Assembly: GCA_020631855.1 (NCBI GenBank)
Contig: JACKGU010000002.1
Coordinates: 89,188 to 153,187 of the forward strand
Direction: 5' to 3'
Origin: Candidatus Nomurabacteria bacterium
GTDB taxonomy: Bacteria; Patescibacteriota; WWE3; UBA101185; UBA10185
DNA length: 64,000 bases
Shown here: positions 1 to 64,000 of the stretch, piece after piece
Position numbering within the stretch: the first letter of the stretch is position 1
How the letters are laid out: the number at the start of each line of letters is the position of its first letter
Position numbers and translations under genes: made by a program
The notes under the pieces: model-generated
Databases searched by the model: none
Told to the model about the DNA's origin: nothing
The model's input: the letters and a program-made list of their open reading frames with translations, nothing else

Positions 1-2
1 GA

Positions 3-221
3 ACGCAGTTATTCAAGGATTTCTTTAAAGGAAGGCTCTATAGCTTTTCTATCCTACTCTTAGGCTTAGTTGGAGCTTTTGTTGAAGTTTATCTACTTTT
101 TATTCAGCACGTAATCCTTAAGGAATATTGTTCGTGGTGCTTGTTGTTGGGTATAGTCGCTCTCGTTGTATTTGTTCTTTCGAATTTTTACTTTTTTTCT
201 AGAAATTATTTTGATAAATAG
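3..221 (+). CDS. 3' end of a membrane protein (VKOR/DsbB-like?, partial at window edge)
   Basis: Frame 3 is open from the window start to TAG at 219-221. Hydrophobic TM segments with a CSWC (CxxC) motif inside the TM region. Not in the ORF track because it is short and partial. Confidence 0.35.
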   Translation, partial: TQLFKDFFKGRLYSFSILLLGLVGAFVEVYLLFIQHVILKEYCSWCLLLGIVALVVFVLSNFYFFSRNYFDK

Positions 222-288
222 CCGCATACATCTTTAATTGCGTCTTTTTACAGTTATTTTGACTCTTAGGCTTTATTTTTTCTGTTTT

Positions 289-410
289 TATAATTTCGTT
301 ACTTAAAACTACTTGCGTGAGCTAGTAGGTATAGTTTACCCAACATGTTGGGCTTTGCGGTGCAAGGAATTACAGCAAACCATCTGTGTAAGCTGGCGGT
401 GGTAGATTAA
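289..410 (+). repeat. ~120-nt structured intergenic repeat, copy A
   Basis: Starts TAATTTCGTTACTYAAA. Contains the GTAGTTTACCCAACATGTTGGG palindrome and an internal direct duplication ACCTRCGYAAGCTRG. Aligns to copies at 16722, 41255, 42243 and 42359. Confidence 0.7.
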
Positions 411-429
411 AGTATGCGTGTGTGGGTAT

Positions 430-438
430 GGGGGGGGG
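430..438. repeat. G9 homopolymer tract
   Basis: Nine consecutive G in an AT-rich intergenic region just before a 13-bp stem hairpin at 443-470. Confidence 0.8.
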
Positions 439-442
439 CGGT

Positions 443-470
443 TGAGGTTGGGGCCGTGGCCCCAACCTCA
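443..470 (-). terminator. Strong hairpin downstream of the hsp20 3' end (no clear U-tract)
   Basis: TGAGGTTGGGGCC/GGCCCCAACCTCA perfect 13-bp inverted repeat lying 3' of the minus-strand gene that ends at 493. Confidence 0.4.
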
Positions 471-492
471 GAATTCTTGGCTAAACCAAACA

Positions 493-933
493 CTAAGATT
501 TCTTTATAGCAATCTTTTTTGGTTGTTCCTCCTCCTTTTTATTGAATGATACTGTCATTACTCCGTTCTTACATACTGCTTCGGGATCGTTTTTAAGATC
601 TACATTGCTTGGTACCGAAACTCTGTACGAAAAGTTAGAGGTAGCTTTTTTGTAATACTTTTTAGATTTATCTTCTGTCTTCGACTCTCCTCTGATCCAT
701 AGTACGTTTTTGTCCAAAGTAACCTCTACTTCTTCGGGATTTATACCCGGTACCGCGGCTTCTACGTATACTTTTTTATCGTCTTCGTAAATAGATACGC
801 CGGACGCTGCTGTGAAATCTTCATCCCAAATTGAGGGAAACTTTGATGTTGAAAGATCCCAAAATGAGCTGGGAACTAAATTTAAGGTCATATTTGCCTC
901 CTTGGAAAATATATACTTATCACTTTTATACAA
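493..933 (-). CDS. Hsp20/alpha-crystallin family small heat-shock protein
   Basis: 146 aa. C-terminal alpha-crystallin domain pattern (VSVPSNVDLKNDPEAVCKNGVMTVSF). Confidence 0.8.
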   Translation of the reverse strand: MYKSDKYIFSKEANMTLNLVPSSFWDLSTSKFPSIWDEDFTAASGVSIYEDDKKVYVEAAVPGINPEEVEVTLDKNVLWIRGESKTEDKSKKYYKKATSNFSYRVSVPSNVDLKNDPEAVCKNGVMTVSFNKKEEEQPKKIAIKKS

Positions 934-982
934 CGAGTGCTAATTGTCTGTCAAGTTTTGAGTAGGCAAATTTCGGATGTGC

Positions 983-988
983 TATTAT
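983..988 (+). promoter_or_regulatory. -10-like TATTAT 7 nt upstream of the tgt ATG (leaderless-type promoter)
   Basis: TATTAT-caacaac-ATG with no Shine-Dalgarno. The same arrangement recurs at 11 or more other genes. Confidence 0.4.
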
Positions 989-995
989 CAACAAC

Positions 996-2093
996 ATGAA
1001 GGAGCTTGAAATCAAAAGAAAAAGCTATAAAACTCCTATATATTTACCGGACGCTACCCTCGGAGTAGTTAGGGGGCTGGATTCAAAAGATCTTCTTGGT
1101 GCAGGAGTTAAAGGAGTTGTAGTTAATACATATCATCTTCACCATCGCCCTGGGCTAGAACATCTTTCCGAGGCCGGCGGGATTAAAGCATTTATGGGCT
1201 TTGATGGTTTGGTAGCATCAGATTCAGGTGGTTGGCAAATTTTTTCTCTAATACACAGACATGGATTGCCAGGAAAAATTTCAGACGAGGGCGTGAAATT
1301 TGCAGATAAAGACGGTGGCAAGAAAATGAAGTTGTTTACACCAGAGGATTCGATAAAAATGCAGTTTGAATTAAAGTCGGATATTGTGGTGTGTCTTGAT
1401 GATTTCACACCGCCGGATGCTGATCGTGTAACGATAGAAAAGTCTGTAAATAGGACTGTTTTGTGGGCTCAAAGAAGTAAGATCGAATACGAACGGCAGT
1501 TGAATATACGAGGCATAGAGCGTGCAAATGCCCCGGTGTTGATGGCAGTAGTTCAAGGAGGATACGATAAATCTTTAAGATTGCAATGTTGCAATGATCT
1601 TTCATCCATAGGGTTTGATATGTACGGTTTTGGCGGTTACGTAGTGAATGAAGATGGGCTGGACCTCGAAATATCTGAATATTTAGCTTCTATTATACCT
1701 TCAGGCGCGTACAAATTTGCTCTTGGGGTGGGAACGCCCTGGCAAATTGCTATGTGCTATAAATTCGGTTGGGATATATTTGATTGCACTTTGCCAACAA
1801 GAGATGCACGGCATGGAAGGCTCTATGTATATACAGGAGACTATTCAAACCCTTCAGATTTACTGACTAAGGGCTTGCATTCTCACATTTCTATAACTAG
1901 TGGAAAATATTTTAAGGACCATTTTCCTATTAGCGATAGCTGCGATTGTTTAACATGTTCGAATTACACCAGATCTTACCTGCACCACCTTTTTAAGGTT
2001 AAAGATGTGTCCGCTTACAGACTGGCAACAATTCACAATCTTCGTACGTACACTCGGCTGATAGAGGCTTTGGTAGCATCGGATATTAGATAG
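996..2093 (+). CDS. tgt: Queuine/tRNA-guanine transglycosylase
   Basis: 365 aa. TGT-family Zn motif CDCLTCSNYTRSYLHHL (CxCxxC...H) followed by the IHNLRTYTRL region that matches E. coli Tgt. Confidence 0.85.
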   Translation: MKELEIKRKSYKTPIYLPDATLGVVRGLDSKDLLGAGVKGVVVNTYHLHHRPGLEHLSEAGGIKAFMGFDGLVASDSGGWQIFSLIHRHGLPGKISDEGVKFADKDGGKKMKLFTPEDSIKMQFELKSDIVVCLDDFTPPDADRVTIEKSVNRTVLWAQRSKIEYERQLNIRGIERANAPVLMAVVQGGYDKSLRLQCCNDLSSIGFDMYGFGGYVVNEDGLDLEISEYLASIIPSGAYKFALGVGTPWQIAMCYKFGWDIFDCTLPTRDARHGRLYVYTGDYSNPSDLLTKGLHSHISITSGKYFKDHFPISDSCDCLTCSNYTRSYLHHLFKVKDVSAYRLATIHNLRTYTRLIEALVASDIR

Positions 2094-2136
2094 TTTAGTG
2101 ATTTAGTATCTTGTTTTTTATGGTTTATGTCGTTGG

Positions 2137-2160
2137 GGCCCCGCGTAGCGGGGCCTTTAC
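2137..2160 (+). terminator. GC-rich hairpin terminator after tgt
   Basis: GGCCCCGC-GTAG-GCGGGGCC followed by TTTACC. Confidence 0.5.
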
Positions 2161-2288
2161 CTTCAAAAGCGAGCTTTGGGGGCCTCAACCCGAAGCATCC
2201 CCCTCCACCACTCTTTAGTAGGTCGGCTTTGCCAGACTTTTACGCCCAGTGTTTCGCGCCGATCGCCCTAAGAGCAGTAACGGTACAA

Positions 2289-2486
2289 TTAGTAGTCATC
2301 GTCATCGCTGTACAGGCCTTCGTCCATATCATCGTCAGGTTCGTCCAATTCGCCGGATTCTATCATATCGTCGTACACCCTTTGATACAGTTCCCAATCC
2401 ATGTCACTTGCATCTTCAGCGGGAACCCATGATGCGTCTCTTAACAAATTTTTTCTGATTTGTTCAGGAGTTAACACAAGTATCAC
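2289..2486 (-). CDS. Small acidic hypothetical protein (65 aa)
   Basis: ORF with a strongly acidic C-terminus (DEPDDDMDEGLYSDDDDY). Followed by an unusually GC-rich ~160-nt segment at 2127-2288. Confidence 0.3.
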   Translation of the reverse strand: MILVLTPEQIRKNLLRDASWVPAEDASDMDWELYQRVYDDMIESGELDEPDDDMDEGLYSDDDDY

Positions 2487-2648
2487 CCCCTCTGAAAGTC
2501 AGTAATTCTTTTTGATTTATAAAAGTATTACAAAGCATTTATTATTTGATCCTACCGTCTTCCCTGATTCTATATTCAGGCTTGATTGTAGAAAATTGCC
2601 TTAAAAGGCACATTTCTTTGGTAATTTTTGCATTAAAAGTTAACTAAA

Positions 2649-3974
2649 TCAATCCTTTTTAGTGAAGAAGTTTTCACTGAAAGTTAAACCTTTTTCCAAG
2701 AGCTTAATATTAAAGTTTTCGTTTACTCCGTGCATGTTGCAGTCGTCATTCCCAAGAGATACAAGAAGTGTGTCTTTTCCAAGTACACTTTTAAAATCAT
2801 TTACTACAGGAATTCCTCCCCCAACTGGTTTAGATAGCGCAGGTTTTCCAAAAGCAGTCTCTAGAACAGTTCTTACTTTAGAGAAGATTTGGCTTGAAGT
2901 GTCTATTTTTATTGGATTATAGGCATTTGTAAATTCCAGCTCATATTTTATGTAAGCGGGTGTGTTTTGTTTCACAAAATCAGCAAATTTATTTTTTATT
3001 TCTTCCGTATTTTGAAACATTACGGTTCGAAAGTTTAATCTTACCTCCGCTTGTGCCGGGACTATATTTGCGTAGCCTTCTTCTGTGTAGCCTGCTTTAA
3101 AGCCTGTAATTTGAATTGTTGGTCTTAGACCTACCTGTGAAAGCAAATCCAGTTCACTTTCAGTAGTAAGCTTTTTTACGCCTATATTGTCCAAGATGCT
3201 TTCCAGATTCTCAACCGCCTTAGTATTTTGTTCTTGTTGCTGCTGGCTTATCTCGTCAACGTCTTTGTAGAACCAATCAAAAGCCACTTTGCCGCTTGTG
3301 AATACTTTATTTAAAAATGCAGACAATTCTTGAGCCGAATTTGGAACAGCCCCTCCGTATAAACCAGAGTGCAGGTTGTTTTTTGCCGTAGTGTAGGTGA
3401 TTTTACAATTAAACCCGCCTCTTAAAGAATATTCAATTACCGGGTTTGTTCCTATAAGTTCGCCATCAGATACCATTATGTAGTCCGCTGTTAGTTTGTC
3501 TTTGTTTTTCTGTAACTGCGAAGCAAGTTCTGTGTTTGAAGTTTCTTCATTGCCTTCTATCAAAAATTTTACATTGTATTTAAGCCGCTTTGTTTTTATC
3601 AACTCACATACCGTATACATATGAATAAAAAATTGCCCTTTATTATCTACCACTCCCCTTGCAATCAGCCTGTCGCCTTTTTCAAACAATTCAAACGGGT
3701 CTTTTTCCCAACCATCGCTAATATTTGCAGGCTGAACATCGTAGTGTCCGTATACCAGTACAGTTTCAAATGCGGGATCAACTTCAATTGTGCCAAAAAC
3801 CACCGGATTAGATATTTCTCCTTGCCAGAGTTCTGTAGTGAATCCCGAATCATTAAGGTATTTTTCTATCCATTTAACTGCTTTTATGATCTCGCTTTTA
3901 TAGGCGGGATCTGTTGAGATGCTTTTAAATGAAATTAATGGTTCAAGTTGTTTAGTGTAATTTTTGTAGTCCAT
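2649..3974 (-). CDS. M20 family metallopeptidase (dipeptidase/DapE-ArgE-like)
   Basis: 441 aa. VYGHYDVQP...GVVDNKGQ metal-binding motifs typical of M20 peptidases. TATAAT 7 nt upstream of the ATG. Confidence 0.85.
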   Translation of the reverse strand: MDYKNYTKQLEPLISFKSISTDPAYKSEIIKAVKWIEKYLNDSGFTTELWQGEISNPVVFGTIEVDPAFETVLVYGHYDVQPANISDGWEKDPFELFEKGDRLIARGVVDNKGQFFIHMYTVCELIKTKRLKYNVKFLIEGNEETSNTELASQLQKNKDKLTADYIMVSDGELIGTNPVIEYSLRGGFNCKITYTTAKNNLHSGLYGGAVPNSAQELSAFLNKVFTSGKVAFDWFYKDVDEISQQQQEQNTKAVENLESILDNIGVKKLTTESELDLLSQVGLRPTIQITGFKAGYTEEGYANIVPAQAEVRLNFRTVMFQNTEEIKNKFADFVKQNTPAYIKYELEFTNAYNPIKIDTSSQIFSKVRTVLETAFGKPALSKPVGGGIPVVNDFKSVLGKDTLLVSLGNDDCNMHGVNENFNIKLLEKGLTFSENFFTKKD

Positions 3975-4033
3975 GTTTTGGATTATAGCAGTTTTTACTT
4001 TACAGTGTCATTTTTGTACTTTATTATTTATTT

Positions 4034-5083
4034 ATGCCTGAAAATTTAAATACTAATAGAATCGAGTCTGAAGATTTACATTCCGGCCAAGTTACAGATA
4101 CTCTCGGCCAGAACTCAAAGAAGTCCCGTAGCAAAGCTAAGCCAATTCTAATTGTTACTTCTCTGGTCCTATTTTTAGGAATTGTGGCTGCAGTTTTTTT
4201 TGCATATAGCTTTAATAAGTCTTACAGCAAGCATGTGGGCATGTTAAAAGATAAGTCTCAGTCGCAATCAAAGCAGCTGGACAGCCTTTCAACTTCATTT
4301 TCAATAGTTGTTAACACCATGAAAGATTCTAATGAAGACGATCTTCAAAGTAGCATTTCTTTAATACAGAACACGGAGAAAGAAAACTCAGGAGAGGTAT
4401 TGGCACTTGAAGATTCCCCTGAGATGAAAAAACTAAGAAAATTATCGGAAGAGTATAGGTCGATAATCGAGACTCTCGGTAAAATTGAAGCTACTAACAA
4501 AGACATAGAAAATTTGCTGGTTGAAAAACCATACGTGAAGTACCTGAACTATAAGAACCCTCAGCTGGATACTCAAGTAATAAAAGATACAAATGAATTT
4601 ACAAAAAATGCCGGAATAATAATGTCGTATTTTAAAGATCAGACCGTGCTTAGCATAGAGGAATCTACGGTAATTTATGATTTAGTTGCAGATGTAGTAA
4701 GCGCTTTTTATAGCGACTTTGATGAATTTTACGTTTCAAGCATAGAGGCAAAGCTAGATAAGTTGGATTCAACTCAAAACAAGTTAGAAAATTTAAACAC
4801 AGATAATCTTCCCGATTCAATCAAGGAAGGGCACAGAGCACATGTAGAAGAACTTGATGCAGGAGTTAAAGACCTTAGAGTATTAGTACAAGCAATGAGA
4901 GATAAAGATTATTATTTTCTTTTAAGTTTTGCTCAAAGTTTAGACACTGCAACAAGTTCGGTAGTAGCTTCAGAAGAAGTTGCTCTGTCTGAGGCAATAA
5001 CTTTTTGGCAGGAAAACGAGACCATAAGATCGGTTCCTGGCTTAGTAAAATCTTGGGAAAATTTTGGCACTAGCATAAAATAA
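4034..5083 (+). CDS. Hypothetical membrane-anchored coiled-coil protein
   Basis: 349 aa with an N-terminal TM (PILIVTSLVLFLGIVAAVFFAY). Its stop overlaps the start of the downstream pseudopilin gene (TAATAATG). Confidence 0.45.
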   Translation: MPENLNTNRIESEDLHSGQVTDTLGQNSKKSRSKAKPILIVTSLVLFLGIVAAVFFAYSFNKSYSKHVGMLKDKSQSQSKQLDSLSTSFSIVVNTMKDSNEDDLQSSISLIQNTEKENSGEVLALEDSPEMKKLRKLSEEYRSIIETLGKIEATNKDIENLLVEKPYVKYLNYKNPQLDTQVIKDTNEFTKNAGIIMSYFKDQTVLSIEESTVIYDLVADVVSAFYSDFDEFYVSSIEAKLDKLDSTQNKLENLNTDNLPDSIKEGHRAHVEELDAGVKDLRVLVQAMRDKDYYFLLSFAQSLDTATSSVVASEEVALSEAITFWQENETIRSVPGLVKSWENFGTSIK

Positions 5084-5084
5084 T

Positions 5085-5618
5085 GTGTCTTTATTAACTG
5101 CCCGCAAGAGAGTCAGAATGCGCTCTAGTTCAAACCGCGTACTTGGATTCACGTTAGTTGAGTTGCTTATGGTCATTTCGATTATCGGCATCTTAGCCTC
5201 AGTGATACTGGTTGCCTATAATCCCTACAAATTTCTACAAAACTCTTATTACAGGCAATCAAAGGCCGATCTGTTATCTATAAGAAAAGGTCTTATGCTC
5301 TATGCCATTAAGTACGGAGAATACCCTCCGGATGTTTGGCGAGATCTTCCCAGCGGAATCGAGGAGTTTATTCAGCATGGCTCGCAATGGCCCAAGGGTC
5401 CTTATCCAGGCAGTGTTTTTGATTATGATAATTGGTCTGACCAGATATGCTGGAACGGAGAAACCGGTATTATTCAAATTACTTTGAGGCAGGTGCCTGG
5501 TTATAATCCTGATGGGAGTGACAATTGGAACATATATGCAGTTATTAAAGGTAAAGGCATTCCCCACTGTTCTGATTCGGCGGCTGTTGGAGAATGTATA
5601 AATTGTCCTGAAGATTAG
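5085..5618 (+). CDS. Prepilin-type N-terminal cleavage/methylation domain protein (pseudopilin)
   Basis: G|FTLVELLMVISIIGILASV class III signal peptide. Confidence 0.7.
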   Translation: MSLLTARKRVRMRSSSNRVLGFTLVELLMVISIIGILASVILVAYNPYKFLQNSYYRQSKADLLSIRKGLMLYAIKYGEYPPDVWRDLPSGIEEFIQHGSQWPKGPYPGSVFDYDNWSDQICWNGETGIIQITLRQVPGYNPDGSDNWNIYAVIKGKGIPHCSDSAAVGECINCPED

Positions 5619-5687
5619 TTTTTTGAGTTGTGTGTTTTAGCAGATCTACATCCTTCTTAACATAGATCTGTGCCGGCAGTGTAAATT

Positions 5688-6053
5688 TTAGGTTAATTTG
5701 TCAATCGCCTCTTTTATCTCAGTCAATAAAGTGTTGCTTTTTATGAAATAGCCTTCTGCTCCTGCCTCTTTTGCCTTCTGTTTTACTTCTGCGCTGGAAA
5801 CGTTTGACGTCATAAGTACCGGAACTGTTTTTGTTTCCGTATTGCTTTTTAGCTCTTTCAGTATCTCTATTCCATCTTTGTGCGGAAGCAGTACATCGAG
5901 CAAAACTAAATCAGGCCCGAATTTGATTGCTTCTGATACTACGTCGCGACCGTTGTATAGTTGCTTTGTAGTGTAGTTAATGTTTCTAAAAAAGGATCTA
6001 TAAGCAGAATTTAGAAGTTCGTCATCTTCTACAATTAATATTCTTTTACTCAT
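5688..6053 (-). CDS. Single-domain response regulator (CheY-like receiver)
   Basis: 121 aa. ILIVEDD ... LVLLDVLLP.KDG ... K receiver-domain signature. Confidence 0.8.
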   Translation of the reverse strand: MSKRILIVEDDELLNSAYRSFFRNINYTTKQLYNGRDVVSEAIKFGPDLVLLDVLLPHKDGIEILKELKSNTETKTVPVLMTSNVSSAEVKQKAKEAGAEGYFIKSNTLLTEIKEAIDKLT

Positions 6054-6219
6054 TATTTAAATAATACAAGATTTATAGACGGTTGTTAATACATGTTAAT
6101 TTAAGCACGTACGTGGTTTTTATGTTGGAAGTAATCCTCTAAGCAAATCCCCGTCTTGTTTAGAAGGTTTTGTGGCTTTTTACAGCGGAGCGTTAATTTT
6201 TTTGGATCGGTAAAGTTTG

Positions 6220-6244
6220 CGGCGCTTGATATTCAAGCGCCGCT
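6220..6244 (-). terminator. Hairpin terminator-like element 3' of the lysine-rich gene
   Basis: GCGGCGCTTGA-TATT-TCAAGCGCCGC perfect 11-bp stem. Confidence 0.4.
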
Positions 6245-6270
6245 ATAATTCAGATTCTATTAAGTGTAGC

Positions 6271-6438
6271 TTATCTTTTTTTTGTTGCTACTTTTGCTTT
6301 TGCTGTTGTTTTTTTAACAACCTTCTTTACTGCTTTTTTAACAGTCTTTTTTGCAGCTACTTTCTTTACTGCTTTTTTAACAGTCTTTTTTGCAACTGGT
6401 TTTTTTGCTACTTTCTTTACAGTCTTTTTTACTGGCAC
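6271..6438 (-). CDS. Lysine/alanine-rich histone H1-like / HU-tail-like small basic protein (55 aa, absent from the ORF track)
   Basis: Minus-strand frame: GGAGGTGA-ttatt-GTG start. Translation VPVKKTVKKVAKKPVAKKTVKKAVKKVAAKKTVKKAVKKVVKKTTAKAKVATKKR, stop TAA. It is built from 39-nt tandem repeats. The + ORF 6217..6459 is its shadow. Confidence 0.6.
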   Translation of the reverse strand: MPVKKTVKKVAKKPVAKKTVKKAVKKVAAKKTVKKAVKKVVKKTTAKAKVATKKR

Positions 6439-6787
6439 AATAATCACCTCCTGAATTAGTTAAAATAAATACGTTTTGATATTCTGATATGGTTGAAGAT
6501 AGTAAGTACTGCCCACCCTGACCACATTCTAGGTCGGCTAGGTTAATTGAATATTTACCTGTGTTTATGGAAAATAAATTTTGAGCAGTTATATTTTTCA
6601 TCTAGTTAGTTTTAAAACTATATATTAAAATTTTCGTTTGTTTCTATATAAAAGTCAATAGTTTCTTTTTATTTCATGTTTTGATAATACAATTCATGTT
6701 TACATGAAAATTTTTTTATGGTCGATTATTTAAAACCATGCTGAGTATTTTTTAGAACGAAAAAAAAATAAAACCTGGTTAAAGCCC

Positions 6788-7672
6788 TTATTTGGTGCTC
6801 TCTACCGGTGTCCAAAGTTTTAGTAAAGGTTCATTTTTTATTTTTACTTTATAAAAAATTAATCCCCAAACATGTAGTCTCGCCAAGAGTAATAAAGAAG
6901 ACCAAAAAAATTCTTTTGGGTTTGTTGCAAATAAAATTACACTTAAACCTCCTTGTCCTATTTCTCCTAAAAAAGATCTATTGTTTTTTTCTGGTTTATA
7001 GATTTCTGCTTGAGTATGTCCGGCGGTTGATCTTGTTTTTTGCTTTAGCCAGTCATAGTAATTCAGTGGGTATTTTACCTTAACTAAGGCTTCCTCCTCG
7101 TAGGCTATTCGATAGCCTGCCTCGTGCACTTTGTACGATATTACTGCATCATCGGCTAAAGAGTTCTCAGGAATTGAGTCGACTATACCCGCTCTTATGG
7201 CATATAAATATCCTGAGCATTGGATATACCGGTTTTGTTTCGACAGAAGTTTACGATTATTATTTAAGATGTTGGTGAGAGCATGCGACCAGTAACCTAA
7301 AATTGTATTTTTTGAGTTTAGGCTTATCGGATGTCCGCACACAGCTCCAATATTTTTATCAAGATATAGATTTTTAACCAGCATGGGTATGGCGTTACTT
7401 TCCAAAAAAACGTCACCATCTGTTAAAACAATTATCTCTCCCTTTGCATGCCTTAAACCAATGTTTAAAGCTGCAGGCTTGCCTTTTCTCTCGTCCTTAA
7501 AAAGTATTATATTTTTATATTGATTTTTTAATTCCTCTACAGATTTAACTGTTTCCGGATCAGGGCATATGACAAGAACCTCATCTTCATGGGAGATTTG
7601 TTTTTGTATCGAATCTATAGCTACTTTTATTGTTTTAGGTTCTCTATATGCTGTCACTATTATACTTAGCAT
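6788..7672 (-). CDS. Family 2 glycosyltransferase
   Basis: 294 aa with GT2 motifs (IIVTAYRE..., DGD in VLTDGDVFLE). Confidence 0.85.
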   Translation of the reverse strand: MLSIIVTAYREPKTIKVAIDSIQKQISHEDEVLVICPDPETVKSVEELKNQYKNIILFKDERKGKPAALNIGLRHAKGEIIVLTDGDVFLESNAIPMLVKNLYLDKNIGAVCGHPISLNSKNTILGYWSHALTNILNNNRKLLSKQNRYIQCSGYLYAIRAGIVDSIPENSLADDAVISYKVHEAGYRIAYEEEALVKVKYPLNYYDWLKQKTRSTAGHTQAEIYKPEKNNRSFLGEIGQGGLSVILFATNPKEFFWSSLLLLARLHVWGLIFYKVKIKNEPLLKLWTPVESTK

Positions 7673-7721
7673 CGTTTTTGTGTAGTTTTTCTTTCGTGTT
7701 AATAATAAAAAACTCTTTGAT

Positions 7722-8462
7722 CTAGCATTTCATTAGTGTTAAGCACTGTTCTTTTGCGTCCCCCTCTGGAAGCTGATCACAGGCGGAACACCCGCTATCT
7801 TTTAGTGAGTTTTCCAATTCCATCATTTGTTGCGATAGATCAATAAACTCTATACCGCTGGGTAAGTCAAACAGCTCGTTGTCAACATCCCAAGTGTTGC
7901 AGTCAAAAGACATCGAAGCTGAGGGGTCTGTTTGTTCTGTTGCTTCGCCAGTGAGATTATTGTTTTCATCTGCGCCTTCTGTTGCCGGCATTAGGTCTTG
8001 AAGAAAAGAATCATTCTCTGTGTCGAGCTTAGTCAGATAACCTTCGTTACGGCCTTCTTCCCACATGTAATTACCCGTCTCGTTTCTTATCATATTCATT
8101 GTTGTCTTATTGGAGTCTTCGTCGATCATTGTGAAAGTGCCTCGCATCCTCATTCCCTCATCTGCTATGTATAGGTTGCCCGAGGTGTAGGGGGGTTCGG
8201 ATTCGTTTCCGTCGCTATAAGTGCAGAAAAGGTTATCTCCGAGTTGAAAAATGTCTTCTAGAGTTCCAATCATTTTTTCTTCCTCGTTGTTTGATCCAGA
8301 TTCTGTCTCAGCTGTTTCTTCTTGAGCATTCCTGTCTATTCTGTTATCGGCAATTTCCTTATTTCGGTCTAATTTTTTTGGTGCAAAAAATTGCACGTAT
8401 GCCATCAGTGCCACTGCAGCTACAATTATAGTTACGATTGGGATTATAAGTTTGTATTTCAT
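7722..8462 (-). CDS. Hypothetical acidic secreted/membrane-anchored protein
   Basis: 246 aa. N-terminal TM/signal anchor (IIPIVTIIVAAVALMAY), acidic low-complexity region, Cys-rich C-terminus. Confidence 0.4.
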   Translation of the reverse strand: MKYKLIIPIVTIIVAAVALMAYVQFFAPKKLDRNKEIADNRIDRNAQEETAETESGSNNEEEKMIGTLEDIFQLGDNLFCTYSDGNESEPPYTSGNLYIADEGMRMRGTFTMIDEDSNKTTMNMIRNETGNYMWEEGRNEGYLTKLDTENDSFLQDLMPATEGADENNNLTGEATEQTDPSASMSFDCNTWDVDNELFDLPSGIEFIDLSQQMMELENSLKDSGCSACDQLPEGDAKEQCLTLMKC

Positions 8463-8528
8463 ATTTAGATTGTAGCAAATTTGATCAATGTTTGCTCTGT
8501 TTATGCTCGTTGTCGTAAACTATAGAAC

Positions 8529-9086
8529 ATGCACAAATCTATAAACCTAGATGGAATCGAAGTAGTTTATGATTTTAAAAGATATTCCGGTTCGAAAAAT
8601 ATTAAAATAACTGTTTTCTCAACACATAGAGTTCTTGTGACTGCTCCAAAAAGAGTTAGAGAGTCGGATGTAAATGCGTTTATTATATCGAGATCCGGGT
8701 GGATCCTGCCTTTACTGGGAAATGAATCAAATGTTAATCATAAGAAAAATTTATTAGAAAAGAAGATGGAGTATAAAAAACTTAAAAGACGTGCGGAGGA
8801 GATACTGTCTGCCCGACTGCGGCATTTTAACGCGATCTATGGATTTAGATTCAAATCAGTTAAGATCCGGAATCAATCATCAAGGTGGGGTAGTTGTTCT
8901 TCGTCGGGCTCAATAAATTTTAATTACAGGCTCATATTATTAGATCAGGAGTTGATAGATTACGTTGTTGTTCACGAATTATGCCATCTGCGCGAAATGA
9001 ATCACTCCCCTGCTTTTTGGAGATTAGTTGAAAAAAGTATTCCAAATTATAAAGTGCTAAAAAAGAAACTAGCCCGCCTGTCATAA
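8529..9086 (+). CDS. YgjP-like metal-dependent hydrolase (DUF45/M48-like, HExxH)
   Basis: 185 aa with VVVHELCHLREMNHSPAFW (HExxH...H) near the C-terminus. Confidence 0.7.
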   Translation: MHKSINLDGIEVVYDFKRYSGSKNIKITVFSTHRVLVTAPKRVRESDVNAFIISRSGWILPLLGNESNVNHKKNLLEKKMEYKKLKRRAEEILSARLRHFNAIYGFRFKSVKIRNQSSRWGSCSSSGSINFNYRLILLDQELIDYVVVHELCHLREMNHSPAFWRLVEKSIPNYKVLKKKLARLS

Positions 9087-9141
9087 GTAAATTTTTAGTC
9101 TGAGATTTTTTCTGAAGTTTGTTTCTTCTCGTCTGGCAAGT

Positions 9142-9870
9142 TTACTCAACAGCTATTGTTTCGCTTAGAGTTGCTATTACAACAAGTCTTTTTAATGTTG
9201 TTCCGGCCGGCCAGCATGTCATTAGTGTTAAGGTGTTTTTATCCTCGTAGCCTTCTAACGTCTTTAGATATGCTAGTTCTTTTGGGCCAACTATTTTAAC
9301 CTCAGAAACCGAATACTTATTTATAAAGTTTTTTTGTGATTCTGAGAACTTTAGATATATTTCATCAGTCGGTGCAAGCTTGTAGAGCAAATAGAATATT
9401 GCATTGTATTTATTTACATTAATAAGCCCGTCTGTTGAATGCGCAAAAACGAAGGTGTTAGTACCGAGGGACAGCCCCGAGGTTGGATAATCACTGCCTT
9501 TGGCGTGAGCTACTCCGTATTTTAAGGCCGTTCCATATTCCTCAGAATTAAACGGATCAATATTTTTCAATATTTTTGCTTTTGCGCCAATTTTGGGTAT
9601 GTAGATTGAATCTTCGTTGTATGGCTGGAAATTACTTAAAAAATCGTTAATGTTTTTATTTGTTGAGTCTTTAGAGATAGTTTGTATGTTTGCACCGTAA
9701 CCTTTTTTGTTAACAAGGTAGTTAAGCTCCTCGCCAAGAACCGGCAGGAACAATAACGCCAGTCCTATAAGTGAGAGTGAAAAGAGTGCGGCTCCTGTGT
9801 GCAGGAGCCGCCTCGACCCATTACCATTCGATTTATTTTTGACTATTTTTAAGTCGTTTCTTTGCCCCAA
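9142..9870 (-). CDS. Sortase family transpeptidase
   Basis: 242 aa. N-terminal TM and catalytic TLxTC motif (LTLMTCWPAG). Lies immediately downstream of the LPATG protein gene. Confidence 0.8.
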   Translation of the reverse strand: MGQRNDLKIVKNKSNGNGSRRLLHTGAALFSLSLIGLALLFLPVLGEELNYLVNKKGYGANIQTISKDSTNKNINDFLSNFQPYNEDSIYIPKIGAKAKILKNIDPFNSEEYGTALKYGVAHAKGSDYPTSGLSLGTNTFVFAHSTDGLINVNKYNAIFYLLYKLAPTDEIYLKFSESQKNFINKYSVSEVKIVGPKELAYLKTLEGYEDKNTLTLMTCWPAGTTLKRLVVIATLSETIAVE

Positions 9871-12800
9871 GGTATAAGCCTAAAACTGCCAAAATTATTA
9901 CTGGAATATAGATTACCGGAGAAGTAAGAGCATTTACCAGTTTAGCTAAGAGTGTTGAGGAATTTCTTTCTCGATCTGTTCTTATGTTGCCGTTTCCCTC
10001 GTCCTCGTTAGTTCCTAGAACAGCACCGTCTCCTTGATCTTGGTCAGCTCCCGTCTGATTCTGATCTTGTTCACCTGCTGTTCCTGTGAGGCTCTGTAAG
10101 CCCCCTGCAGCCCCGATAAATTGTCCCTCGGTAGTAGTAACCTCGCTATCGCTGTCACTATTAACTGTTTTTTCAATTATGGTCTCTTCGGTTATTTCCT
10201 CCACCCTGACATTAGAAGGATTTCCGGCTTCGTCAAAAGCCCTTACTGCGTAGTAAGGTTTTTTACCGCATTTATCGGAAGGAAGGTTATCGGTAAACTC
10301 ATATGTAGCGTCGTTACCTATTGAGATAGTTTTAATCTTAGAGCTGTCATTAACTGTAAACTCTTTGTTAAAAGATCTATACACCTCTACATAGTTTGTG
10401 TCTCCTTCGCTGCTAGTTTTAAATTTTACCTCATATTCACAGGAATTTTTTTTATCCTTTTTGATGTATCTTGGTTTTCCGGGGCCTTTGCTGTCGTATT
10501 TCACACTGACGCTTTCCGAAGTTATTGAAGTTTCGTCAGAAAACACGGCTTTGACGTTAAAGTAGTATGTTCCGTCTTCCGTAAGTACTGAGTTATTAAC
10601 TAAGCAAGAGTCGGTGTTGCCGCCGTCGGCGAGAGACACCTCTTGATATTTTATGTAGTCTGCCGATGTCGGTTTTTTAACATAGCACTCTACGTTTGTG
10701 TTGGGCCTGCTTTCTGTATCTAACAGAACAAATGTAATCGAAAACTCACTGTTTGCAGGGCTTATTGGATCCTCTACTCTTAGTGCGGCGGCTGCGTCTA
10801 CTTTGTTGAAGTTCATTGCGCCTGCGGCCAGCAGGACCAACAAGGATATGAGCGTGACTCTTGCAGTTCTTGTTAATGACATTTTTTTATTCTTTCTAAG
10901 CAGGCCAAATACTATTAATATTATTCCTGAGGCTAAGGACACTAGTAAGGTTGCTAGTATGGCGGTTATTGTTCCTGTTGCAGGTAGCCCCAAAACTTCC
11001 CCACGTTCTGTAGATGCTCCTAAAACCTCTTCAATTATTTCTTTTTTGTTAACCTTTACTTCAGTTTTCGCTTCGTCCGGCTGAGGCTTTTCTTTTACTC
11101 CCACTTCGGTGCCCGAAAAGTTCTCGTCTACGTAGCCCTCGGTTTCCGCTTGTGCCAAGATCTCGTTTTCGTTACTGTCGGAACCTTGAGTCCATGTGAG
11201 GTCTTTATACAGCCCGGGGTCCACTGAAATTGCTGTTTTAGCCTTTAGCGTAAGAGTTACAACTTCTCCGTCCTCCATGTCTCCTAGTTCCCATGTTCCC
11301 GGAGAGGCATAAGTTGGTTCGGTAGTAATATTTCCGGCTTTAAGATCTCCCCTTAAACTCGAGTCTGCAGTATATGATCCTGCGATGTATGTAAATCCCT
11401 CGGGAAGAAGATCTACGACCCTAACATTGTATAGGTAGCTTAGCTTCGCGGTAACTTTTATGGTATACGTGACGACATTCTCAACTTCATTGTCAAGGTA
11501 ATCTCCTGTCCAGTTATTTGTTTTCATTAGATACAACTCAGGAGTTATCGGGGCATTAAAGAAGTCAAAATTTGTCTTTTCAGCTGCTTTGTCGCTGTCA
11601 ATCGCGACCTCTCCGTCGCTAAGGCGAGCTTGGTAGAAACCTTTTTCAGGAGCAATTATGTCGTAGCCCGGAGTTTCATCCTCCCAAATTTTATAGTGCC
11701 CGTCTCTTAAATCATCAAAGAAATATTCGCCCGACTTGTTTGTAGTAGTATCTATGGTTGTATCTTTCAGGCACTCGTAATTGGGACTAATAAGCCCTTT
11801 TTCTGATAGATTCGTTGTTGTACTTAGTACGCTAACTGTCTGTGAAGGCAATTCGCACAAATGTATTGGCCAGTTGGGTAGTGGGTAGTCTGTTTCATCG
11901 TATATTCCGTTTCTGTTTAGATCAGCATACTTGTGTCCTGTTAAAGAGCCGGTTCGCATATTTCCGAAGATACATTCCGCTTCCTCCCCAGGTTTCAGAT
12001 CAATTGTGCATATATCCGGCGAGGTAGTTTGTTTCCATCCTTTTTGCTGTGTTTCTTTAATAGTATATTTTCCCGGATCGAGTTTAATTAGATAGTTGCC
12101 GTTCTCATTTGTAGTTGTTGTATATATACTTTCTTTAGATCCGTCATCTGTGTAAAGCTCAATTCCCCACCCCTCAAGTTTAGGTTCGTTTTCCTCTTTT
12201 GTCCCGTTCCCGTTAAGATCATTAAATTTATAGCCTGTTATTGCGGCAGTGTCGGTTTTCAGGTCCTCGCACACACCCTCTACGGCTAAAAGTGCGTTTA
12301 CATCAAAACCGTCGGCAGAATTGATGTGTGGTGCAAAGTTTGTAGTGTCTATAAGTTTCACATATTTAAACCAGTTCATTTTTGGAAGCTCGTTGCTAAT
12401 ATCAAGATCGTTCGCACCACCTGAAACGTGGTTGGTAACTTCTCCTGCAAAAAACCAGGACGTTCCATTTTGTGAAACGTAAACATCTGCGGTTTCCTCC
12501 GGGTATCCGAACCTTGACTCATATGTAGTTTCGTAAATAGTTAAGTCGGTCCCGCTTACATTTAGTACCGGATCGTCAAATGAAATTACCAACTCACCCT
12601 CTTTTCCAAGGCTTACAAAATCAGAATCAAGCTCAAATAAAGAATTGGCGGGATCTGACCTTTCAGGCAGAACATTGCCGCCTCCTTTAAGAGTGCCTTG
12701 GTCGAAGCTGACGACTGATTGTGCCCACCTTTTGCCTTCTACGCATTGATTTTCTTCGGGCATGTCTACTATTGAATTTGGACATGAGGCCAAGTCATTT

Positions 12801-14311
12801 ACTTGCAAACCCCTCGTATCAGCTACCTCTTTTGCCTCTTCTCCGTTCAAAACATTTTCGTAGGTAAAAGAATAAGCTCTGGATCTAACCGGAGAATCTT
12901 GTGTTGATGATACGTAAAATTTCCCGTCTTTAATTGCTAGGCCGGTTACATTTTTTACGCCAATATTTCCAATGTATTCAGCTACCTTAGTGGTTGAGCG
13001 TAGGACATAGAAATTGCCATCGTAGTCGACAGCAAAAAGCTTATTTTCTGAGTCAAACGCCATATCTCCGCCGAAAGTTTTGAATCCTGTATAAGTTCCT
13101 TTGTATTCCGAAGAGCCGTTGGTTATATCAATAGTATAAAGTTTAAAGTCTTTATTCATTGTATATAGATTTGCATCTGCATCGAAGGCTAGTTTGGGAT
13201 AGCCTTTGTATTTTTCAAGGCCGCTTGTTTCAAGCTCGGTCTGTGTCCCTGTTGCAATATCATATTTAATTAAGACCGGGTTTATTTTTTGACTATTATA
13301 GATATAGTAAACATCTCCAGTTTTTGGATGAAGTGCGCCCCCTGCCGTTGGTTCAATTTGGTCGACTACCTTTTTATATGTACTTTCTCCTAAGTCTAAA
13401 ACAGTCATTTCGCTCTCTAGTCCTACACCAAAAATGTCTTGGCAAATTTTAAATTCGGGCTGTACTGATTCGCCCGGGCAGAGGCCGTTTTCATCTACTG
13501 GCATGTCTTTTTCGTGGCCGGCTCGGGTTGTTCCGTTCTCGCTAAGGTGCCCGGCATTGCCGTTTCCATATAAAGCGTTGCAGGATATTTCTATTTTTAC
13601 ATATTTGTTAGTTTCTGAACTTGTAGCGTGGCAAAGAGTGTATTTCCCACCATAATCATCTTTGCACTCTGTTTCTGTTGGGAATAAGGGGTCTGCTTCT
13701 TCATTACTATTTTTCGAATTTATCGCAAGCGCAGCTTCTGCAGTATTGGCACCGCTGCCGCTCTCATCCTCCTTTGTAGGAGCTTGAATGCTCTCGCCCT
13801 CAGTAAGAGTTGCCTCGTTTTGTTTCGAGAATTCTGTGTCTTTTTCTCTTTCTTCGTTTATTCCTGTCTCGACTTTTTTACCAGCTGTGTTGTTTGAGCC
13901 GTTGTCGTAAGATATCGCCTCATCGCCACTATTTTGTGAGGTTTCGTCGGTTGTTTCGGTCCTGTCTTTATCTTCTTGTTCTAAAATCTTATCCCCGTCT
14001 GTAGCTGAGTCGTTCGTTTCATTCTCTGCTGAATTGTCGGTCGTGGGTTCTTCTGAATCTTTCCTACTACCCTCGTCCTTATCCGAATCTTGTTGCTCGG
14101 GAGAGTCCGCTTTTTCTTTACCTTCTTTGTTTTCTTCATTCGACTTTGCTTCTTTTTTTTCATCACCGTCTTCAGCCATAATGTTCGGAGTGTTGTTGTT
14201 CGTATTGTCGGTTGCAGCATAGACAAGAGGGCTCAAAATATTTAATAAAAGAGATATAAGAGTCAGGGTAGTTAATAGTTTTTTATAGAAACGTATATTT
14301 TTTGTTTTCAT
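9833..14311 (-). CDS. Giant LPXTG-type surface adhesin (signal peptide, acidic linker, beta-propeller-like region, two Cna-B/SdrD-B-type domains, LPATG sorting signal) fused in frame to a second secreted FN3-like membrane protein
   Basis: 1492 aa. Residues ~1115-1143 are LPATG + hydrophobic TM + RKNKK. They are followed in frame by MSLTRTAR + h-region + AAA (a new signal peptide) and a 349-aa module ending in its own TM + KKRLKNSQK. The junction lies on an A7 tract (plus-strand T7 at 10882-10888). Confidence 0.7.
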   Translation of the reverse strand: MKTKNIRFYKKLLTTLTLISLLLNILSPLVYAATDNTNNNTPNIMAEDGDEKKEAKSNEENKEGKEKADSPEQQDSDKDEGSRKDSEEPTTDNSAENETNDSATDGDKILEQEDKDRTETTDETSQNSGDEAISYDNGSNNTAGKKVETGINEEREKDTEFSKQNEATLTEGESIQAPTKEDESGSGANTAEAALAINSKNSNEEADPLFPTETECKDDYGGKYTLCHATSSETNKYVKIEISCNALYGNGNAGHLSENGTTRAGHEKDMPVDENGLCPGESVQPEFKICQDIFGVGLESEMTVLDLGESTYKKVVDQIEPTAGGALHPKTGDVYYIYNSQKINPVLIKYDIATGTQTELETSGLEKYKGYPKLAFDADANLYTMNKDFKLYTIDITNGSSEYKGTYTGFKTFGGDMAFDSENKLFAVDYDGNFYVLRSTTKVAEYIGNIGVKNVTGLAIKDGKFYVSSTQDSPVRSRAYSFTYENVLNGEEAKEVADTRGLQVNDLASCPNSIVDMPEENQCVEGKRWAQSVVSFDQGTLKGGGNVLPERSDPANSLFELDSDFVSLGKEGELVISFDDPVLNVSGTDLTIYETTYESRFGYPEETADVYVSQNGTSWFFAGEVTNHVSGGANDLDISNELPKMNWFKYVKLIDTTNFAPHINSADGFDVNALLAVEGVCEDLKTDTAAITGYKFNDLNGNGTKEENEPKLEGWGIELYTDDGSKESIYTTTTNENGNYLIKLDPGKYTIKETQQKGWKQTTSPDICTIDLKPGEEAECIFGNMRTGSLTGHKYADLNRNGIYDETDYPLPNWPIHLCELPSQTVSVLSTTTNLSEKGLISPNYECLKDTTIDTTTNKSGEYFFDDLRDGHYKIWEDETPGYDIIAPEKGFYQARLSDGEVAIDSDKAAEKTNFDFFNAPITPELYLMKTNNWTGDYLDNEVENVVTYTIKVTAKLSYLYNVRVVDLLPEGFTYIAGSYTADSSLRGDLKAGNITTEPTYASPGTWELGDMEDGEVVTLTLKAKTAISVDPGLYKDLTWTQGSDSNENEILAQAETEGYVDENFSGTEVGVKEKPQPDEAKTEVKVNKKEIIEEVLGASTERGEVLGLPATGTITAILATLLVSLASGIILIVFGLLRKNKKMSLTRTARVTLISLLVLLAAGAMNFNKVDAAAALRVEDPISPANSEFSITFVLLDTESRPNTNVECYVKKPTSADYIKYQEVSLADGGNTDSCLVNNSVLTEDGTYYFNVKAVFSDETSITSESVSVKYDSKGPGKPRYIKKDKKNSCEYEVKFKTSSEGDTNYVEVYRSFNKEFTVNDSSKIKTISIGNDATYEFTDNLPSDKCGKKPYYAVRAFDEAGNPSNVRVEEITEETIIEKTVNSDSDSEVTTTEGQFIGAAGGLQSLTGTAGEQDQNQTGADQDQGDGAVLGTNEDEGNGNIRTDRERNSSTLLAKLVNALTSPVIYIPVIILAVLGLYLGAKKRLKNSQK

Positions 14312-14504
14312 TGGGATTGCAGGAAATAGTTACTTATCCGCAGTATATAATTTTTAAGGACAAAGAGCAATACTACAGGGCACAGTTGGGGAGCACTATT
14401 ATAGTGTACATCTTGTGCTATTTTGTTTTCTAGAAGGTCAGCAATGTTAATAGTCGCAAAATCTATTGACAAAGATTGTATCAATAATTATGATTATATG
14501 ACAT

Positions 14505-16646
14505 ATGTATCTGCCAACAGAAAAATCCCATAAAAAAGCTAATATGTTTTTCAAAAGTTTTACGACTTTTATATCGGTGTTTTCAGCACTTGCCTTTGCT
14601 CTTGTTGTGAAATCGGCCCATGCTGGTGTCTTAGCAGTTCCTGACGAGGTACTTTCTTGGGGGATAAACGGCCAGAACAATGGTGAATTTACTCACGCCA
14701 ATTCTATTACTGTAGATACTTCTGGTAATGTTTATGTTGTTGATGAGAATAACGATTTAGGGCTAGATAGGGTTCAAAAATTTGATTCAGACGGTAATTT
14801 TGTTGATTCTTGGGGAAACACTTCGGGCAGTGGTGACGGTCAGTTTTCATATCCTGTGGGAATAGCCTATTACGCCGGAAATGTATTTGTGGCCGATTTC
14901 AGCAATGCTCGTATACAGTCTTTGACCACTAATGGCGTATTTGTTACTAAATGGGGTGACTATTGTCCATATTCAGGAGGTTGGGTTGAAGAGGATGGAT
15001 GTTTCAATGGAATAAAAGATATCGCCGCAAATGCAAATGATGGAATAATATATGCTCTGGACGGCTTTAATAGGGTTCAGGCTTTTGACGAAGATGGTAA
15101 CTTCTTATTTTCGTGGGGTAGTACAGGTTCCGGAGACGGTCAGTTTCTTGATACTGAATCTATAACCTCATCCACTGTGGGCGGCAATGAAAGAGTTTAC
15201 GTTTCTGATAATTCCAGAAAAGATATTCAGGTATTTGACTTTGAGGGGAACTTTATAACCAAATGGGGTTCTTATGGAACAGGGGACGGTCAGTTTGAAT
15301 CCTTTAATAAAATAAGCGCATTCCAAAATTACATTTTTGTTTCTGATAACACACGAGTTCAAATCTTTGATTTAGATGGTACATTTCTATATTCTATGCC
15401 AGTTGCCGTAACAGGCGTGGCCGCTGCCGGGAACTATCTTTATACAGCTAACCAGCCTTCCTTTCCAATTGACGCAGTACGAGTATTTAATGTATACGCT
15501 GACATGATTATAGAGGAAACAGACGGGTCTACTGATGTTGTTGAATATGGAGCTACCGACGAATACCACGTTTCCATGACTGCAGAACCTGTGGGGGGAG
15601 TAGATATTAGGATAGATTCCGATTTGGGACAGATTTATTTTCCTGATAATCCTGATAACAATCTTCCTGTTAGCACAAGTGTTCAAATGACATTCGGAGC
15701 TGATTATGCTGATGTGAGAACTATAAAAGTAGCAGCTATTGGAGACGCTATAGCAGAAGGCGACCACGAAGACGCTGCAATATTCTCTTTCGTTCCAAGC
15801 AACGATTTTACTGACATTATTACCATGACTGTAAATATCACAGACGGGGAGAACCCTGAAGGTACGGGCTCAGGAGACGAGGACTCCGTCGAGCCTACAT
15901 ACGGAATGGAGATACACTCTATTGACGGTCAAGAAATAGCTTACGTAAAAAGACTAAGAGGGGGATCTGACGATGCCAGACATGAAGTTATTATTAACAC
16001 AGTAAAGCCAGTTATTAAGTTTAAGATGGTTGATGTCGATGGTGTTGAAATAGAAAAATATCAACTAAGGCTAACTAAAACCGACGAGTTTCACAATAAA
16101 ATTAACCCCTCGTTTAATTGGTCTGAGGATATAAAACCCAGAAGCGAAGGTACTTATAAAGAAGATGGTTTCAGGGTTAAGTACAAAAACGGATACATTT
16201 ACGCATACCCGACTTCTAAGAAAACTCAACTTAAAGAGGGGGTTTATTACGTTAATGTAAGGGCCTATGATTCCAACGGTGAGAAAGTTAGTGGAGAAGA
16301 GATCAAGGTAAGGGTCGAGTTAGGTTCTGAAGATGCTGTTTTCACAGTACAGAATATAGGCAGTATTGCATACGAAACAAAGTATACTGAATATCACTAC
16401 ACAGCCCCCTATGTCACATTTATAGGCACAGCTTCTAGCGATACAGAGGTTCAGTTGTTTGTAGATGGTGCCGCTGTCGATACCTTTGTATCTAAAGACG
16501 GGAGTTACTCTTTGAGTACAGTCTTAAGCTCAGGGGTTCACTCTGTAGAGATTCGTTCCGGGGGCCAGGTAATCGCCTTCTCCTTAAATATAGATGAGAC
16601 GGGACAATCTTTTCCGGAAACGCTAAGAAGATTGATTGGTTTATAA
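14505..16646 (+). CDS. Secreted NHL-repeat beta-propeller protein with C-terminal Ig-like domains
   Basis: 713 aa. The likely true start is the Met of the signal peptide MFFKSFTTFISVFSALAFALVVKSAHA (14544). Repeated GDGQF...P.GIA...G.VFVAD..N.RIQ NHL repeats. Upstream TTGACA-17-TATGAT promoter at 14466-14494. Confidence 0.7.
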   Translation: MYLPTEKSHKKANMFFKSFTTFISVFSALAFALVVKSAHAGVLAVPDEVLSWGINGQNNGEFTHANSITVDTSGNVYVVDENNDLGLDRVQKFDSDGNFVDSWGNTSGSGDGQFSYPVGIAYYAGNVFVADFSNARIQSLTTNGVFVTKWGDYCPYSGGWVEEDGCFNGIKDIAANANDGIIYALDGFNRVQAFDEDGNFLFSWGSTGSGDGQFLDTESITSSTVGGNERVYVSDNSRKDIQVFDFEGNFITKWGSYGTGDGQFESFNKISAFQNYIFVSDNTRVQIFDLDGTFLYSMPVAVTGVAAAGNYLYTANQPSFPIDAVRVFNVYADMIIEETDGSTDVVEYGATDEYHVSMTAEPVGGVDIRIDSDLGQIYFPDNPDNNLPVSTSVQMTFGADYADVRTIKVAAIGDAIAEGDHEDAAIFSFVPSNDFTDIITMTVNITDGENPEGTGSGDEDSVEPTYGMEIHSIDGQEIAYVKRLRGGSDDARHEVIINTVKPVIKFKMVDVDGVEIEKYQLRLTKTDEFHNKINPSFNWSEDIKPRSEGTYKEDGFRVKYKNGYIYAYPTSKKTQLKEGVYYVNVRAYDSNGEKVSGEEIKVRVELGSEDAVFTVQNIGSIAYETKYTEYHYTAPYVTFIGTASSDTEVQLFVDGAAVDTFVSKDGSYSLSTVLSSGVHSVEIRSGGQVIAFSLNIDETGQSFPETLRRLIGL

Positions 16647-16721
16647 TCTTAGGGCTTGCAGACTGTTAAACACCGCCCTGTTCGGGCACTTTTAAGGATA
16701 AACCTGTTTTGTACCTGTAAC

Positions 16722-16840
16722 TTCTTTACTTAAAACTTACGTGTGTAAGCTAGTAAATGTAGTTTTCCCAACATGTTAGACTCCGCAACGTAAAATAATT
16801 ACAGCAAACCACCTGCGTAAGCTAGCGGTGGTTGATATTC
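16722..16840 (+). repeat. ~120-nt structured intergenic repeat, copy B
   Basis: CTTACGTGTGTAAGCTAG...TTCCCAACATGTTAGA...CCACCTGCGTAAGCTAGCGGTGG. Same architecture as copies A, C, D and E. Confidence 0.7.
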
Positions 16841-16935
16841 TAAATGTGTGCTATAATGATTATTGCGCTCGTGCTAAATAGATTTGAGAACTTTAGTATC
16901 TAGACAAGTAAGTTTAGATTTACCTCCGGTCCGTT

Positions 16936-18345
16936 TTGGACAAGCCAGATTGGAAAAAAATAATGAATACACAAAAACAGTCTAAAAATAGACGCTATTC
17001 AAGTGCGCCAAGCGGAGCTAGGCCCGGAGGGTTCGGTCGTCGTAATGGTGGTTATAAAGGTAAGAGTAAGTTTTCAACAAGCTCTGGATCTGATGGAGAG
17101 TCAAGGGGCGGCCAAAGGTCAGGAAACTCGTTCGGTTATATAAATAGATCAGGAGAGCAGCAATTTAGCAAGCAAGGTCGTTCAAGGGATAATTGGAAAA
17201 GAAAAAACAGAAGAAAATCAAGCGAGGTTATTGATCATTCCAGATACATATCTAAACCCGTGCAGGCTCAATTAGTTGAGGCCTGTGTAATTGAGAATTC
17301 ATTTAGAGATTTTAATTTGCACCCTACATTATTGAAAAATATCTCTGACCGAGGATACATTCAACCAACAAAAATACAGGATATGTCTATTCCCCACATT
17401 CTAAAAGGAAGAGACGTTTTGGGAACAGGCAATACAGGAACCGGAAAGACTGGTGCATTTTTAATTCCTATGTGCCAGAAAGTATTAAAGAACCCCGAAA
17501 ATAGGGTTCTAATAATAACTCCCACAAGAGAGCTCGCAAGTCAAATTCAGGTAGAGTTTAGAAAATTTACACGTGATACAAAATTAAGGATGGTCCTTGT
17601 TATAGGCGGCGAGAGCATGCACTTTCAAATGCGCGCTCTTCGTGAGAAGCCACAGTTTGTAGTTGCAACTCCCGGAAGGCTTATGGATCTTGAAAAAAGA
17701 AATCAGCTAAGTTTAAAAGGTTTTACAAATATAATATTAGACGAAGTTGATCAAATGTTAGACATGGGATTTGTAGAAGATATTAAAATAGTTTGCGGTA
17801 AATTGCCGGAAAATAGGCAATCTTTGTTCTTTTCCGCAACAATGGCAGGAAAAGAAGAAGCCCTTGCAAATACATTGTTGAGAGATCCCGTAAAAGTTGA
17901 GGCCGACAAACAGTCTCCCCTTAATAGTATCCACCAGGATATTGTGAAGGTTGCTTCTAAAGAGCATAAAATTCAAATATTACACGACCTTCTCAAAAAA
18001 ACAGAGTTCACTAAAGTATTGGTATTTTCCGGAACAAGAATAGGTGCAGATAGGATAACCCAAGAACTAAGAAGCAGGGGCGTTATGGTAGATTCCCTTC
18101 ACGGCAATAAGTCCCAAAGAGTCAGAACAAAAGTACTCACAAATTTTAGAACCGATAAAATAGATGTTCTCGTAGCAACTGATGTCGCCGCCAGAGGAAT
18201 TGATGTTCCCGATATAAGCCACGTCATAAACTTTGATGAGCCGGTAAACTACAATGACTATATTCATAGAATAGGGCGTACCGGAAGAGTTGGTAAAAAA
18301 GGAACAGCACTTACGTTTGTTGTTAGTAAAAGTTTTTCTAAATAG
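16936..18345 (+). CDS. DEAD-box ATP-dependent RNA helicase with an N-terminal RGG/basic tail
   Basis: Motifs GTGKTGAF (I), PTRELA (Ia), DEVD (II), SAT (III), HRIGRTGR (VI). The track start is TTG; the probable ATG is at 16963 (MNTQKQSK). The first ~100 aa are RG/RGG-rich. Confidence 0.9.
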   Translation: MDKPDWKKIMNTQKQSKNRRYSSAPSGARPGGFGRRNGGYKGKSKFSTSSGSDGESRGGQRSGNSFGYINRSGEQQFSKQGRSRDNWKRKNRRKSSEVIDHSRYISKPVQAQLVEACVIENSFRDFNLHPTLLKNISDRGYIQPTKIQDMSIPHILKGRDVLGTGNTGTGKTGAFLIPMCQKVLKNPENRVLIITPTRELASQIQVEFRKFTRDTKLRMVLVIGGESMHFQMRALREKPQFVVATPGRLMDLEKRNQLSLKGFTNIILDEVDQMLDMGFVEDIKIVCGKLPENRQSLFFSATMAGKEEALANTLLRDPVKVEADKQSPLNSIHQDIVKVASKEHKIQILHDLLKKTEFTKVLVFSGTRIGADRITQELRSRGVMVDSLHGNKSQRVRTKVLTNFRTDKIDVLVATDVAARGIDVPDISHVINFDEPVNYNDYIHRIGRTGRVGKKGTALTFVVSKSFSK

Positions 18346-18350
18346 TCTTT

Positions 18351-19166
18351 CTATTTGTGGTTAGTCGCCATAAGCCTTTTGTTGTAATATTGGCAAATAT
18401 CGCAATCTTGCGAACTTTCAGGTATCGATGTTTTGTCTATGCACGCCCTAATATTCTCTAGTTCTTTTTCAACCCAAAAGCAGTCCCCTCTTACCTCTTC
18501 TATAGATAGCAGAAATTCAAGTTTGTTATCAAAATAGTCCGGATCTGTCTGAGCGTTTACAAAAACTATATATCCGGTGTCAGAGACATTAAAGCCGTTT
18601 TGTCTGAATATCCATTGATAAACTTCTATTTGCCTTTTATAGCCTTGGTTATACTTGTATTCCATAGTAAGTTTATAGCTGTCAGAAGTTGCTACAGCTT
18701 TATAGTCCACAATGTAGAGAGTTCCGTTGTCGTCTCTCCATACATCATCGATTTTTCCGCACAGCTCTATTCTAGTCGGGGCGTGCTCGAAACCAAAACC
18801 ATAATAGTTCCCTTCTTCGTCTCCTCGCCAATCAAAAAAATCTTTGTGCTTATAAGGGATAAATTCCAAACCCATCTTCTTTATAGAGGGATGTGTTTGT
18901 TGAAGATTTCTATAATAATCAAATTCTTTTTTCATTAAGGTATCGACCGCAATATTAAGGTTAAAAGGTATGTGTGGGGCTTTTACTCCCAATACTTTCT
19001 GAAGGTAAAAGCACCTAGGGCACTTTAAGAAAGTATCGAGCATCCCTCTGCTAATACGCGTGAATTCCCCGCTTCTCGGTTTATATGTGTACCATCTGTT
19101 TTTGTTTTTATCTATATACATGTATTTTCGACTCTTCTTTATATTTTTCCACGGCCTAGAATGCAT
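18351..19166 (-). CDS. Cas4/RecB-like PD-(D/E)xK nuclease with Fe-S cluster cysteines (stand-alone)
   Basis: 271 aa. N-terminal CPRC, the LYIVDYKA (D..EYK-type) nuclease motif, and C-terminal CxxCx(n)C (CIDK...CDIC). No CRISPR array nearby. Confidence 0.6.
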   Translation of the reverse strand: MHSRPWKNIKKSRKYMYIDKNKNRWYTYKPRSGEFTRISRGMLDTFLKCPRCFYLQKVLGVKAPHIPFNLNIAVDTLMKKEFDYYRNLQQTHPSIKKMGLEFIPYKHKDFFDWRGDEEGNYYGFGFEHAPTRIELCGKIDDVWRDDNGTLYIVDYKAVATSDSYKLTMEYKYNQGYKRQIEVYQWIFRQNGFNVSDTGYIVFVNAQTDPDYFDNKLEFLLSIEEVRGDCFWVEKELENIRACIDKTSIPESSQDCDICQYYNKRLMATNHK

Positions 19167-19321
19167 TGCTGCTTCTTGAGATTTAGATAAGTAGGATGAC
19201 GCATGTTTATTGTATCAAGCATATATTCGGCCTTCAATGTTTTGAGTTGGTCCATTGAGTTTTATACCCTATGTTGCATGCTGAACCTAGTTCAGTCCTT
19301 ATGAAAAACGGTGGTTAGATT

Positions 19322-20110
19322 TTAAATCTCTCCCATAACAATCTTTAGCGGAACGTGGTCTGATCCAGAAATATTTTTTAAATGCGTGAGTTCTTGAACT
19401 GAGCCTTTAAACCTGATGTCTAAAAAGAAGTAGTCTATTCTCCACCCTTTATTTTTTTCTCTTGCGATGTTGTTGATTGAGTATGGAAACCAGCTGTAAG
19501 ATTCTTTTTCCGGGTATAAATATCTGAAAACGTCAAAGAAATTGTTTTCAATTACTTTGTCGACCCATGCTCTTTCTATCAAGGAGAACATGGGAGAGCC
19601 TTTATTCATTTTTGGATTTTGAAGATCAAGGTTTGTATGCGCCACATTGAAGTCCCCAGCTAACACCACTTTCTTTTTTTGCTTTAGTTCGGACGCAAGC
19701 TTTAATAAAGATTCGCAAAAACTCATCTTATACTCTAGCCTTGAGAAGTCTGCTCGGGGGTGAGGTACATACGTATTGATCAAGAAAAAAGACGGGTATT
19801 CAGCAATTTGAACCCTTGCTTCTTCGTCGAACCCTTTTATTCCCAGCCCATTTGTTACTTTTATTGGAGTGTTTTTAGATAGTATAACTAGACCTGAGTA
19901 TCCTTTTCGCGTCGAAGCCGCAAAATTATAGGCGTTATAACCATAAAATACAGGGAACAAGCAGTTTTGCAGTTGGTCGAAGTTTTCTTCAGATATTTTG
20001 CTTTCTTGAAAGCAATATATATCTGATTTGTCGGTTTTTATAAAGTCAGCAAGTCCCTTATTTAAGCAAGACTTTAATCCGTTGATGTTCCACGATACTA
20101 TGTTCATCAT
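19322..20110 (-). CDS. xth: Exodeoxyribonuclease III (AP endonuclease, ExoIII/APE1 family)
   Basis: 262 aa. MNIVSWNINGL ... QESK ... GDFNVAH ... SDHVP signature. Confidence 0.9.
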   Translation of the reverse strand: MMNIVSWNINGLKSCLNKGLADFIKTDKSDIYCFQESKISEENFDQLQNCLFPVFYGYNAYNFAASTRKGYSGLVILSKNTPIKVTNGLGIKGFDEEARVQIAEYPSFFLINTYVPHPRADFSRLEYKMSFCESLLKLASELKQKKKVVLAGDFNVAHTNLDLQNPKMNKGSPMFSLIERAWVDKVIENNFFDVFRYLYPEKESYSWFPYSINNIAREKNKGWRIDYFFLDIRFKGSVQELTHLKNISGSDHVPLKIVMGEI

Positions 20111-20482
20111 TTAAATCAGATACTACTCCAGGCTTGCTGCTCTTACAACAATTTTCCCATTACTTAAAGTCCTGCTATTACTGCCCTCTCCACGCTGTAG
20201 GTTGAATAGGGTACACATTTAGTGCTTGCATAAGAAAAAGGCCTAAGAGAGATCTAGAAAGACTACCCGGTTTGCTATAACCCAAGCAGCGCCTTTAGTT
20301 TATCCGGGAAAGATTGCCCTGTTGTATCGACATTCAAAAGAAATTCTATTGAATCCTGGCCGGATTTAATCTCAATCTTATGTTTATTGCCCTCTAAATT
20401 AAAAGACAGAACATATTCGTTTTGATCCGCTGTTGTGCTATATCTGTCTCTCAGATGTTTACTTGACTGGCAGTACTGTGCG

Positions 20483-21028
20483 CTATCTGAGCCTATTTCC
20501 AGATACTTTCTTTACTAAAACTAAGAACGGGAATCCGATAATATTACCTACAAAACTAGAGATTACCGACAAGAATAACGGAAAAATATTGTAAATAATA
20601 CTAAATCGAGAAAAGGCACTGGTTAAAAGACTCTGCCTCCCTTCTTGAAAATGAGTATAAAGAACCGGTATCGCAAAAAGCTTTATTATTAACTCAGTTA
20701 ATACTAAATACACAATTGCGCTTATGAAAGAAACTACTGTACTGAACAATAAACTTTTATCTGATATAGTGTTTGTAGCTCCAACTACAAATGAAAACAA
20801 CAGAAGACTAAAATACAGATAGTAAATATCAAATCCTGATTTCGAATCACACGCAGGCTCATTACAAGATTCACAACTACCACACATCCCACCTCTAAAT
20901 TGATGTTCATGAGCATCAATAATCTTGTTAGTTCCAAAAATATAATTAACAAAAAGTATCAAAATGTAAACTGGGATCATTACTAGAAGGAAGTGTGAAA
21001 CCGATCTATTTATGTTTTGTATTTTCAT
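20483..21028 (-). CDS. Hypothetical multi-TM membrane protein with a Cys-rich loop
   Basis: 181 aa, 4-5 hydrophobic helices, CGSCESCNEPAC cluster. Confidence 0.4.
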   Translation of the reverse strand: MKIQNINRSVSHFLLVMIPVYILILFVNYIFGTNKIIDAHEHQFRGGMCGSCESCNEPACDSKSGFDIYYLYFSLLLFSFVVGATNTISDKSLLFSTVVSFISAIVYLVLTELIIKLFAIPVLYTHFQEGRQSLLTSAFSRFSIIYNIFPLFLSVISSFVGNIIGFPFLVLVKKVSGNRLR

Positions 21029-21101
21029 ATCTTACCACGGCTGCGAACTGTTGACGAAGTTTGAAACTATTATATAAATAATTGTGTTGAAAATCTAATA
21101 T

Positions 21102-21677
21102 TTATGCCTGTTGTTTTTTTGATTCTATATAGTTTTTTCTGAATTCCAGAAATTGTTTTTTCATGGAATCATACCCAAATATTCCCAGGTCATTACAATC
21201 TAGCCCTTTACCAAAGATTTTGAAATGTCTATAAGCTTTGTAAACATTTATAGACCCGTTTGTAGCGTCAACTGAGAACCATTTACCATTCAAATAGCAC
21301 TCACCAAAGGAATGTCCTTTAATTTTGTTCTCCGAGTCACTATTTTTTGTATCCAACCACTCCTCTGCAATTACTTCCACATACTTTGTAGGTATCTTTT
21401 TACTTCGCATAATTGTTACAAATAGTAAAGTGTAATCTGTGCAACCAGCATGATAGTTACTTTTATAAATATCATCTGCAGTTCTATTCATCAAAACTTC
21501 TTTTAAATCAACTCCCATGTTTGTTGCGTGATTCTCCCCATTGTTAAAATATCCTCTTAGCCATACTAAGCTATTAAATATATAGTCTAAACCTTCTCCT
21601 TCTATTGAACGGGCAAGTTCCGCTATTTCCACGGATATGGCGGTCTGCTTACCTTCCTGTAAATATTTTTCTTTCAT
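21102..21677 (-). CDS. Transglutaminase-like cysteine protease domain protein
   Basis: 191 aa. Cys (HAGCTDYT), His (GHSFGECY), Asp (VDATNG) catalytic triad spacing. TATAAT 6 nt upstream of the ATG. Confidence 0.55.
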   Translation of the reverse strand: MKEKYLQEGKQTAISVEIAELARSIEGEGLDYIFNSLVWLRGYFNNGENHATNMGVDLKEVLMNRTADDIYKSNYHAGCTDYTLLFVTIMRSKKIPTKYVEVIAEEWLDTKNSDSENKIKGHSFGECYLNGKWFSVDATNGSINVYKAYRHFKIFGKGLDCNDLGIFGYDSMKKQFLEFRKNYIESKKQQA

Positions 21678-21876
21678 ATTTGAATTATACCTTAGTTATT
21701 TTTTTTAAGGTTCAAACCTAATATTTCAATTTGATTTTATTGTTATGACAACATCTCGTTACATGTCCTATATACACATTGACCCGATTTGGCTATGTAA
21801 AAAAACACAAGAGTTCGAACTCTAATAAAAGCTTGTATTGCTTGGGTTAGACTTTGTTCCTGGTATTTTATCTCTT

Positions 21877-21909
21877 ACTGGCTGCGCAGAGCGGACGAAG
21901 TTAGAACCC
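21877..21909 (+). repeat. Degenerate tRNA-Gln 3'-end-like att repeat (a)
   Basis: ACTGGCTGCGCAGAGCGGACGAAGTTAGAACC. Compare the antisense of tRNA-Gln, TGGCTGGGGGACAGGGATTCGAACC. Confidence 0.45.
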
Positions 21910-21947
21910 ATATTATTGAAGAAAATATGTCTGTGGGCATACCAATA

Positions 21948-22466
21948 CTAGTGAGTGTTCAGTAGACTGCATACGACTTTGATTGCAGATTCCAAATCTT
22001 TATACGTACTTACCTTGAAGTTATTGTATTCTTTTGGAACGCCCCTTAGCATCCAGGAAAGTTTATCTAGGTTATCTTCATGTACTAAGCAGAGGATAGT
22101 GGTTTTATTTAAACCTCTTTCCTCTTTTAACAATGCTCTCATGATTTCCATACCAACTCCATGACTTGCCCCATCAACTACAGCAATTAGGTAATCAGCT
22201 TCATCGACCCAGTCCATATCTATTTTATATGCGCTTATCCAGGGGTCATTTGTACTAGGATTCCTTCTATCAATCCCAGTTTTTTCAAGAAAGATATCAT
22301 CTTGCTCATCATGGGTTCTTGCGGCTACATGTTCACTAAGTACATCGTAACCATTGCTCTTCATATACTGCACAAGCCCATAACTGAAATTTGGGTCTTT
22401 GTGCTTTATACCTTGAAGAGAACCAGAGAAGTATATTTTGCCTTTAGGGCTTGTATGTTTTGTCAT
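21948..22466 (-). CDS. Nucleoside 2-deoxyribosyltransferase-like protein
   Basis: 172 aa. KIYFSGSL ... AVVDGASHGVGMEIMRAL resembles the NDT/Rcl fold. Low certainty. Confidence 0.4.
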   Translation of the reverse strand: MTKHTSPKGKIYFSGSLQGIKHKDPNFSYGLVQYMKSNGYDVLSEHVAARTHDEQDDIFLEKTGIDRRNPSTNDPWISAYKIDMDWVDEADYLIAVVDGASHGVGMEIMRALLKEERGLNKTTILCLVHEDNLDKLSWMLRGVPKEYNNFKVSTYKDLESAIKVVCSLLNTH

Positions 22467-22794
22467 ATTTTTTGGTCTTTATCTTTGGGAGCTTTTTGTA
22501 GAAGTATTTCTCAATGTCAATGTTGGACTTATGCGCAAGCCTTAAAAGATAGAATAATACATCAACAAATTCATAACCAAGTTCTTCTTTATCACTTTTA
22601 CTTAATTTATCTATTTTGGAAAAATCATTTTGCCACTGATAATGTTCTGCTAGCTCTGCTAATTCAATCATTATTGAAGATATAAGCTGGTTGGGGTCGG
22701 TGTTGTTCCAATTTCTTTCATTGCATACTCTTATTACATCCTTCTCAATATCTTTTAGTGATTTTGACATGAGTTGATTATACACCAGGTTCAA
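22444..22794 (-). CDS. MazG-like nucleotide pyrophosphohydrolase
   Basis: ELAELAEHYQW ... EELGYEFVDVLFYLLRLA MazG motif. The track start is TTG; the probable ATG is at 22770 (MSKSLKD), with TATAAT 6 nt upstream. Confidence 0.65.
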   Translation of the reverse strand: MNLVYNQLMSKSLKDIEKDVIRVCNERNWNNTDPNQLISSIMIELAELAEHYQWQNDFSKIDKLSKSDKEELGYEFVDVLFYLLRLAHKSNIDIEKYFYKKLPKIKTKKYDKTYKP

Positions 22795-22985
22795 ACTTTT
22801 TTTGGGTCGAACTTTTGTAGGTGTAACAAAAGGACAAATCTTGACTGGGGAACAGGGAGTCGGTCACGAGTTCTCGCCTGCTGGCGATCCTCTCGACCCC
22901 AGCTCGATGCCGTCGCATCTGCGCTATTCTCCTCCAATTTCCTGTCAAGAAACTGCTCACCAGAACTTGTGCTGATGACCACTTC

Positions 22986-23016
22986 CCTGGCCGGGCGTTA
23001 GGGTCCAAGTTCGAGC
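22986..23016 (+). repeat. Degenerate tRNA-Gln 3'-end-like att repeat (b), inside a GC-rich ~220-nt noncoding island
   Basis: CCTGGCCGGGCGTTAGGGTCCAAGTTCGAGC. The surrounding 22800-23040 region is about 55% GC and has overlapping spurious ORFs on both strands. Confidence 0.45.
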
Positions 23017-23049
23017 AGCTTACTGTTGTTTCAATTTATAGACCTGGCT

Positions 23050-23415
23050 CTAGTAATATCCCCCGCCTGATATACTTGATACATGCATAAATATGTAATT
23101 GCCCACTTTATAAATGAAAAAACGTACAGCCCGAATTCCAAGTGAATAAGTGGCCTTTACACGTAACTTTATTAGGAATAAGTCCATCATAGATACACCG
23201 TCTATTTTTTGGAAGACGATACCAACTCTATCGTTTAGGGTTACAAGTTCTAGGGGTTCAGGTATTTGAACATTTTTACACTTATATATTGTTTTTGTTT
23301 TGAAGTACTCGTTTTGTATTTTTTCTTTTGGAAAGTCCTTATCATAAAGTTTCAAAATTGTATCTTTGGAATAGTCGTATATCTCAGATCTTCTGCCATG
23401 TGAAAGGATTTTCAT
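23050..23415 (-). pseudogene. Truncated phosphotransferase (APH/choline-kinase-like) N-lobe fragment
   Basis: RRSEIYDYSKDTILKLYDK ... VFQKIDGVSMMD resembles a kinase N-lobe, then degenerates. A 40-aa HAD-hydrolase N-terminal fragment (MIKAICFDLDGVYF) lies just upstream at ~23416-23540. Confidence 0.35.
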
Positions 23416-23501
23416 ATGAAATACCTAAATTTACTAACTCTTTTATAAAATTGGATTTACCGTTAACAAAGTAAACTCCATCTAGGTCGAAACATATTGC
23501 T

Positions 23502-24027
23502 TTAATCATTTTTATCCCTCAAAACTTTATATCTTAACTGCACTAGTTCATTGTCAATTTTTTTTGTACCAAGTAGCTGAAGTGATACATCAAAATCTGA
23601 TTTTCCAAACAGTGTTAAACCATTACCTATGACCAACGGGTGTACACTTAGTACAATTTCATCTATTAGGCCTGCTTTTAGAAACTGGCCGTTTGTATTT
23701 TCACCACCTATAATCAATAGGTTTTTAAAGCCTTTTTCTTTTGCGAAATCAACTATTTCATCTGTAGTGCCGTCTCTAATTGAAAGATTTTCTGTCTCTT
23801 TGTGTAAATCCTCGTTTGAGCTTAAAACAATATTAAACAAACCTTCTATTGGAAAATCATCAGAACCAAATTGTTCCATGGGTTTTTCTACCCATAATTA
23901 CTGCATCATTAGCTTTTATATAGGAGTAAAATTGATCCCAATCTAATTCTGAAACCCAATCACTATTGTTTTGACCTCTTGTTATATAACCATCTATTGA
24001 AGTAGCCATGTATAAAGTGATTTTCAT
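23502..24027 (-). pseudogene. RibD-C/DHFR-like reductase gene interrupted by a frameshift near 23880
   Basis: N-terminal MKITLYMATSIDGYITRGQNNSDW...VIMGRKT is in one frame (24027 to ~23885). The 125-aa ORF MEQFGSDD...LLIIGGENTNGQFLKAGLIDEI continues in another frame. Confidence 0.5.
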
Positions 24028-24030
24028 AAG

Positions 24031-25077
24031 TTATGCCTCCACGTAATTAGAACTTTCTAACCAAGGGTCTAAGCCACCATAAAAATTTCTTTCCCAAGTA
24101 TGCTCTTTCAATTTTTCCAAAAGCTCAGAGGACAAACCACCTTCGTCCGAAAACGCAGTGTTTTGTTCTACATACTTAGTTACTCTCATGCCTGGAATGA
24201 CTGTAGAAACCTCGTCAAAAGAAAGGATGTACCTTAAGGCTAGTTCTACCATTGAATCTACTTCATCAGTTTCATCAACAAGTTTTTGTAACTTTTCGAC
24301 TCTATCTACAAGTTTCTTTTTTCTATCGCCAGAAAAATAGTGGGTTCTAAAGTCCCCTTCTTCAAACTCCCTGCCCATTGTTATTTTTCCTGACAAACCA
24401 CCCTCGTCTAATGGAACACGAGCAATAAGTCCAATATTGTTTTCTTTAGCATAAGGAAGAAGTTTCTCTGTTGGTTTTTGATGAAAAATGTTAAATATAA
24501 ATTGTATTGTTGATATTAATCCTGTGTCTAAAGTTTTCAGACAGTTACCCGGTTGGTAATCGTTAGTAGATATACCCCAATACTTAATCTTTCCTTCTTT
24601 TGTTAGTTTTTCAGTAGCTTCTTTCCATTCATCTATGTCTGCCCAATCATCTTGCCACACATGAAACTGCATTAAATCTATAGTTTCAACTCCTAATCTT
24701 GTTAAAGACTCGTGTACTAGTTTTTCAACATGTTCTGTAGGGAATACCTCAGTAAATGGAATATCTTTGAATGCAGGCCATTTCCAGTTCTTTGGGGCTA
24801 CTTTTGAGGCAATGATTAAGTCATCTCTTTTACCTGATTCCTTTAGGTATTTGCCAATAAGTTCTTCTGAAGTAGGGGTTACCTGTTCATCTGCTACGCC
24901 ATAAACCCATGCAGTATCTATAAAATTTCCGCCTAACTCAACATACTTTGCTAGTGCCTTTAAACTTTCGTTTAGATCTCCTCCTACCCACATCTCTGGG
25001 TCATTAGCTAGTTGCCAAGTTCCTATTCCAACATCTGCGATTTTAAAATTAGTTTTACCTAGTGTTCTGTATTTCAT
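24031..25077 (-). CDS. Aldo/keto reductase
   Basis: 348 aa. GTWQ...D...FIDTAWVYG AKR signature. TATAAT 6 nt upstream of the ATG. Confidence 0.9.
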   Translation of the reverse strand: MKYRTLGKTNFKIADVGIGTWQLANDPEMWVGGDLNESLKALAKYVELGGNFIDTAWVYGVADEQVTPTSEELIGKYLKESGKRDDLIIASKVAPKNWKWPAFKDIPFTEVFPTEHVEKLVHESLTRLGVETIDLMQFHVWQDDWADIDEWKEATEKLTKEGKIKYWGISTNDYQPGNCLKTLDTGLISTIQFIFNIFHQKPTEKLLPYAKENNIGLIARVPLDEGGLSGKITMGREFEEGDFRTHYFSGDRKKKLVDRVEKLQKLVDETDEVDSMVELALRYILSFDEVSTVIPGMRVTKYVEQNTAFSDEGGLSSELLEKLKEHTWERNFYGGLDPWLESSNYVEA

Positions 25078-25170
25078 AAGAACATTATATCATTCCTCAG
25101 TCCGCACTATTCTCGTCCCTGCCCAATAAAGCAAAACATCTTTGTATCTTACGACACAGGGATATTTTCC

Positions 25171-25200
25171 GTGGCTGGGCATTAGAGAACAAGTTCGAAC
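25171..25200 (+). repeat. tRNA-Gln 3'-end-like att repeat (c)
   Basis: GTGGCTGGGCATTAGAGAACAAGTTCGAAC. 29/30 identical to copy d. Shares TGGCTGGG and TTCGAAC with the tRNA-Gln antisense. Confidence 0.55.
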
Positions 25201-25212
25201 TTAAGTTTTGTT

Positions 25213-25884
25213 TTAGTGTTTCTGCTTTTCAAGTAGATATTTGGCTCCGGCGGCAACTGCTTCGTCCAAAGAACTCCAGATTTTCGACCCAAATAACTCT
25301 CTCAAAGGTTTCTCGTTAGGTTTTCCTCCTTGCTCGGGATTTGAGAAAAATGTTAAGGACTCTTTCAATAATTCATATCTTTCTTTTCCGAGAGTTTCTA
25401 AAAGTTCAGGATAGTAATAGTAAAACATAAAATGGTTTAGTTCGTGTTTTGCAGTACCAAGTTGTGGCATCAGAAATTTATAATTTGCAAAAAAATACCT
25501 ATTCTCATAACTGTATGGAAATATGTTATTGGTCGTCAGATATGCTGTAATAGTTTCAAATGGAAATGGTTTTTTGTACAGGAACTCCAGAGAATATATT
25601 ATGGAGTCTCCTACATTTTCCCACGAATCCTGTAGCCTTTTTATGCCTTTTTCTATATTATCCGGATCATTTTCATAGATATTTTTTAAATGATTGTACA
25701 CTTGTTCATAAACAGCTTCCGCGTTTTCTGCATTTATTAAAATTTCTTGAAGCTTAAGATCGAGTTTTTCAAGCAATTTGCTTTTCGGGCCATCTCTTCC
25801 ATGTTTAAACGCCTTGAAGGTATATACAAAATCAACATAAGTTCGAGCATCCTTTTCTAGTGAGTACTTTACTAATAGTTTCAT
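25213..25884 (-). CDS. Hypothetical protein
   Basis: 223-aa ORF. -10 TATAAT 12 nt upstream. A C15 tract abuts its -35 region. Confidence 0.4.
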   Translation of the reverse strand: MKLLVKYSLEKDARTYVDFVYTFKAFKHGRDGPKSKLLEKLDLKLQEILINAENAEAVYEQVYNHLKNIYENDPDNIEKGIKRLQDSWENVGDSIIYSLEFLYKKPFPFETITAYLTTNNIFPYSYENRYFFANYKFLMPQLGTAKHELNHFMFYYYYPELLETLGKERYELLKESLTFFSNPEQGGKPNEKPLRELFGSKIWSSLDEAVAAGAKYLLEKQKH

Positions 25885-25924
25885 AGTTGTGAAGGTATTA
25901 TATCAATTTTTATGCAAAAGACCT

Positions 25925-25939
25925 CCCCCCCCCCCCCCC
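25925..25939. repeat. C15 homopolymer tract (G15 on the coding strand of the gene at 25884)
   Basis: 15 consecutive C. Lies 22 nt upstream of the -10 hexamer of the minus-strand gene. Confidence 0.85.
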
Positions 25940-26014
25940 TAGCGAGGCGGGAAACGCAAACCTTACAAATTGGCTGGCCGTAGCGTGCGACGTTAGAACT
26001 GTTTTTAGGAGTAA

Positions 26015-26458
26015 TTAATCTGTGTCTAATACTAAATAGGCGTAAACAGGTAATTCAAAAGTAGATAGTTCAATCATCTCGTAACCTTTCCTTAGTATAA
26101 TATCCCAACCTTTTTCAAGTGCTTGTTTTCGAATATCCTTGTATATTTCTTCTGTGTGAGAAAAGTCACAACAACCTATTTCTGATCTATGAATGTCTGG
26201 TTTTCTTACCCTGATTAGTGTTATGTTTTCATTATCAATAGCTAAAGGCTCTGATAAGGTATACTTTTTCCCATTGTTAGCGTCCTGTTCATTCCCAAGT
26301 TGTTTTAATTCATTCTGTAAATATTCATAGTCGGCATCATTTTTTGAAAATAATGTTAGATAATCAATTTTCAAATCATGGTTAGGTATACATGTATTTC
26401 CTAATTTATGTATGTTATCTATTAATACTTCAATACGATTAATAATTTCTTTTGTCAT
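26015..26458 (-). CDS. Hypothetical protein
   Basis: 147-aa ORF immediately downstream of the SDR gene (1-nt gap). Confidence 0.4.
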   Translation of the reverse strand: MTKEIINRIEVLIDNIHKLGNTCIPNHDLKIDYLTLFSKNDADYEYLQNELKQLGNEQDANNGKKYTLSEPLAIDNENITLIRVRKPDIHRSEIGCCDFSHTEEIYKDIRKQALEKGWDIILRKGYEMIELSTFELPVYAYLVLDTD

Positions 26459-26459
26459 T

Positions 26460-27158
26460 TCATTTTTTCATTTCAATAATTTGACCATTTAGTCGATTGT
26501 CTAAGGCAATTTCAACAAATTTTTTGGCTACACTCATCGGTTCTAATGCTTCAGTAGGTTCTACATCTGGGAAAAACTTTTTAACATTTTCGGTATAAAC
26601 AAAACCAGGTCTTAAAGCATTAACTCTAATACCTTTGTCCTTTAACTCAATGGGTAATTGCTTTGTAAAGATTTCAATACCGTGCTTTGTAATAAAGTCA
26701 GAAATAACACCAGTTTCACCTTCATCAAACGAACCTGACATATTAACTATGCTGGAATCTTTATCCATAAACTGTACTAAATACTTTGTAAGTAAAATAT
26801 GACCAACTAAAATGGCATTAATATTTTTTATAATCGCGTCATCAGGATATTGTTCAAAAGGTATTCCAAAAAAATGTTTTTCATCATCATGATACATACC
26901 CGCAATATTAGCTAATATATCCAAATGGTCTGTTTTTTCTTTAATCAGGTTGGGTACTGTTTTAATACTTTCTAAAGATAGCAAATCAAGTGCAACTATT
27001 TCTGCATTTCCACCGTTAATACTTATTTCTAATTTAACTTGCTCCAGTGCTCCCAAATCTCTTCCTGCTATAAACACGAAATAATCTTTGGAAGCTAATT
27101 CTTTAGCCACCTCTTTACCTACCCCCCTACTTGCTCCAGTTGCAAATGCGTATTTCAT
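26460..27158 (-). CDS. Short-chain dehydrogenase/reductase (SDR) family oxidoreductase
   Basis: TGASRGVGKEVA Rossmann motif, NIAG, YxxxK. TATAAT 8 nt upstream of the ATG. Confidence 0.85.
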   Translation of the reverse strand: MKYAFATGASRGVGKEVAKELASKDYFVFIAGRDLGALEQVKLEISINGGNAEIVALDLLSLESIKTVPNLIKEKTDHLDILANIAGMYHDDEKHFFGIPFEQYPDDAIIKNINAILVGHILLTKYLVQFMDKDSSIVNMSGSFDEGETGVISDFITKHGIEIFTKQLPIELKDKGIRVNALRPGFVYTENVKKFFPDVEPTEALEPMSVAKKFVEIALDNRLNGQIIEMKK

Positions 27159-27233
27159 ATTAAGTAATTATACCTTAGTTCGAATCCCTATTGGGTAGGG
27201 TCTGTTTTATGTTGTTTTGACAAGGAGATTTTA

Positions 27234-27263
27234 CTGGCTGGGCATTATAGAACAAGTTCGAAC
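27234..27263 (+). repeat. tRNA-Gln 3'-end-like att repeat (d)
   Basis: CTGGCTGGGCATTATAGAACAAGTTCGAAC. A sense-oriented GTTCGAATCCCT piece lies at 27176-27189. Confidence 0.55.
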
Positions 27264-27313
27264 TGCTGTATTGGTTTAGTTTCATTGTTTTATCCTTTTA
27301 GTATAATGCTTTT

Positions 27314-27820
27314 ATGAGTACCAAAGGCGGTAAATATAAAGGACATAAATTTCATGGTGATCCTCAAAGATTTGAGGTTGTTGCTGATTTTGTATTTGAT
27401 ACCTTTGGAAGAAATATTGAATACATAGCAGATGTTGCAGGAGGACGTGGGATGTTATCTAGGATTTTGAACAAGAAGTATAACTACAAATCAACTGTTT
27501 TTGATCCTAGGGGGTATACATTAGTGGGTGTAGATAGTAGAACTGATGAATTTAAGCCAGAAGACGCTTCATATTATGATTTGGTAATAGGATTACATCC
27601 TGATGAAGCTACTCGCCCTGTTGCAGAATCTGCCCTAGCAACGAATACTCTTGTAATACCCTGTTGTAACTTTTGGGATCAAACTAAGAAACTCGGTAGA
27701 GATGCTCTTATTGAGGAGATCTCAAAGTATTATGATGAGAATGGAATAAGGTATAAGAAGGTTGAGCTTGACTTTGAAGGACCAAAAAATATCGGCTTAG
27801 TTAGTTTTCATCAGAAGTAA
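27314..27820 (+). CDS. Hypothetical protein (possible SAM-MTase-like motif IADVAGGRGMLS)
   Basis: 168-aa ORF with TATAAT 6 nt upstream of the ATG. Confidence 0.4.
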   Translation: MSTKGGKYKGHKFHGDPQRFEVVADFVFDTFGRNIEYIADVAGGRGMLSRILNKKYNYKSTVFDPRGYTLVGVDSRTDEFKPEDASYYDLVIGLHPDEATRPVAESALATNTLVIPCCNFWDQTKKLGRDALIEEISKYYDENGIRYKKVELDFEGPKNIGLVSFHQK

Positions 27821-28316
27821 TATACTTTTTAATCCAAGAATTTAGATCCATTTTGTTGTTATACAATATGGGATCCTCATCCACCTGTGGTTCTTGCCAA
27901 AATCCATATGCTGTATCCAGTCCTTTTCGGCTCAGTTGTCCCCTGGCCTTTGTTGTTTCATTTTCCTCCCACCTTTTTTCAATCTCCTCTTTAGGAGTAT
28001 TTATATAAACAAGTTTATGGTTTACACCACAGTCTTTTGCAATTGCTCTTGCAGTGTTTCTTTCGGATCTTTTTAGATGTCCCATATCAAATATCACGCT
28101 TTTTCCAGCCCTTAGGTCTTTTTTTAAATTCTCATAAGCTTCTGAGTAAACAAGATTCCAATCGTCTTGAGTCATCTCATCCGTATCCATTTTGTATTTG
28201 TCTATTTGGTTATCTACTGAACAAACTTCAAATTTGTGCCGTTTAACAAGTTCCCTTGTTAATGTGGATTTACCACAGTACGGAAGTCCGCAAAGGATAT
28301 ACAGTGTCGGCTTCAT
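27801..28316 (-). CDS. P-loop kinase (AAA_33 / polynucleotide-kinase-like ATP-binding protein)
   Basis: Walker A LCGLPYCGKSTL. Confidence 0.6.
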   Translation of the reverse strand: MKPTLYILCGLPYCGKSTLTRELVKRHKFEVCSVDNQIDKYKMDTDEMTQDDWNLVYSEAYENLKKDLRAGKSVIFDMGHLKRSERNTARAIAKDCGVNHKLVYINTPKEEIEKRWEENETTKARGQLSRKGLDTAYGFWQEPQVDEDPILYNNKMDLNSWIKKYITSDEN

Positions 28317-29167
28317 TTGACTTCTATTCCAAATTCACTAAACACTTTTTGTATGTGTTCATAAAAATCTGGGTAAGCCATATAATCCTTTAGTTCGTTA
28401 AGTTTTACCCATTTGTATTCTTCAAGTTCCTCATCTTGTAGTGCAATATCGTCATCTTTTCCAGTAAAAGCCAATATAATAAAGCTTTGTTCCTGTCCTC
28501 TCATTAATTTCCCTGATTTCTTTATATTCTTTTCAATTTCTTTAAGAGGCCAGTCGTAAGAATATTTGTGTTGACTATTGTGTAAAACCTCAAAGGCGTC
28601 TGTACCTAATTCTTCTAACAATTCTCTTTTTACAGCTTGTTCTGGTGTTTCGTTTTCATCAATTCCGCCACCAGGACAATCCCAAACTCCACTGTTCTTC
28701 TTTAAAACCATTAAAATTGAATCCCTGCCTTCATTTAGAACTAATGCATAAACTCCTTGCCTATATGGTAGTTTTGCTTTGTCATTTGCACTGATGTGAT
28801 CTTCTAAGTCCCATCCTGGTTCTGAATAATACTCAAGCCAAGTTTCCTCGCCTTCTGCCCAATGCGGGTTTCCTGGTTTAATTACATAGCTTTCACCTTC
28901 TTTAAGATCAATCGTTTCTTTTCCTACCTGCAGTGTTAATGTACCTTTCGTAACCTTATAAGTTTCTGTTGTCTTGTAGTGTATATGGGGAATACTTTTA
29001 TCAATTACTGCTACCGCATTACTGTAATCAGGGTGTTCAGATGCAGGATCGATTTCACAAAGTATTTCTGTGGTGTTTTCCTCATCATTTTTGAATATAG
29101 CCTTACCTGGGTATTTTTTATTTAGTTCTGAAACTACTTGTGATACATTCATACGAAAATTATACAA
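28313..29167 (-). CDS. NUDIX hydrolase with an N-terminal cupin-like domain
   Basis: Nudix box GGGIDENETPEQAVKRELLEELG. The track start is TTG at 29167; the probable ATG is at 29152 (MNVSQ), with TATAAT 6 nt upstream. Confidence 0.8.
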   Translation of the reverse strand: MYNFRMNVSQVVSELNKKYPGKAIFKNDEENTTEILCEIDPASEHPDYSNAVAVIDKSIPHIHYKTTETYKVTKGTLTLQVGKETIDLKEGESYVIKPGNPHWAEGEETWLEYYSEPGWDLEDHISANDKAKLPYRQGVYALVLNEGRDSILMVLKKNSGVWDCPGGGIDENETPEQAVKRELLEELGTDAFEVLHNSQHKYSYDWPLKEIEKNIKKSGKLMRGQEQSFIILAFTGKDDDIALQDEELEEYKWVKLNELKDYMAYPDFYEHIQKVFSEFGIEVK

Positions 29168-29224
29168 TAGTTCGAATTCCCTGATGGCCCATACTCGGAA
29201 ATGCTGTTGTTAACGGAAGAAAAT

Positions 29225-29245
29225 CCTGGCTGGAAGCCTGGCACA
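29225..29245 (+). repeat. Degenerate tRNA-Gln 3'-end-like att repeat (e), left boundary of the integrated element
   Basis: TCCTGGCTGGAAGCCTGGCAC, with AGTTCGAATTCCCTGATGGCCC at 29169-29190 (compare tRNA-Gln GGTTCGAATCCCTGTCCCCC). Confidence 0.4.
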
Positions 29246-29313
29246 CATACAGAATGGCTAATTGGCTTGATTTAATAAATGCCCCAGAGCTAGTTTATGC
29301 TTATGCCGAAAGC

Positions 29314-31026
29314 CTACTTGTTAAATAGTATCTTCTTTGAAAGAATAAAAACTTCGTCAAACCTCTTTTTAAGGAAATCATTACGAGGCTCTACTTCCCC
29401 AAATTTCAATGCAAGTAAAAAATGCTTCATAGGTTTATATTTGAATTCATTTCTCATAAGGCGATTAACAATTAAATCTCCAAACGAATACTCTGTATTA
29501 GTATAGGCTTCCATCATTTCAGTCTCTTCTGCGCTTAATATCGTTAATGATTCAACGTTTTTACCATTAAGATATTTATTATTTTCAATTAGTGGCAATA
29601 TCTCTTCAATCCAAATTAAGTCTGCTTGTGGGAAAGGGTTTATAGTTACTATTATTGGAACAAATGCCTTTATGTCTTTAGATTCAACTCCCTCTAATCT
29701 AAACTCTTTTCTTTTAAAGTCTTTTATACTTCTATCAATTTGCTTAACACTATTTAATACAATTTTCTCTAAATCTTTTCTGTAGCCTTCCAGGTCTCCG
29801 TTTATTGCGGTGTCTACCATTTTTAATTTTGAAGTGTTTATTTCAGCAAAAAAAGCAACATTTTTATATACAATTATAATATCTGATGTTTTTTTATGAC
29901 TTTTTCCATATGTTAATTCATTAAAAACCTTATATTCGTTATCATTACCCAACATCCTTTGGAACAAATTCTGTTCATACTCTTCGAAAAGTTCTCCATA
30001 GAATCGTGCAAGTCTATATCTTTCACTTTTTTCTAAAGAATCCCAAATGTCCCAAAATATCCCAGAAGAAATTCTTTCTTTTACAAAGCGAACACTTGTT
30101 GGCATATATACATCTTTACTTATCTTTATTAAAGGTTTTTGCCTAAGAGTTATGAAGTCATAAATCTTATTAGATGAGTCTAAAGAGTTGGATAATGTCA
30201 GTTTGTTAAGATATTTTATAGCCTTATATTTTGAATATTTGAGCTCGTTAAAATATACATTTTTGTTTATCTCAAAGTTATTCAAATCAATTTTGTCCTT
30301 ATAAATATTTACGTTTGCATAGTGGGCCAATAATGAAAAACCTAAAACATAGGCTTCTTCTAAGGTGTGATTCTTTGCTTTCTTGTATAGGGATTCTAAA
30401 TCTATATAATTTTCAGACTTTATAGCTCTGTCGCTTTTCGCAATATTAAAAAGTATTTCATAGTTTCTTGTAAATAAATATCTAAACTGCTCTGTAGAAT
30501 TAAAATATGCATTCCGAATAACTTCTTTTAATAGTGCATCTAATTGCAAGCGCCTATTGGGATTATCCATGTTTTTGTCGCTTTCATATTCTCTATTTAG
30601 CAGGTCACCGCAAGGGATGACACATTTTTTAAGGTATAAATCAAAGTTAGCTGTGTCGTTTAATTTCTTCTTAGCATATGGATTGCCGTGTTCCAATGTA
30701 AGTTTAATTAGGTGAAGTAATTGCTGTTCGAAGAAGAGAAATCTATCTGGGCTTGATTTGAAAACCTTTAATATTTTGCTTTTATCCTGTTCATTGTGAA
30801 ATAGTTCGTTTATTAAACCGTGTTGTAGCTCTCTATTCATATGTCCATGATTTTCCAACACATTTCCTAATTTACATGTTGCAGCTAATACTTCTCGTTT
30901 ATTAAGAGATTTAATTGTTTTTATAACCTCTTGCTCTGTGATTTCCTCGTTAAATATATCTCTATATGGCATCATAATCGCAAAGCCGTCACTGAGTGTA
31001 TAGTTTTTGTTGTTACTTAGAGGCAT
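29314..31026 (-). CDS. Large hypothetical protein (570 aa) co-transcribed downstream of the LexA-like gene
   Basis: Overlaps the lexA-like stop by 14 nt. No recognisable catalytic motif. Confidence 0.5.
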   Translation of the reverse strand: MPLSNNKNYTLSDGFAIMMPYRDIFNEEITEQEVIKTIKSLNKREVLAATCKLGNVLENHGHMNRELQHGLINELFHNEQDKSKILKVFKSSPDRFLFFEQQLLHLIKLTLEHGNPYAKKKLNDTANFDLYLKKCVIPCGDLLNREYESDKNMDNPNRRLQLDALLKEVIRNAYFNSTEQFRYLFTRNYEILFNIAKSDRAIKSENYIDLESLYKKAKNHTLEEAYVLGFSLLAHYANVNIYKDKIDLNNFEINKNVYFNELKYSKYKAIKYLNKLTLSNSLDSSNKIYDFITLRQKPLIKISKDVYMPTSVRFVKERISSGIFWDIWDSLEKSERYRLARFYGELFEEYEQNLFQRMLGNDNEYKVFNELTYGKSHKKTSDIIIVYKNVAFFAEINTSKLKMVDTAINGDLEGYRKDLEKIVLNSVKQIDRSIKDFKRKEFRLEGVESKDIKAFVPIIVTINPFPQADLIWIEEILPLIENNKYLNGKNVESLTILSAEETEMMEAYTNTEYSFGDLIVNRLMRNEFKYKPMKHFLLALKFGEVEPRNDFLKKRFDEVFILSKKILFNK

Positions 31027-31633
31027 GCCTTAGAAGTCCCAGAAATTTTCCTCTAATTTCTAGTTCCTTGGGATAAATATTGTTTAGTTCTGGATTTCTT
31101 GGTTCCAGTCTTATCTCACCCCTTTGTTTGTAAAATCTCTTAAGTGTTGCCCCGTTTTCTGTAATGGCTACAACGGTTTCCCCATTTTCTGCTGTATTTT
31201 GATGTTTTACTAACACAATATCTCCATCAGCAATACCATCATCAATCATACTGTTTCCAGATACTTTTAAGGCATAACACATCTCCGGTCTTCTAGGTAA
31301 CATAGTGGAAGGAACATCTATCGGCTCTGGAATCTCAACTGGTTCAATACCTGGACCCGCAGAGATAGTTCCTAGTAATGGTATTTTTATGAGTTCACTA
31401 CCTGTATTAAGCAATTTAATGCCTCTATTCAATGTAGTTTTTTTTATGTAACCTTTTTCTTCCAAAGCATCTAAATATTGAGCCACAGAGGAATCTGATT
31501 TGTAACCAAATTGTTCCGCTATTTCCTTATATGTGGGGCAAAATCCATGTTTAACAAAATGTTTTTCGAGGAAATCTAAAATATCTTTTTGCTTTGGAGT
31601 TAGAGGCAATTTTTCTTGACCTTTGTAATCCAT
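31013..31633 (-). CDS. lexA: LexA-type repressor (N-terminal winged-HTH plus C-terminal S24 peptidase Ser-Lys dyad)
   Basis: 206 aa. GNSMIDDGIADGDIVLV (catalytic Ser) and ATLKRFYKQRGEIRLEPRNPE (Lys), collinear with E. coli LexA. A TACTCGTA-TAA-TACTCGTA direct repeat and TATTAT lie 6 nt upstream of the ATG. Confidence 0.7.
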   Translation of the reverse strand: MDYKGQEKLPLTPKQKDILDFLEKHFVKHGFCPTYKEIAEQFGYKSDSSVAQYLDALEEKGYIKKTTLNRGIKLLNTGSELIKIPLLGTISAGPGIEPVEIPEPIDVPSTMLPRRPEMCYALKVSGNSMIDDGIADGDIVLVKHQNTAENGETVVAITENGATLKRFYKQRGEIRLEPRNPELNNIYPKELEIRGKFLGLLRHASK

Positions 31634-31744
31634 ACTCGTATAATACTCGTAATTAGTCCAACAGTCAAATGGACAAAAAAGGCAACAGACTTTCTTGCCC
31701 GTTGCCCTTCTTACGTACTTTAAGTTTATTAGTTAAGCAGATAT

Positions 31745-32011
31745 ATGGCAAGAGTATATGCGGAAAGGCATGTTATGGCAAAACAAATACACGTTACGCA
31801 TAACAAAGAAACCGGAAGGTGGCAAACCAGAGATGCCGGGTCGAAAGACGTTAATTCATCTCATAGAACAAAGGATTTAGCAGTCGAAAGAGCAGTTCGT
31901 GATGCAAAACAAACTCGCTCTGAGGTATTTATCCATAATAAAGATGGAAAGATATCTGATAGGGATAGTTATGGTAATGACCCTAGAAGTGTCAAAGACA
32001 GGGTTCATTAA
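31745..32011 (+). CDS. DUF2188-like small protein
   Basis: GRWQ ... IHNKDGKISDRDSYGNDP matches the DUF2188 pattern. Divergent from lexA. Confidence 0.5.
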   Translation: MARVYAERHVMAKQIHVTHNKETGRWQTRDAGSKDVNSSHRTKDLAVERAVRDAKQTRSEVFIHNKDGKISDRDSYGNDPRSVKDRVH

Positions 32012-32098
32012 TTAGTTTCTTTTGACTGTTGGCTAATTTCTATTCAGAATAGAGTTCATATGCTTATTTATAAAATTATATGATGTATTATAAAAACT

Positions 32099-33031
32099 AT
32101 GCGAGAAAATATTAAACTCATATCCCTTTTTAGTGGGTGTGGGGGCACAGATTTAGGATTTGAAGGTGGTTTTACTTTTAATTCAAAAAAATATGAAAAA
32201 TTACCTTACGATTTAGTTTGGGCAAATGAGATAAATAGTAAAGCCTGTATTACTTTTAAGGAAAACCTTAAAAAGGATATAGTCTGTGATGATATATGGA
32301 ATGTTGATTTAGATACACTACCCGATGCAGATATAGTTACTGGTGGTTTTCCATGCCAAGACTTTAGTGTTGCCGGATTACGTAAAGGATTTAACTCTAA
32401 AAGAGGCCTTTTATATTTGGCAATGCTTAATGTTGTAAATAAAGTTAAGCCAAGAGTTTTTGTTGCTGAGAATGTTAAGGGTTTGTTATCCATGGACAAA
32501 GGATGTGCTATTCAGAAGATAGTTTCAGATTTTTCACAAGCTGGTTCTGGCTATAAAGTCACAACACACCTATTAAAAGCCCCTGATTATGGGATTTCTC
32601 AAACAAGAGAGCGTGTTTTAATCGTAGGGGTAAGGTCTGATATTAATATGAATTTTGAACCTCCAGTACCAACTACATTAGATACACCTGTTCCTGTTTC
32701 AGATATATTAAGAGATTTGGAAGACCTAGCTGAGGGAGACATACCTAATCATTATTGGTCAAAAGCGAAACTATATCCAGGTAGACAAGGAAACATTACA
32801 ATAGACCCGAGTAAACCGGGCCCAACGATGAGAGCCGAACATCATGGGAACATAGAATTCCACTATAATAAGGGTAGAAGGTTAAGTGCACGTGAAGCTG
32901 CTAGGATACAGTCTTTTCCCGATGAATTTATATTCTATAATTCAACTTCTGATGCCTATCGCCAGATAGGTAATGCAGTACCCCCTGTATTAGCCTGGCA
33001 TATTGCAAAAACATTACTCCCATTTTTTTAA
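32099..33031 (+). CDS. DNA (cytosine-5)-methyltransferase
   Basis: 310 aa. Motif I FSGCGG, motif IV GFPCQDFS, ENV, C-terminal QIGNAVPP. Confidence 0.9.
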   Translation: MRENIKLISLFSGCGGTDLGFEGGFTFNSKKYEKLPYDLVWANEINSKACITFKENLKKDIVCDDIWNVDLDTLPDADIVTGGFPCQDFSVAGLRKGFNSKRGLLYLAMLNVVNKVKPRVFVAENVKGLLSMDKGCAIQKIVSDFSQAGSGYKVTTHLLKAPDYGISQTRERVLIVGVRSDINMNFEPPVPTTLDTPVPVSDILRDLEDLAEGDIPNHYWSKAKLYPGRQGNITIDPSKPGPTMRAEHHGNIEFHYNKGRRLSAREAARIQSFPDEFIFYNSTSDAYRQIGNAVPPVLAWHIAKTLLPFF

Positions 33032-33088
33032 GAATAGTGCTTAGATTCTTTTGATGTTAGACTTGTAACAGTAGGACATTTTACTGTT

Positions 33089-34201
33089 ATGGCTAATTTA
33101 AGAACATCTTTAAGAGAATTAAGCTTCATCTATGGGCTAATTGCCCATGATTTTTCTGTGCCCAAATTTAAGGACTTCTGTAGTACCCTAGCTGATAATG
33201 GTATTGAACATGGCTTAGAATCTAAAGATTCAGTTTTTTATAGCAAAGTTGTTTTTGACCAAATTGTAAAAAATGGTATACGACTAGGAATATTTGTAAG
33301 AGATAATTTGAAAATAACTAAAATAGATACTCTTAACTGGACTGGAAATGATACTCAATCAGATACTCCTTACGATGTAATCGTTAACAATATTCCAATT
33401 TCACTTAAAGAGGACAGTTTTATCTTAGAAAATATGGGCTTATATAAATTACTTTCTCTATTAACTGAAAACACTTATAAAAGAGGCGAGGTACACATTT
33501 TCAAGAAATTTGCCCCAAGAGAGTATGAAGAATGGTTTGATGTTGCTTGGCACAGTATGTTCTATAAAATAAGGAGACATGGTCCTTGGGTATATAAAGG
33601 TAAAGGATACACATCTACAATAAAAGAACAGGATAATAAAATAGTATTTATCTATAAATCACCCGAAAAGACACTGAGTTGCAGTCTTCCCTTCAAGTCG
33701 TACGTCTCTTTAGATGAGTTTGAAAAAGAAACAAATTCAATTCTTAGAGAAAAAGTTTTTTCAAAATGGATTTCTAGTATTGGGGCATATGTAGGGGAAT
33801 ATAAGGTTTATAAGAATATTTGTTCTACGAAGGCGGGTGAGGAATTGACCAAATTTATACATAAAAACATTAAGGTTGAATCCTTTTCTAGAATTTTTAG
33901 AATTTTGGAAACACCTTATTATTATGCAAAAGTTACAAATAATAGTATGGAATTATATAAAGTTCCAGGGAAACAAGATTTTAAGAATAACTTTGAAATT
34001 ATGGCATTTGAATATTCAGTGCCCTCATCACAATTAAACCTATTAACTACGATAAAAAACATTAAACTAGGCACCGAAATAACTTTTAGAAATGAATTAC
34101 GTTTTTCACATGGTCAGTTTAATGGTACTCCAGAAGCAAAATTATACTACACAAAAGACTCAAGCTTAGAAGCAATATACGAATTAGTCGCTACTCAATA
34201 A
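33089..34201 (+). CDS. Hypothetical protein, candidate cognate restriction endonuclease
   Basis: 370-aa ORF 57 nt downstream of the MTase on the same strand. No detectable motif. Called by position only. Confidence 0.3.
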   Translation: MANLRTSLRELSFIYGLIAHDFSVPKFKDFCSTLADNGIEHGLESKDSVFYSKVVFDQIVKNGIRLGIFVRDNLKITKIDTLNWTGNDTQSDTPYDVIVNNIPISLKEDSFILENMGLYKLLSLLTENTYKRGEVHIFKKFAPREYEEWFDVAWHSMFYKIRRHGPWVYKGKGYTSTIKEQDNKIVFIYKSPEKTLSCSLPFKSYVSLDEFEKETNSILREKVFSKWISSIGAYVGEYKVYKNICSTKAGEELTKFIHKNIKVESFSRIFRILETPYYYAKVTNNSMELYKVPGKQDFKNNFEIMAFEYSVPSSQLNLLTTIKNIKLGTEITFRNELRFSHGQFNGTPEAKLYYTKDSSLEAIYELVATQ

Positions 34202-34236
34202 TATTTCCTGATATAATCAAATAGTAATTAAACACA

Positions 34237-34322
34237 GCTTGGCAGCTTTACTTAAACATGCTTAAAAAAGCAATGGACCCATGAAGGGGCAACCTTTCCA
34301 TAGGGTCTATTGCTGCCAAGCT
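34237..34322. repeat. Nested inverted repeat (multi-layer hairpin)
   Basis: Outer CAGCTTGGCAGC/GCTGCCAAGCTG, inner CAATGGACCC/GGGTCTATTG, innermost GAAGG/CCTTT. Lies 3' of the putative REase gene. Confidence 0.6.
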
Positions 34323-34546
34323 GTGGATACCGGAAGGTTGTCCCTTTATGTTTGGAATAAAAAGCATTAAAACGAAATATTTTGACTTCATTTTCTATTG
34401 GCTATATCAAATGCCACTTTATACTCCAAAACTCAATATAACGTGTTCTGGGACTTCTGGTAGCTATATTTTTTCTACTCTGTCTCAGATATTTAGCGTG
34501 GTTGAGCCAATAAGTATAAATTTCTATAAATTAAGGAATAAAGAAA

Positions 34547-34867
34547 ATGAATAAAAAAGAACAAATTGCATGCCCTAAGTGTGGTCAGTTTAGAGTTGTG
34601 ACTAAAGATACTGCTTCTGCAGCGTTGTTCGGCATTGGTTGTATGTACTTAACGCTTGTCCCAATTATAGGGATAGTTTTAAGTTTGATTGGTTTAGGTA
34701 TTTTTGGTTTGGTTATTGGTTTTGCATTAGGTATTGGTTTATTAATCTCTGCATTAGTTAAGAAAACAAAAGGAAAAGCCACATTTACCTGTCTTAATTG
34801 TGGTTATAAGTGGGAACCTGTACTAGATAAAGCAAATAATTCCAAGGGGAATAAAAATAAACAATAA
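34547..34867 (+). CDS. Zinc-ribbon membrane protein
   Basis: CPKCG ... two TM helices ... CLNCG. Confidence 0.45.
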   Translation: MNKKEQIACPKCGQFRVVTKDTASAALFGIGCMYLTLVPIIGIVLSLIGLGIFGLVIGFALGIGLLISALVKKTKGKATFTCLNCGYKWEPVLDKANNSKGNKNKQ

Positions 34868-35210
34868 TAAAGTTAGGCAACCTGAATTTTTAGCTAACTT
34901 ATCTGCACTGATAGTGGTTCTATTGTAAACTTTGTTATAGATAGCTTTTTTTGGATTGGTAACAATCCCCATTCCTCTTGGGACTCTAACTTTGGAACGA
35001 ACCATTCTTTTTACAGATGTTCTTGCTGATAGTCTTCTTTTTAATGAGGGTGTTCTAACGCCAAATTTCATATCTAAATTATATACATATATGTTTGAAA
35101 TGTCAGAAAAATTGTGTGTGAAATGAGAGAAAATGAAGGGGTTATTTTTTGTATAAAGTGGCAGAAATGACAAAAAAACAGGGGGTACAAATTAATAAAA
35201 CCTTAGAGAA

Positions 35211-35882
35211 ATGAGAGAAAGTAAGTGGTTTGTTTTCATCATATCCTTGTACCTAAATATTGTAGTAACAATAAATACCTTAATGTCACAGCACATTTTT
35301 AAGATATCGTACTTTAATTACATGAAACATGTAAATGAAGATACAAAACATAATATATTAGATGAAGTTTTTTCCTTTGAAGATAAAACAAAGAACGATA
35401 TATATTTCGCAGATGACCGAAGATTTAAAATATATTCTGGTTTTACTAAGCTTTATCATGCTTTAGCTCATGCCATTTTGGCTGATAATACTCTTACTGC
35501 CAGAGAGATTAAGGTATTACTTCTATATATTAGGGTCGGATATGGTTGCCAAGTTAGGGATGAGTACGGTGTGAAGAAACACGCTAGAAGCGTATATTTT
35601 TGTCCAAAAGAAGTATCAAAAATTTTAAATTATAGAACAAATGATGTTTCAAAAGTTTTTAAGTCTTTGTTTGATAAAGGTTGGTTTGATTTTTTGTATT
35701 ACAAAGAAACAGGCAGAACAAAAATTCACCCACAAATAGTTGATAATGTACTAGATGTAAAAACAGGTGCAGGTTGGGATGAAACGTTTAATATTGAACT
35801 TAGAAATGTAATTTCTAGAAATCTAGGGTTCAATCTGGTACCTGTTATCTATTCAAAAGACCCTTTCAAGTTACTCAAATAG
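35211..35882 (+). CDS. Hypothetical protein (possible winged-helix/replication-like, weak)
   Basis: 223-aa ORF in the integrated element. The probable start is an internal Met (MKHVNEDTK). Confidence 0.35.
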   Translation: MRESKWFVFIISLYLNIVVTINTLMSQHIFKISYFNYMKHVNEDTKHNILDEVFSFEDKTKNDIYFADDRRFKIYSGFTKLYHALAHAILADNTLTAREIKVLLLYIRVGYGCQVRDEYGVKKHARSVYFCPKEVSKILNYRTNDVSKVFKSLFDKGWFDFLYYKETGRTKIHPQIVDNVLDVKTGAGWDETFNIELRNVISRNLGFNLVPVIYSKDPFKLLK

Positions 35883-36150
35883 TTTTAATACATATACCAT
35901 TAAAAAATATGATATTCCCTAATACATGATTTATGCAGGTTTTGCAGACATATTTACATTTATTAAGTATCAGTTAACGAGAATTACGCAATATTTTACT
36001 TGAAACGTGTAATTTTTAAGATTTATTTGCTTTAAAAACAGCCAAAAAGCATGGTTAGTATATAAAAAAGATAAGTAAAATAGTTTATGTATAGATAGTA
36101 AGATGAAGAGTTGTAAAAATGTAAAAACATGGAAGGTATAATGTGTTTAG

Positions 36151-37098
36151 ATGAAAAATGTAGATGAAATTAAATCAAGGAAACCAACATGGTCACTTTC
36201 TGAGGTAATGATAAAGTCTGGATTGTTTAGTGAAAAAGGTGTTACTTGGTATAAGGATAAACCAGAAACTGATAGAGATGTATTAATTAGAAGCTATTGG
36301 GATTTAGTATACAAATCTGGCATGTTAGATTTCCTTATAAAACGTGAGAGAGAAGTTTTAGGTATACCAAACAATCTACGTGCTTTAAGAAGAAAGTTTC
36401 CTTTAGTGGCTTATAGAACTGATATAGGTGACCCAAACGAAGTAAATCTTGAACAAGGTATTGATAACTATCATGGTTATTATGGAAGAGACCCTAAGCT
36501 AGTAGCATCAATTGATGATAGTGTTAATAGAATTTTGGATGATTCAAAACTTCCGCCAATGTATTTCAAGGTAGTGCTATTTTTATTACTACGGGGGCAA
36601 CTAATTAAAGATGGTGAACTTTTTTTCTATACACGGTTAATGGACTCTATAGCTTTAAAAGAGGACTATGATAAACGTATCTATAACCATTTTACTCAAA
36701 ATGAATTTATTCAATATGCCGGATTTTACTTAATGGCTATTTCAACAAAACTTACAAAACAAGATTTTAGAGAAAGAATGTCCAATTTGGAAAAAGTAAT
36801 ACCTAATTTTAATAGAAAATATCGTCCAATTAGAAAATGGAATACTTACTACAAAATAATTAAGGTTATATTGAAAAGTTATAATATTGAACAAAAAACA
36901 AATCATGGGGAATCGGATAGCATGAGTGAAGGTTTAATGCATACGAGTAAATCTTTGATTTATGATTTATGTAATAAAGATTTAACTAAAGAACAGGAAC
37001 AAAGAGAAGCCTATAAATTGCGAAAAGACATTGAACGCCTCAAAAAAGAATACCCATTCCTAGTCGAAATGTTCCCTCACCTACAACAAAAAGCTTAA
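36151..37098 (+). CDS. Hypothetical protein
   Basis: 315-aa ORF, no recognisable motif. Confidence 0.4.
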   Translation: MKNVDEIKSRKPTWSLSEVMIKSGLFSEKGVTWYKDKPETDRDVLIRSYWDLVYKSGMLDFLIKREREVLGIPNNLRALRRKFPLVAYRTDIGDPNEVNLEQGIDNYHGYYGRDPKLVASIDDSVNRILDDSKLPPMYFKVVLFLLLRGQLIKDGELFFYTRLMDSIALKEDYDKRIYNHFTQNEFIQYAGFYLMAISTKLTKQDFRERMSNLEKVIPNFNRKYRPIRKWNTYYKIIKVILKSYNIEQKTNHGESDSMSEGLMHTSKSLIYDLCNKDLTKEQEQREAYKLRKDIERLKKEYPFLVEMFPHLQQKA

Positions 37099-37136
37099 TG
37101 TCACAACCCTAAATTTTTAAGCTGTAAGCTGATGGC

Positions 37137-37400
37137 ATGAATATGAAATCATGCCTAACAAATGAAGACCCTAATATCTTTTCAACAAGTGATTTGCATT
37201 TAGCAATTTCCTTATCTTTTTTTCACAATATTGTTGGATTAGATAATTCATCACCAAACAGAATCAAATTTCTTTTTGATTACTCTGCATCTCTAGAAAA
37301 AACAATTGAAGATTATTGGAATGGAAAACTCCTAGTAGACCCAAAAGGTTTTAGTAATAAATTATCCGAGTTCAAAACTCGTATTCGAACAGGTCTTTGA
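37137..37400 (+). CDS. Hypothetical small protein
   Basis: 87-aa ORF. Confidence 0.3.
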   Translation: MNMKSCLTNEDPNIFSTSDLHLAISLSFFHNIVGLDNSSPNRIKFLFDYSASLEKTIEDYWNGKLLVDPKGFSNKLSEFKTRIRTGL

Positions 37401-37401
37401 A

Positions 37402-37569
37402 ATGGAGCTAAGTAGTAATTTAGTTAACGAATTGAAACAGATTCTCAAAGAAGAGTTTGGATTGGACTTAACATCCGAGCAAATTTTGGCTCTTGGTTCA
37501 AACCTAACCCAACTTTTTGAGGCTTTGTTAGAGATTGTTACTAAGAAAGGAAGTGATTCAAACATGTGA
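37402..37569 (+). CDS. Small helical protein (55 aa) immediately upstream of the integrase; candidate recombination directionality factor
   Basis: ATG at 37402; MELSSNLVNELKQILKEEFGLDLTSEQILALGSNLTQLFEALLEIVTKKGSDSNM. Not in the track (<60 aa). Confidence 0.3.
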   Translation: MELSSNLVNELKQILKEEFGLDLTSEQILALGSNLTQLFEALLEIVTKKGSDSNM

Positions 37570-37646
37570 AACCCAAGTCAAATGCTACTTACAAAGTAGC
37601 CCATGCGTTGCATTATGTAATAAATTGATATGAAAGTAATATTGAA

Positions 37647-39308
37647 ATGAAAAAATACGAAAATAAAACAGCTGTTATCCTCTGCCGAGTAAGTTCAAAA
37701 GAACAAGAAAAAGAGGGTTATTCTCTACCTTCCCAAGAAAAATTGTTAAAAAGTTATAGCGATAAAGAGAAGCTAAATGTTGTTAAGACTTATACGTTCT
37801 CTGAATCTGCTAGAGCCTCTTCTGAAAGGGTGTATTTTAAGCAAATGATGGAGTATGTAAAAAAGCAAAACATACACGTTATTGTTTGTGAAAAAGTAGA
37901 CCGCGCAACTAGAAATTTAAAAGATACTCAGGTTTTATACGATTGGCTAGAGGGCAACCCAGATAGACAAATACACTCTGTAAAAGATTCAATTGTTCTA
38001 CATAAAAACTCTAAATCTCAGGAAAAGCTAAATTGGGATATTAGAGTAATTTTTGCAAAGAACTATGTAGATAACCTATCTGAGGAAGTTAAAAAAGGTC
38101 AAATTGAAAAGCTAGAGAAAGGTTGGTTACCTACAAGTCCTCCTTTAGGTTATAAGACAATTGGTGAGGAAGGTAAAAGAATTCATATTCCAGATGAAGC
38201 CACAAAGCACTTTGCTAAAAGTCTTTTCGAACTATATGGAAGTGGTACCTATACATTATCTCAATTAGTGGATTTATTGTTTGAAGAGGGCCTTAGAACA
38301 CCGACTGGTAAAAAATACTCAAAGAGTATGCTTTATAGATGTTTACAGAATCCTTTTTATATTGGTTACAACAGATGGAATGGAAATGATTTTCCAGGTA
38401 ATCAAGAAACATTTATTAGCCCATCTTTATATGAAACTGTTCAATCAAGACTAAAAAGAAATGGTTCTCAAAAATTCATTAAACATAACCACTTATTGCG
38501 TAGCATGGCTGTCTGTAAAGAATGTGGAGGAACAATTACATGGGAACTAAAGAAAGGAACTGTCTACGGCCATTGTGGTCGTAGGCAGGGCTGTTCCCAA
38601 ACAAAATGTGGTAAAGAACATGAATTTGAAGAAAAGATTATAAATGAGATGGAAAATCTAGTAATCAAGAATAAACGTGTCTTAGATTGGGTAAGCAAAG
38701 CTCTTAAAGAGAATCACAAAGATGAAATTAATGCCTACAACTACTCGGTTGAAGAATTAACTAAACAAGAAGAAAAAATAACAGAAAGACTTAGCCAAAT
38801 TTACGATGATAAGTTAGATGGCAAGATAGATGAGTCTTTTTATAACTTAAAAATGGAACAATACACCACTGAAAGAACTGAAATTCAAAAACAAAGGACA
38901 AGATTAGCAGATAGAAACACAAAGTATTATGAGATAGGTTCCCTAATATATGATATCGCTCAAAATGCGCCAAAGATTTATAAAGAGTGTAAAGATGTTG
39001 ATAAAAAGAGAAAAATTTTAGGAATAATCTTCAGAACTTTTCAACAAGAAAATGGCGAACTTGTAGAATTGCAGTTATCAAAGCCTTTTGAAACGCTCAA
39101 AAAAGCAGTAAGTATTACTAACAGTTCGAACTTGGTTAAAAATGAGGAGTTGCAAAAAGAGATTTTAGAACTCGGGGATTTTGTTGCTGTGGAAGCAAAT
39201 AAAGAGTCTTTTTCTGATGATTGTTCTCCATGGCTGGGGGACAGGGATTCGAACCCCAATTTTCGGGACCAAAACCCGACGTGCTACCCTTACACCATCC
39301 CCCAATGA
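37647..39308 (+). CDS. Large serine recombinase (integrase)
   Basis: 553 aa. N-terminal resolvase catalytic domain (AVILCRVSSKEQ), recombinase domain, zinc ribbon CKECGG...CGRRQGCSQTKCG, coiled coil. The last ~25 codons are antisense to tRNA-Gln. Confidence 0.85.
   Translation: MKKYENKTAVILCRVSSKEQEKEGYSLPSQEKLLKSYSDKEKLNVVKTYTFSESARASSERVYFKQMMEYVKKQNIHVIVCEKVDRATRNLKDTQVLYDWLEGNPDRQIHSVKDSIVLHKNSKSQEKLNWDIRVIFAKNYVDNLSEEVKKGQIEKLEKGWLPTSPPLGYKTIGEEGKRIHIPDEATKHFAKSLFELYGSGTYTLSQLVDLLFEEGLRTPTGKKYSKSMLYRCLQNPFYIGYNRWNGNDFPGNQETFISPSLYETVQSRLKRNGSQKFIKHNHLLRSMAVCKECGGTITWELKKGTVYGHCGRRQGCSQTKCGKEHEFEEKIINEMENLVIKNKRVLDWVSKALKENHKDEINAYNYSVEELTKQEEKITERLSQIYDDKLDGKIDESFYNLKMEQYTTERTEIQKQRTRLADRNTKYYEIGSLIYDIAQNAPKIYKECKDVDKKRKILGIIFRTFQQENGELVELQLSKPFETLKKAVSITNSSNLVKNEELQKEILELGDFVAVEANKESFSDDCSPWLGDRDSNPNFRDQNPTCYPYTIPQ
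39231..39304 (-). tRNA. tRNA-Gln (anticodon UUG)
   Basis: Sense: TGGGGGA-TG-GTG-TAAGGGTAG-CAC-G-TCGGG-TTTTGGT-CCCGA-AAAT-TGGGG-TTCGAAT-CCCTG-TCCCCCA-G-CCA. U1-A72 is typical of Gln. CCA is encoded. Confidence 0.85.
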
Positions 39309-39462
39309 ATACATAAATACCCGAATATTATAACATCAAGTTATTGTTTTTAGCTATAACAGTCATCTTTCGCCAGCCTCAAGTACTTTAAATGCAAATA
39401 TAGCCTCTTGGTAGTGCTTTCAGTACGGTGTAATTTCTCTCTGATCTGTGTAGAATATTTGT

Positions 39463-40449
39463 ATGGGGACGGATATTGCCACAAGAATTAAAAGTGCTTC
39501 AAATACTGCAGTTATAAATAAGGTGCGATATTTAACAGCTACTGTTCTTGAAATAACACTCTCCCCTGCTCCGGTATTTATTCCGGGGCAATTTATAAAT
39601 GTGCTCATACCAAATAACGAAGTCCCTAAAGCACTTGTTCCGGGCAATTTAGTAGGAAAGCTGGGTATTGAAAATATTTTAGTTTCAAAAGCTGGTTTGC
39701 AAAACGGCTTCTCCGGCCCTGATTTTACAAGAAATCCAAAATTTCGTTCGTACTCTATCTGTACCACGAACTACAGTTCAAACACATTTAGGCTCATAAT
39801 TTCAGTTGGGCATATCGGTTTAGGCTCTTTGTATTTTAAGAGTTTAAAGCAGGGAGATTCTATTTCGTATATCGGGCCAACAGGAAAATTTAGTTTTCAT
39901 ACATCCGCTATCTCTGTCGACGTAAGTTTAGCCGATGCACAGAAAAATCGTCCGCGTTCTGCAAGCGTATCGGCGTCTTACCCGTCTCCTGTTTTGGATT
40001 CTGCTTCTAGCGAATCCTCTGTTGGCGATAGAGCAGTTTTTATAGTAACGGGCACCGGCATTTCGCCCATTATATCTATGCTGGCTTATTCTAAAGAGCA
40101 CGACATTAGTGGAGATTTTAAGCTATATTGGGGCTTGAGATCAGAGAAAGACATTTTTTATCTTAGTGAGCTTGAATATTTTTCTCGGGAATTAGGCTTA
40201 ACTTACAAAATTTGCCTCTCAAAGCCTTTAGGGTCCCCGGCGGGCCGAATCCTCGGCGAATCGAATTTTGCTGATGGCAGGGTAACAGAAAATATCTTAG
40301 GGCTTTTTAATTGCGATAAGTATTTAAATTACACATATTATGTTTGTGGCAACCCCTCGGCTGTGTTGGACGTTATTGAACTGCTGAGAAAAAAAGGCAT
40401 ATGCGCTTCTAACATCTATAGCGAGGGCTTTACTCAAGCAAGTAGTTAA
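39463..40449 (+). CDS. Ferredoxin-NADP reductase-like oxidoreductase (FAD-binding FR-type plus NAD-binding domain)
   Basis: RSYSI ... GPTGKF FAD-binding motifs and IVTGTGISP NAD-binding motif. Contains a Ser-rich low-complexity insert. Confidence 0.65.
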   Translation: MGTDIATRIKSASNTAVINKVRYLTATVLEITLSPAPVFIPGQFINVLIPNNEVPKALVPGNLVGKLGIENILVSKAGLQNGFSGPDFTRNPKFRSYSICTTNYSSNTFRLIISVGHIGLGSLYFKSLKQGDSISYIGPTGKFSFHTSAISVDVSLADAQKNRPRSASVSASYPSPVLDSASSESSVGDRAVFIVTGTGISPIISMLAYSKEHDISGDFKLYWGLRSEKDIFYLSELEYFSRELGLTYKICLSKPLGSPAGRILGESNFADGRVTENILGLFNCDKYLNYTYYVCGNPSAVLDVIELLRKKGICASNIYSEGFTQASS

Positions 40450-40491
40450 AATTTACTGCGTAATTTTTTTATTTAATGGTTGCGCAAAATT

Positions 40492-40568
40492 TGGTGGGCT
40501 CACCAGGGCTCGAACCTGGGACCTCTCGGATGTAAACCGAACGCTCTAACCAACTGAGCTATGAGCCC
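40492..40568 (-). tRNA. tRNA-Val (anticodon UAC)
   Basis: Sense: GGGCTCA-TA-GCTCAGTTGGTTAGAGC-G-TTCGG-TTTACAT-CCGAG-AGGTC-CCAGG-TTCGAGC-CCTGG-TGAGCCC-A-CCA. Confidence 0.9.
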
Positions 40569-40576
40569 GAACAATT

Positions 40577-40612
40577 AAAAAGGGCAGTTGGATGGGTTTG
40601 TATTTCGCCCTT
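40577..40612 (-). terminator. Rho-independent terminator of the gene ending at 40629
   Basis: On the minus strand: AAGGGC-(22-nt loop)-GCCCTT followed by TTTTTTAATT. Confidence 0.55.
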
Positions 40613-40628
40613 AAGCAACCAAATAGTA

Positions 40629-41240
40629 TCATATTTTTATATCTTCACAAACAATATTTTCCAGCCTATTACTAATAATATTGTCGCCGCCAATTTCTGC
40701 GAATCTTCTTGCAAGATAGTCACAATCAATTTTAACCTTTTTCATAATTTGAAGTATATCTTCACGGTCACGTTTGTATTTCTCTTTACCCCTAAATAAA
40801 ATTGCTTTAAACAAGATTAGATCCGCAGGATTAAGTATCGTAATTTCCAATTCCCCTAGCTGCGCTTTTAAGGCATGCTCTTGTGAAAGTTTTGTAAATT
40901 CAAAATTATAGCTTCTTCCAACTGAGTACACCTCCCCTCCTTCCACTACCTCAATATCTTTGTGAGCAAAAGGGAAAATTGAAGCCCCCTCAAAATTTTC
41001 TTTATCGTATGTAATTATGCTCCTGGGAAATAGTTCCAAGAACTTTTTAGTTTGAGTTCTATCTAAAATAAAGTCTCCGTCTGTGGGCTTTCTGTAGCCG
41101 GTAAGCAGTGATACCAGAGAGCCCGATGTAAGTGCATATTTTATGTTATTCGTATTCGCGATCTTAATAAAGTTTGCAAAATTATTTAGCTTTAATAGTT
41201 CGTTAATACAAAAAACTTTGAGCACCTTACTTTTTCGCAC
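40629..41240 (-). CDS. Nucleotidyltransferase-fold protein (hG[GS]...DxD)
   Basis: YALTSGSLVSLLTGYRKPTDGDFIL resembles the NTase motif. Low certainty. Confidence 0.4.
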   Translation of the reverse strand: MRKSKVLKVFCINELLKLNNFANFIKIANTNNIKYALTSGSLVSLLTGYRKPTDGDFILDRTQTKKFLELFPRSIITYDKENFEGASIFPFAHKDIEVVEGGEVYSVGRSYNFEFTKLSQEHALKAQLGELEITILNPADLILFKAILFRGKEKYKRDREDILQIMKKVKIDCDYLARRFAEIGGDNIISNRLENIVCEDIKI

Positions 41241-41254
41241 CCCTTTTACATTTA

Positions 41255-41372
41255 TAATTTAGTTACTCAACACTACCTGCATAAGCTAACCGATGTAGTT
41301 TACCCAACATGTTAGTCTTTGCACAGCAAAGATACTACGGCAAACCTCCTCCGTAAGCTGTTGAATGCTGGT
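41255..41372 (+). repeat. ~120-nt structured intergenic repeat, copy C
   Basis: TAATTTAGTTACTCAACACTACCTGCATAAGCTAACCGATGTAGTTTACCCAACATGTTAGT...CCTCCTCCGTAAGCTG. Confidence 0.7.
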
Positions 41373-41585
41373 TTTTGATTCGGGAAGGTCGTTTTAAGTT
41401 TAAGCGATTGAGTAGATATTGTTTTTGTAGAATAATCTGGGCGGACGTTTTCTGTCATTGTAAAAAGTATAGCAACTTTATCTTTAAGGGTATATGCCTA
41501 TTAAAGCACCCGACTCGAGCTTTTCTTAATTGAGGCGTGTTTTTGAAATTCTTGTAAGAATCCATAACTATGTGAGCAACTGTTC

Positions 41586-42218
41586 TTAAAGTGTTATTAC
41601 TAACTCTTGTTCTTCTAGTCTCACCTTACTTCTTTTTGCAGCCTCGTCCTCGCTTGATCTGAAACCGAGCGCGCAGCAAACTGAAGATTTTAAATTGTAG
41701 TCCTTAAGAGATAGTATCTCATCGACAGAATCCTTGTTAAATCCTTCCATGGGGCACGCATCAATCTTATTTTGTGCTGCCGCATCAAGAAGAAATCCTA
41801 GTGCTATATAGACCTGCCTCGAGGCCCAGGTCTGTACTTGTTCTGGGGACATTGATTCAATAGCTTTTAGCATTCCTGTTCTGTATCCTTCCAGGCTCTC
41901 TTCAGAAACTTTTCTAACTTCCGAAATCTTCCTTATGTAGTTGTCTACCATTTTTTCATTAATGTCTGTTCTGTAGCAAAGAACTACAAACATCGATGAC
42001 TCTGTTACCTGGGGCTGGTTATAGCAAGCTTCCCTAAGCTTCTCGAGAAGTTGAGCATCTTCAACTAAAATAAACTTGTAGGGCTGTAGACCGAACGAAG
42101 ATGGGGCAAGAATGAGAGTATTAATTAAAAGTTGCATTTGATCTGCAGTTAATTTTCTTGAAACATCAAATTTTTTTGTTGCGTATCTGTTTTTTAGATT
42201 ATTTATGTATTCTTCCAT
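41586..42218 (-). CDS. Nitroreductase family protein
   Basis: 210 aa. N-terminal RYATKKF ... APSSFGLQPYKFILV nitroreductase signature. Confidence 0.85.
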   Translation of the reverse strand: MEEYINNLKNRYATKKFDVSRKLTADQMQLLINTLILAPSSFGLQPYKFILVEDAQLLEKLREACYNQPQVTESSMFVVLCYRTDINEKMVDNYIRKISEVRKVSEESLEGYRTGMLKAIESMSPEQVQTWASRQVYIALGFLLDAAAQNKIDACPMEGFNKDSVDEILSLKDYNLKSSVCCALGFRSSEDEAAKRSKVRLEEQELVITL

Positions 42219-42242
42219 TACTATATATTATCTTATTTTTTA

Positions 42243-42358
42243 TAATTTCGTTACTCAAACCTACCTACGCAAACTGGCAGATGTAGTTTACCCAACATGT
42301 TGAGCTTTGCAGCGCAAAGAAATTACAGTAAGCCACCTGCGTAAGCTGGTGGTAGTTG
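42243..42358 (+). repeat. ~120-nt structured intergenic repeat, copy D (complete)
   Basis: TAATTTCGTTACTCAAACCTACCTACGCAAACTGGCAGATGTAGTTTACCCAACATGTTGAGCTTTGCAGCGCAAAGAAATTACAGTAAGCCACCTGCGTAAGCTGGTGGTAGTTGA. Confidence 0.75.
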
Positions 42359-42448
42359 ATAATTTCGTTACTCAAACCTACCTACGCAAGCTAGCAGATG
42401 TAGTTTACCCAACATGTTGGGTTTTGCAGCGTAAAGAAATTACAGCAG
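42359..42448 (+). repeat. ~120-nt repeat, copy E (tandem to D, 3'-truncated)
   Basis: Same 5' 90 nt as copy D. Lacks the terminal CCACCTGCGTAAGCTGG arm. Confidence 0.7.
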
Positions 42449-42526
42449 GAAATTAGGGATTTTCGTAGATATCGGTTGGTTGTTTTAAAGGTTAAATAGT
42501 TGTAATCTAATAATCGCAGATAACTT

Positions 42527-43270
42527 ATGTTTACTACTTTTATATATATATTCTCATCTACCATTTTACTTAGCGCTCTTTCCTTTTTTGGTGCGGTTAT
42601 CTTGGCAGTAAACCGTAAAAGCTTAACTAGAATACTTTTTGGGTTTGTGGCTTTATCGGCAGGCACCCTACTGGGAGGGGCTTTTTTACATCTTATGCCG
42701 GAGGGAGTTAGATCGCTGGATCCTGTACTTTTTTTTAGAATCACTCTAGTTTCTTTTGTCGCATTTTTTGTTGTTGAGAAAATAATACATTGGCACCACT
42801 GCCATGACAGCGACTGCGACGTGCACTCTTTTGGGTACATGAACTTATTTGGAGACGCAGTGCATAATTTTATGGACGGGCTCATTATTGCCTTGGCATT
42901 TTTAACAAGTCCTGTTATTGGAGTAACTACTACCCTTGCCTTGGCTTTACATGAGTTACCTCAAGAAATAGGAGATTTTGGAGTATTGTTGCATGCCGGA
43001 TTTAGTGCTCAGAAGGCGTTATTCTATAACTTTATGGTGGGTCTTTTCTCTTTGTTGGGGGGTGTGCTTGGTTTTTTTCTACTTAGCAGAACGCCTTCTA
43101 TAATTTCTTATCTATTACCCGTTGCTACGGCGTCTTTATTATATGTTGCCACTTCTGATCTTCTGCCTGAACTAAAAAATGAAACCGGCCTAAAAAACAC
43201 TTTTATTTTAACCTCAATTATCTTTTTCGGTATCTGTCTAATGTATGTGCTGTCACTTTACTCTGGTTAA
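42527..43270 (+). CDS. zupT: ZIP family zinc transporter
   Basis: 247 aa, 8 TM. HHCHDSDCDVH and ALHELPQEIGDFGVL ZIP signature. Confidence 0.85.
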   Translation: MFTTFIYIFSSTILLSALSFFGAVILAVNRKSLTRILFGFVALSAGTLLGGAFLHLMPEGVRSLDPVLFFRITLVSFVAFFVVEKIIHWHHCHDSDCDVHSFGYMNLFGDAVHNFMDGLIIALAFLTSPVIGVTTTLALALHELPQEIGDFGVLLHAGFSAQKALFYNFMVGLFSLLGGVLGFFLLSRTPSIISYLLPVATASLLYVATSDLLPELKNETGLKNTFILTSIIFFGICLMYVLSLYSG

Positions 43271-43390
43271 GGTTTGTTAAATAAGAACATGCAAAAAGCT
43301 AATAAGACATGAAGCTTTCTTATTACGTGCTTTGGCGCCATTGCTATAATAACTAATTTGCACTTGTTGCATAATTCAAATATATGCTAT

Positions 43391-43423
43391 ATTCTAGAAT
43401 TTTAGAATGCAAAATTCTAAAAT
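43391..43423. promoter_or_regulatory. Operator-like palindromes
   Basis: ATTCTAGAAT is self-complementary. TTTTAGAAT-gcaaa-ATTCTAAAA is a 9-bp inverted repeat. AAATTCTAAAAG recurs at 43547. Confidence 0.4.
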
Positions 43424-43558
43424 TAAGACCTTATTTAATCAAAACGCTACAAACATTCGTCAACTAAAACTTATAATTACGGAACTCTCCTCTAAAATAC
43501 ACGAAAAGTTGCGTATTTTGTTTTTATATGGCCGTTTTTCTACGGACAAAAATTCTAA

Positions 43559-43584
43559 AAGAACCTTCGGGTTCTTTTTTTTAT
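43559..43584 (+). terminator. Rho-independent terminator
   Basis: GAACCTTCGGGTTC hairpin followed by T8. Lies within the dubious ORF 43407..43682. Confidence 0.6.
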
Positions 43585-43641
43585 TTTATATAGCTTTGAT
43601 CTTTTCTTCACTATCAAACAAATTAGGTAATAATTTCGCGC

Positions 43642-44751
43642 TTGTGCGCACTAAGAACGGAGAATTGTATGCAGGATATTAACATGACAGTTCAAGGAAG
43701 CCCGGTATCTATTTCTTATAAGGAGCACTTTTCAAACCTCGTAAAGGTTGCTGAGGCTCTTTCTTTTGGTTTTTCGGAACACTACAGAAGTTCAGGGCTT
43801 ACTTATGTAGACGCCCCGGAAATCGTTGGAATTACCGGTGCTTGCGAAAATGTAGATACTTTATTTAGAGTCAAGGGTAAAAAGGACATTCCGCTATTTT
43901 TTACACAGACCGGTCAGTTATCTCTTGAACAAGCGTTACAAAGTTTTAGTGGTGTATTTACTGTTATTCATTCCGGCAGAGACGAGGATAAAGAAGACTC
44001 CCGTCACTTAAGGCAGTTTAGATTGACTGAAGAGGAGTTTGATTGCACGATGATAGGAATGACCAGGGATAGCTACGACGAAGACGCAATGTATGAGGCG
44101 CTGCTTAGTCACATTGAAGCAGCCATAAAATCCGGTATTTCTTCAGTTTTGAAGTGTACCCCGGAGATACTTGAGCGTTATGGAAGAGATATTTCTACGC
44201 TTGAGAACGCGATTATCCAAGATTTTCATAGAATTAGTTATGAAGATTCAATTAAGCTTCTGAATGATAATGGTTACCCTGAGTTAGTTTTTGGAGACGA
44301 TCTTAAAGAGCACCACGAGGCTGAAATAATAAAACTTATGAACTCGTCAGAGCCTCGTTTGCCCGTATTTATCATGAAATACCCCGAAGAGATTAAATTT
44401 TTTAACATGAAGGAGTATACAAAAGATCCAAAAGTCGTGCTGTCAGCAGATTTAATACTTCCATATTCCGGTGAATCTGTTGGTTCAGCTGTCAGAGAAC
44501 ATGACTATGAGAAGCTGAATGATAGGCTGTTAAGGTCCACAATGTATTCCTTACACGTAAAAAGAGGCGGCTCTTACAAGGACTATGAATGGTACCTAGA
44601 TATTATGAAGAATAAAAAAACAAATCCTCACGCCGGCTATGGCATTGGTAATGAAAGAGTTTTGCAATACATCTTTGGTGAGATAGATATCCGAAACGTG
44701 TCGGTATTCTCCCTACTGAATATTCAAAACAGAGACTGGGAAAAGAAATAA
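43642..44751 (+). CDS. Class-II aminoacyl-tRNA-synthetase-like catalytic-core protein (AsnA / aspartate-ammonia ligase-like)
   Basis: Motif-2-like QFRLTEEEF and motif-3-like GYGIGNERVLQYIFG, with no anticodon-binding domain. The probable start is MTVQGSP rather than 43642. Confidence 0.45.
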   Translation: MCALRTENCMQDINMTVQGSPVSISYKEHFSNLVKVAEALSFGFSEHYRSSGLTYVDAPEIVGITGACENVDTLFRVKGKKDIPLFFTQTGQLSLEQALQSFSGVFTVIHSGRDEDKEDSRHLRQFRLTEEEFDCTMIGMTRDSYDEDAMYEALLSHIEAAIKSGISSVLKCTPEILERYGRDISTLENAIIQDFHRISYEDSIKLLNDNGYPELVFGDDLKEHHEAEIIKLMNSSEPRLPVFIMKYPEEIKFFNMKEYTKDPKVVLSADLILPYSGESVGSAVREHDYEKLNDRLLRSTMYSLHVKRGGSYKDYEWYLDIMKNKKTNPHAGYGIGNERVLQYIFGEIDIRNVSVFSLLNIQNRDWEKK

Positions 44752-44790
44752 TATCTAAAGCGCTTTGTTTTAAACCTCCATTTTTATGGT

Positions 44791-46491
44791 ATGATTTTTT
44801 TACGCATGAAACGTGAATCAGGCATTATTCATATAATTTTTATACTTTTGTTCGTTACTTCTATTATATGTGTTATTGCTCTGGGCATTATCTTTTACCG
44901 TGACTACGCCCGCAACGAACTAATCTCCACGCCCCTAGCTCAAAATTCTGTATCTAAGCCTTGGGTTCGTTCCTTTAGCCCTTTGAGAACTTTTTATGTT
45001 TCTCCCTCCGGCACAGGGGCTGGACACACCATGGCCGATCCTATGAGTTTAAGATCCGCTGTAGTAAATTCTATGCCCGGAGACTTGTACTATCTTCTTG
45101 AAGGAGAGTACGTTCCTGATGTCGCTGGTGAGAGCATGCGAGGCACACTGCTTTTATCCGGAGTAGGTACTGAAGAGAATCCTATTGTCTATAGAGCATT
45201 CCCCGGACACCGGGCGGTTATAATGGGTAATGTTTCAATTGGAAGCTCTGCCCTTAGTGAGGAAAGCGGTAAATATAATTGGGTTTGGGGCCTAGAGATT
45301 ACGGATCCCCAGAACTCGGTCGATGTTGGCCGAGAGCAGGGCTCGGGACTTGTAATGTTTTCCGAAGGATCGACAGCCATAAATAATATTATTCATGATC
45401 AAGCGCTTAAGAACGGTATAGGGGCCTGGGGAAACCCCTTAGGAAACGGCTACGATACAGGCACCTTACGAAATCACGTAGTATACGGCAACATCGTATA
45501 CCGTAATGGTTTGGGCACTAATACTTCTCAGTGTAATAGTGCTCCTAACCATAATGTTTATGGGCACCATAGCTACGCTGACGACAACGGCATTACATAT
45601 GGTTATAGATATTTCGTAGATAATATAATTTTTGATGCCGCAGAAGACTGCGGCAAAAGCAAAAACATTCTAATGAGAAGTAGTGCGGGCGAAGTAAGCG
45701 GGTTCTATCTAGACGGCAACGTTATCTTTAATGGTGGGGTGGCCGCCAATCCTGAGGGCCGCCCTTCATATAACATGAAGTTTCAAAGTAATTGGCTTGT
45801 TGATTCCCATTTCTTGATTGGCGGCAGACCTTTTCAGGGCGAGATTATTGGTAACACTTTGATTAACACTGTCCTGGAGATTCAGTCTTTATGGGGCAAC
45901 GAGCCGAGCATACCCAGAACAGTTGGTAATACAGTAGTAAGAAACAATAAAATTTATTCAGACACATACACATATCAAATTATTACCGCAATTAAATCCG
46001 ATGCTTCTTCTAGCGGTCAAGCGCCGATTCGTAGCTCTGACGTATGGGATTACAACGTTTACGGACCTTTTGCTCTAAATGAACCTCACTTTAGAGCTGG
46101 AGTTATTGCAAACGGCCGTACTCTGAACTCAGGACACACCCAGAGCCTAGAAGCTTTTAGACAAGCAACTAGGGGGATAAGGTTTTCTTCTCCTGAAGGT
46201 TTAGACGCTTCTTCCTCTGTTGTCGGCAAGCCCGCATCCGTAGATTATAAGCTTATTAGGAACGTTTACGATCAGGATTTAAGTTACCTAGTGGTGTACA
46301 ATTGGAGTTCTCAAGCCTCTGTTACGCTCAATTTACAGCGTGAGTTGCCCAGTGCTCGAAGGGTTGGTGTTTATTCAGTGCACGATATGTTCGGTTCGCC
46401 TGTTGTTGCAGCGTCTCCTAGAAATATTACAATTCCGCTAGAGGGAGATAGCGCTTATTCCATATACGTTGTTCGTAGCATTAGTAAATAG
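44791..46491 (+). CDS. Membrane-anchored right-handed parallel beta-helix repeat protein
   Basis: 566 aa. N-terminal TM, then repeated Gly/Asn-rich beta-helix rungs (NNIIHD, GNIVYRNG, GNVIFNGG). Confidence 0.5.
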   Translation: MIFLRMKRESGIIHIIFILLFVTSIICVIALGIIFYRDYARNELISTPLAQNSVSKPWVRSFSPLRTFYVSPSGTGAGHTMADPMSLRSAVVNSMPGDLYYLLEGEYVPDVAGESMRGTLLLSGVGTEENPIVYRAFPGHRAVIMGNVSIGSSALSEESGKYNWVWGLEITDPQNSVDVGREQGSGLVMFSEGSTAINNIIHDQALKNGIGAWGNPLGNGYDTGTLRNHVVYGNIVYRNGLGTNTSQCNSAPNHNVYGHHSYADDNGITYGYRYFVDNIIFDAAEDCGKSKNILMRSSAGEVSGFYLDGNVIFNGGVAANPEGRPSYNMKFQSNWLVDSHFLIGGRPFQGEIIGNTLINTVLEIQSLWGNEPSIPRTVGNTVVRNNKIYSDTYTYQIITAIKSDASSSGQAPIRSSDVWDYNVYGPFALNEPHFRAGVIANGRTLNSGHTQSLEAFRQATRGIRFSSPEGLDASSSVVGKPASVDYKLIRNVYDQDLSYLVVYNWSSQASVTLNLQRELPSARRVGVYSVHDMFGSPVVAASPRNITIPLEGDSAYSIYVVRSISK

Positions 46492-46510
46492 CAGTTTCAG
46501 TAAAATTGTC

Positions 46511-46963
46511 CTATCTGGTTACTGATATTGTTTCAGAAAGCTCTGCGCTGGGTGCTGAAACAGTGATTCGATTGTCAGTTGAGCTTTTTGATATTTCATA
46601 TCCCGAATCATAAGATGCACAGCTTGTATAACTGCCGTCTATTGGATCGAAGGGCATTTCAGCTATGTATGTCGGAACAAGGTCATCGCAAAGATCTATA
46701 TCAGTATTCCCGCTTCCTATGTTAGTTGCTGTGTTGGTTATTGCTGAGGGAGGGGTGCCATTGTTGTCTGCCATGTATTGATGGGTTGCATTTAGTATAG
46801 CGCTAACGTCGCTTCTTCTTTGGGTGTTATTGGCCTGCTGGAACTGTCTGGAAGGATTTATAGCTATCAAAACTATAGATAGAAGAATTGTAAGTATTCC
46901 GATTACAACCAAAAGTTCAATTAATGTAAAACCTTTATTATTTCTGGACAGATTATTTTTCAT
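46511..46963 (-). CDS. Type IV pilin (prepilin N-terminal methylation domain)
   Basis: KGFTLIELLVVIGILTILLSIV class III signal peptide. 150 aa. Confidence 0.8.
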   Translation of the reverse strand: MKNNLSRNNKGFTLIELLVVIGILTILLSIVLIAINPSRQFQQANNTQRRSDVSAILNATHQYMADNNGTPPSAITNTATNIGSGNTDIDLCDDLVPTYIAEMPFDPIDGSYTSCASYDSGYEISKSSTDNRITVSAPSAELSETISVTR

Positions 46964-46983
46964 AGATTAATTGTTTCAAATTG

Positions 46984-47979
46984 CTAATATGAAGTCAACA
47001 GGCCTCTTGGGCTTATAACTATAGAGTATTCTTGCATGTTGATATCTTGAATTGTTCTAATGTTCTCAAACATAGGGCTGTAAAATTTTTTAAGCTCGTC
47101 CACACTAGCAACTAGTTTCTCAGAAGAGTAGTAGATGATAAGTTCCGACGGGCTCTGTGGGTTTTCTTCAGAATTTGCATCACGAAGCACTTCTGTTTGA
47201 ATTTTAGAATATCCCATTTCGTTCAAGTTTCGGATCTCATTCTCGTAGTCTATTTCTTCGTTGTCGCTTTGTATAAGAACTATATTTATGTCACTTTTAG
47301 CTATAGTGTCAGCTAGTATTGGATCTGTGGGTACTAAACCCCCTAATTCTCTATTCTCTATGGGGGCCGATTCCGATTCTCGTGAGTTTATGGTCATTGT
47401 GATCAAGGCAACGCCTATTAAAACGAAAAGAAGGGCCGTAATAAGTACAAGCCCGTTTCTCTCTTTAGATTTTTCTGGGACCCTTTGTATAGACAATTTT
47501 TTCAACTCACTGCTTTTTTTTAATATTTTTAGCAACGGCGCTTTATTTTTTGGCAAGAGCATGTCTGGAACAACACTTGTTATAGCAATGTTGTAAAGTT
47601 CTAGTTCTTTTTGAATCTGAGTACAGAGATTGTTGTTTATTGCTATTATTATATTTTCATTCTGGTTGTAGACTTTGTAGGATATTTTATTTTTTTCGAA
47701 GGGGACCTCGTTTATAAATTCTTCGATCTGTTTCTCAAGATTATCGCCTGTCAGTGTTTTGCTGAACGAACATTCCTCTCCTACTATCAGTGGCCCTTGT
47801 AGGTTGTGTAGATTATTGTCGGATAGAAACTTATTTATTTCCGACTTGAATTTTTCAGCATCAACGAGCTCTTCGTTTTTCACAGCTTCTTCGGAGAACA
47901 CCAGAGATTTTATCTCCCCGTTTTCAGAAGAAAAAGCTAGCTTATTTCTTAGAAGATAGATAAATATTTTCTTTTTCAT
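46984..47979 (-). CDS. Hypothetical pilus-assembly-associated bitopic protein (PilM/N-like?)
   Basis: 331 aa with one central TM. Position within the pilus operon. Confidence 0.3.
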   Translation of the reverse strand: MKKKIFIYLLRNKLAFSSENGEIKSLVFSEEAVKNEELVDAEKFKSEINKFLSDNNLHNLQGPLIVGEECSFSKTLTGDNLEKQIEEFINEVPFEKNKISYKVYNQNENIIIAINNNLCTQIQKELELYNIAITSVVPDMLLPKNKAPLLKILKKSSELKKLSIQRVPEKSKERNGLVLITALLFVLIGVALITMTINSRESESAPIENRELGGLVPTDPILADTIAKSDINIVLIQSDNEEIDYENEIRNLNEMGYSKIQTEVLRDANSEENPQSPSELIIYYSSEKLVASVDELKKFYSPMFENIRTIQDINMQEYSIVISPRGLLTSY

Positions 47980-47980
47980 T

Positions 47981-48349
47981 TTATAACTCGTCCCAGGAAG
48001 TGACGTTTAAAACCCCTCCTACCCTTTCCATGACAGACTGTATTCTTCTCGTAAAATCTGTGTTTTGTACTACTGATTCTATGGTGAGAGGATTTGTTCC
48101 CGATACACTAATTGTAACAGTGTCATTTCCAACACTCAAATTATTCCCTGAATATGAGGGGTCCCTCAGCATTAGCAATGCGGCATTTTCTACCCCCGCC
48201 TCGCTGATAGCTAGAAGCCTTTCAGCTTGAGAATAGTCGCTTGTTCCTTGGGTATTTATTACGGATACAACAACTGCCCCCGACAGAACTGTAATTGCAA
48301 CAACAGAAAATACTAATACTGTTATCATGATCGAGCCTGCTTGTTTCAT
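47981..48349 (-). CDS. Minor pilin-like protein (PilX-like?)
   Basis: 122 aa. N-terminal hydrophobic helix without a canonical GFxxxE. Operon context. Confidence 0.4.
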   Translation of the reverse strand: MKQAGSIMITVLVFSVVAITVLSGAVVVSVINTQGTSDYSQAERLLAISEAGVENAALLMLRDPSYSGNNLSVGNDTVTISVSGTNPLTIESVVQNTDFTRRIQSVMERVGGVLNVTSWDEL

Positions 48350-48864
48350 CTTAGTCCTAATGTTGTTACAAAATTTCTACTTTCTTTTCCGCTATTTTTC
48401 TCTGCTATGCTTGTTACTGTAAACATAATTTTTATTGTTTCTTGGCCTCCCGGAACGCCGTATTTAGTAAATGAAACGTTGGAAATGGTAGTTCTGTTGC
48501 TGTTTAGGTTATATGCTCCGTCAGAAGTTGCCAAAAGAAGATTATCCATGCTTGTGCTGTAGGTGTATTTATTTATTCCTATATCGAGTTCTAGCGTTCC
48601 GCTGGAAGAGCCGACTACTTCGGGCATCGCTATGGCTTCGGCTCTGTATACGTCATATGAGATCCTGTTTAGTATGTATGTTCCATCCTGTTCGACTGAT
48701 GATACCGAATCGGATTCCAGCTTTATATTCGCTATTCCAACAAGCATGTCTGTTACAACGACAAGCAATATACTCATTAAGCCCATGTATAAAAGTAATT
48801 CCACCAAAGTCATTCCTTTCTGGTTGTGTCCTTTTTTGATGTGTAATCTGTTTTTAATAATCAT
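48346..48864 (-). CDS. Minor pilin (prepilin-type N-terminal domain)
   Basis: KGMTLVELLLYMGLMSILLVVV. Confidence 0.7.
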   Translation of the reverse strand: MIIKNRLHIKKGHNQKGMTLVELLLYMGLMSILLVVVTDMLVGIANIKLESDSVSSVEQDGTYILNRISYDVYRAEAIAMPEVVGSSSGTLELDIGINKYTYSTSMDNLLLATSDGAYNLNSNRTTISNVSFTKYGVPGGQETIKIMFTVTSIAEKNSGKESRNFVTTLGLR

Positions 48865-50714
48865 GGTGAGTAATTTATCCTTGCCTCGTATAAAATTGGC
48901 GTGTTGCTGCCGTCGCTACTTAAGTAGGTTTTAAATCTAAAGTATCTGCCTTCCACCGAGTTAAGCGGAATAGCTCCCGAAGCGGAGTAAAGTGTATTGT
49001 TTGTACCATCGGGCCCCACATAGTTCCAGGTAGAATTATCTGTGTTGGTAGCGATTTGAACAGAGACGCCAGTATTTGTAGGCAAACTAGAAATAAAATC
49101 AAAATAGTTAAAACCAACTGACCCCCCTGCATCAAATGTTTGGGAAGTGTATTGTCCGTTGTTTGCGTAGGCGCTACCCCCGAGATCCGCACATAATACA
49201 ATAAACTCTTTTGAATTGTCGTCGGTTGCGCCGAAAGCGCAGCCCTCTTTAACAAAAAGCGAATTAATACCTCCGGCTCCGGTATCGTAAGAACTCAGTT
49301 CTACAGGATTTGATTTATCCGATATGTCTACAACAAGAAATTCTTTAGTAACCGAATCAGTTCCAAGAAAAGCCAGATCTCCAACAACAAACACTGTATC
49401 CGAATAGGCTCCTATGTTCATAGATCCTACAAGAGAAGTGTTGTTGGGAGAAGACACATCTACTATATAAAATTCTGCCCCCGAGCCATTATTGGATGTA
49501 GTTATATATGCGTAATTCCCATCGAAATATACTCCAGACCCATCTGAATTTGAAGGTGTGTCGAAGATGCCCGCAGATGTTGGAGAGTTAACGTTTGAAA
49601 TGTCAATAATTCTAAGCTCGGCAGAATCTTCTATTGTTGACAAATATACATAGTTTCCTTGTGGATAAACATCCAAAACGTCGTTGTTTACTTCGTAGCT
49701 TCCTACAAGAGAAAGAGATGGTGCGTTTGAAGAATCAAATATTAAAAGTTCCGGTTCAGCGGGAGTTGCGTCTCGACCTGCGACTATGTAATTTCCGAAC
49801 TTCCCGATAGAATAAAGGTCGTTATTTCTGTTTAAATTTATGCTCGACGCTTGCACCGGATTCGCTTTGTTTGATATGTCAACCACAACAATCTCGCTGG
49901 AGTTTATGCCGGTCGCCAGGTACGCATAGTTATTGGAAACAACAATTGCGTATATTGTTCCCCCAGGAGAATAACTTCCTACTAGAGTAGTATTGTATGG
50001 ATCTGAAATATCAAATATATACAACGTGCTAGTGCCCATGTACGCAAAATCTCCTTCAACAAAAATTGCCAGGGAGTTTGTGTTGCCCGGAGAGTTGTAC
50101 GAATATGCTAAATTAGGTGTGCTCCAGTCTGCGCTTGGAAGCTGCTCCAGCTCAATCTCTCCGCCCGCATTATTTTTAGATACTGTATTGTCGAAAGTTC
50201 CTTGAATGAATTGCTCTTGTGTAGTTTGCTCCCACAGCGTATTTCCAAGGTATCTAGTTAGGTATGTGCTAGTAAAAACTTCGGATGCTATTGGTGTTTG
50301 CCAACTCACGGATATTTCGGCATATTTGGTTGAAGGGTCTAGTGTGCCTCCTGCAGATACTATAGTACCCGTATTGTCTCTGTAAACGTCTGAAATAACT
50401 ATGCTTCGTGTGAAAATGCCCAGATTTTCGGGGCCGCTTTCTAGGTTCCAAGAACTGCCGTCAGTTGAAGGATGAAAAATTCCCGGAGACGCTATCTTAT
50501 ACCAGTTTTCTTCGCGGGCACTGCGCAAAGCTTCGTAGGTCTCGCGTACAAGTGCTGTAGCAGCAACTCTATTTTCCTTTTGCGGCCTTCCTTCCCTACT
50601 TGCTACGAAGCCGGTAAGTAGTGCAGGAAGTAAGATTGCTAGAATCCCAAAAGACACCAACACCTCTATTAAGGATTGGCCAAACTCTATAGAAGTGTTA
50701 GTTTTTAATGACAT
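48861..50714 (-). CDS. Pilin-like N-terminus fused to an LVIVD-repeat beta-propeller (candidate pilus tip adhesin)
   Basis: N-terminal GQSLIEVLVSFGILAILL prepilin-like helix. At least 6 repeats of the form YIFDISDP..LVGSY...NYAYLA / IVVVDISNKANP (LVIVD family). Confidence 0.65.
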   Translation of the reverse strand: MSLKTNTSIEFGQSLIEVLVSFGILAILLPALLTGFVASREGRPQKENRVAATALVRETYEALRSAREENWYKIASPGIFHPSTDGSSWNLESGPENLGIFTRSIVISDVYRDNTGTIVSAGGTLDPSTKYAEISVSWQTPIASEVFTSTYLTRYLGNTLWEQTTQEQFIQGTFDNTVSKNNAGGEIELEQLPSADWSTPNLAYSYNSPGNTNSLAIFVEGDFAYMGTSTLYIFDISDPYNTTLVGSYSPGGTIYAIVVSNNYAYLATGINSSEIVVVDISNKANPVQASSINLNRNNDLYSIGKFGNYIVAGRDATPAEPELLIFDSSNAPSLSLVGSYEVNNDVLDVYPQGNYVYLSTIEDSAELRIIDISNVNSPTSAGIFDTPSNSDGSGVYFDGNYAYITTSNNGSGAEFYIVDVSSPNNTSLVGSMNIGAYSDTVFVVGDLAFLGTDSVTKEFLVVDISDKSNPVELSSYDTGAGGINSLFVKEGCAFGATDDNSKEFIVLCADLGGSAYANNGQYTSQTFDAGGSVGFNYFDFISSLPTNTGVSVQIATNTDNSTWNYVGPDGTNNTLYSASGAIPLNSVEGRYFRFKTYLSSDGSNTPILYEARINYSP

Positions 50715-51195
50715 TTGTGCCTCCCATTTTATTTAACGAAATGGTTATAGATTGCCCTCCGCTGTGCGAAATTGTGATAGAGCTGTTGCCACTGATGTAC
50801 CCGCTTATCTCGCCGCTAAGATGCTCAAACACTAATTGATTTGAAGGGAGGTTAATGCTTGTAAGTGTTGTTCCTTCCTCTACATTAATAGTAAAGTTGT
50901 TCGGATCCTCGGCATTATATGAGTTTCCAGAAAATAATGTATAAGAGTTTGTTTCAAAGTATATTCCTTTGTTCTCTGTTGAATCTGAGGTGTATTTCCC
51001 TACCATGGCGTCAAGTTGTTGCTTTTTAATATCTGCTATTATCGTGTTGGCGTTTTTGTCAACAGAAGATGTCACTTGCGGGCGTGCTAGGTTTACAGCT
51101 ACAAAAGAAGATAGTACAGCAAAAAGTCCTATGACTAGCATGAGCTCTATTAGCGTAAATCCGGAGTCAGGAGAAAAAATAAATTTATGATTCAT
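50698..51195 (-). CDS. Pseudopilin (GspH/FimT-like)
   Basis: SGFTLIELMLVIGLFAVLSSF. Confidence 0.7.
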   Translation of the reverse strand: MNHKFIFSPDSGFTLIELMLVIGLFAVLSSFVAVNLARPQVTSSVDKNANTIIADIKKQQLDAMVGKYTSDSTENKGIYFETNSYTLFSGNSYNAEDPNNFTINVEEGTTLTSINLPSNQLVFEHLSGEISGYISGNSSITISHSGGQSITISLNKMGGTNVIKN

Positions 51196-51196
51196 A

Positions 51197-51631
51197 TCAT
51201 CTAGGCGTTATCTCCCCTATCAGCTTGTATATTGGGGCTATTATCGATAGCATAATACTTCCTACAAATATTCCGATAATAATTAATAACACTGGTTCAA
51301 GAACCACTGTAATGGTTTTGAGATTCTCGTCTATGTCCTTGTTGAATTTTTCTGCTAAAGTTGACATGCTTTGCTCTAGTGAACCACTTTTCTCGCCGAC
51401 CTCAGTGATTCGTATCATTGACGTTGGAAATACGTTTTTACTTTTTCTCAGGCCGTCGGCCAAGCTCGCCCCTTCCCCTACTGCCTCGGCCGATTTTTTA
51501 ATAGCATTTGCAGTCTTTTTTTGCAAAACCACATCCCCGGAATAATCGAGCGCTTGATTTATAGGCATTCCTGATCGTAACAGCACCTCAAAGTCCCCTG
51601 TGAATCTTGCAAGATCAAGTTTTTTTGCCAA
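51197..51631 (-). CDS. pilC: PilC/GspF C-terminal T2SS-F domain (second half of a split pilC)
   Basis: T2SSF domain (GMPINQALDYS...) and terminal TM ...PIYKLIGE. TTG start inside an A7 tract. Overlaps the upstream half by 73 nt in another frame. Confidence 0.7.
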   Translation of the reverse strand: MAKKLDLARFTGDFEVLLRSGMPINQALDYSGDVVLQKKTANAIKKSAEAVGEGASLADGLRKSKNVFPTSMIRITEVGEKSGSLEQSMSTLAEKFNKDIDENLKTITVVLEPVLLIIIGIFVGSIMLSIIAPIYKLIGEITPR

Positions 51632-52245
51632 ATTTCCATTAATGGTAACGAAAAGGTAAGTGTCTGTAATGATCTTTTTTTAAAGTGGTACAGAACCGAA
51701 ACCATTACAGATATGAAAAGTAAGCCAGAAAGTATTGCAACTGTATTTTCTACGAAGAAGTTTGAGACTATTATTAAAACCCTTGTTGTGATAGGAATAT
51801 CAACCTTTAATTTATAGAATACACTGCTAATTCTGGGAATTACGTAGTATAAAATGATCAGCAGTATTCCTAAAAACAAAGCTACTACCATGGTTGGGTA
51901 AAGAAGGGCGGCCTTGATTTTAGAAGAGAACTCCTCTGATCTTTTTAAAAATATAATAATGTCTTTCAATGTTTCTTCCAAACTTCCTGACTGCTCTGCC
52001 GATTTTATAAGGTTGAGAGTTACCTTATCCATTGTATTTTCAAGAGCATCTAGAGATGAAAAAAGGCTTTTCCCTTCACTCACATCGTGGCGAACACTAA
52101 GCAAAACTTTGTGAACAGGACCTTTAGATTCTTCAATTAACTCATCTAGCGCAGTAATAATAGGAATTCCTGCCACTAGCAGTGTGCGAAGATTGTCTAG
52201 CATTTCAATTTTCTCTTTTGTTCTTAAATTAATTGTTTTTCTCAT
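51559..52245 (-). CDS. pilC: PilC/GspF N-terminal T2SS-F domain (first half of a split pilC)
   Basis: T2SSF domain (GIPIITALDEL ... SLDALENTMDKV ... IKSAEQSGSLEETL) plus TMs. An A8 instead of A7 at plus 51620-51626 would read ...EIWQKKLDLARFTGDFEVLL... and give one ~350-aa PilC. Confidence 0.7.
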   Translation of the reverse strand: MRKTINLRTKEKIEMLDNLRTLLVAGIPIITALDELIEESKGPVHKVLLSVRHDVSEGKSLFSSLDALENTMDKVTLNLIKSAEQSGSLEETLKDIIIFLKRSEEFSSKIKAALLYPTMVVALFLGILLIILYYVIPRISSVFYKLKVDIPITTRVLIIVSNFFVENTVAILSGLLFISVMVSVLYHFKKRSLQTLTFSLPLMEIWQKNLILQDSQGTLRCCYDQECL

Positions 52246-53924
52246 TTATCAACCTCTGTTACTCTGTAAAGCTCTTCGAGGGTCGTAAGTCCTTGAGCCA
52301 CTTTCCTTAATCCATTTTCGAACATGGTTTCCATGCCCAACGTTATTGCTACTGATTTCAGTTCCCCAGAACTGGACTTTTGCGCGATAAGTTTTTTTAA
52401 TTCGTCTGTTATCTCCAGTACTTCAAATATTCCAACCCTTCCCACGTAACCAGAGTTATGGCAATATTCGCAGCCTTTACCCTCATATACTCTTATTTGG
52501 GCATTCTCCCCAAAATATTTTTTAATTTTTTCTTCCGAAATCATGTCTATTAATTGCTCACGTTTTATTTCTTCCGAAACTCTACAGTCTGAGCATATTT
52601 TTCGCACAAGCCTTTGAGCAATTATTACATTAACAGTTGACGCCACTAAAAAAGGCTCTATGCCCATATCTGTAAGTCTGGGAAGCGTGGTGACCGCGTC
52701 ATTCGTGTGTAATGTTGAAAGAACTAAATGTCCTGTCATGGCTGAATTTACAGCTATGCCGGCGGTGTCCTGGTCTCTTATTTCTCCAACAAAGATAACA
52801 TCAGGGTCTTGCCTTAGTATCGCTCTAAGTCCTGATGAAAAAGTTAGGTTAGTTTTGGGGTTCACTTGAATTTGGTTAATTCCCTCTATGTCGTACTCTA
52901 CCGGATCTTCTATTGTAGCAATATTTACTTCCTTTGAGTTAATTATTTTTAGAATAGAATAAATGGTTGTAGTTTTTCCAGAACCTGTGGGACCTGTTGC
53001 AAGTACCATCCCATTCGGTCTTTTATATGCTTTTTGAACCTTTTGTAGATCTTCTTCATCCATGCCCAGATCTTGAAGTGAGAATTGCCTAGAGTTTGAT
53101 GAGAGTAATCTAAGAACTATCTTCTCCCCTTTTACAATTGGGACTATGGATACTCTAATATCTAGGTTCTCCATTTGCAGGGCTACGTTTAGTTTGCCGT
53201 CTTGAGCGCTCATGTGTTCGTCGGTGCGTAATTTTGACATCACCTTGATTCTGGATGTTATTTTTTCATGCAGCTCCAGAGGTATTGAAAGAACTTCATG
53301 CAAAACCCCATCAATTCTAAATCTTATTGTAGACGCATTGTCTTTCGGTTCGATGTGAATGTCTGATGCTTTATTCTGATATGCGTACTGGACCAATGTA
53401 TCTACTATCTTAGACACAGGAACCTCTGTGTTTTTGTCTTTCTCTGAATTTTTAATATGTGTTATCAGCAAGCTCTCATAAGCTTTTTGTAGGGGCTCGT
53501 TGTATAAGGACAGTGCTTCTTGAATATTTTTCTCTGTAGTGTAGTAAATAGATAAAAATTCGCCGGTTTTTTTCCTAATCATGTCAAAGAACTCATTATT
53601 TAAAGGATTTGTTGTCGCAAGCTTTAGTCCCTCTTTATTTTTATCGAAAAGCACGGCGCTTTGTTTTTTTGCTACTATCTCGGGGATTATATTGAGAATA
53701 TCTTTTGGTATTGACTCGTCCTTTATTGTTACATATGGAAACGAAATCAACTCTGATATCAATCTTCCCACATCGTTATCTTTAATGAGATCTTTCTTTG
53801 TTAGAATAACATCCAGAGGTAAGTTTTGAGATTCCGCCTCTTTTAAGCAACTTTCCAGTGACTTGGAATCGATCACATTTAACTCTTTGATCTTGTTGTA
53901 GAGGGCAGTGTTCTGGTAAAGCAT
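52242..53924 (-). CDS. pilB: Type IV pilus assembly ATPase PilB (GspE family)
   Basis: 560 aa. Walker A GPTGSGKTTT, T2SS-E signature, tetracysteine CSDC...CEYC. Confidence 0.9.
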   Translation of the reverse strand: MLYQNTALYNKIKELNVIDSKSLESCLKEAESQNLPLDVILTKKDLIKDNDVGRLISELISFPYVTIKDESIPKDILNIIPEIVAKKQSAVLFDKNKEGLKLATTNPLNNEFFDMIRKKTGEFLSIYYTTEKNIQEALSLYNEPLQKAYESLLITHIKNSEKDKNTEVPVSKIVDTLVQYAYQNKASDIHIEPKDNASTIRFRIDGVLHEVLSIPLELHEKITSRIKVMSKLRTDEHMSAQDGKLNVALQMENLDIRVSIVPIVKGEKIVLRLLSSNSRQFSLQDLGMDEEDLQKVQKAYKRPNGMVLATGPTGSGKTTTIYSILKIINSKEVNIATIEDPVEYDIEGINQIQVNPKTNLTFSSGLRAILRQDPDVIFVGEIRDQDTAGIAVNSAMTGHLVLSTLHTNDAVTTLPRLTDMGIEPFLVASTVNVIIAQRLVRKICSDCRVSEEIKREQLIDMISEEKIKKYFGENAQIRVYEGKGCEYCHNSGYVGRVGIFEVLEITDELKKLIAQKSSSGELKSVAITLGMETMFENGLRKVAQGLTTLEELYRVTEVDK

Positions 53925-53926
53925 TT

Positions 53927-54409
53927 TTATTCAGTTAGCTTTCTAATTTTGTCCAATATTTCTCCCATCGAGTAGTCGCTTTTTATAATGTAGTCGTTAG
54001 CACCAAGTTTTATACCTCTATCAATATCTTCTTTTTGTCCAAGATTTGAAGCTATTAAAATTGGAATGTCTTTGAGGCTAGGTTGCTGTTTTATTTCTTC
54101 CAGGGTAGCGAAGCCGTCCTTTTTTGGCATTATAAGGTCTAAAATGATCAGACAAAAATCTGAACCTTTTGATAATTCTTCCATCGCTTCTACCCCATCC
54201 CTTGCTAGCGTTACTTGATAGCCGCTTTTCTCCAACTTTACCCTATACGCGTTTCCTAAGAATTTATCATCCTCTGCAATCAGCACATGTTTATTATTTG
54301 AGGCGCCTTTAGTATCTTTGTTTGTAGGTACACTCTGGTCAGGTCGCTGGTTTAATGAGGGGCTGCCCTTATTTATAAAACTGCTGTCTGTTATGTTATT
54401 CATTTTCAA
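53927..54409 (-). CDS. Single-domain response regulator (receiver)
   Basis: VLIAEDD ... LIILDLIMPKKDG ... K. Confidence 0.8.
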   Translation of the reverse strand: MKMNNITDSSFINKGSPSLNQRPDQSVPTNKDTKGASNNKHVLIAEDDKFLGNAYRVKLEKSGYQVTLARDGVEAMEELSKGSDFCLIILDLIMPKKDGFATLEEIKQQPSLKDIPILIASNLGQKEDIDRGIKLGANDYIIKSDYSMGEILDKIRKLTE

Positions 54410-54815
54410 CTAGTTCTCCAAAAATATTTACTATCTCGTCTAGCCTGTGCTCAGCTTTTAAAAGGTATTTTTTTGCTCCTAAGGCAAGCATACTCTCAAC
54501 TTTGTCGTTGGACGCGCTGTTACTTACTATTATTACCGGTATTTTAGAAAGCTCGGGGTTTTTTCTTATAGCGCTCATAAACTGAAGACCGTCCATGTCT
54601 TTGAGATGATAGTCAAGCCAAATTGCATCCGGCAGGGCGGAGTATTGCTGTAGGTTTTCGAGGTAGTCTAGGGCCTGAGCTCCGCTTGTTACTGTGACGG
54701 CTTCAATGCCAAGTTTATTTAGTTTTGCTGAGATTGCTGTCAATAGTAACGCTTCGTCTTCTACAACTAGAATTGTGCTAAGGTTTTTTGGTTTTTGTTT
54801 AGAGCTTGTGTTCAT
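54396..54815 (-). CDS. Single-domain response regulator (receiver)
   Basis: ILVVEDE ... IWLDYHLKDMDG ... K. Confidence 0.8.
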   Translation of the reverse strand: MNTSSKQKPKNLSTILVVEDEALLLTAISAKLNKLGIEAVTVTSGAQALDYLENLQQYSALPDAIWLDYHLKDMDGLQFMSAIRKNPELSKIPVIIVSNSASNDKVESMLALGAKKYLLKAEHRLDEIVNIFGELVENE

Positions 54816-54827
54816 AAAAATATATTA

Positions 54828-57800
54828 TCAAGAATCTATTGATACTTCACCTTTCTTTTTCATGGAACCTTTCTTAGGCAAACTAAACCAAAAAGTAGTT
54901 CCTTCACCTTCAGTACTGGAAAACCACACTTTTCCTCCGGAAGACTCTACAATTGCTTTAACTAAGTATAAGCCCAATCCATTGCCTTCTGTTTCAACCT
55001 TTATGACATTGTCTGCCCTAAAGAACTTCTGGAAAATTCTATCTTGCTGTTCTTTAGGTATGCCTATGCCGTCGTCGCTAATCGCAGATATTACCTCGGT
55101 ATCGTTATGTGAGACAAAAATCTGTATCTCGCCGTTTTTTGAGGTGTATTTTACGGCGTTTGAAATCAAATTAAGATAAACATTTCTTATTAGTTTTGGA
55201 TCTATTGAAATTTTTTCCATGTTGTCGCCGATGCTTACAATTGTAGATATTTCTTTCTCTTTTATCTGAGGAGTTAGCTCCATAAGTACTCCGTCAATTA
55301 AGTCTTTCAACTCAGTGGGTTCGGGGTCAATTATTATTCTTCCCGATTCTATTCTTGATACATTTAATAACGAGTTTACTAAGGATATCATTCTCTCGTT
55401 TGAGGTATTTACGTCCAGTAAAGTTTTTTGCTGTTCCTCATTCAATGTACCAAGATCGCCGTCTATAAGCATCTCCAAAAACCACTTAATTGCAGAAAGG
55501 GGAGTTCTAAGTTGATGAGATGCTAATGAAATAAATTCGGTTTTCATCTTGTCAACCTCTGCCTCTTTGGTAATGTCCCTTTCGACCCCAAGGAAGAATA
55601 TTGTTTCTCCCTTATCGTTTAGTATCGGTACTATAGTGACGGAGGCTGTGTACTCTTCGCCAGACTTTTTCCTATTTTTTATTTGTCCTTTGAATAGCAC
55701 TTTTTCTTTTTTTATTTTAGTCCACATAACTTCGTAGAATTCAGGCTCCATTATTCCTCCCCACAGTTCGCGCGAGCCTGCTTTTTTTCCAACACTTTCT
55801 TCTACCGAAAAGCCTGTTATTTTTTCCAGTATTGGATTTGCATACAATATATAACCCTCCGGGTCCGTAATGACTATTTGGTCTGAAGAGTTTTCGACCG
55901 CAAGTTTGAACTTTATAAGTTCTGTCGAATGCTGTTCGGCCTTTTGTTTCTCCTCTTGAACGTCTTCAAGTACATTCATTAGTGCTTTTTGTTGTTCTTT
56001 GAGCTTATCCTCATTGTTTTTTATTTGACGAACTTGGTTATCTACTGTTTTTTGTATTTCATTATTCGTAAGATTTATTTTTCTTGCCCATTCGTTAAGT
56101 AATATTGAAATTTCTCCTATTTCGTCGTGGGAATTTATTGTGAGATATTCTATTTCTTTTGTTTTATTTATTCTTTCTACTGTTTTTCTGATTTCAATTA
56201 AATTTTTAACAACAAAACCAGAAGCAATTTCAGCAAAAACAAGAGAAAGTATCGAGTACAGTGCTCCTAAAGATAGCAGAGAGATTTGGAGGTTATTAAT
56301 GTCCTGCAATATTACGCTGTAATCAAGTGCTGTATATACAAAAAAAGTATTGTTATATAGCGTGAGTTTATTAGCATAAACCAGTCCTTGCTGTCCTTTA
56401 CTATAATATGTTTGTTCTGATCTCATTCCTTCTATATCTTGACTGCTAAGCTCCAGCGAGAAATTATAGCCGGTATCGAAGTCTGCAGGACTTCCCCACT
56501 CAAGCTCACTATTAGGGTGCGCAATAAAATAACCGGATTCGTCCGTAAACCTCACGTCATTGTTGTGGTTAAGGCTCTCTAGCAACTTATTAGCATGGAC
56601 ATTTAGAATCACAATGCCTAGCTTTTCACCATCGGGGCTATAAAAAGGGGTTGCAAATCGCACTGTAGGATTAATTGGAATTTCTATTTGTGGAGGACTG
56701 CCTTCCCTGTTTAAATCAATTTTCGACATATATACCTCTTTTTGATTCAAAACGATGCTGTCAGTGAAGTAATACCTATCTACTTTATTCTGAAGCTTGT
56801 CCTCATCTATGATTCGAGTACTTTTTTCGTCCGAGTCCACCCGCACAATTTCTTGGTCATTAATGTCTATGAGCCTCACTTGCATATAGTCCGAGTTTGA
56901 TTCTGCAAGAGAGAAAAATTCGTTTTGAATTTGATCAATCTCTAGTCTTCGCACTGTGCCGAGATTAGAAAGAAATAAAGCATCCGATGCGTACTCGTCT
57001 AAAAAAGTATTGATGTCTTTTGAAGCGTTTTCGACTTGTATTGAAATGTTTTTTGCCTGAGTTCTCTCGCTTAGATTTTTAAGTAAAGTGGAGGTTGGTA
57101 TAGCGGTCAAGATCACAGCGCCGAGCGAGATTAGCGCGAAAACAAAAATAAACTTTGTTTTAATAGAAATATACTGCTTTGATAGAATGATTGAGCTTTT
57201 TTCACTGACGGCTTTGTAGAAGAAAAAAACAACGAATATTATACTTATTTGTCCAATTCTTACTGTAGGTAGATTAAATATTGGAAAAATAACTCCAAAA
57301 AGAATCTGCGGTAAGATAACCGAAATTACTCCAAACATAAGAAAACGAATCGAGGCTCTTTTAACTGAATTTATCTTTAAGGCATTGACTATAAAGCCTA
57401 AGGAGAGAAGAAGCAGGGCGACCAGCAAGATGTTATGCCCAATCCCGGCCGAAATGCTTCCTTTTTCAAAAAGAGTCTGTCCGTTGCTTGTTTTGTATGT
57501 TGCTGATATCACATTTTGTGTAAATAGGACATTTATAGTTTCTATGAAGACAAGTAATGTTGAGATGTAGAGTATGCGTCTATTTTTAATCTGTAGAAAA
57601 TTGACTATAAAATATAGAGTTGAGAGTGCAGCTGTTATAGATAATGACAGTGTAATTTTCCATAATATCGCGCTTTGTTCTTGCTGCAGGCTTAGGTTTA
57701 CTGCCATAAATTCGCTTGTTTGCCAGGAAAAAACGAAGAATATGAGATACACCAAATGTTTGTAATTTTTAATGTTTTTTTCCGCAACATTCTCCTTATT

Positions 57801-57878
57801 TCTCAGCAAATATATCGCGAAGGCTAGCGTGGTGTATATGCAAAGTATTGAAATATAAGGAGGCAGTAAAATATTCAT
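54828..57878 (-). CDS. Sensor histidine kinase (N-terminal 7TM, periplasmic Cache-like domain, coiled coil, PAS, HisKA, HATPase_c)
   Basis: 1016 aa. H-box SHQLRTPLSAI, G-boxes GNGLGLYLVKAIVESSGGKV. Confidence 0.9.
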   Translation of the reverse strand: MNILLPPYISILCIYTTLAFAIYLLRNKENVAEKNIKNYKHLVYLIFFVFSWQTSEFMAVNLSLQQEQSAILWKITLSLSITAALSTLYFIVNFLQIKNRRILYISTLLVFIETINVLFTQNVISATYKTSNGQTLFEKGSISAGIGHNILLVALLLLSLGFIVNALKINSVKRASIRFLMFGVISVILPQILFGVIFPIFNLPTVRIGQISIIFVVFFFYKAVSEKSSIILSKQYISIKTKFIFVFALISLGAVILTAIPTSTLLKNLSERTQAKNISIQVENASKDINTFLDEYASDALFLSNLGTVRRLEIDQIQNEFFSLAESNSDYMQVRLIDINDQEIVRVDSDEKSTRIIDEDKLQNKVDRYYFTDSIVLNQKEVYMSKIDLNREGSPPQIEIPINPTVRFATPFYSPDGEKLGIVILNVHANKLLESLNHNNDVRFTDESGYFIAHPNSELEWGSPADFDTGYNFSLELSSQDIEGMRSEQTYYSKGQQGLVYANKLTLYNNTFFVYTALDYSVILQDINNLQISLLSLGALYSILSLVFAEIASGFVVKNLIEIRKTVERINKTKEIEYLTINSHDEIGEISILLNEWARKINLTNNEIQKTVDNQVRQIKNNEDKLKEQQKALMNVLEDVQEEKQKAEQHSTELIKFKLAVENSSDQIVITDPEGYILYANPILEKITGFSVEESVGKKAGSRELWGGIMEPEFYEVMWTKIKKEKVLFKGQIKNRKKSGEEYTASVTIVPILNDKGETIFFLGVERDITKEAEVDKMKTEFISLASHQLRTPLSAIKWFLEMLIDGDLGTLNEEQQKTLLDVNTSNERMISLVNSLLNVSRIESGRIIIDPEPTELKDLIDGVLMELTPQIKEKEISTIVSIGDNMEKISIDPKLIRNVYLNLISNAVKYTSKNGEIQIFVSHNDTEVISAISDDGIGIPKEQQDRIFQKFFRADNVIKVETEGNGLGLYLVKAIVESSGGKVWFSSTEGEGTTFWFSLPKKGSMKKKGEVSIDS

Positions 57879-58834
57879 GCTTTCCTTTCTTCAATTTCTT
57901 TAAGTTGTTTTTTTAGTTCCATCATCTTTAATTCTCTGGAAATAAGTTTCGAGTTAATCTTTTCAAGCATCTGTGTTCTTTCCTGTATAGTGTTTTCTAG
58001 AATATCTCTCTTTTCATCCAGTGTTTTAGATAGGGCAGTCATACTTTTTGCTATGCTGTAAAGCTCGTCATTTGAAGCCTCCAGTTCTATATTACACTCT
58101 TTTCCTTCTGCCATGTCTTTTGCTGCATTTGTGATTTTTTTAATCGGCGCCGATATGGAGTCAGAAAATACAACCGCTATATAAAATGTGGACATCATGA
58201 TCATAGTCGCCATAAAAATGTTTGTAATTAAAAAATCACTAATAAGTTTATTTGATGTCTCAATCTTCTCCTTTAAGGAGTTTTTGGTAGATTCTGTTAT
58301 TGTTTTGTAATCCTTCGATTTACTTGCTTGTAATGTATTCAAAGCCTCTGAGTATTCGTTCTTATAGAAAAAGTATTCCTCGCTATCGATGGTTTGCTGT
58401 GCCATGTAGTAATTTCCTTCATCTGCGTAGGCTATTGCTTTAAGCTCCAGTTCAACAAGCTTAGCATTTGAGGCCGAAATTTTGTTTATAAAATCATTTA
58501 CGCTGGCATCTTGTAAATTTTGGGCCTCCTCAAAAATTCTTTCGAGGGATGCAGCATGTTCTTGGTAATTATCCTTCCACGTCGTATTCTGTGTAAATAT
58601 ATAATTGCGCGCCGATTGAGTTAGAACCTCGTCGTGATATTTAATCTCCTCTATAACAAAGTCAAGCTTTCCGGCGCGCTCTAGTTGATTTATAATGTTT
58701 TCAGATTCAGCCTGAGTTGCTGTGTTTATTACTTTCCACTGATTTTGAATTAAAAAAGATACGAGCATTACAGGAAACATAACTGCAAGCGCCGCCGCAG
58801 CCACCTTTTGTTTTATGTTTAAATACCTAAACAT
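57875..58834 (-). CDS. Membrane signalling protein with a periplasmic sensor domain and HAMP-like linker
   Basis: Two TMs flanking a ~170-aa domain, then an amphipathic HAMP-like segment and a coiled coil. Its stop overlaps the kinase start. Confidence 0.45.
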   Translation of the reverse strand: MFRYLNIKQKVAAAALAVMFPVMLVSFLIQNQWKVINTATQAESENIINQLERAGKLDFVIEEIKYHDEVLTQSARNYIFTQNTTWKDNYQEHAASLERIFEEAQNLQDASVNDFINKISASNAKLVELELKAIAYADEGNYYMAQQTIDSEEYFFYKNEYSEALNTLQASKSKDYKTITESTKNSLKEKIETSNKLISDFLITNIFMATMIMMSTFYIAVVFSDSISAPIKKITNAAKDMAEGKECNIELEASNDELYSIAKSMTALSKTLDEKRDILENTIQERTQMLEKINSKLISRELKMMELKKQLKEIEERKA

Positions 58835-58861
58835 GATAAAAGTTATCCTTGTAAATAAACA

Positions 58862-59560
58862 TTAATGATCGCCTATTCTTCCCGAGGCAAGCATTGCTGC
58901 TCCGGAAACAATTAAAGAAACACCGGTATATATTGACATTGGGGAGCTGACACCTTGAATATCGAAATACAGCACCGGTACACCTATTATGTAACCTGTT
59001 ACTGCCGTTAGCCCTATTAGGCAAAGTATGTTACCAACTATTAACATGCTAAATTTATAGTTCGATTTTCCGCTTATAGCTTGTATAGCTATTGCACAAA
59101 TCAGTGAAAAAGAAAAAGCAGTTCCAATAGACTGTTTTTGAACAAGAATGTCCGAGAACGACGTGTTACTGCTGTTTTTTGTGAATATAAATTCTGCGCC
59201 GGTATTAATTTGAGTCACAAAACCAAAGATTATAATTGCCAGTATGTGGATGAATAGCATCGTAACGGCGATATGTATAAGTGTTAAAAGAGGCGGGCGA
59301 GCGTTGTTATCATAAGAAAGAGACAATATTATAATGCTCACGCACACAAAAGATATCGCTGCAATTAGTTTAGTAGGAGACTCGCTGGTAAAAGGGTCTA
59401 TGAGCCATTTGATGTCTAAAATCCATCCCAAAACAAAGATAGAGTTGATAATACCAAGCGATGCGGAAAGCGCTAAGGAAAAACCCAGAGGCGTTTTTTT
59501 CTTATATAATAGAGAAGTTACGTATTCGTGGTGGGGCATTATTAAAATTATAGACAACAA
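58862..59560 (-). CDS. Hypothetical polytopic membrane protein
   Basis: 232 aa, 6-7 TMs. First gene of the minus-strand pilus/two-component operon. Confidence 0.4.
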   Translation of the reverse strand: MLSIILIMPHHEYVTSLLYKKKTPLGFSLALSASLGIINSIFVLGWILDIKWLIDPFTSESPTKLIAAISFVCVSIIILSLSYDNNARPPLLTLIHIAVTMLFIHILAIIIFGFVTQINTGAEFIFTKNSSNTSFSDILVQKQSIGTAFSFSLICAIAIQAISGKSNYKFSMLIVGNILCLIGLTAVTGYIIGVPVLYFDIQGVSSPMSIYTGVSLIVSGAAMLASGRIGDH

Positions 59561-59589
59561 GTGTTACAAAATAAAGCAATTGGGAAACG

Positions 59590-59612
59590 AAAAAACCACC
59601 TTGCGGTGGTTT
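59590..59612 (-). terminator. Rho-independent terminator of the dockerin-protein gene
   Basis: Minus strand: AAACCACC-GCAA-GGTGGTTT followed by a T-run. Confidence 0.6.
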
Positions 59613-59764
59613 CTTCGGCGCCCCTGCGAGAGGAACTCTCACTGGGACAATGTTTAATATACAACACTTATACTACTCTGTCAACATTTTTGTAGTCTAT
59701 TTTTTTAAGTTGCCGAACCTTCTGTTTAGGTCCTCATGAAAGGCTTTTCTCTCTATTACCTACT

Positions 59765-61078
59765 TTACTTCTTTTCTTTAGTCGTGTTTTTTGAAGCTTT
59801 TTTTGATTTTTTTACAACCGTTTCTTCAATTTTTGTGGCCATCTCTTTTGTCCCATTCTGTACTTCCGGGGCGTTACCAGTATTCTGATTCGAGAGGATA
59901 AGTAGGTGCTTTTTGTTTATTCTATGAAGAACCAGAATTAGCATTGTTGCTAGAGCAAGCAGCAGAAGTTTTAATACGCCCATTTGAGCATTAGTGCTCT
60001 CATTTAATTCCGAAAGCTGTCTTTGAGCTTCTGCTATTTTTGTATTTATCGCGCTGTCATTATTAACAACTTCAATCTTTGCGATTTCGGTTTCCTCAGA
60101 CATGCTGTCGTCCCAATTAAAGTATGCTACGGTAATCCTGTGTTCCCCCGCCGGAAGTGTGTCAGGGGCCAATTCATATTCCCAGTTTCCGTTTTCGTCA
60201 CTGGTTAGCTCGTTTCGTATTGGATCGCTGTATATTGTCAACATAAAACGAGTGTTTGGAACAATTGTTTTACCAAAGAGTTTTATTGTTTTTGCTTTAT
60301 CTTGAGGGTTTACAATTAAGCTTTCATCTAAGGTTACTGTTTGTGCAACACTAGGGCTTGCTTGAGTGTTTAAGTTTTGACTCCCCTCGTTGTTGGTAGA
60401 AGCCTCATTTTTATCGGAATCTTTTTCATCTTTGTTATCTTTGTTGTCATTATCCTTGTCTTTATCTTTATCTTTTGATGTTGGGCTAGAGGTATTAGTA
60501 GTTGTTTGCGTGTCTTCCGGGGCAGTACTTGATGAAGAGTCCTCGTCGCAATCCGGCATTACCGGAAAGCAGCTTATTAATCCTACTTCTTCCTGAAGAA
60601 TAAGGTTTGCATCTTCCGTATTCACCGAGTCTGATGCGTTGACATCTGAAATGTACAGCTGTAAAAGATTTAGAGAAATCATATTCTGCGCATATTGCTC
60701 AATTTTTAATGCGTCAACAGAATTTACATCTCCGTTACCGTCGGTGTCACCAAATAAAACGTTGTTGTAGGCAAAATCATCTTCTTCGTATGGCAATGTG
60801 GTTATTATTCCAATGTCGCGCTGCATTATCATGTCGGCATCATTTGTTGAAAGCTCACCATTACCGTCAACATCTCCGGCCCATTTTTGAGCCAGTGAGA
60901 TATTTTTTATTCCGTCCAAATACTGCCTAATTAAGAGAGCGTCTAGAACATTAGTTGTTCCGTCTTTGTTTACGTCTCCGTTTCCCGGTTCAACCTCTCT
61001 CGCATAAGTTGAACTAGTTAGTATCGTGGAAGACAGTACGAGCGAGGCGGCTATGAGAAGATATTTTTTAGTATTCAT
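59765..61078 (-). CDS. Surface protein with dockerin-type repeats, Asp/Lys-rich linker, Ig-like domain and C-terminal TM anchor
   Basis: Signal peptide, then four GDVNKDGTTNVLDAL / GDVDGNGELSTNDAD / GDTDGNGDVNSVDAL-type EF-hand-like dockerin repeats, then KDKDKDKDNDNKDNKDEKD, then a C-terminal hydrophobic anchor. Confidence 0.65.
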   Translation of the reverse strand: MNTKKYLLIAASLVLSSTILTSSTYAREVEPGNGDVNKDGTTNVLDALLIRQYLDGIKNISLAQKWAGDVDGNGELSTNDADMIMQRDIGIITTLPYEEDDFAYNNVLFGDTDGNGDVNSVDALKIEQYAQNMISLNLLQLYISDVNASDSVNTEDANLILQEEVGLISCFPVMPDCDEDSSSSTAPEDTQTTTNTSSPTSKDKDKDKDNDNKDNKDEKDSDKNEASTNNEGSQNLNTQASPSVAQTVTLDESLIVNPQDKAKTIKLFGKTIVPNTRFMLTIYSDPIRNELTSDENGNWEYELAPDTLPAGEHRITVAYFNWDDSMSEETEIAKIEVVNNDSAINTKIAEAQRQLSELNESTNAQMGVLKLLLLALATMLILVLHRINKKHLLILSNQNTGNAPEVQNGTKEMATKIEETVVKKSKKASKNTTKEKK

Positions 61079-61257
61079 GTGTAGATTATAGCAAAAGTGT
61101 CAACCCAAAGCCTTGTTGCAGTATTACTGGTTCCGATTCAGCATATCGCGCCATTTCACCTATTCTGTTACAGAGTTTCTGTTTCTTTGATCTACTAAAA
61201 CAATCTGTGCTAAATTAACCACCACCACCTTTTACAGGCGGCTTGCTATACTTTCTT

Positions 61258-61305
61258 TACGTGCAAAGCGCAAAATGCTAAGTAAACTACACCTGCTAGC
61301 CCATG
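61258..61305 (+). repeat. Possible partial, degenerate copy of the 3' half of the 120-nt repeat
   Basis: GTGCAAAGCGCAAAATGCTAAGTAAACTACACCTGCTAGCCC, versus TGCAGCGCAAAGAAATTACAGTAAGCCACCTGCGTAAGCTGG. Confidence 0.3.
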
Positions 61306-61314
61306 TAATACGAC

Positions 61315-61941
61315 TTATTCTAGATTGTGTGCGGGCGTTACTTTTTGCTTTATATGTAAATCGTAAATGTCGCTAAGTCCGAATATTACTGAAATTAAAT
61401 ATAGTATTGGAATGCCCCCGATGTAGTTTATAATCTGCGGATTACTTTCAAAAAAGAGGTTCATTTCATGTGTATATTGTTGTAGAGCGACAAAAAGTAT
61501 GGTAAGTATAAAGAGCATTATATGTTTAAACCTGTAATATAACTTTGAAGATCCTATCACGGATAAAATAATAATACCTATGAAAGCTGCTGCCGACTGA
61601 ATAAATAAACTTTTTGGCAGTAAATTTATTATTTTTGCGTCAATGCCTAAAACATATAAAAAATACGCCAGGCACAGATATGAAAATAATAGAATTGCAA
61701 ACTCTCCGATATATTTTCTTTGAATTGTTCTGCTTGCATATTTTTTTCTAATTAATTTGCCGGAAAAATAAATTAACAACGGAGAAAGTAAATAATATAC
61801 TTTTGCTTCAGAAAGAGAATAATATATAAAGTACATGGCCCCTATAAAAAGAAAGGAAGTTAAAGCAAAGTTGTAGGCTCCGCCTAATAGGTTTCCATTT
61901 TCGTATTTTTTGCGCTCTTCTCTTTTAGTGAGATCTTTCAT
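61315..61941 (-). CDS. Hypothetical polytopic membrane protein
   Basis: 208 aa, 5-6 TMs. Confidence 0.4.
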   Translation of the reverse strand: MKDLTKREERKKYENGNLLGGAYNFALTSFLFIGAMYFIYYSLSEAKVYYLLSPLLIYFSGKLIRKKYASRTIQRKYIGEFAILLFSYLCLAYFLYVLGIDAKIINLLPKSLFIQSAAAFIGIIILSVIGSSKLYYRFKHIMLFILTILFVALQQYTHEMNLFFESNPQIINYIGGIPILYLISVIFGLSDIYDLHIKQKVTPAHNLE

Positions 61942-62305
61942 AAAGATCGGCCTCTTCTTTATTTTTATGTATGGTTCCTTCAGGATGATTTGGCGGAGAG
62001 TAGAGTGTGTACATTTTCAATACTTCCGTCTCGGATGCATTGATAACATTATGCTCTGTTCCTGCAGTTATTATTATGGCGTAGTCATCTTCTGCGAAGA
62101 ATTCTTGCCCATCCATAATAATTTTAGCTTGGCCTTGTTCAATTCTGAAAAACTGATCTGTATCCGGATGTATCTCTAGTCCAATTTCCTCACCTGGCAA
62201 AAGAGACATTATTACAAGCTGCGTGTGTTTTCCAGTGAAAAGGACCTTTCTAAAGTTTTTGTTCTCTAAGGTTAGTTTTTGGATATTGTCTAAATAATTA
62301 TTCAT
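61925..62305 (-). CDS. Cupin domain protein
   Basis: 126 aa. Cupin-2 motif G.EIGLEIHPDTDQFFRIEQGQAKI ... H. Confidence 0.7.
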   Translation of the reverse strand: MNNYLDNIQKLTLENKNFRKVLFTGKHTQLVIMSLLPGEEIGLEIHPDTDQFFRIEQGQAKIIMDGQEFFAEDDYAIIITAGTEHNVINASETEVLKMYTLYSPPNHPEGTIHKNKEEADLYERSH

Positions 62306-62355
62306 ACACTAAGTATAGCATCGTATAGGATTTTTTGTGAAAGTTCTCTTAGCAT

Positions 62356-62751
62356 TTATCTATTAAGATAGGTTATCGAAATCTGTAGAGCTGTTGCAAA
62401 TAAAACCCAAAGCAGATAAGGAATTTGTGCTAAAAAAACAATCTGAGAATGCTTGTAGATAGAAAACATCCCCCATATTAATGTTATCAGCACAAGAATA
62501 ATATCCACTAAAGCCAGATAATTATTTTTTAAACCAAACTGCAGCGGCGTAAAGGCTATATTAAATGCCAAGTTAAGCAAAAACGGAGCTACTTCGGCAA
62601 CAGTTAAAGATTTTTTAAAGAAAAGATAGAAAACATAACTATAACTTACGAATATAATAAGATATAGAAAGCCCCAGACTGGCCCAAAAACGTTGCTGGG
62701 TGGGGCGAAAAAAGGCTTTTTTAAAGTAGAGTACCACTCATAGGACGTCAC
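62356..62751 (-). CDS. tspO: TspO/MBR family tryptophan-rich sensory protein
   Basis: 131 aa, 4-5 TMs. WYSTLKKPFFAPPSNVFGPVWGFLY matches the TspO N-terminal signature. Confidence 0.65.
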   Translation of the reverse strand: MTSYEWYSTLKKPFFAPPSNVFGPVWGFLYLIIFVSYSYVFYLFFKKSLTVAEVAPFLLNLAFNIAFTPLQFGLKNNYLALVDIILVLITLIWGMFSIYKHSQIVFLAQIPYLLWVLFATALQISITYLNR

Positions 62752-62915
62752 GAATTAATTATATCAGTTTCTTTGGCGTAAGGTACGAGTAAAAATCTGC
62801 CAATTTGCATTTTGCTTTATTGAGTCGGTAAAGTTTTGTATACTACAGGTGCGCGTATAGTTTTCTTTCTGCAGCGGGAAGACCCCGTGCTTCAGTCGGA
62901 GTTCAAGGCGAAATT

Positions 62916-63536
62916 ATGAATCTAAAATATCCTGTTGATCACACAAAATACATTATTTTTCAAGAATTTGGCAATGACAATACAAATAACCAAACAAGAA
63001 AAGAATTCTACACCGTTTTTGATAATAAACATCCTGGCGTGGATTTCTTAACACCTGTAGGTGTGACAGTGCGGGCTTCATTTGAAGGTATTGTTGTAAG
63101 AAAAGAATTTCATAAGGGAATGGGGAATGTTATTGGAATAAGAAATGGCAATATTGTGGCTCTGTATGCTCATTTAAAGGATTTTTCAGTTGAACTTGGA
63201 GATATTGTTAAACAAAAACAAGATGTTGGGCATTCAGGAGAAACCGGATCGGCTTGTATACTTCCCCATTTACACTTTGAGCTAAGAGATATATCAAAAA
63301 ATTCCTTGAAGGAGATGGTTTTTAAGCCGGAATTTCTTTCGGAAGTCTCGTTATATAGTGAGCACTTTTATTATACTGTTAACAATACAAATACCCAAAA
63401 AACCTTAGCCAAGCTGTCAGTGCTTTACTTTGGGACTACGAAGTACTGGATGAATATTGCTCAGTTTAATAAGCTAAGTCAGTCTCAAGACGAAGACCTT
63501 CAGAATGGTAAAAAGCTTCTAATACCTAACTACTGA
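62916..63536 (+). CDS. M23 family (LytM-like) metallopeptidase
   Basis: HPGVDF ... D ... and GHSGETG...HLHFE M23 motifs. Confidence 0.85.
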   Translation: MNLKYPVDHTKYIIFQEFGNDNTNNQTRKEFYTVFDNKHPGVDFLTPVGVTVRASFEGIVVRKEFHKGMGNVIGIRNGNIVALYAHLKDFSVELGDIVKQKQDVGHSGETGSACILPHLHFELRDISKNSLKEMVFKPEFLSEVSLYSEHFYYTVNNTNTQKTLAKLSVLYFGTTKYWMNIAQFNKLSQSQDEDLQNGKKLLIPNY

Positions 63537-63632
63537 AATTTTTGTGAATCTTATTTGTATTTTCATAGGCCTTTGTTTTTAATGCCGGAAGACTTGCTAA
63601 GACGCGTTTTTATTTCAAGCTAAATGTTTAAA

Positions 63633-63977
63633 CTAACATTCTTGTGAATAATCAAAACATAGTTTTGCACATCGAGATAGTACCTCGGATGTTGCACGTT
63701 TGTCGTTTTGATCATCTGAATAGAAACAAAATATAAAAGGATTTTTTGAACGAATTAAACCAATTTCGTGCACCGCTTGCTCCAAAGACCCGTTTTTATA
63801 AGAAATATCTATATTGTTAGGTAAATAAAGAGGTATTCTAGTCCTATCAAGCTGTTCTTGCATAATCTTTAAAATTTGCTCAGAGCCGAATAACTCATTT
63901 TTATACATCTTTTCTAATAAAATCCCCATGTCGTTGGGGGTGGTCAAGTTTGGGCCTTTTCCTGCTTTTATCATCAT
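63633..63977 (-). CDS. Serine-hydrolase/beta-lactamase-like C-terminal region (gene may continue past the window end)
   Basis: 114 aa. YKNGS...HEIGLI resembles the KTG-box region. Lies within 23 nt of the window edge. Confidence 0.3.
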   Translation of the reverse strand: MMIKAGKGPNLTTPNDMGILLEKMYKNELFGSEQILKIMQEQLDRTRIPLYLPNNIDISYKNGSLEQAVHEIGLIRSKNPFIFCFYSDDQNDKRATSEVLSRCAKLCFDYSQEC

Positions 63978-64000
63978 CTTGTGCCTAACCGTTGTATTTT

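Follow-up and report, generated by a model that had tools for sequence, protein, structure and literature searches.

A LexA repressor at a divergent promoter pair beside a candidate nuclease and restriction-modification genes: a possible damage-inducible defence platform in Candidatus Nomurabacteria

A 64-kb stretch of a Candidatus Nomurabacteria genome, referred to below as the window, carries a gene for a LexA repressor that runs into a 570-aa open reading frame, here called X, and that faces a divergent gene for a DUF2188 protein followed by a restriction-modification (R-M) pair. With about even confidence, we regard this locus as a LexA-operated, bidirectional, damage-inducible platform with swappable defence cargo, in which X is a candidate nuclease effector. 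In related Patescibacteria, the same LexA/DUF2188 switch adjoins R-M, CBASS, and Argonaute genes, which suggests that immunity is gated by DNA damage. The regulatory claims made here, taken as a whole, are read from sequence. The features of the locus are collected in Table 1; related loci are denoted by L numbers.

Table 1. Features of the lexA locus and its surroundings (window positions).
Feature	Position	Strand	Description
X	29314..31026	minus	570-aa ORF, MCB9823967.1, hypothetical protein; GC 0.30
lexA	31013..31633	minus	206-aa LexA repressor, winged HTH + S24 autopeptidase
P_DUF2188 (predicted)	31616..31644	plus	TTGACC-17-TATAAT; divergent from P_lexA
Putative LexA operator	31633..31651	none	plus reading TACTCGTA-TAA-TACTCGTA; minus reading TACGAGTAT-TA-TACGAGTAT (31632-31651)
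P_lexA (predicted)	31640..31668	minus	TTGACT-17-TATTAT; end of -10 box 6 nt from ATG
17-bp hairpin + U-run	31674..31713	minus	just upstream of the P_lexA -35 box
DUF2188 gene	31745..32011	plus	88-aa ORF; NCBI annotation 78 aa from an internal Met
C5 cytosine DNA methyltransferase	32099-33031	plus	PF00145, 1.3e-75; DUF2188 arm
Type II restriction endonuclease	33089-34201	plus	PADLOC REase_II, 3.9e-65
RepO-like protein	35211..35882	plus	weak match to phage replication protein O N-terminal domain
Large serine recombinase	37647-39308	plus	PHROG integrase, 2.7e-69; 3' end overlaps tRNA-Gln
tRNA-Gln(UUG)	39231..39304	minus	right edge of low-GC island

The lexA product is a genuine LexA. It is 100% identical to MCB9823968.1, annotated as 'repressor LexA [Candidatus Nomurabacteria bacterium]', and its relatives are annotated LexA proteins from many CPR lineages. 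A preliminary description of this DNA had proposed a lexA-like gene with an HTH and an S24 Ser/Lys dyad, and both domains are found: an N-terminal winged HTH (Pfam LexA_DNA_bind PF01726, 1.7e-16, residues 10-66) and a C-terminal S24 domain (Pfam Peptidase_S24 PF00717, 3.7e-27). The score against the NCBIfam lexA equivalog TIGR00498 is 165.2 bits, for a cut-off of 110.95. In an alignment with E. coli LexA, its cleavage site (A92-G93), nucleophile (S128), and K165 fall on A84-G85, S119, and K156; they line up likewise with the corresponding residues of Thermotoga LexA and are invariant across 10 orthologues. Judged by its residues the protein is catalytically complete, and RecA-stimulated autocleavage is predicted. 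No recA, uvr genes, or translesion polymerases are present within the 64-kb window.

The promoter region of lexA holds a repeat that is very probably the operator of its own product, since its location is conserved among orthologous loci and it changes along with the recognition helix of LexA. On the minus strand, the sequence upstream of lexA reads TTGACT-17 nt-TATTAT-ACGAGT-ATG, and the repeat TACGAGTA-N3-TACGAGTA spans the TATTAT -10 box, with 6 nt between that box and the ATG, just as the preliminary description had it. Its two 8-bp units are each nearly palindromic and recur with an 11-bp period; the repeat can therefore be read as direct or as inverted, and it covers the lexA start codon and the -10 boxes of both promoters. 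Counted over its 18 specified bases, it occurs once in the window at ≤3 mismatches, with 0.01 occurrences expected. In 298 kb, comprising the window and the fetched loci, the degenerate form TACNNGTA-N3-TACNNGTA is found with ≤1 mismatch at lexA promoters only. Perfect copies are found in the window, L009, L013, and L032, always at the same position, and degenerate versions in L011 and L033. The recognition helix STVHQHV goes with the 11-bp-period repeat TTTCG(G)TA, whereas STAQHYV goes with AAAAGTA. As a positive control, the same procedure finds the known GTTC-N7-GTTC box in the loci L019-L027, whose LexA is ~41% identical; these loci come mostly from marine metagenomes. The operator was found at no other promoter of the 64-kb window: the only candidates, a site at 16701 preceding a DEAD-box helicase gene and one at 62773 preceding an M23 peptidase gene, are weak, with 2 mismatches each, which is chance level, and were rejected.

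The two predicted promoters lie back to back. The -10 boxes of P_DUF2188 and P_lexA overlap, and the -35 box of P_DUF2188 falls within lexA codons 5-6. Both rank among the best promoter matches of the region, in which, AT-rich as it is, promoter-like matches are no commoner than in shuffled sequence. The divergent pair is kept in 6 of 8 loci. Because the -10 box stands 6 nt before the ATG, the lexA transcript is predicted to be leaderless. This layout, too, is kept in orthologous loci, and together with the covarying repeat it agrees with the earlier proposal of an autoregulated leaderless transcript. The hairpin next to P_lexA has the look of a terminator or insulator on the minus strand, and on the plus strand it falls within the 5' UTR of the DUF2188 mRNA; comparable hairpins occur in L011, L013, and L032.

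From this arrangement, the following mechanism is proposed. A LexA dimer would bind the 19-bp operator TACNNGTA-N3-TACNNGTA and, as the operator lies on the overlapping -10 boxes of back-to-back promoters, would keep both arms repressed together. The leaderless lexA-X operon would form one arm; the other would be DUF2188 followed, in this genome, by the C5 methyltransferase and restriction endonuclease. RecA-ssDNA filaments, formed upon DNA damage or on the replication intermediates of an invader, would stimulate self-cleavage of LexA at A92-G93 and thereby de-repress both arms. LexA autoregulation would hold down the level of X, the cargo of the slot downstream of lexA, and the SOS signal would raise it. 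LexA binding and repression at the putative operator, as well as RecA-dependent induction of the two arms, are thus predictions of the model.

Co-transcription of lexA and X is likely, since no promoter-like or terminator-like site is predicted between them. The start of X overlaps the lexA stop, and the overlap is 14 nt (31013-31026), the length given in the preliminary description. What the slot after lexA holds was compared across ten independent lineages with a related LexA. It contains a DNA methyltransferase gene in five (L009, L034, L035, L015/16, L017), a short-pAgo system in L033 (short pAgo and REase-APAZ, 6e-182 and 4e-148), a GIY-YIG protein gene in L013, and otherwise unknown genes. 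The gap between lexA and its cargo ranges from -17 to +128 nt. It is conceivable, although quite improbable in our estimate, that this adjacency has no regulatory meaning, the 3' flank of lexA being a recombination hotspot and the cargos being expressed from their own signals without LexA control. Such a view fits the gaps of 49-128 nt at some loci, the promoter-like site that the C5 methyltransferase has of its own (32022-32050, in which the P_lexA -35 box and spacer are copied without the operator units), and the uniqueness of the lexA-X pairing, which could mark a recent and functionally neutral insertion. However, lexA and cargo overlap by 8-17 nt in three loci and are 6-11 nt apart in two further ones, the slot is co-oriented with lexA in all ten lineages, and the stretch between the genes lacks predicted signals.

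The other arm shows a similar combination of a fixed and a variable part. DUF2188 is divergently paired with lexA in 8 of 8 loci in which LexA is at least 56% identical, and the operator with its two overlapping divergent promoters recurs in related Patescibacteria. The DUF2188 protein of the window matches the PADLOC defence candidate PDC-S16 (1.7e-22). In relatives, its arm carries CBASS or R-M genes; for example, the DUF2188 gene of L034 overlaps a gene for a CBASS cyclase, which is followed by a 2TM effector. L034 and L035 have LexA proteins that are 85% identical and yet entirely different cargo on both sides. The earlier proposal of a damage-sensing switch that controls an effector thus gains strong comparative support from the association of LexA/DUF2188 in relatives with R-M methyltransferases, CBASS, short pAgo, and further genes of defence islands. 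X appears to be one of many interchangeable cargos.

What kind of cargo X may be is indicated by its structure. It had been described as a protein with no recognisable domain; this holds for single-sequence scans of Pfam, NCBIfam, PHROG, and PADLOC, none of which gives a match, but a PD-(D/E)xK nuclease domain emerges from profile and structure searches. The AlphaFold (AF2) model has a pLDDT of 94.8 and a pTM of 0.93, while a model from the single sequence was unusable (pLDDT 39.7). The N-terminal domain (about 300 residues, ~1-295) is helical and has no structural match in Foldseek. The C-terminal domain (~residues 330-500) has the PD-(D/E)xK fold, with D382, E395, N397, and K400. Its core runs alpha-beta-beta-beta-alpha-beta in the AF2 model (helix 333-359, strands 365-369, 383-387, and 390-397, helix 412-438, strand 454-461). 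All meaningful Foldseek matches are PD-(D/E)xK nucleases, among them the R.BspD6I small subunit (probability 1.0), Can2, VC1899, McrC, LmuA, and Hjc, and a profile of X matches the Can2 nuclease domain (E = 0.0017). With Can2/Card1 (7bdv, 8q3y, 1xmx) and the R.BspD6I small subunit (2p14), X shares not only the core but also the FGxxFExYV helix and the D...E(x)K strands. A CARF domain, by contrast, is lacking in X, no match exists for its N-terminal 300 residues, and its Lys position is variable; a CARF or Cas-related identity was discarded, the likeness to Can2 being limited to the nuclease domain. Within the family D382 is conserved at 99% and E395 at 93%, and position 400 is R/K in 73%. Catalytic competence is uncertain, because the canonical Lys of D...ExK is Asn in the window protein (N397) and Lys in 41% of the family. 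X is thus a candidate for nuclease activity and a role in defence: a single-polypeptide effector in which the helical domain would be sensory or regulatory and the C-terminal domain would act as the nuclease.

Nor is X the unknown orphan it had seemed, as the proposed AlphaFold and Foldseek check yielded a nuclease fold and an exhaustive HMMER search returned 1091 relatives. Other routes yield little. A word-indexed homologue search with the single sequence or a 62-sequence alignment finds no match, and PADLOC-DB v2 gives 0 matches for X and no consistent match across the 62 relatives. The related-locus search with X gives one genome locus and none among metagenome or viral contigs. In tblastn against plasmids and phages, X has weak Bacillus, cyanobacterial, and SPbeta-like matches, all annotated 'hypothetical', and two further family members have no match among plasmids.

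The relatives of X lie in defence islands, several of them beside the type I gene hsdR. The gene order is hsdM-hsdS-X-hsdR in L002 and hsdR-72aa-X in L003; X adjoins hsdR and TIR genes in L004, and in L005 it occurs with an MmeI-type R-M system and CHAT and HEPN genes. L002 also carries an HsdR-S24 fusion. In many bacteria lexA is co-transcribed with other SOS genes, as in lexA-dinF of E. coli, and the locus may likewise be an ordinary SOS operon of the host, with X as an SOS-induced repair or recombination nuclease and the R-M neighbours explained by a coincidental integration hotspot. PD-(D/E)xK nucleases are indeed common repair enzymes, and the DUF2188 arm of L032 has an AlkZ-like crosslink glycosylase gene. 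We hold this unlikely: the relatives of X are found in or beside type I R-M operons, next to TIR, CHAT, and HEPN genes, and in SPbeta-like phages rather than in repair operons; X stands beside lexA in no sampled relative; its low GC suggests recent acquisition; and the slot at other loci holds bona fide immune systems. The check for co-occurrence of the two genes came out negative: no sampled homologue of X has lexA beside it, no other sampled LexA locus has X, and the pairing is seen in this window only. A dedicated two-gene LexA-X toxin/effector module is thus rejected, because the genes do not co-occur elsewhere among the sampled loci.

The lexA-X pair lies in a low-GC block and, as the preliminary description stated, next to an R-M system. 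This block extends over 10 kb (~29.2-39.3 kb; GC 0.29-0.34 from 29.2 to 39.2 kb, compared with 0.38 in the flanks) and contains the adjacent methyltransferase and endonuclease genes, which form a type II R-M pair, and the serine recombinase. The RepO-like protein is possibly the replication function of the island. The block could therefore be read as an integrative element with an immunity module and a LexA-type repressor of its own, in the manner of lambda cI-rexAB: LexA would silence a divergent early operon (DUF2188, R-M, RepO-like protein, serine recombinase) until SOS induction, and X would be an exclusion gene expressed along with the maintenance repressor. The genes from DUF2188 through the recombinase are all co-directional, the recombinase abuts tRNA-Gln, large serine recombinases lie <6 kb from lexA in 3 of 8 loci (homologues in L033 and L035), a Phage_CRI replication protein is present in L013, and the leaderless repressor mRNA with divergent promoters resembles lambda P_RM/P_R. 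We nevertheless consider this reading rather improbable, although not far-fetched. The GC of lexA (0.36) and DUF2188 (0.40) is near that of the host (0.38), whereas the cargo is at 0.30. The loci share only lexA, DUF2188, and sporadic recombinases at varying positions, without a common backbone, and those of L034 and L035 are unrelated in their surroundings despite their similar LexA. LexA passes the equivalog cut-off and groups with the LexA of many CPR lineages, and its clade is absent from IMG/VR viral contigs, on which ground a phage-borne LexA was rejected. Of the features of a mobile element, the serine recombinase, tRNA-Gln, and low GC are present; no att-type direct repeats joining tRNA-Gln to the left island edge and no phage structural genes at the island were found. 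A bistable switch is not expected either, because a single operator covers both promoters.

The lambda repressor cI, an S24-type autocleaving protein, is translated from a leaderless mRNA; its gene shares a transcript with an exclusion gene and diverges from an early operon. The present locus resembles cI-rexA-rexB in having an S24-type repressor, a predicted leaderless mRNA, an operon with an effector-type gene, and a divergent arm; it differs in its LexA-type winged HTH, its one operator for both promoters, and its lack of phage structural genes, and RexAB is unrelated to X.

A LexA-operated platform would bear on how toxic immune effectors are silenced and switched on, an active question for which CapH/CapP, BrxR/CapW, and RptR are known regulators. 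The evidence points to a classical SOS repressor that gates immune effectors directly in the ultra-small bacteria of the CPR. The switch is small and defined by its sequence, with a 19-bp operator, two overlapping promoters, a predicted leaderless lexA, and swappable cargo on both arms, and the reading predicts LexA-operator binding and damage-inducible cargo. Tentatively, and with more doubt than we attach to the platform itself, it can be proposed that in a clade of Patescibacteria the SOS repressor operon and the divergent DUF2188 operon form a dedicated and conserved expression platform for interchangeable immune systems, with LexA as the master immunity gate. The systems named for this platform are R-M methyltransferases, CBASS, short pAgo/REase-APAZ, McrBC-linked methyltransferases, and the X nuclease family. 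If so, DNA damage by self-restriction or by invading DNA would boost methylation and effectors, X would be a previously unrecognised single-gene defence family, and its recurrent proximity to S24 domains, in LexA here and in the HsdR fusion of L002, would point to a functional tie with the RecA/S24 damage signal. The methyltransferases that follow lexA in five lineages suggest a feedback in which damage raises methylation and so alleviates restriction by type II/III systems. Two uncharacterised families are thereby nominated as immune components, the X family (~1000 or more members) and DUF2188.

The systematic wiring of LexA to DUF2188 and defence cargo is a result of this analysis; in the literature searched, operons that join LexA to a methyltransferase or to defence genes are not described for CPR bacteria. 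According to PMC7739468, which cites Sanchez-Osuna, Barbe & Erill (2017, Environ Microbiol 19:3465), the LexA of Patescibacteria recognises a direct repeat. The present protein belongs to the same family and phylum, and a putative direct-repeat operator rather than the classical palindrome lies in the regulator's own promoter. In CapH/CapP systems, a damage-responsive, proteolytically inactivated repressor is likewise divergent from a variable defence operon, and the associated operons also include DUF2188 proteins (bioRxiv 10.1101/2022.04.27.489752). However, the HTH repressor CapH is cleaved by a distinct protein, a Zn-metallopeptidase, whereas here LexA would cleave itself (S24 Ser/Lys, RecA-stimulated) and cargo is also found within the repressor's own operon. 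No ImmA/IrrE-like metallopeptidase occurs near the switch, where the S24 domain of LexA is the only peptidase, so that the locus does not classify as CapH/CapP. BrxR/CapW and RptR are also repressors co-localised with diverse interchangeable defence systems or islands (PMC9122601, PMC9122588, PMC12255303), but their folds are unrelated and they rely on WYL-domain ligand or ssDNA sensing instead of RecA-stimulated autocleavage. The regulator is not an R-M controller (C) protein either, being a 206-aa LexA and not a small Xre-type HTH protein, and in relatives lexA precedes methyltransferases and not restriction endonucleases. PrrC and RloC are ABC-ATPase anticodon nucleases whose genes are embedded in type I R-M operons. 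X homologues are similarly placed between hsdS and hsdR (L002) or adjoining hsdR (L003, L004), although X has no sequence or fold relationship to these nucleases.

The locus appears to be a bidirectional switch that would be operated by LexA and drive interchangeable defence cargo, a reading to which we give about an even chance. By every membership feature that sequence can test, its 206-aa protein qualifies as a true LexA. Pfam recognises LexA_DNA_bind (1.7e-16) and Peptidase_S24 (3.7e-27) in it. The protein scores 165 bits for the NCBIfam lexA equivalog (cut-off 111) and can be aligned over its whole length with LexA proteins of solved structure, with the A92-G93 cleavage site, the S128 nucleophile, and the K165 general base present. 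The preliminary description had named a LexA-type repressor with an HTH and an S24 dyad, overlapping a 570-aa ORF (protein X) by 14 nt; the domain, equivalog, and structure-alignment evidence bears out the first point, and the overlap is present, both ORFs lying on the minus strand. With 100% identity, the lexA product equals MCB9823968.1 ('repressor LexA [Candidatus Nomurabacteria bacterium]'), encoded on a 364-kb contig, which places the window on a Patescibacteria (CPR) chromosome. The other genes of the 64-kb window agree with this origin; they include TGT, a type IV pilus ATPase, sensor kinases, large surface proteins, and a class II (Asp/Lys/Asn-type) tRNA synthetase-like gene, and no canonical SOS genes were found among them. 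An ordinary SOS operon of lexA and X, in which X would be a repair nuclease, we consider unlikely. A PDDEXK_1 PD-(D/E)xK protein and an Exo_endo_phos nuclease that adjoin a DEAD-box helicase gene in the window are unrelated to X.

Positions of the features discussed (window positions, unless a fetched locus, L0xx, is named)
Feature	Position	Strand	Detail
X gene	29314..31026	-	570 aa
lexA	31013..31633	-	206 aa
lexA promoter	31640..31668	-	TTGACT-17 nt-TATTAT, followed by ACGAGT-ATG
DUF2188 promoter	31616..31644	+	TTGACC-17-TATAAT
Repeat	31632-31651		TACGAGTAT-TA-TACGAGTAT
Predicted operator	31633..31651		19 bp
DUF2188 gene	31745-32011		NCBI start at 31775
Hairpin, then U-run	31674-31713	-	17 bp; MFE -23.8, z = -4.0
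Promoter-like site	32022-32050	+	TTGACTGTTGG-CTAATT...CAGAAT
lexA -35 box and spacer	31652-31668	-	
Two-mismatch operator match	62773-62791		M23 peptidase gene at 62916
Two-mismatch operator match	16701-16719		DEAD-box helicase gene at 16936
PDDEXK_1 protein	18351-19166	-	
Exo_endo_phos nuclease	19322-20110	-	
tRNA-like segment	29170-29195		GTTCGAATTCCCTG
Branched hairpin	34233-34325	+	14-bp outer stem; MFE -55.5 kcal/mol, z = -6.2
L033 short-pAgo system	5684-8730		65 nt downstream of lexA
L034 DUF2188/CD-NTase	3158-4928		35-nt overlap
L035 serine recombinase	8447-9949		500 aa; Resolvase 3e-30
L002 HsdR	5927-9496		Peptidase_S24, 7.8e-09
L036 X homologue	86444-88069		541 aa

The lexA -10 box ends 6 nt before the ATG, and therefore the lexA mRNA should be leaderless. 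A repeat over this box had been reported before and agrees with the sequence; leaderlessness is a prediction. The repeat also spans the ATG and is unique in the window, where 0.01 matches are expected. Because its 8-bp unit, TAC-NN-GTA, is a near-palindrome, the 19-bp element is both a direct repeat (11-bp period) and an inverted repeat. Its plus strand holds a perfect TATAAT, the partner of which lies 17 nt upstream within lexA codons 5-6, and this second promoter faces the divergent DUF2188 gene. As a result, one operator sits on two overlapping -10 boxes. We concluded that the repeat is the LexA operator, to which LexA would bind. LexA on this element would occlude both -10 boxes, and DNA damage or invader replication would trigger RecA-stimulated LexA autocleavage, de-repressing the DUF2188 arm together with the other arm, the lexA-X operon with its predicted leaderless mRNA. 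X would stay scarce under LexA autoregulation and rise with the SOS signal.

The DUF2188 ORF has 88 aa from its first ATG versus 78 aa in the NCBI annotation (MCB9823969.1), which starts at an internal Met; the choice shifts the predicted 5' UTR (~94 nt versus ~124 nt). The promoter-like site upstream of the C5-methyltransferase gene is an inverted copy of the lexA -35 box and spacer without the TACGAGTA units, and thus the C5-methyltransferase may escape LexA control. Immediately upstream of the lexA -35 box is a hairpin with a U-run after it; read on the opposite strand, it would belong to the DUF2188 5' UTR. Its role may be that of an insulating terminator or of a UTR element, and hairpins whose CGGGYAAG loop is similar occur in the LexA/DUF2188 intergenic regions of L011, L013, and L032. 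Two intergenic sites, upstream of the M23 peptidase and DEAD-box helicase genes, match the operator with 2 mismatches, both within chance expectation. In L011, too, lexA has an M23/LysM gene 2 kb away.

The same arrangement recurs in loci of LexA relatives at 53-69% identity. A perfect TACNNGTA-N3-TACNNGTA occupies the same place in the window, L009, L013, and L032, with a third phased unit in L013 and L009; in L011 and L033 one TACNNGTA unit is perfect and the other degenerate. No other occurrence with <=1 mismatch was found across 298 kb of window plus loci. Both divergent promoters are present in 6/8 loci, and lexA starts 0-10 nt past the repeat in seven of the eight, a layout again predicted to be leaderless. 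At the DNA level the DUF2188 promoter keeps its -35 box (GTCAA) amid otherwise variable N-terminal lexA codons. Unlike lexA, the DUF2188 genes have strong Shine-Dalgarno sites. Where the recognition helix differs between LexA lineages, so does the repeat, with the 11-bp period unchanged: SV[AT]QYL[DE] is common to the TACNNGTA group, STVHQHV (L034/35) pairs with TTTCG(G)TA, and STAQHYV (L015/16) with AAAAGTA. As a positive control, the same procedure recovered the known alphaproteobacterial box, GTTC-N7-GTTC, in LexA loci of ~41% identity (L019-L027, most from marine metagenomes). Work from the Erill laboratory (PMC7739468) describes a direct-repeat motif recognised by Patescibacteria LexA. 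In all eight loci with LexA 56-100% identical, lexA is divergent from a DUF2188 gene, and the two proteins co-diverge. DUF2188 matches the PADLOC candidate PDC-S16 (1.7e-22), and published work connects it with defence operons and with CapH/CapP.

Genes around lexA in a small sample of ten LexA lineages
Locus	Directly after lexA	Other genes
Window	X	DUF2188 arm: C5-MTase, REase
L009	C5-MTase	convergent McrBC
L011	212-aa unknown	convergent type III-like ResIII, MTase
L013	GIY-YIG	other side: EcoRII-C, MTase, Vsr
L032	unknown	DUF2188 arm: AlkZ-like glycosylase
L033	REase-APAZ (4e-148), short pAgo (6e-182)	serine recombinase
L034	Eco57I-type MTase, C5-MTase, Alw26I REase	DUF2188 overlapping CBASS cyclase (5e-100), 2TM effector (8e-58)
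L035	N6/N4-MTase	convergent ScaI REase; serine recombinase
L015/16	N6/N4-MTase	divergent gene not DUF2188
L017	N6/N4-MTase	

In every case a gene of the same orientation as lexA occupies the slot right after it (gaps -17 to +128 nt), but the identity of that gene varies. L034 and L035, with LexA proteins 85% identical and near-identical operators, carry unrelated cargo on both arms, which indicates cargo turnover around a fixed switch. That genes merely adjoin each other at a recombination hotspot, without meaning, we hold to be very unlikely. In five lineages a methyltransferase occupies the slot, which suggests a hypothetical feedback whereby damage would increase methylation. The whole L034 CBASS operon would lie on the predicted LexA-controlled divergent promoter; its effector is of the Cap15 type. 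The short-pAgo system of L033, a Patescibacteria-type locus, is complete; the opposite side holds a large serine recombinase and an Mrr-like gene. CapH/CapP (bioRxiv 10.1101/2022.04.27.489752) and the WYL-domain regulators BrxR/CapW and RptR are likewise repressors co-localised with variable defence systems, but this locus has no metallopeptidase and no WYL domain. A damage-responsive regulator gating immunity is already known; new here is that the regulator would be LexA itself, with cargo in its own operon.

In this genome the cargo of the lexA slot would be X. The preliminary description found no recognisable domain in it. This holds for single-sequence scans (Pfam, NCBIfam, PHROGs, and PADLOC gave no match, and a word-indexed homologue search gave nothing) but not for profile and structure comparison, which give a PD-(D/E)xK fold. 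Exhaustive HMMER found 1091 relatives at E <= 1e-3, most of 550-630 aa. The AlphaFold model (150-sequence alignment; pLDDT 94.8, pTM 0.93) has an all-helical N-terminal domain of ~295 residues, for which structural search gave no match, and an alpha-beta-beta-beta-alpha-beta C-terminal domain. Structure prediction and a Foldseek search had been proposed earlier; in PDB and BFVD every meaningful match was a PD-(D/E)xK nuclease, including R.BspD6I small subunit (probability 1.0), Nt.BspD6I, BstEII, Can2, VC1899, McrC, LmuA, Hjc, and phage 'restriction endonuclease' entries. The family profile aligns FGxxFExYV ... D ... (I/F)E(v)K with the Can2 nuclease domain (7bdv; E = 0.0017). D382 hardly varies in the family (99%), and neither does E395 (93%). 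Only 41% of members keep the canonical Lys, for which the window protein has Asn; an Arg/Lys is common three residues further on. By its modelled fold X is a PD-(D/E)xK superfamily member with an incomplete catalytic signature, and nuclease activity is predicted. No PADLOC model covers the family, which falls within no described defence family and is an uncharacterised candidate effector family. X may be a defence nuclease that works as a single polypeptide, with its N-terminal domain as sensor or regulator.

The contexts of X relatives, a small sample of eight, are typical of defence islands: hsdM-hsdS-X-hsdR in an Elusimicrobia MAG (L002); hsdR-72aa-X (L003); X in overlap with a 540-aa OLD-TOPRIM-like gene, preceded by three tyrosine recombinases and followed by hsdR and two TIR genes (L004); an MmeI-type R-M system with CHAT and HEPN genes (L005); X solitary (L008); and a Bacillus plasmid copy adjoining xerS and socA. 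A homologue annotated as hypothetical in three SPbeta-like phages, Bacillus phage SPbetaL4 (L036), SPbetaL6, and SPbetaL7 (tblastn 1e-13; profile 5e-62), places the family also on temperate phages. Co-occurrence of lexA and X across genomes, raised earlier, did not hold up, as none of the sampled X-relative loci encodes a LexA. In L002, a second X-S24 neighbourhood, the HsdR directly after X has a C-terminal Peptidase_S24 domain, which suggests damage-triggered self-cleavage of the restriction subunit.

GC is 0.29-0.34 from 29.2 to 39.2 kb versus ~0.38 in the flanks. X (0.30), REase (0.31), RepO (0.30), and recombinase (0.34) genes are low, and lexA (0.36) and DUF2188 (0.40) are near the host value. 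All genes from DUF2188 through the serine recombinase are co-directional, and the recombinase ORF runs into tRNA-Gln; a search for att repeats of the window island found none. A large serine recombinase lies <6 kb from lexA in 3/8 loci. lexA may be part of a mobile element, or it may be a chromosomal anchor with insertion slots on its flanks. The locus could instead be the immunity module of a 10-kb integrative element, resembling lambda cI-rexAB, a possibility that we regard as doubtful. The logic proposed for the switch is likewise close to that of lambda cI-rexAB, but there is no phage here. The large serine recombinase ORF of L035 is missing from the called genes of its source record. The low-GC island has at its left edge a segment, GTTCGAATTCCCTG, that is similar to a tRNA T-arm and 3' end (compare GTTCGAATCCCTG of tRNA-Gln, to which it is opposite in orientation); ARAGORN called no tRNA there, and the segment may be a tRNA remnant. 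The long branched hairpin that separates the REase gene from the ORFs after it has no Rfam match; it may represent a structured RNA or else serve the island as an origin of replication or a site of recombination.
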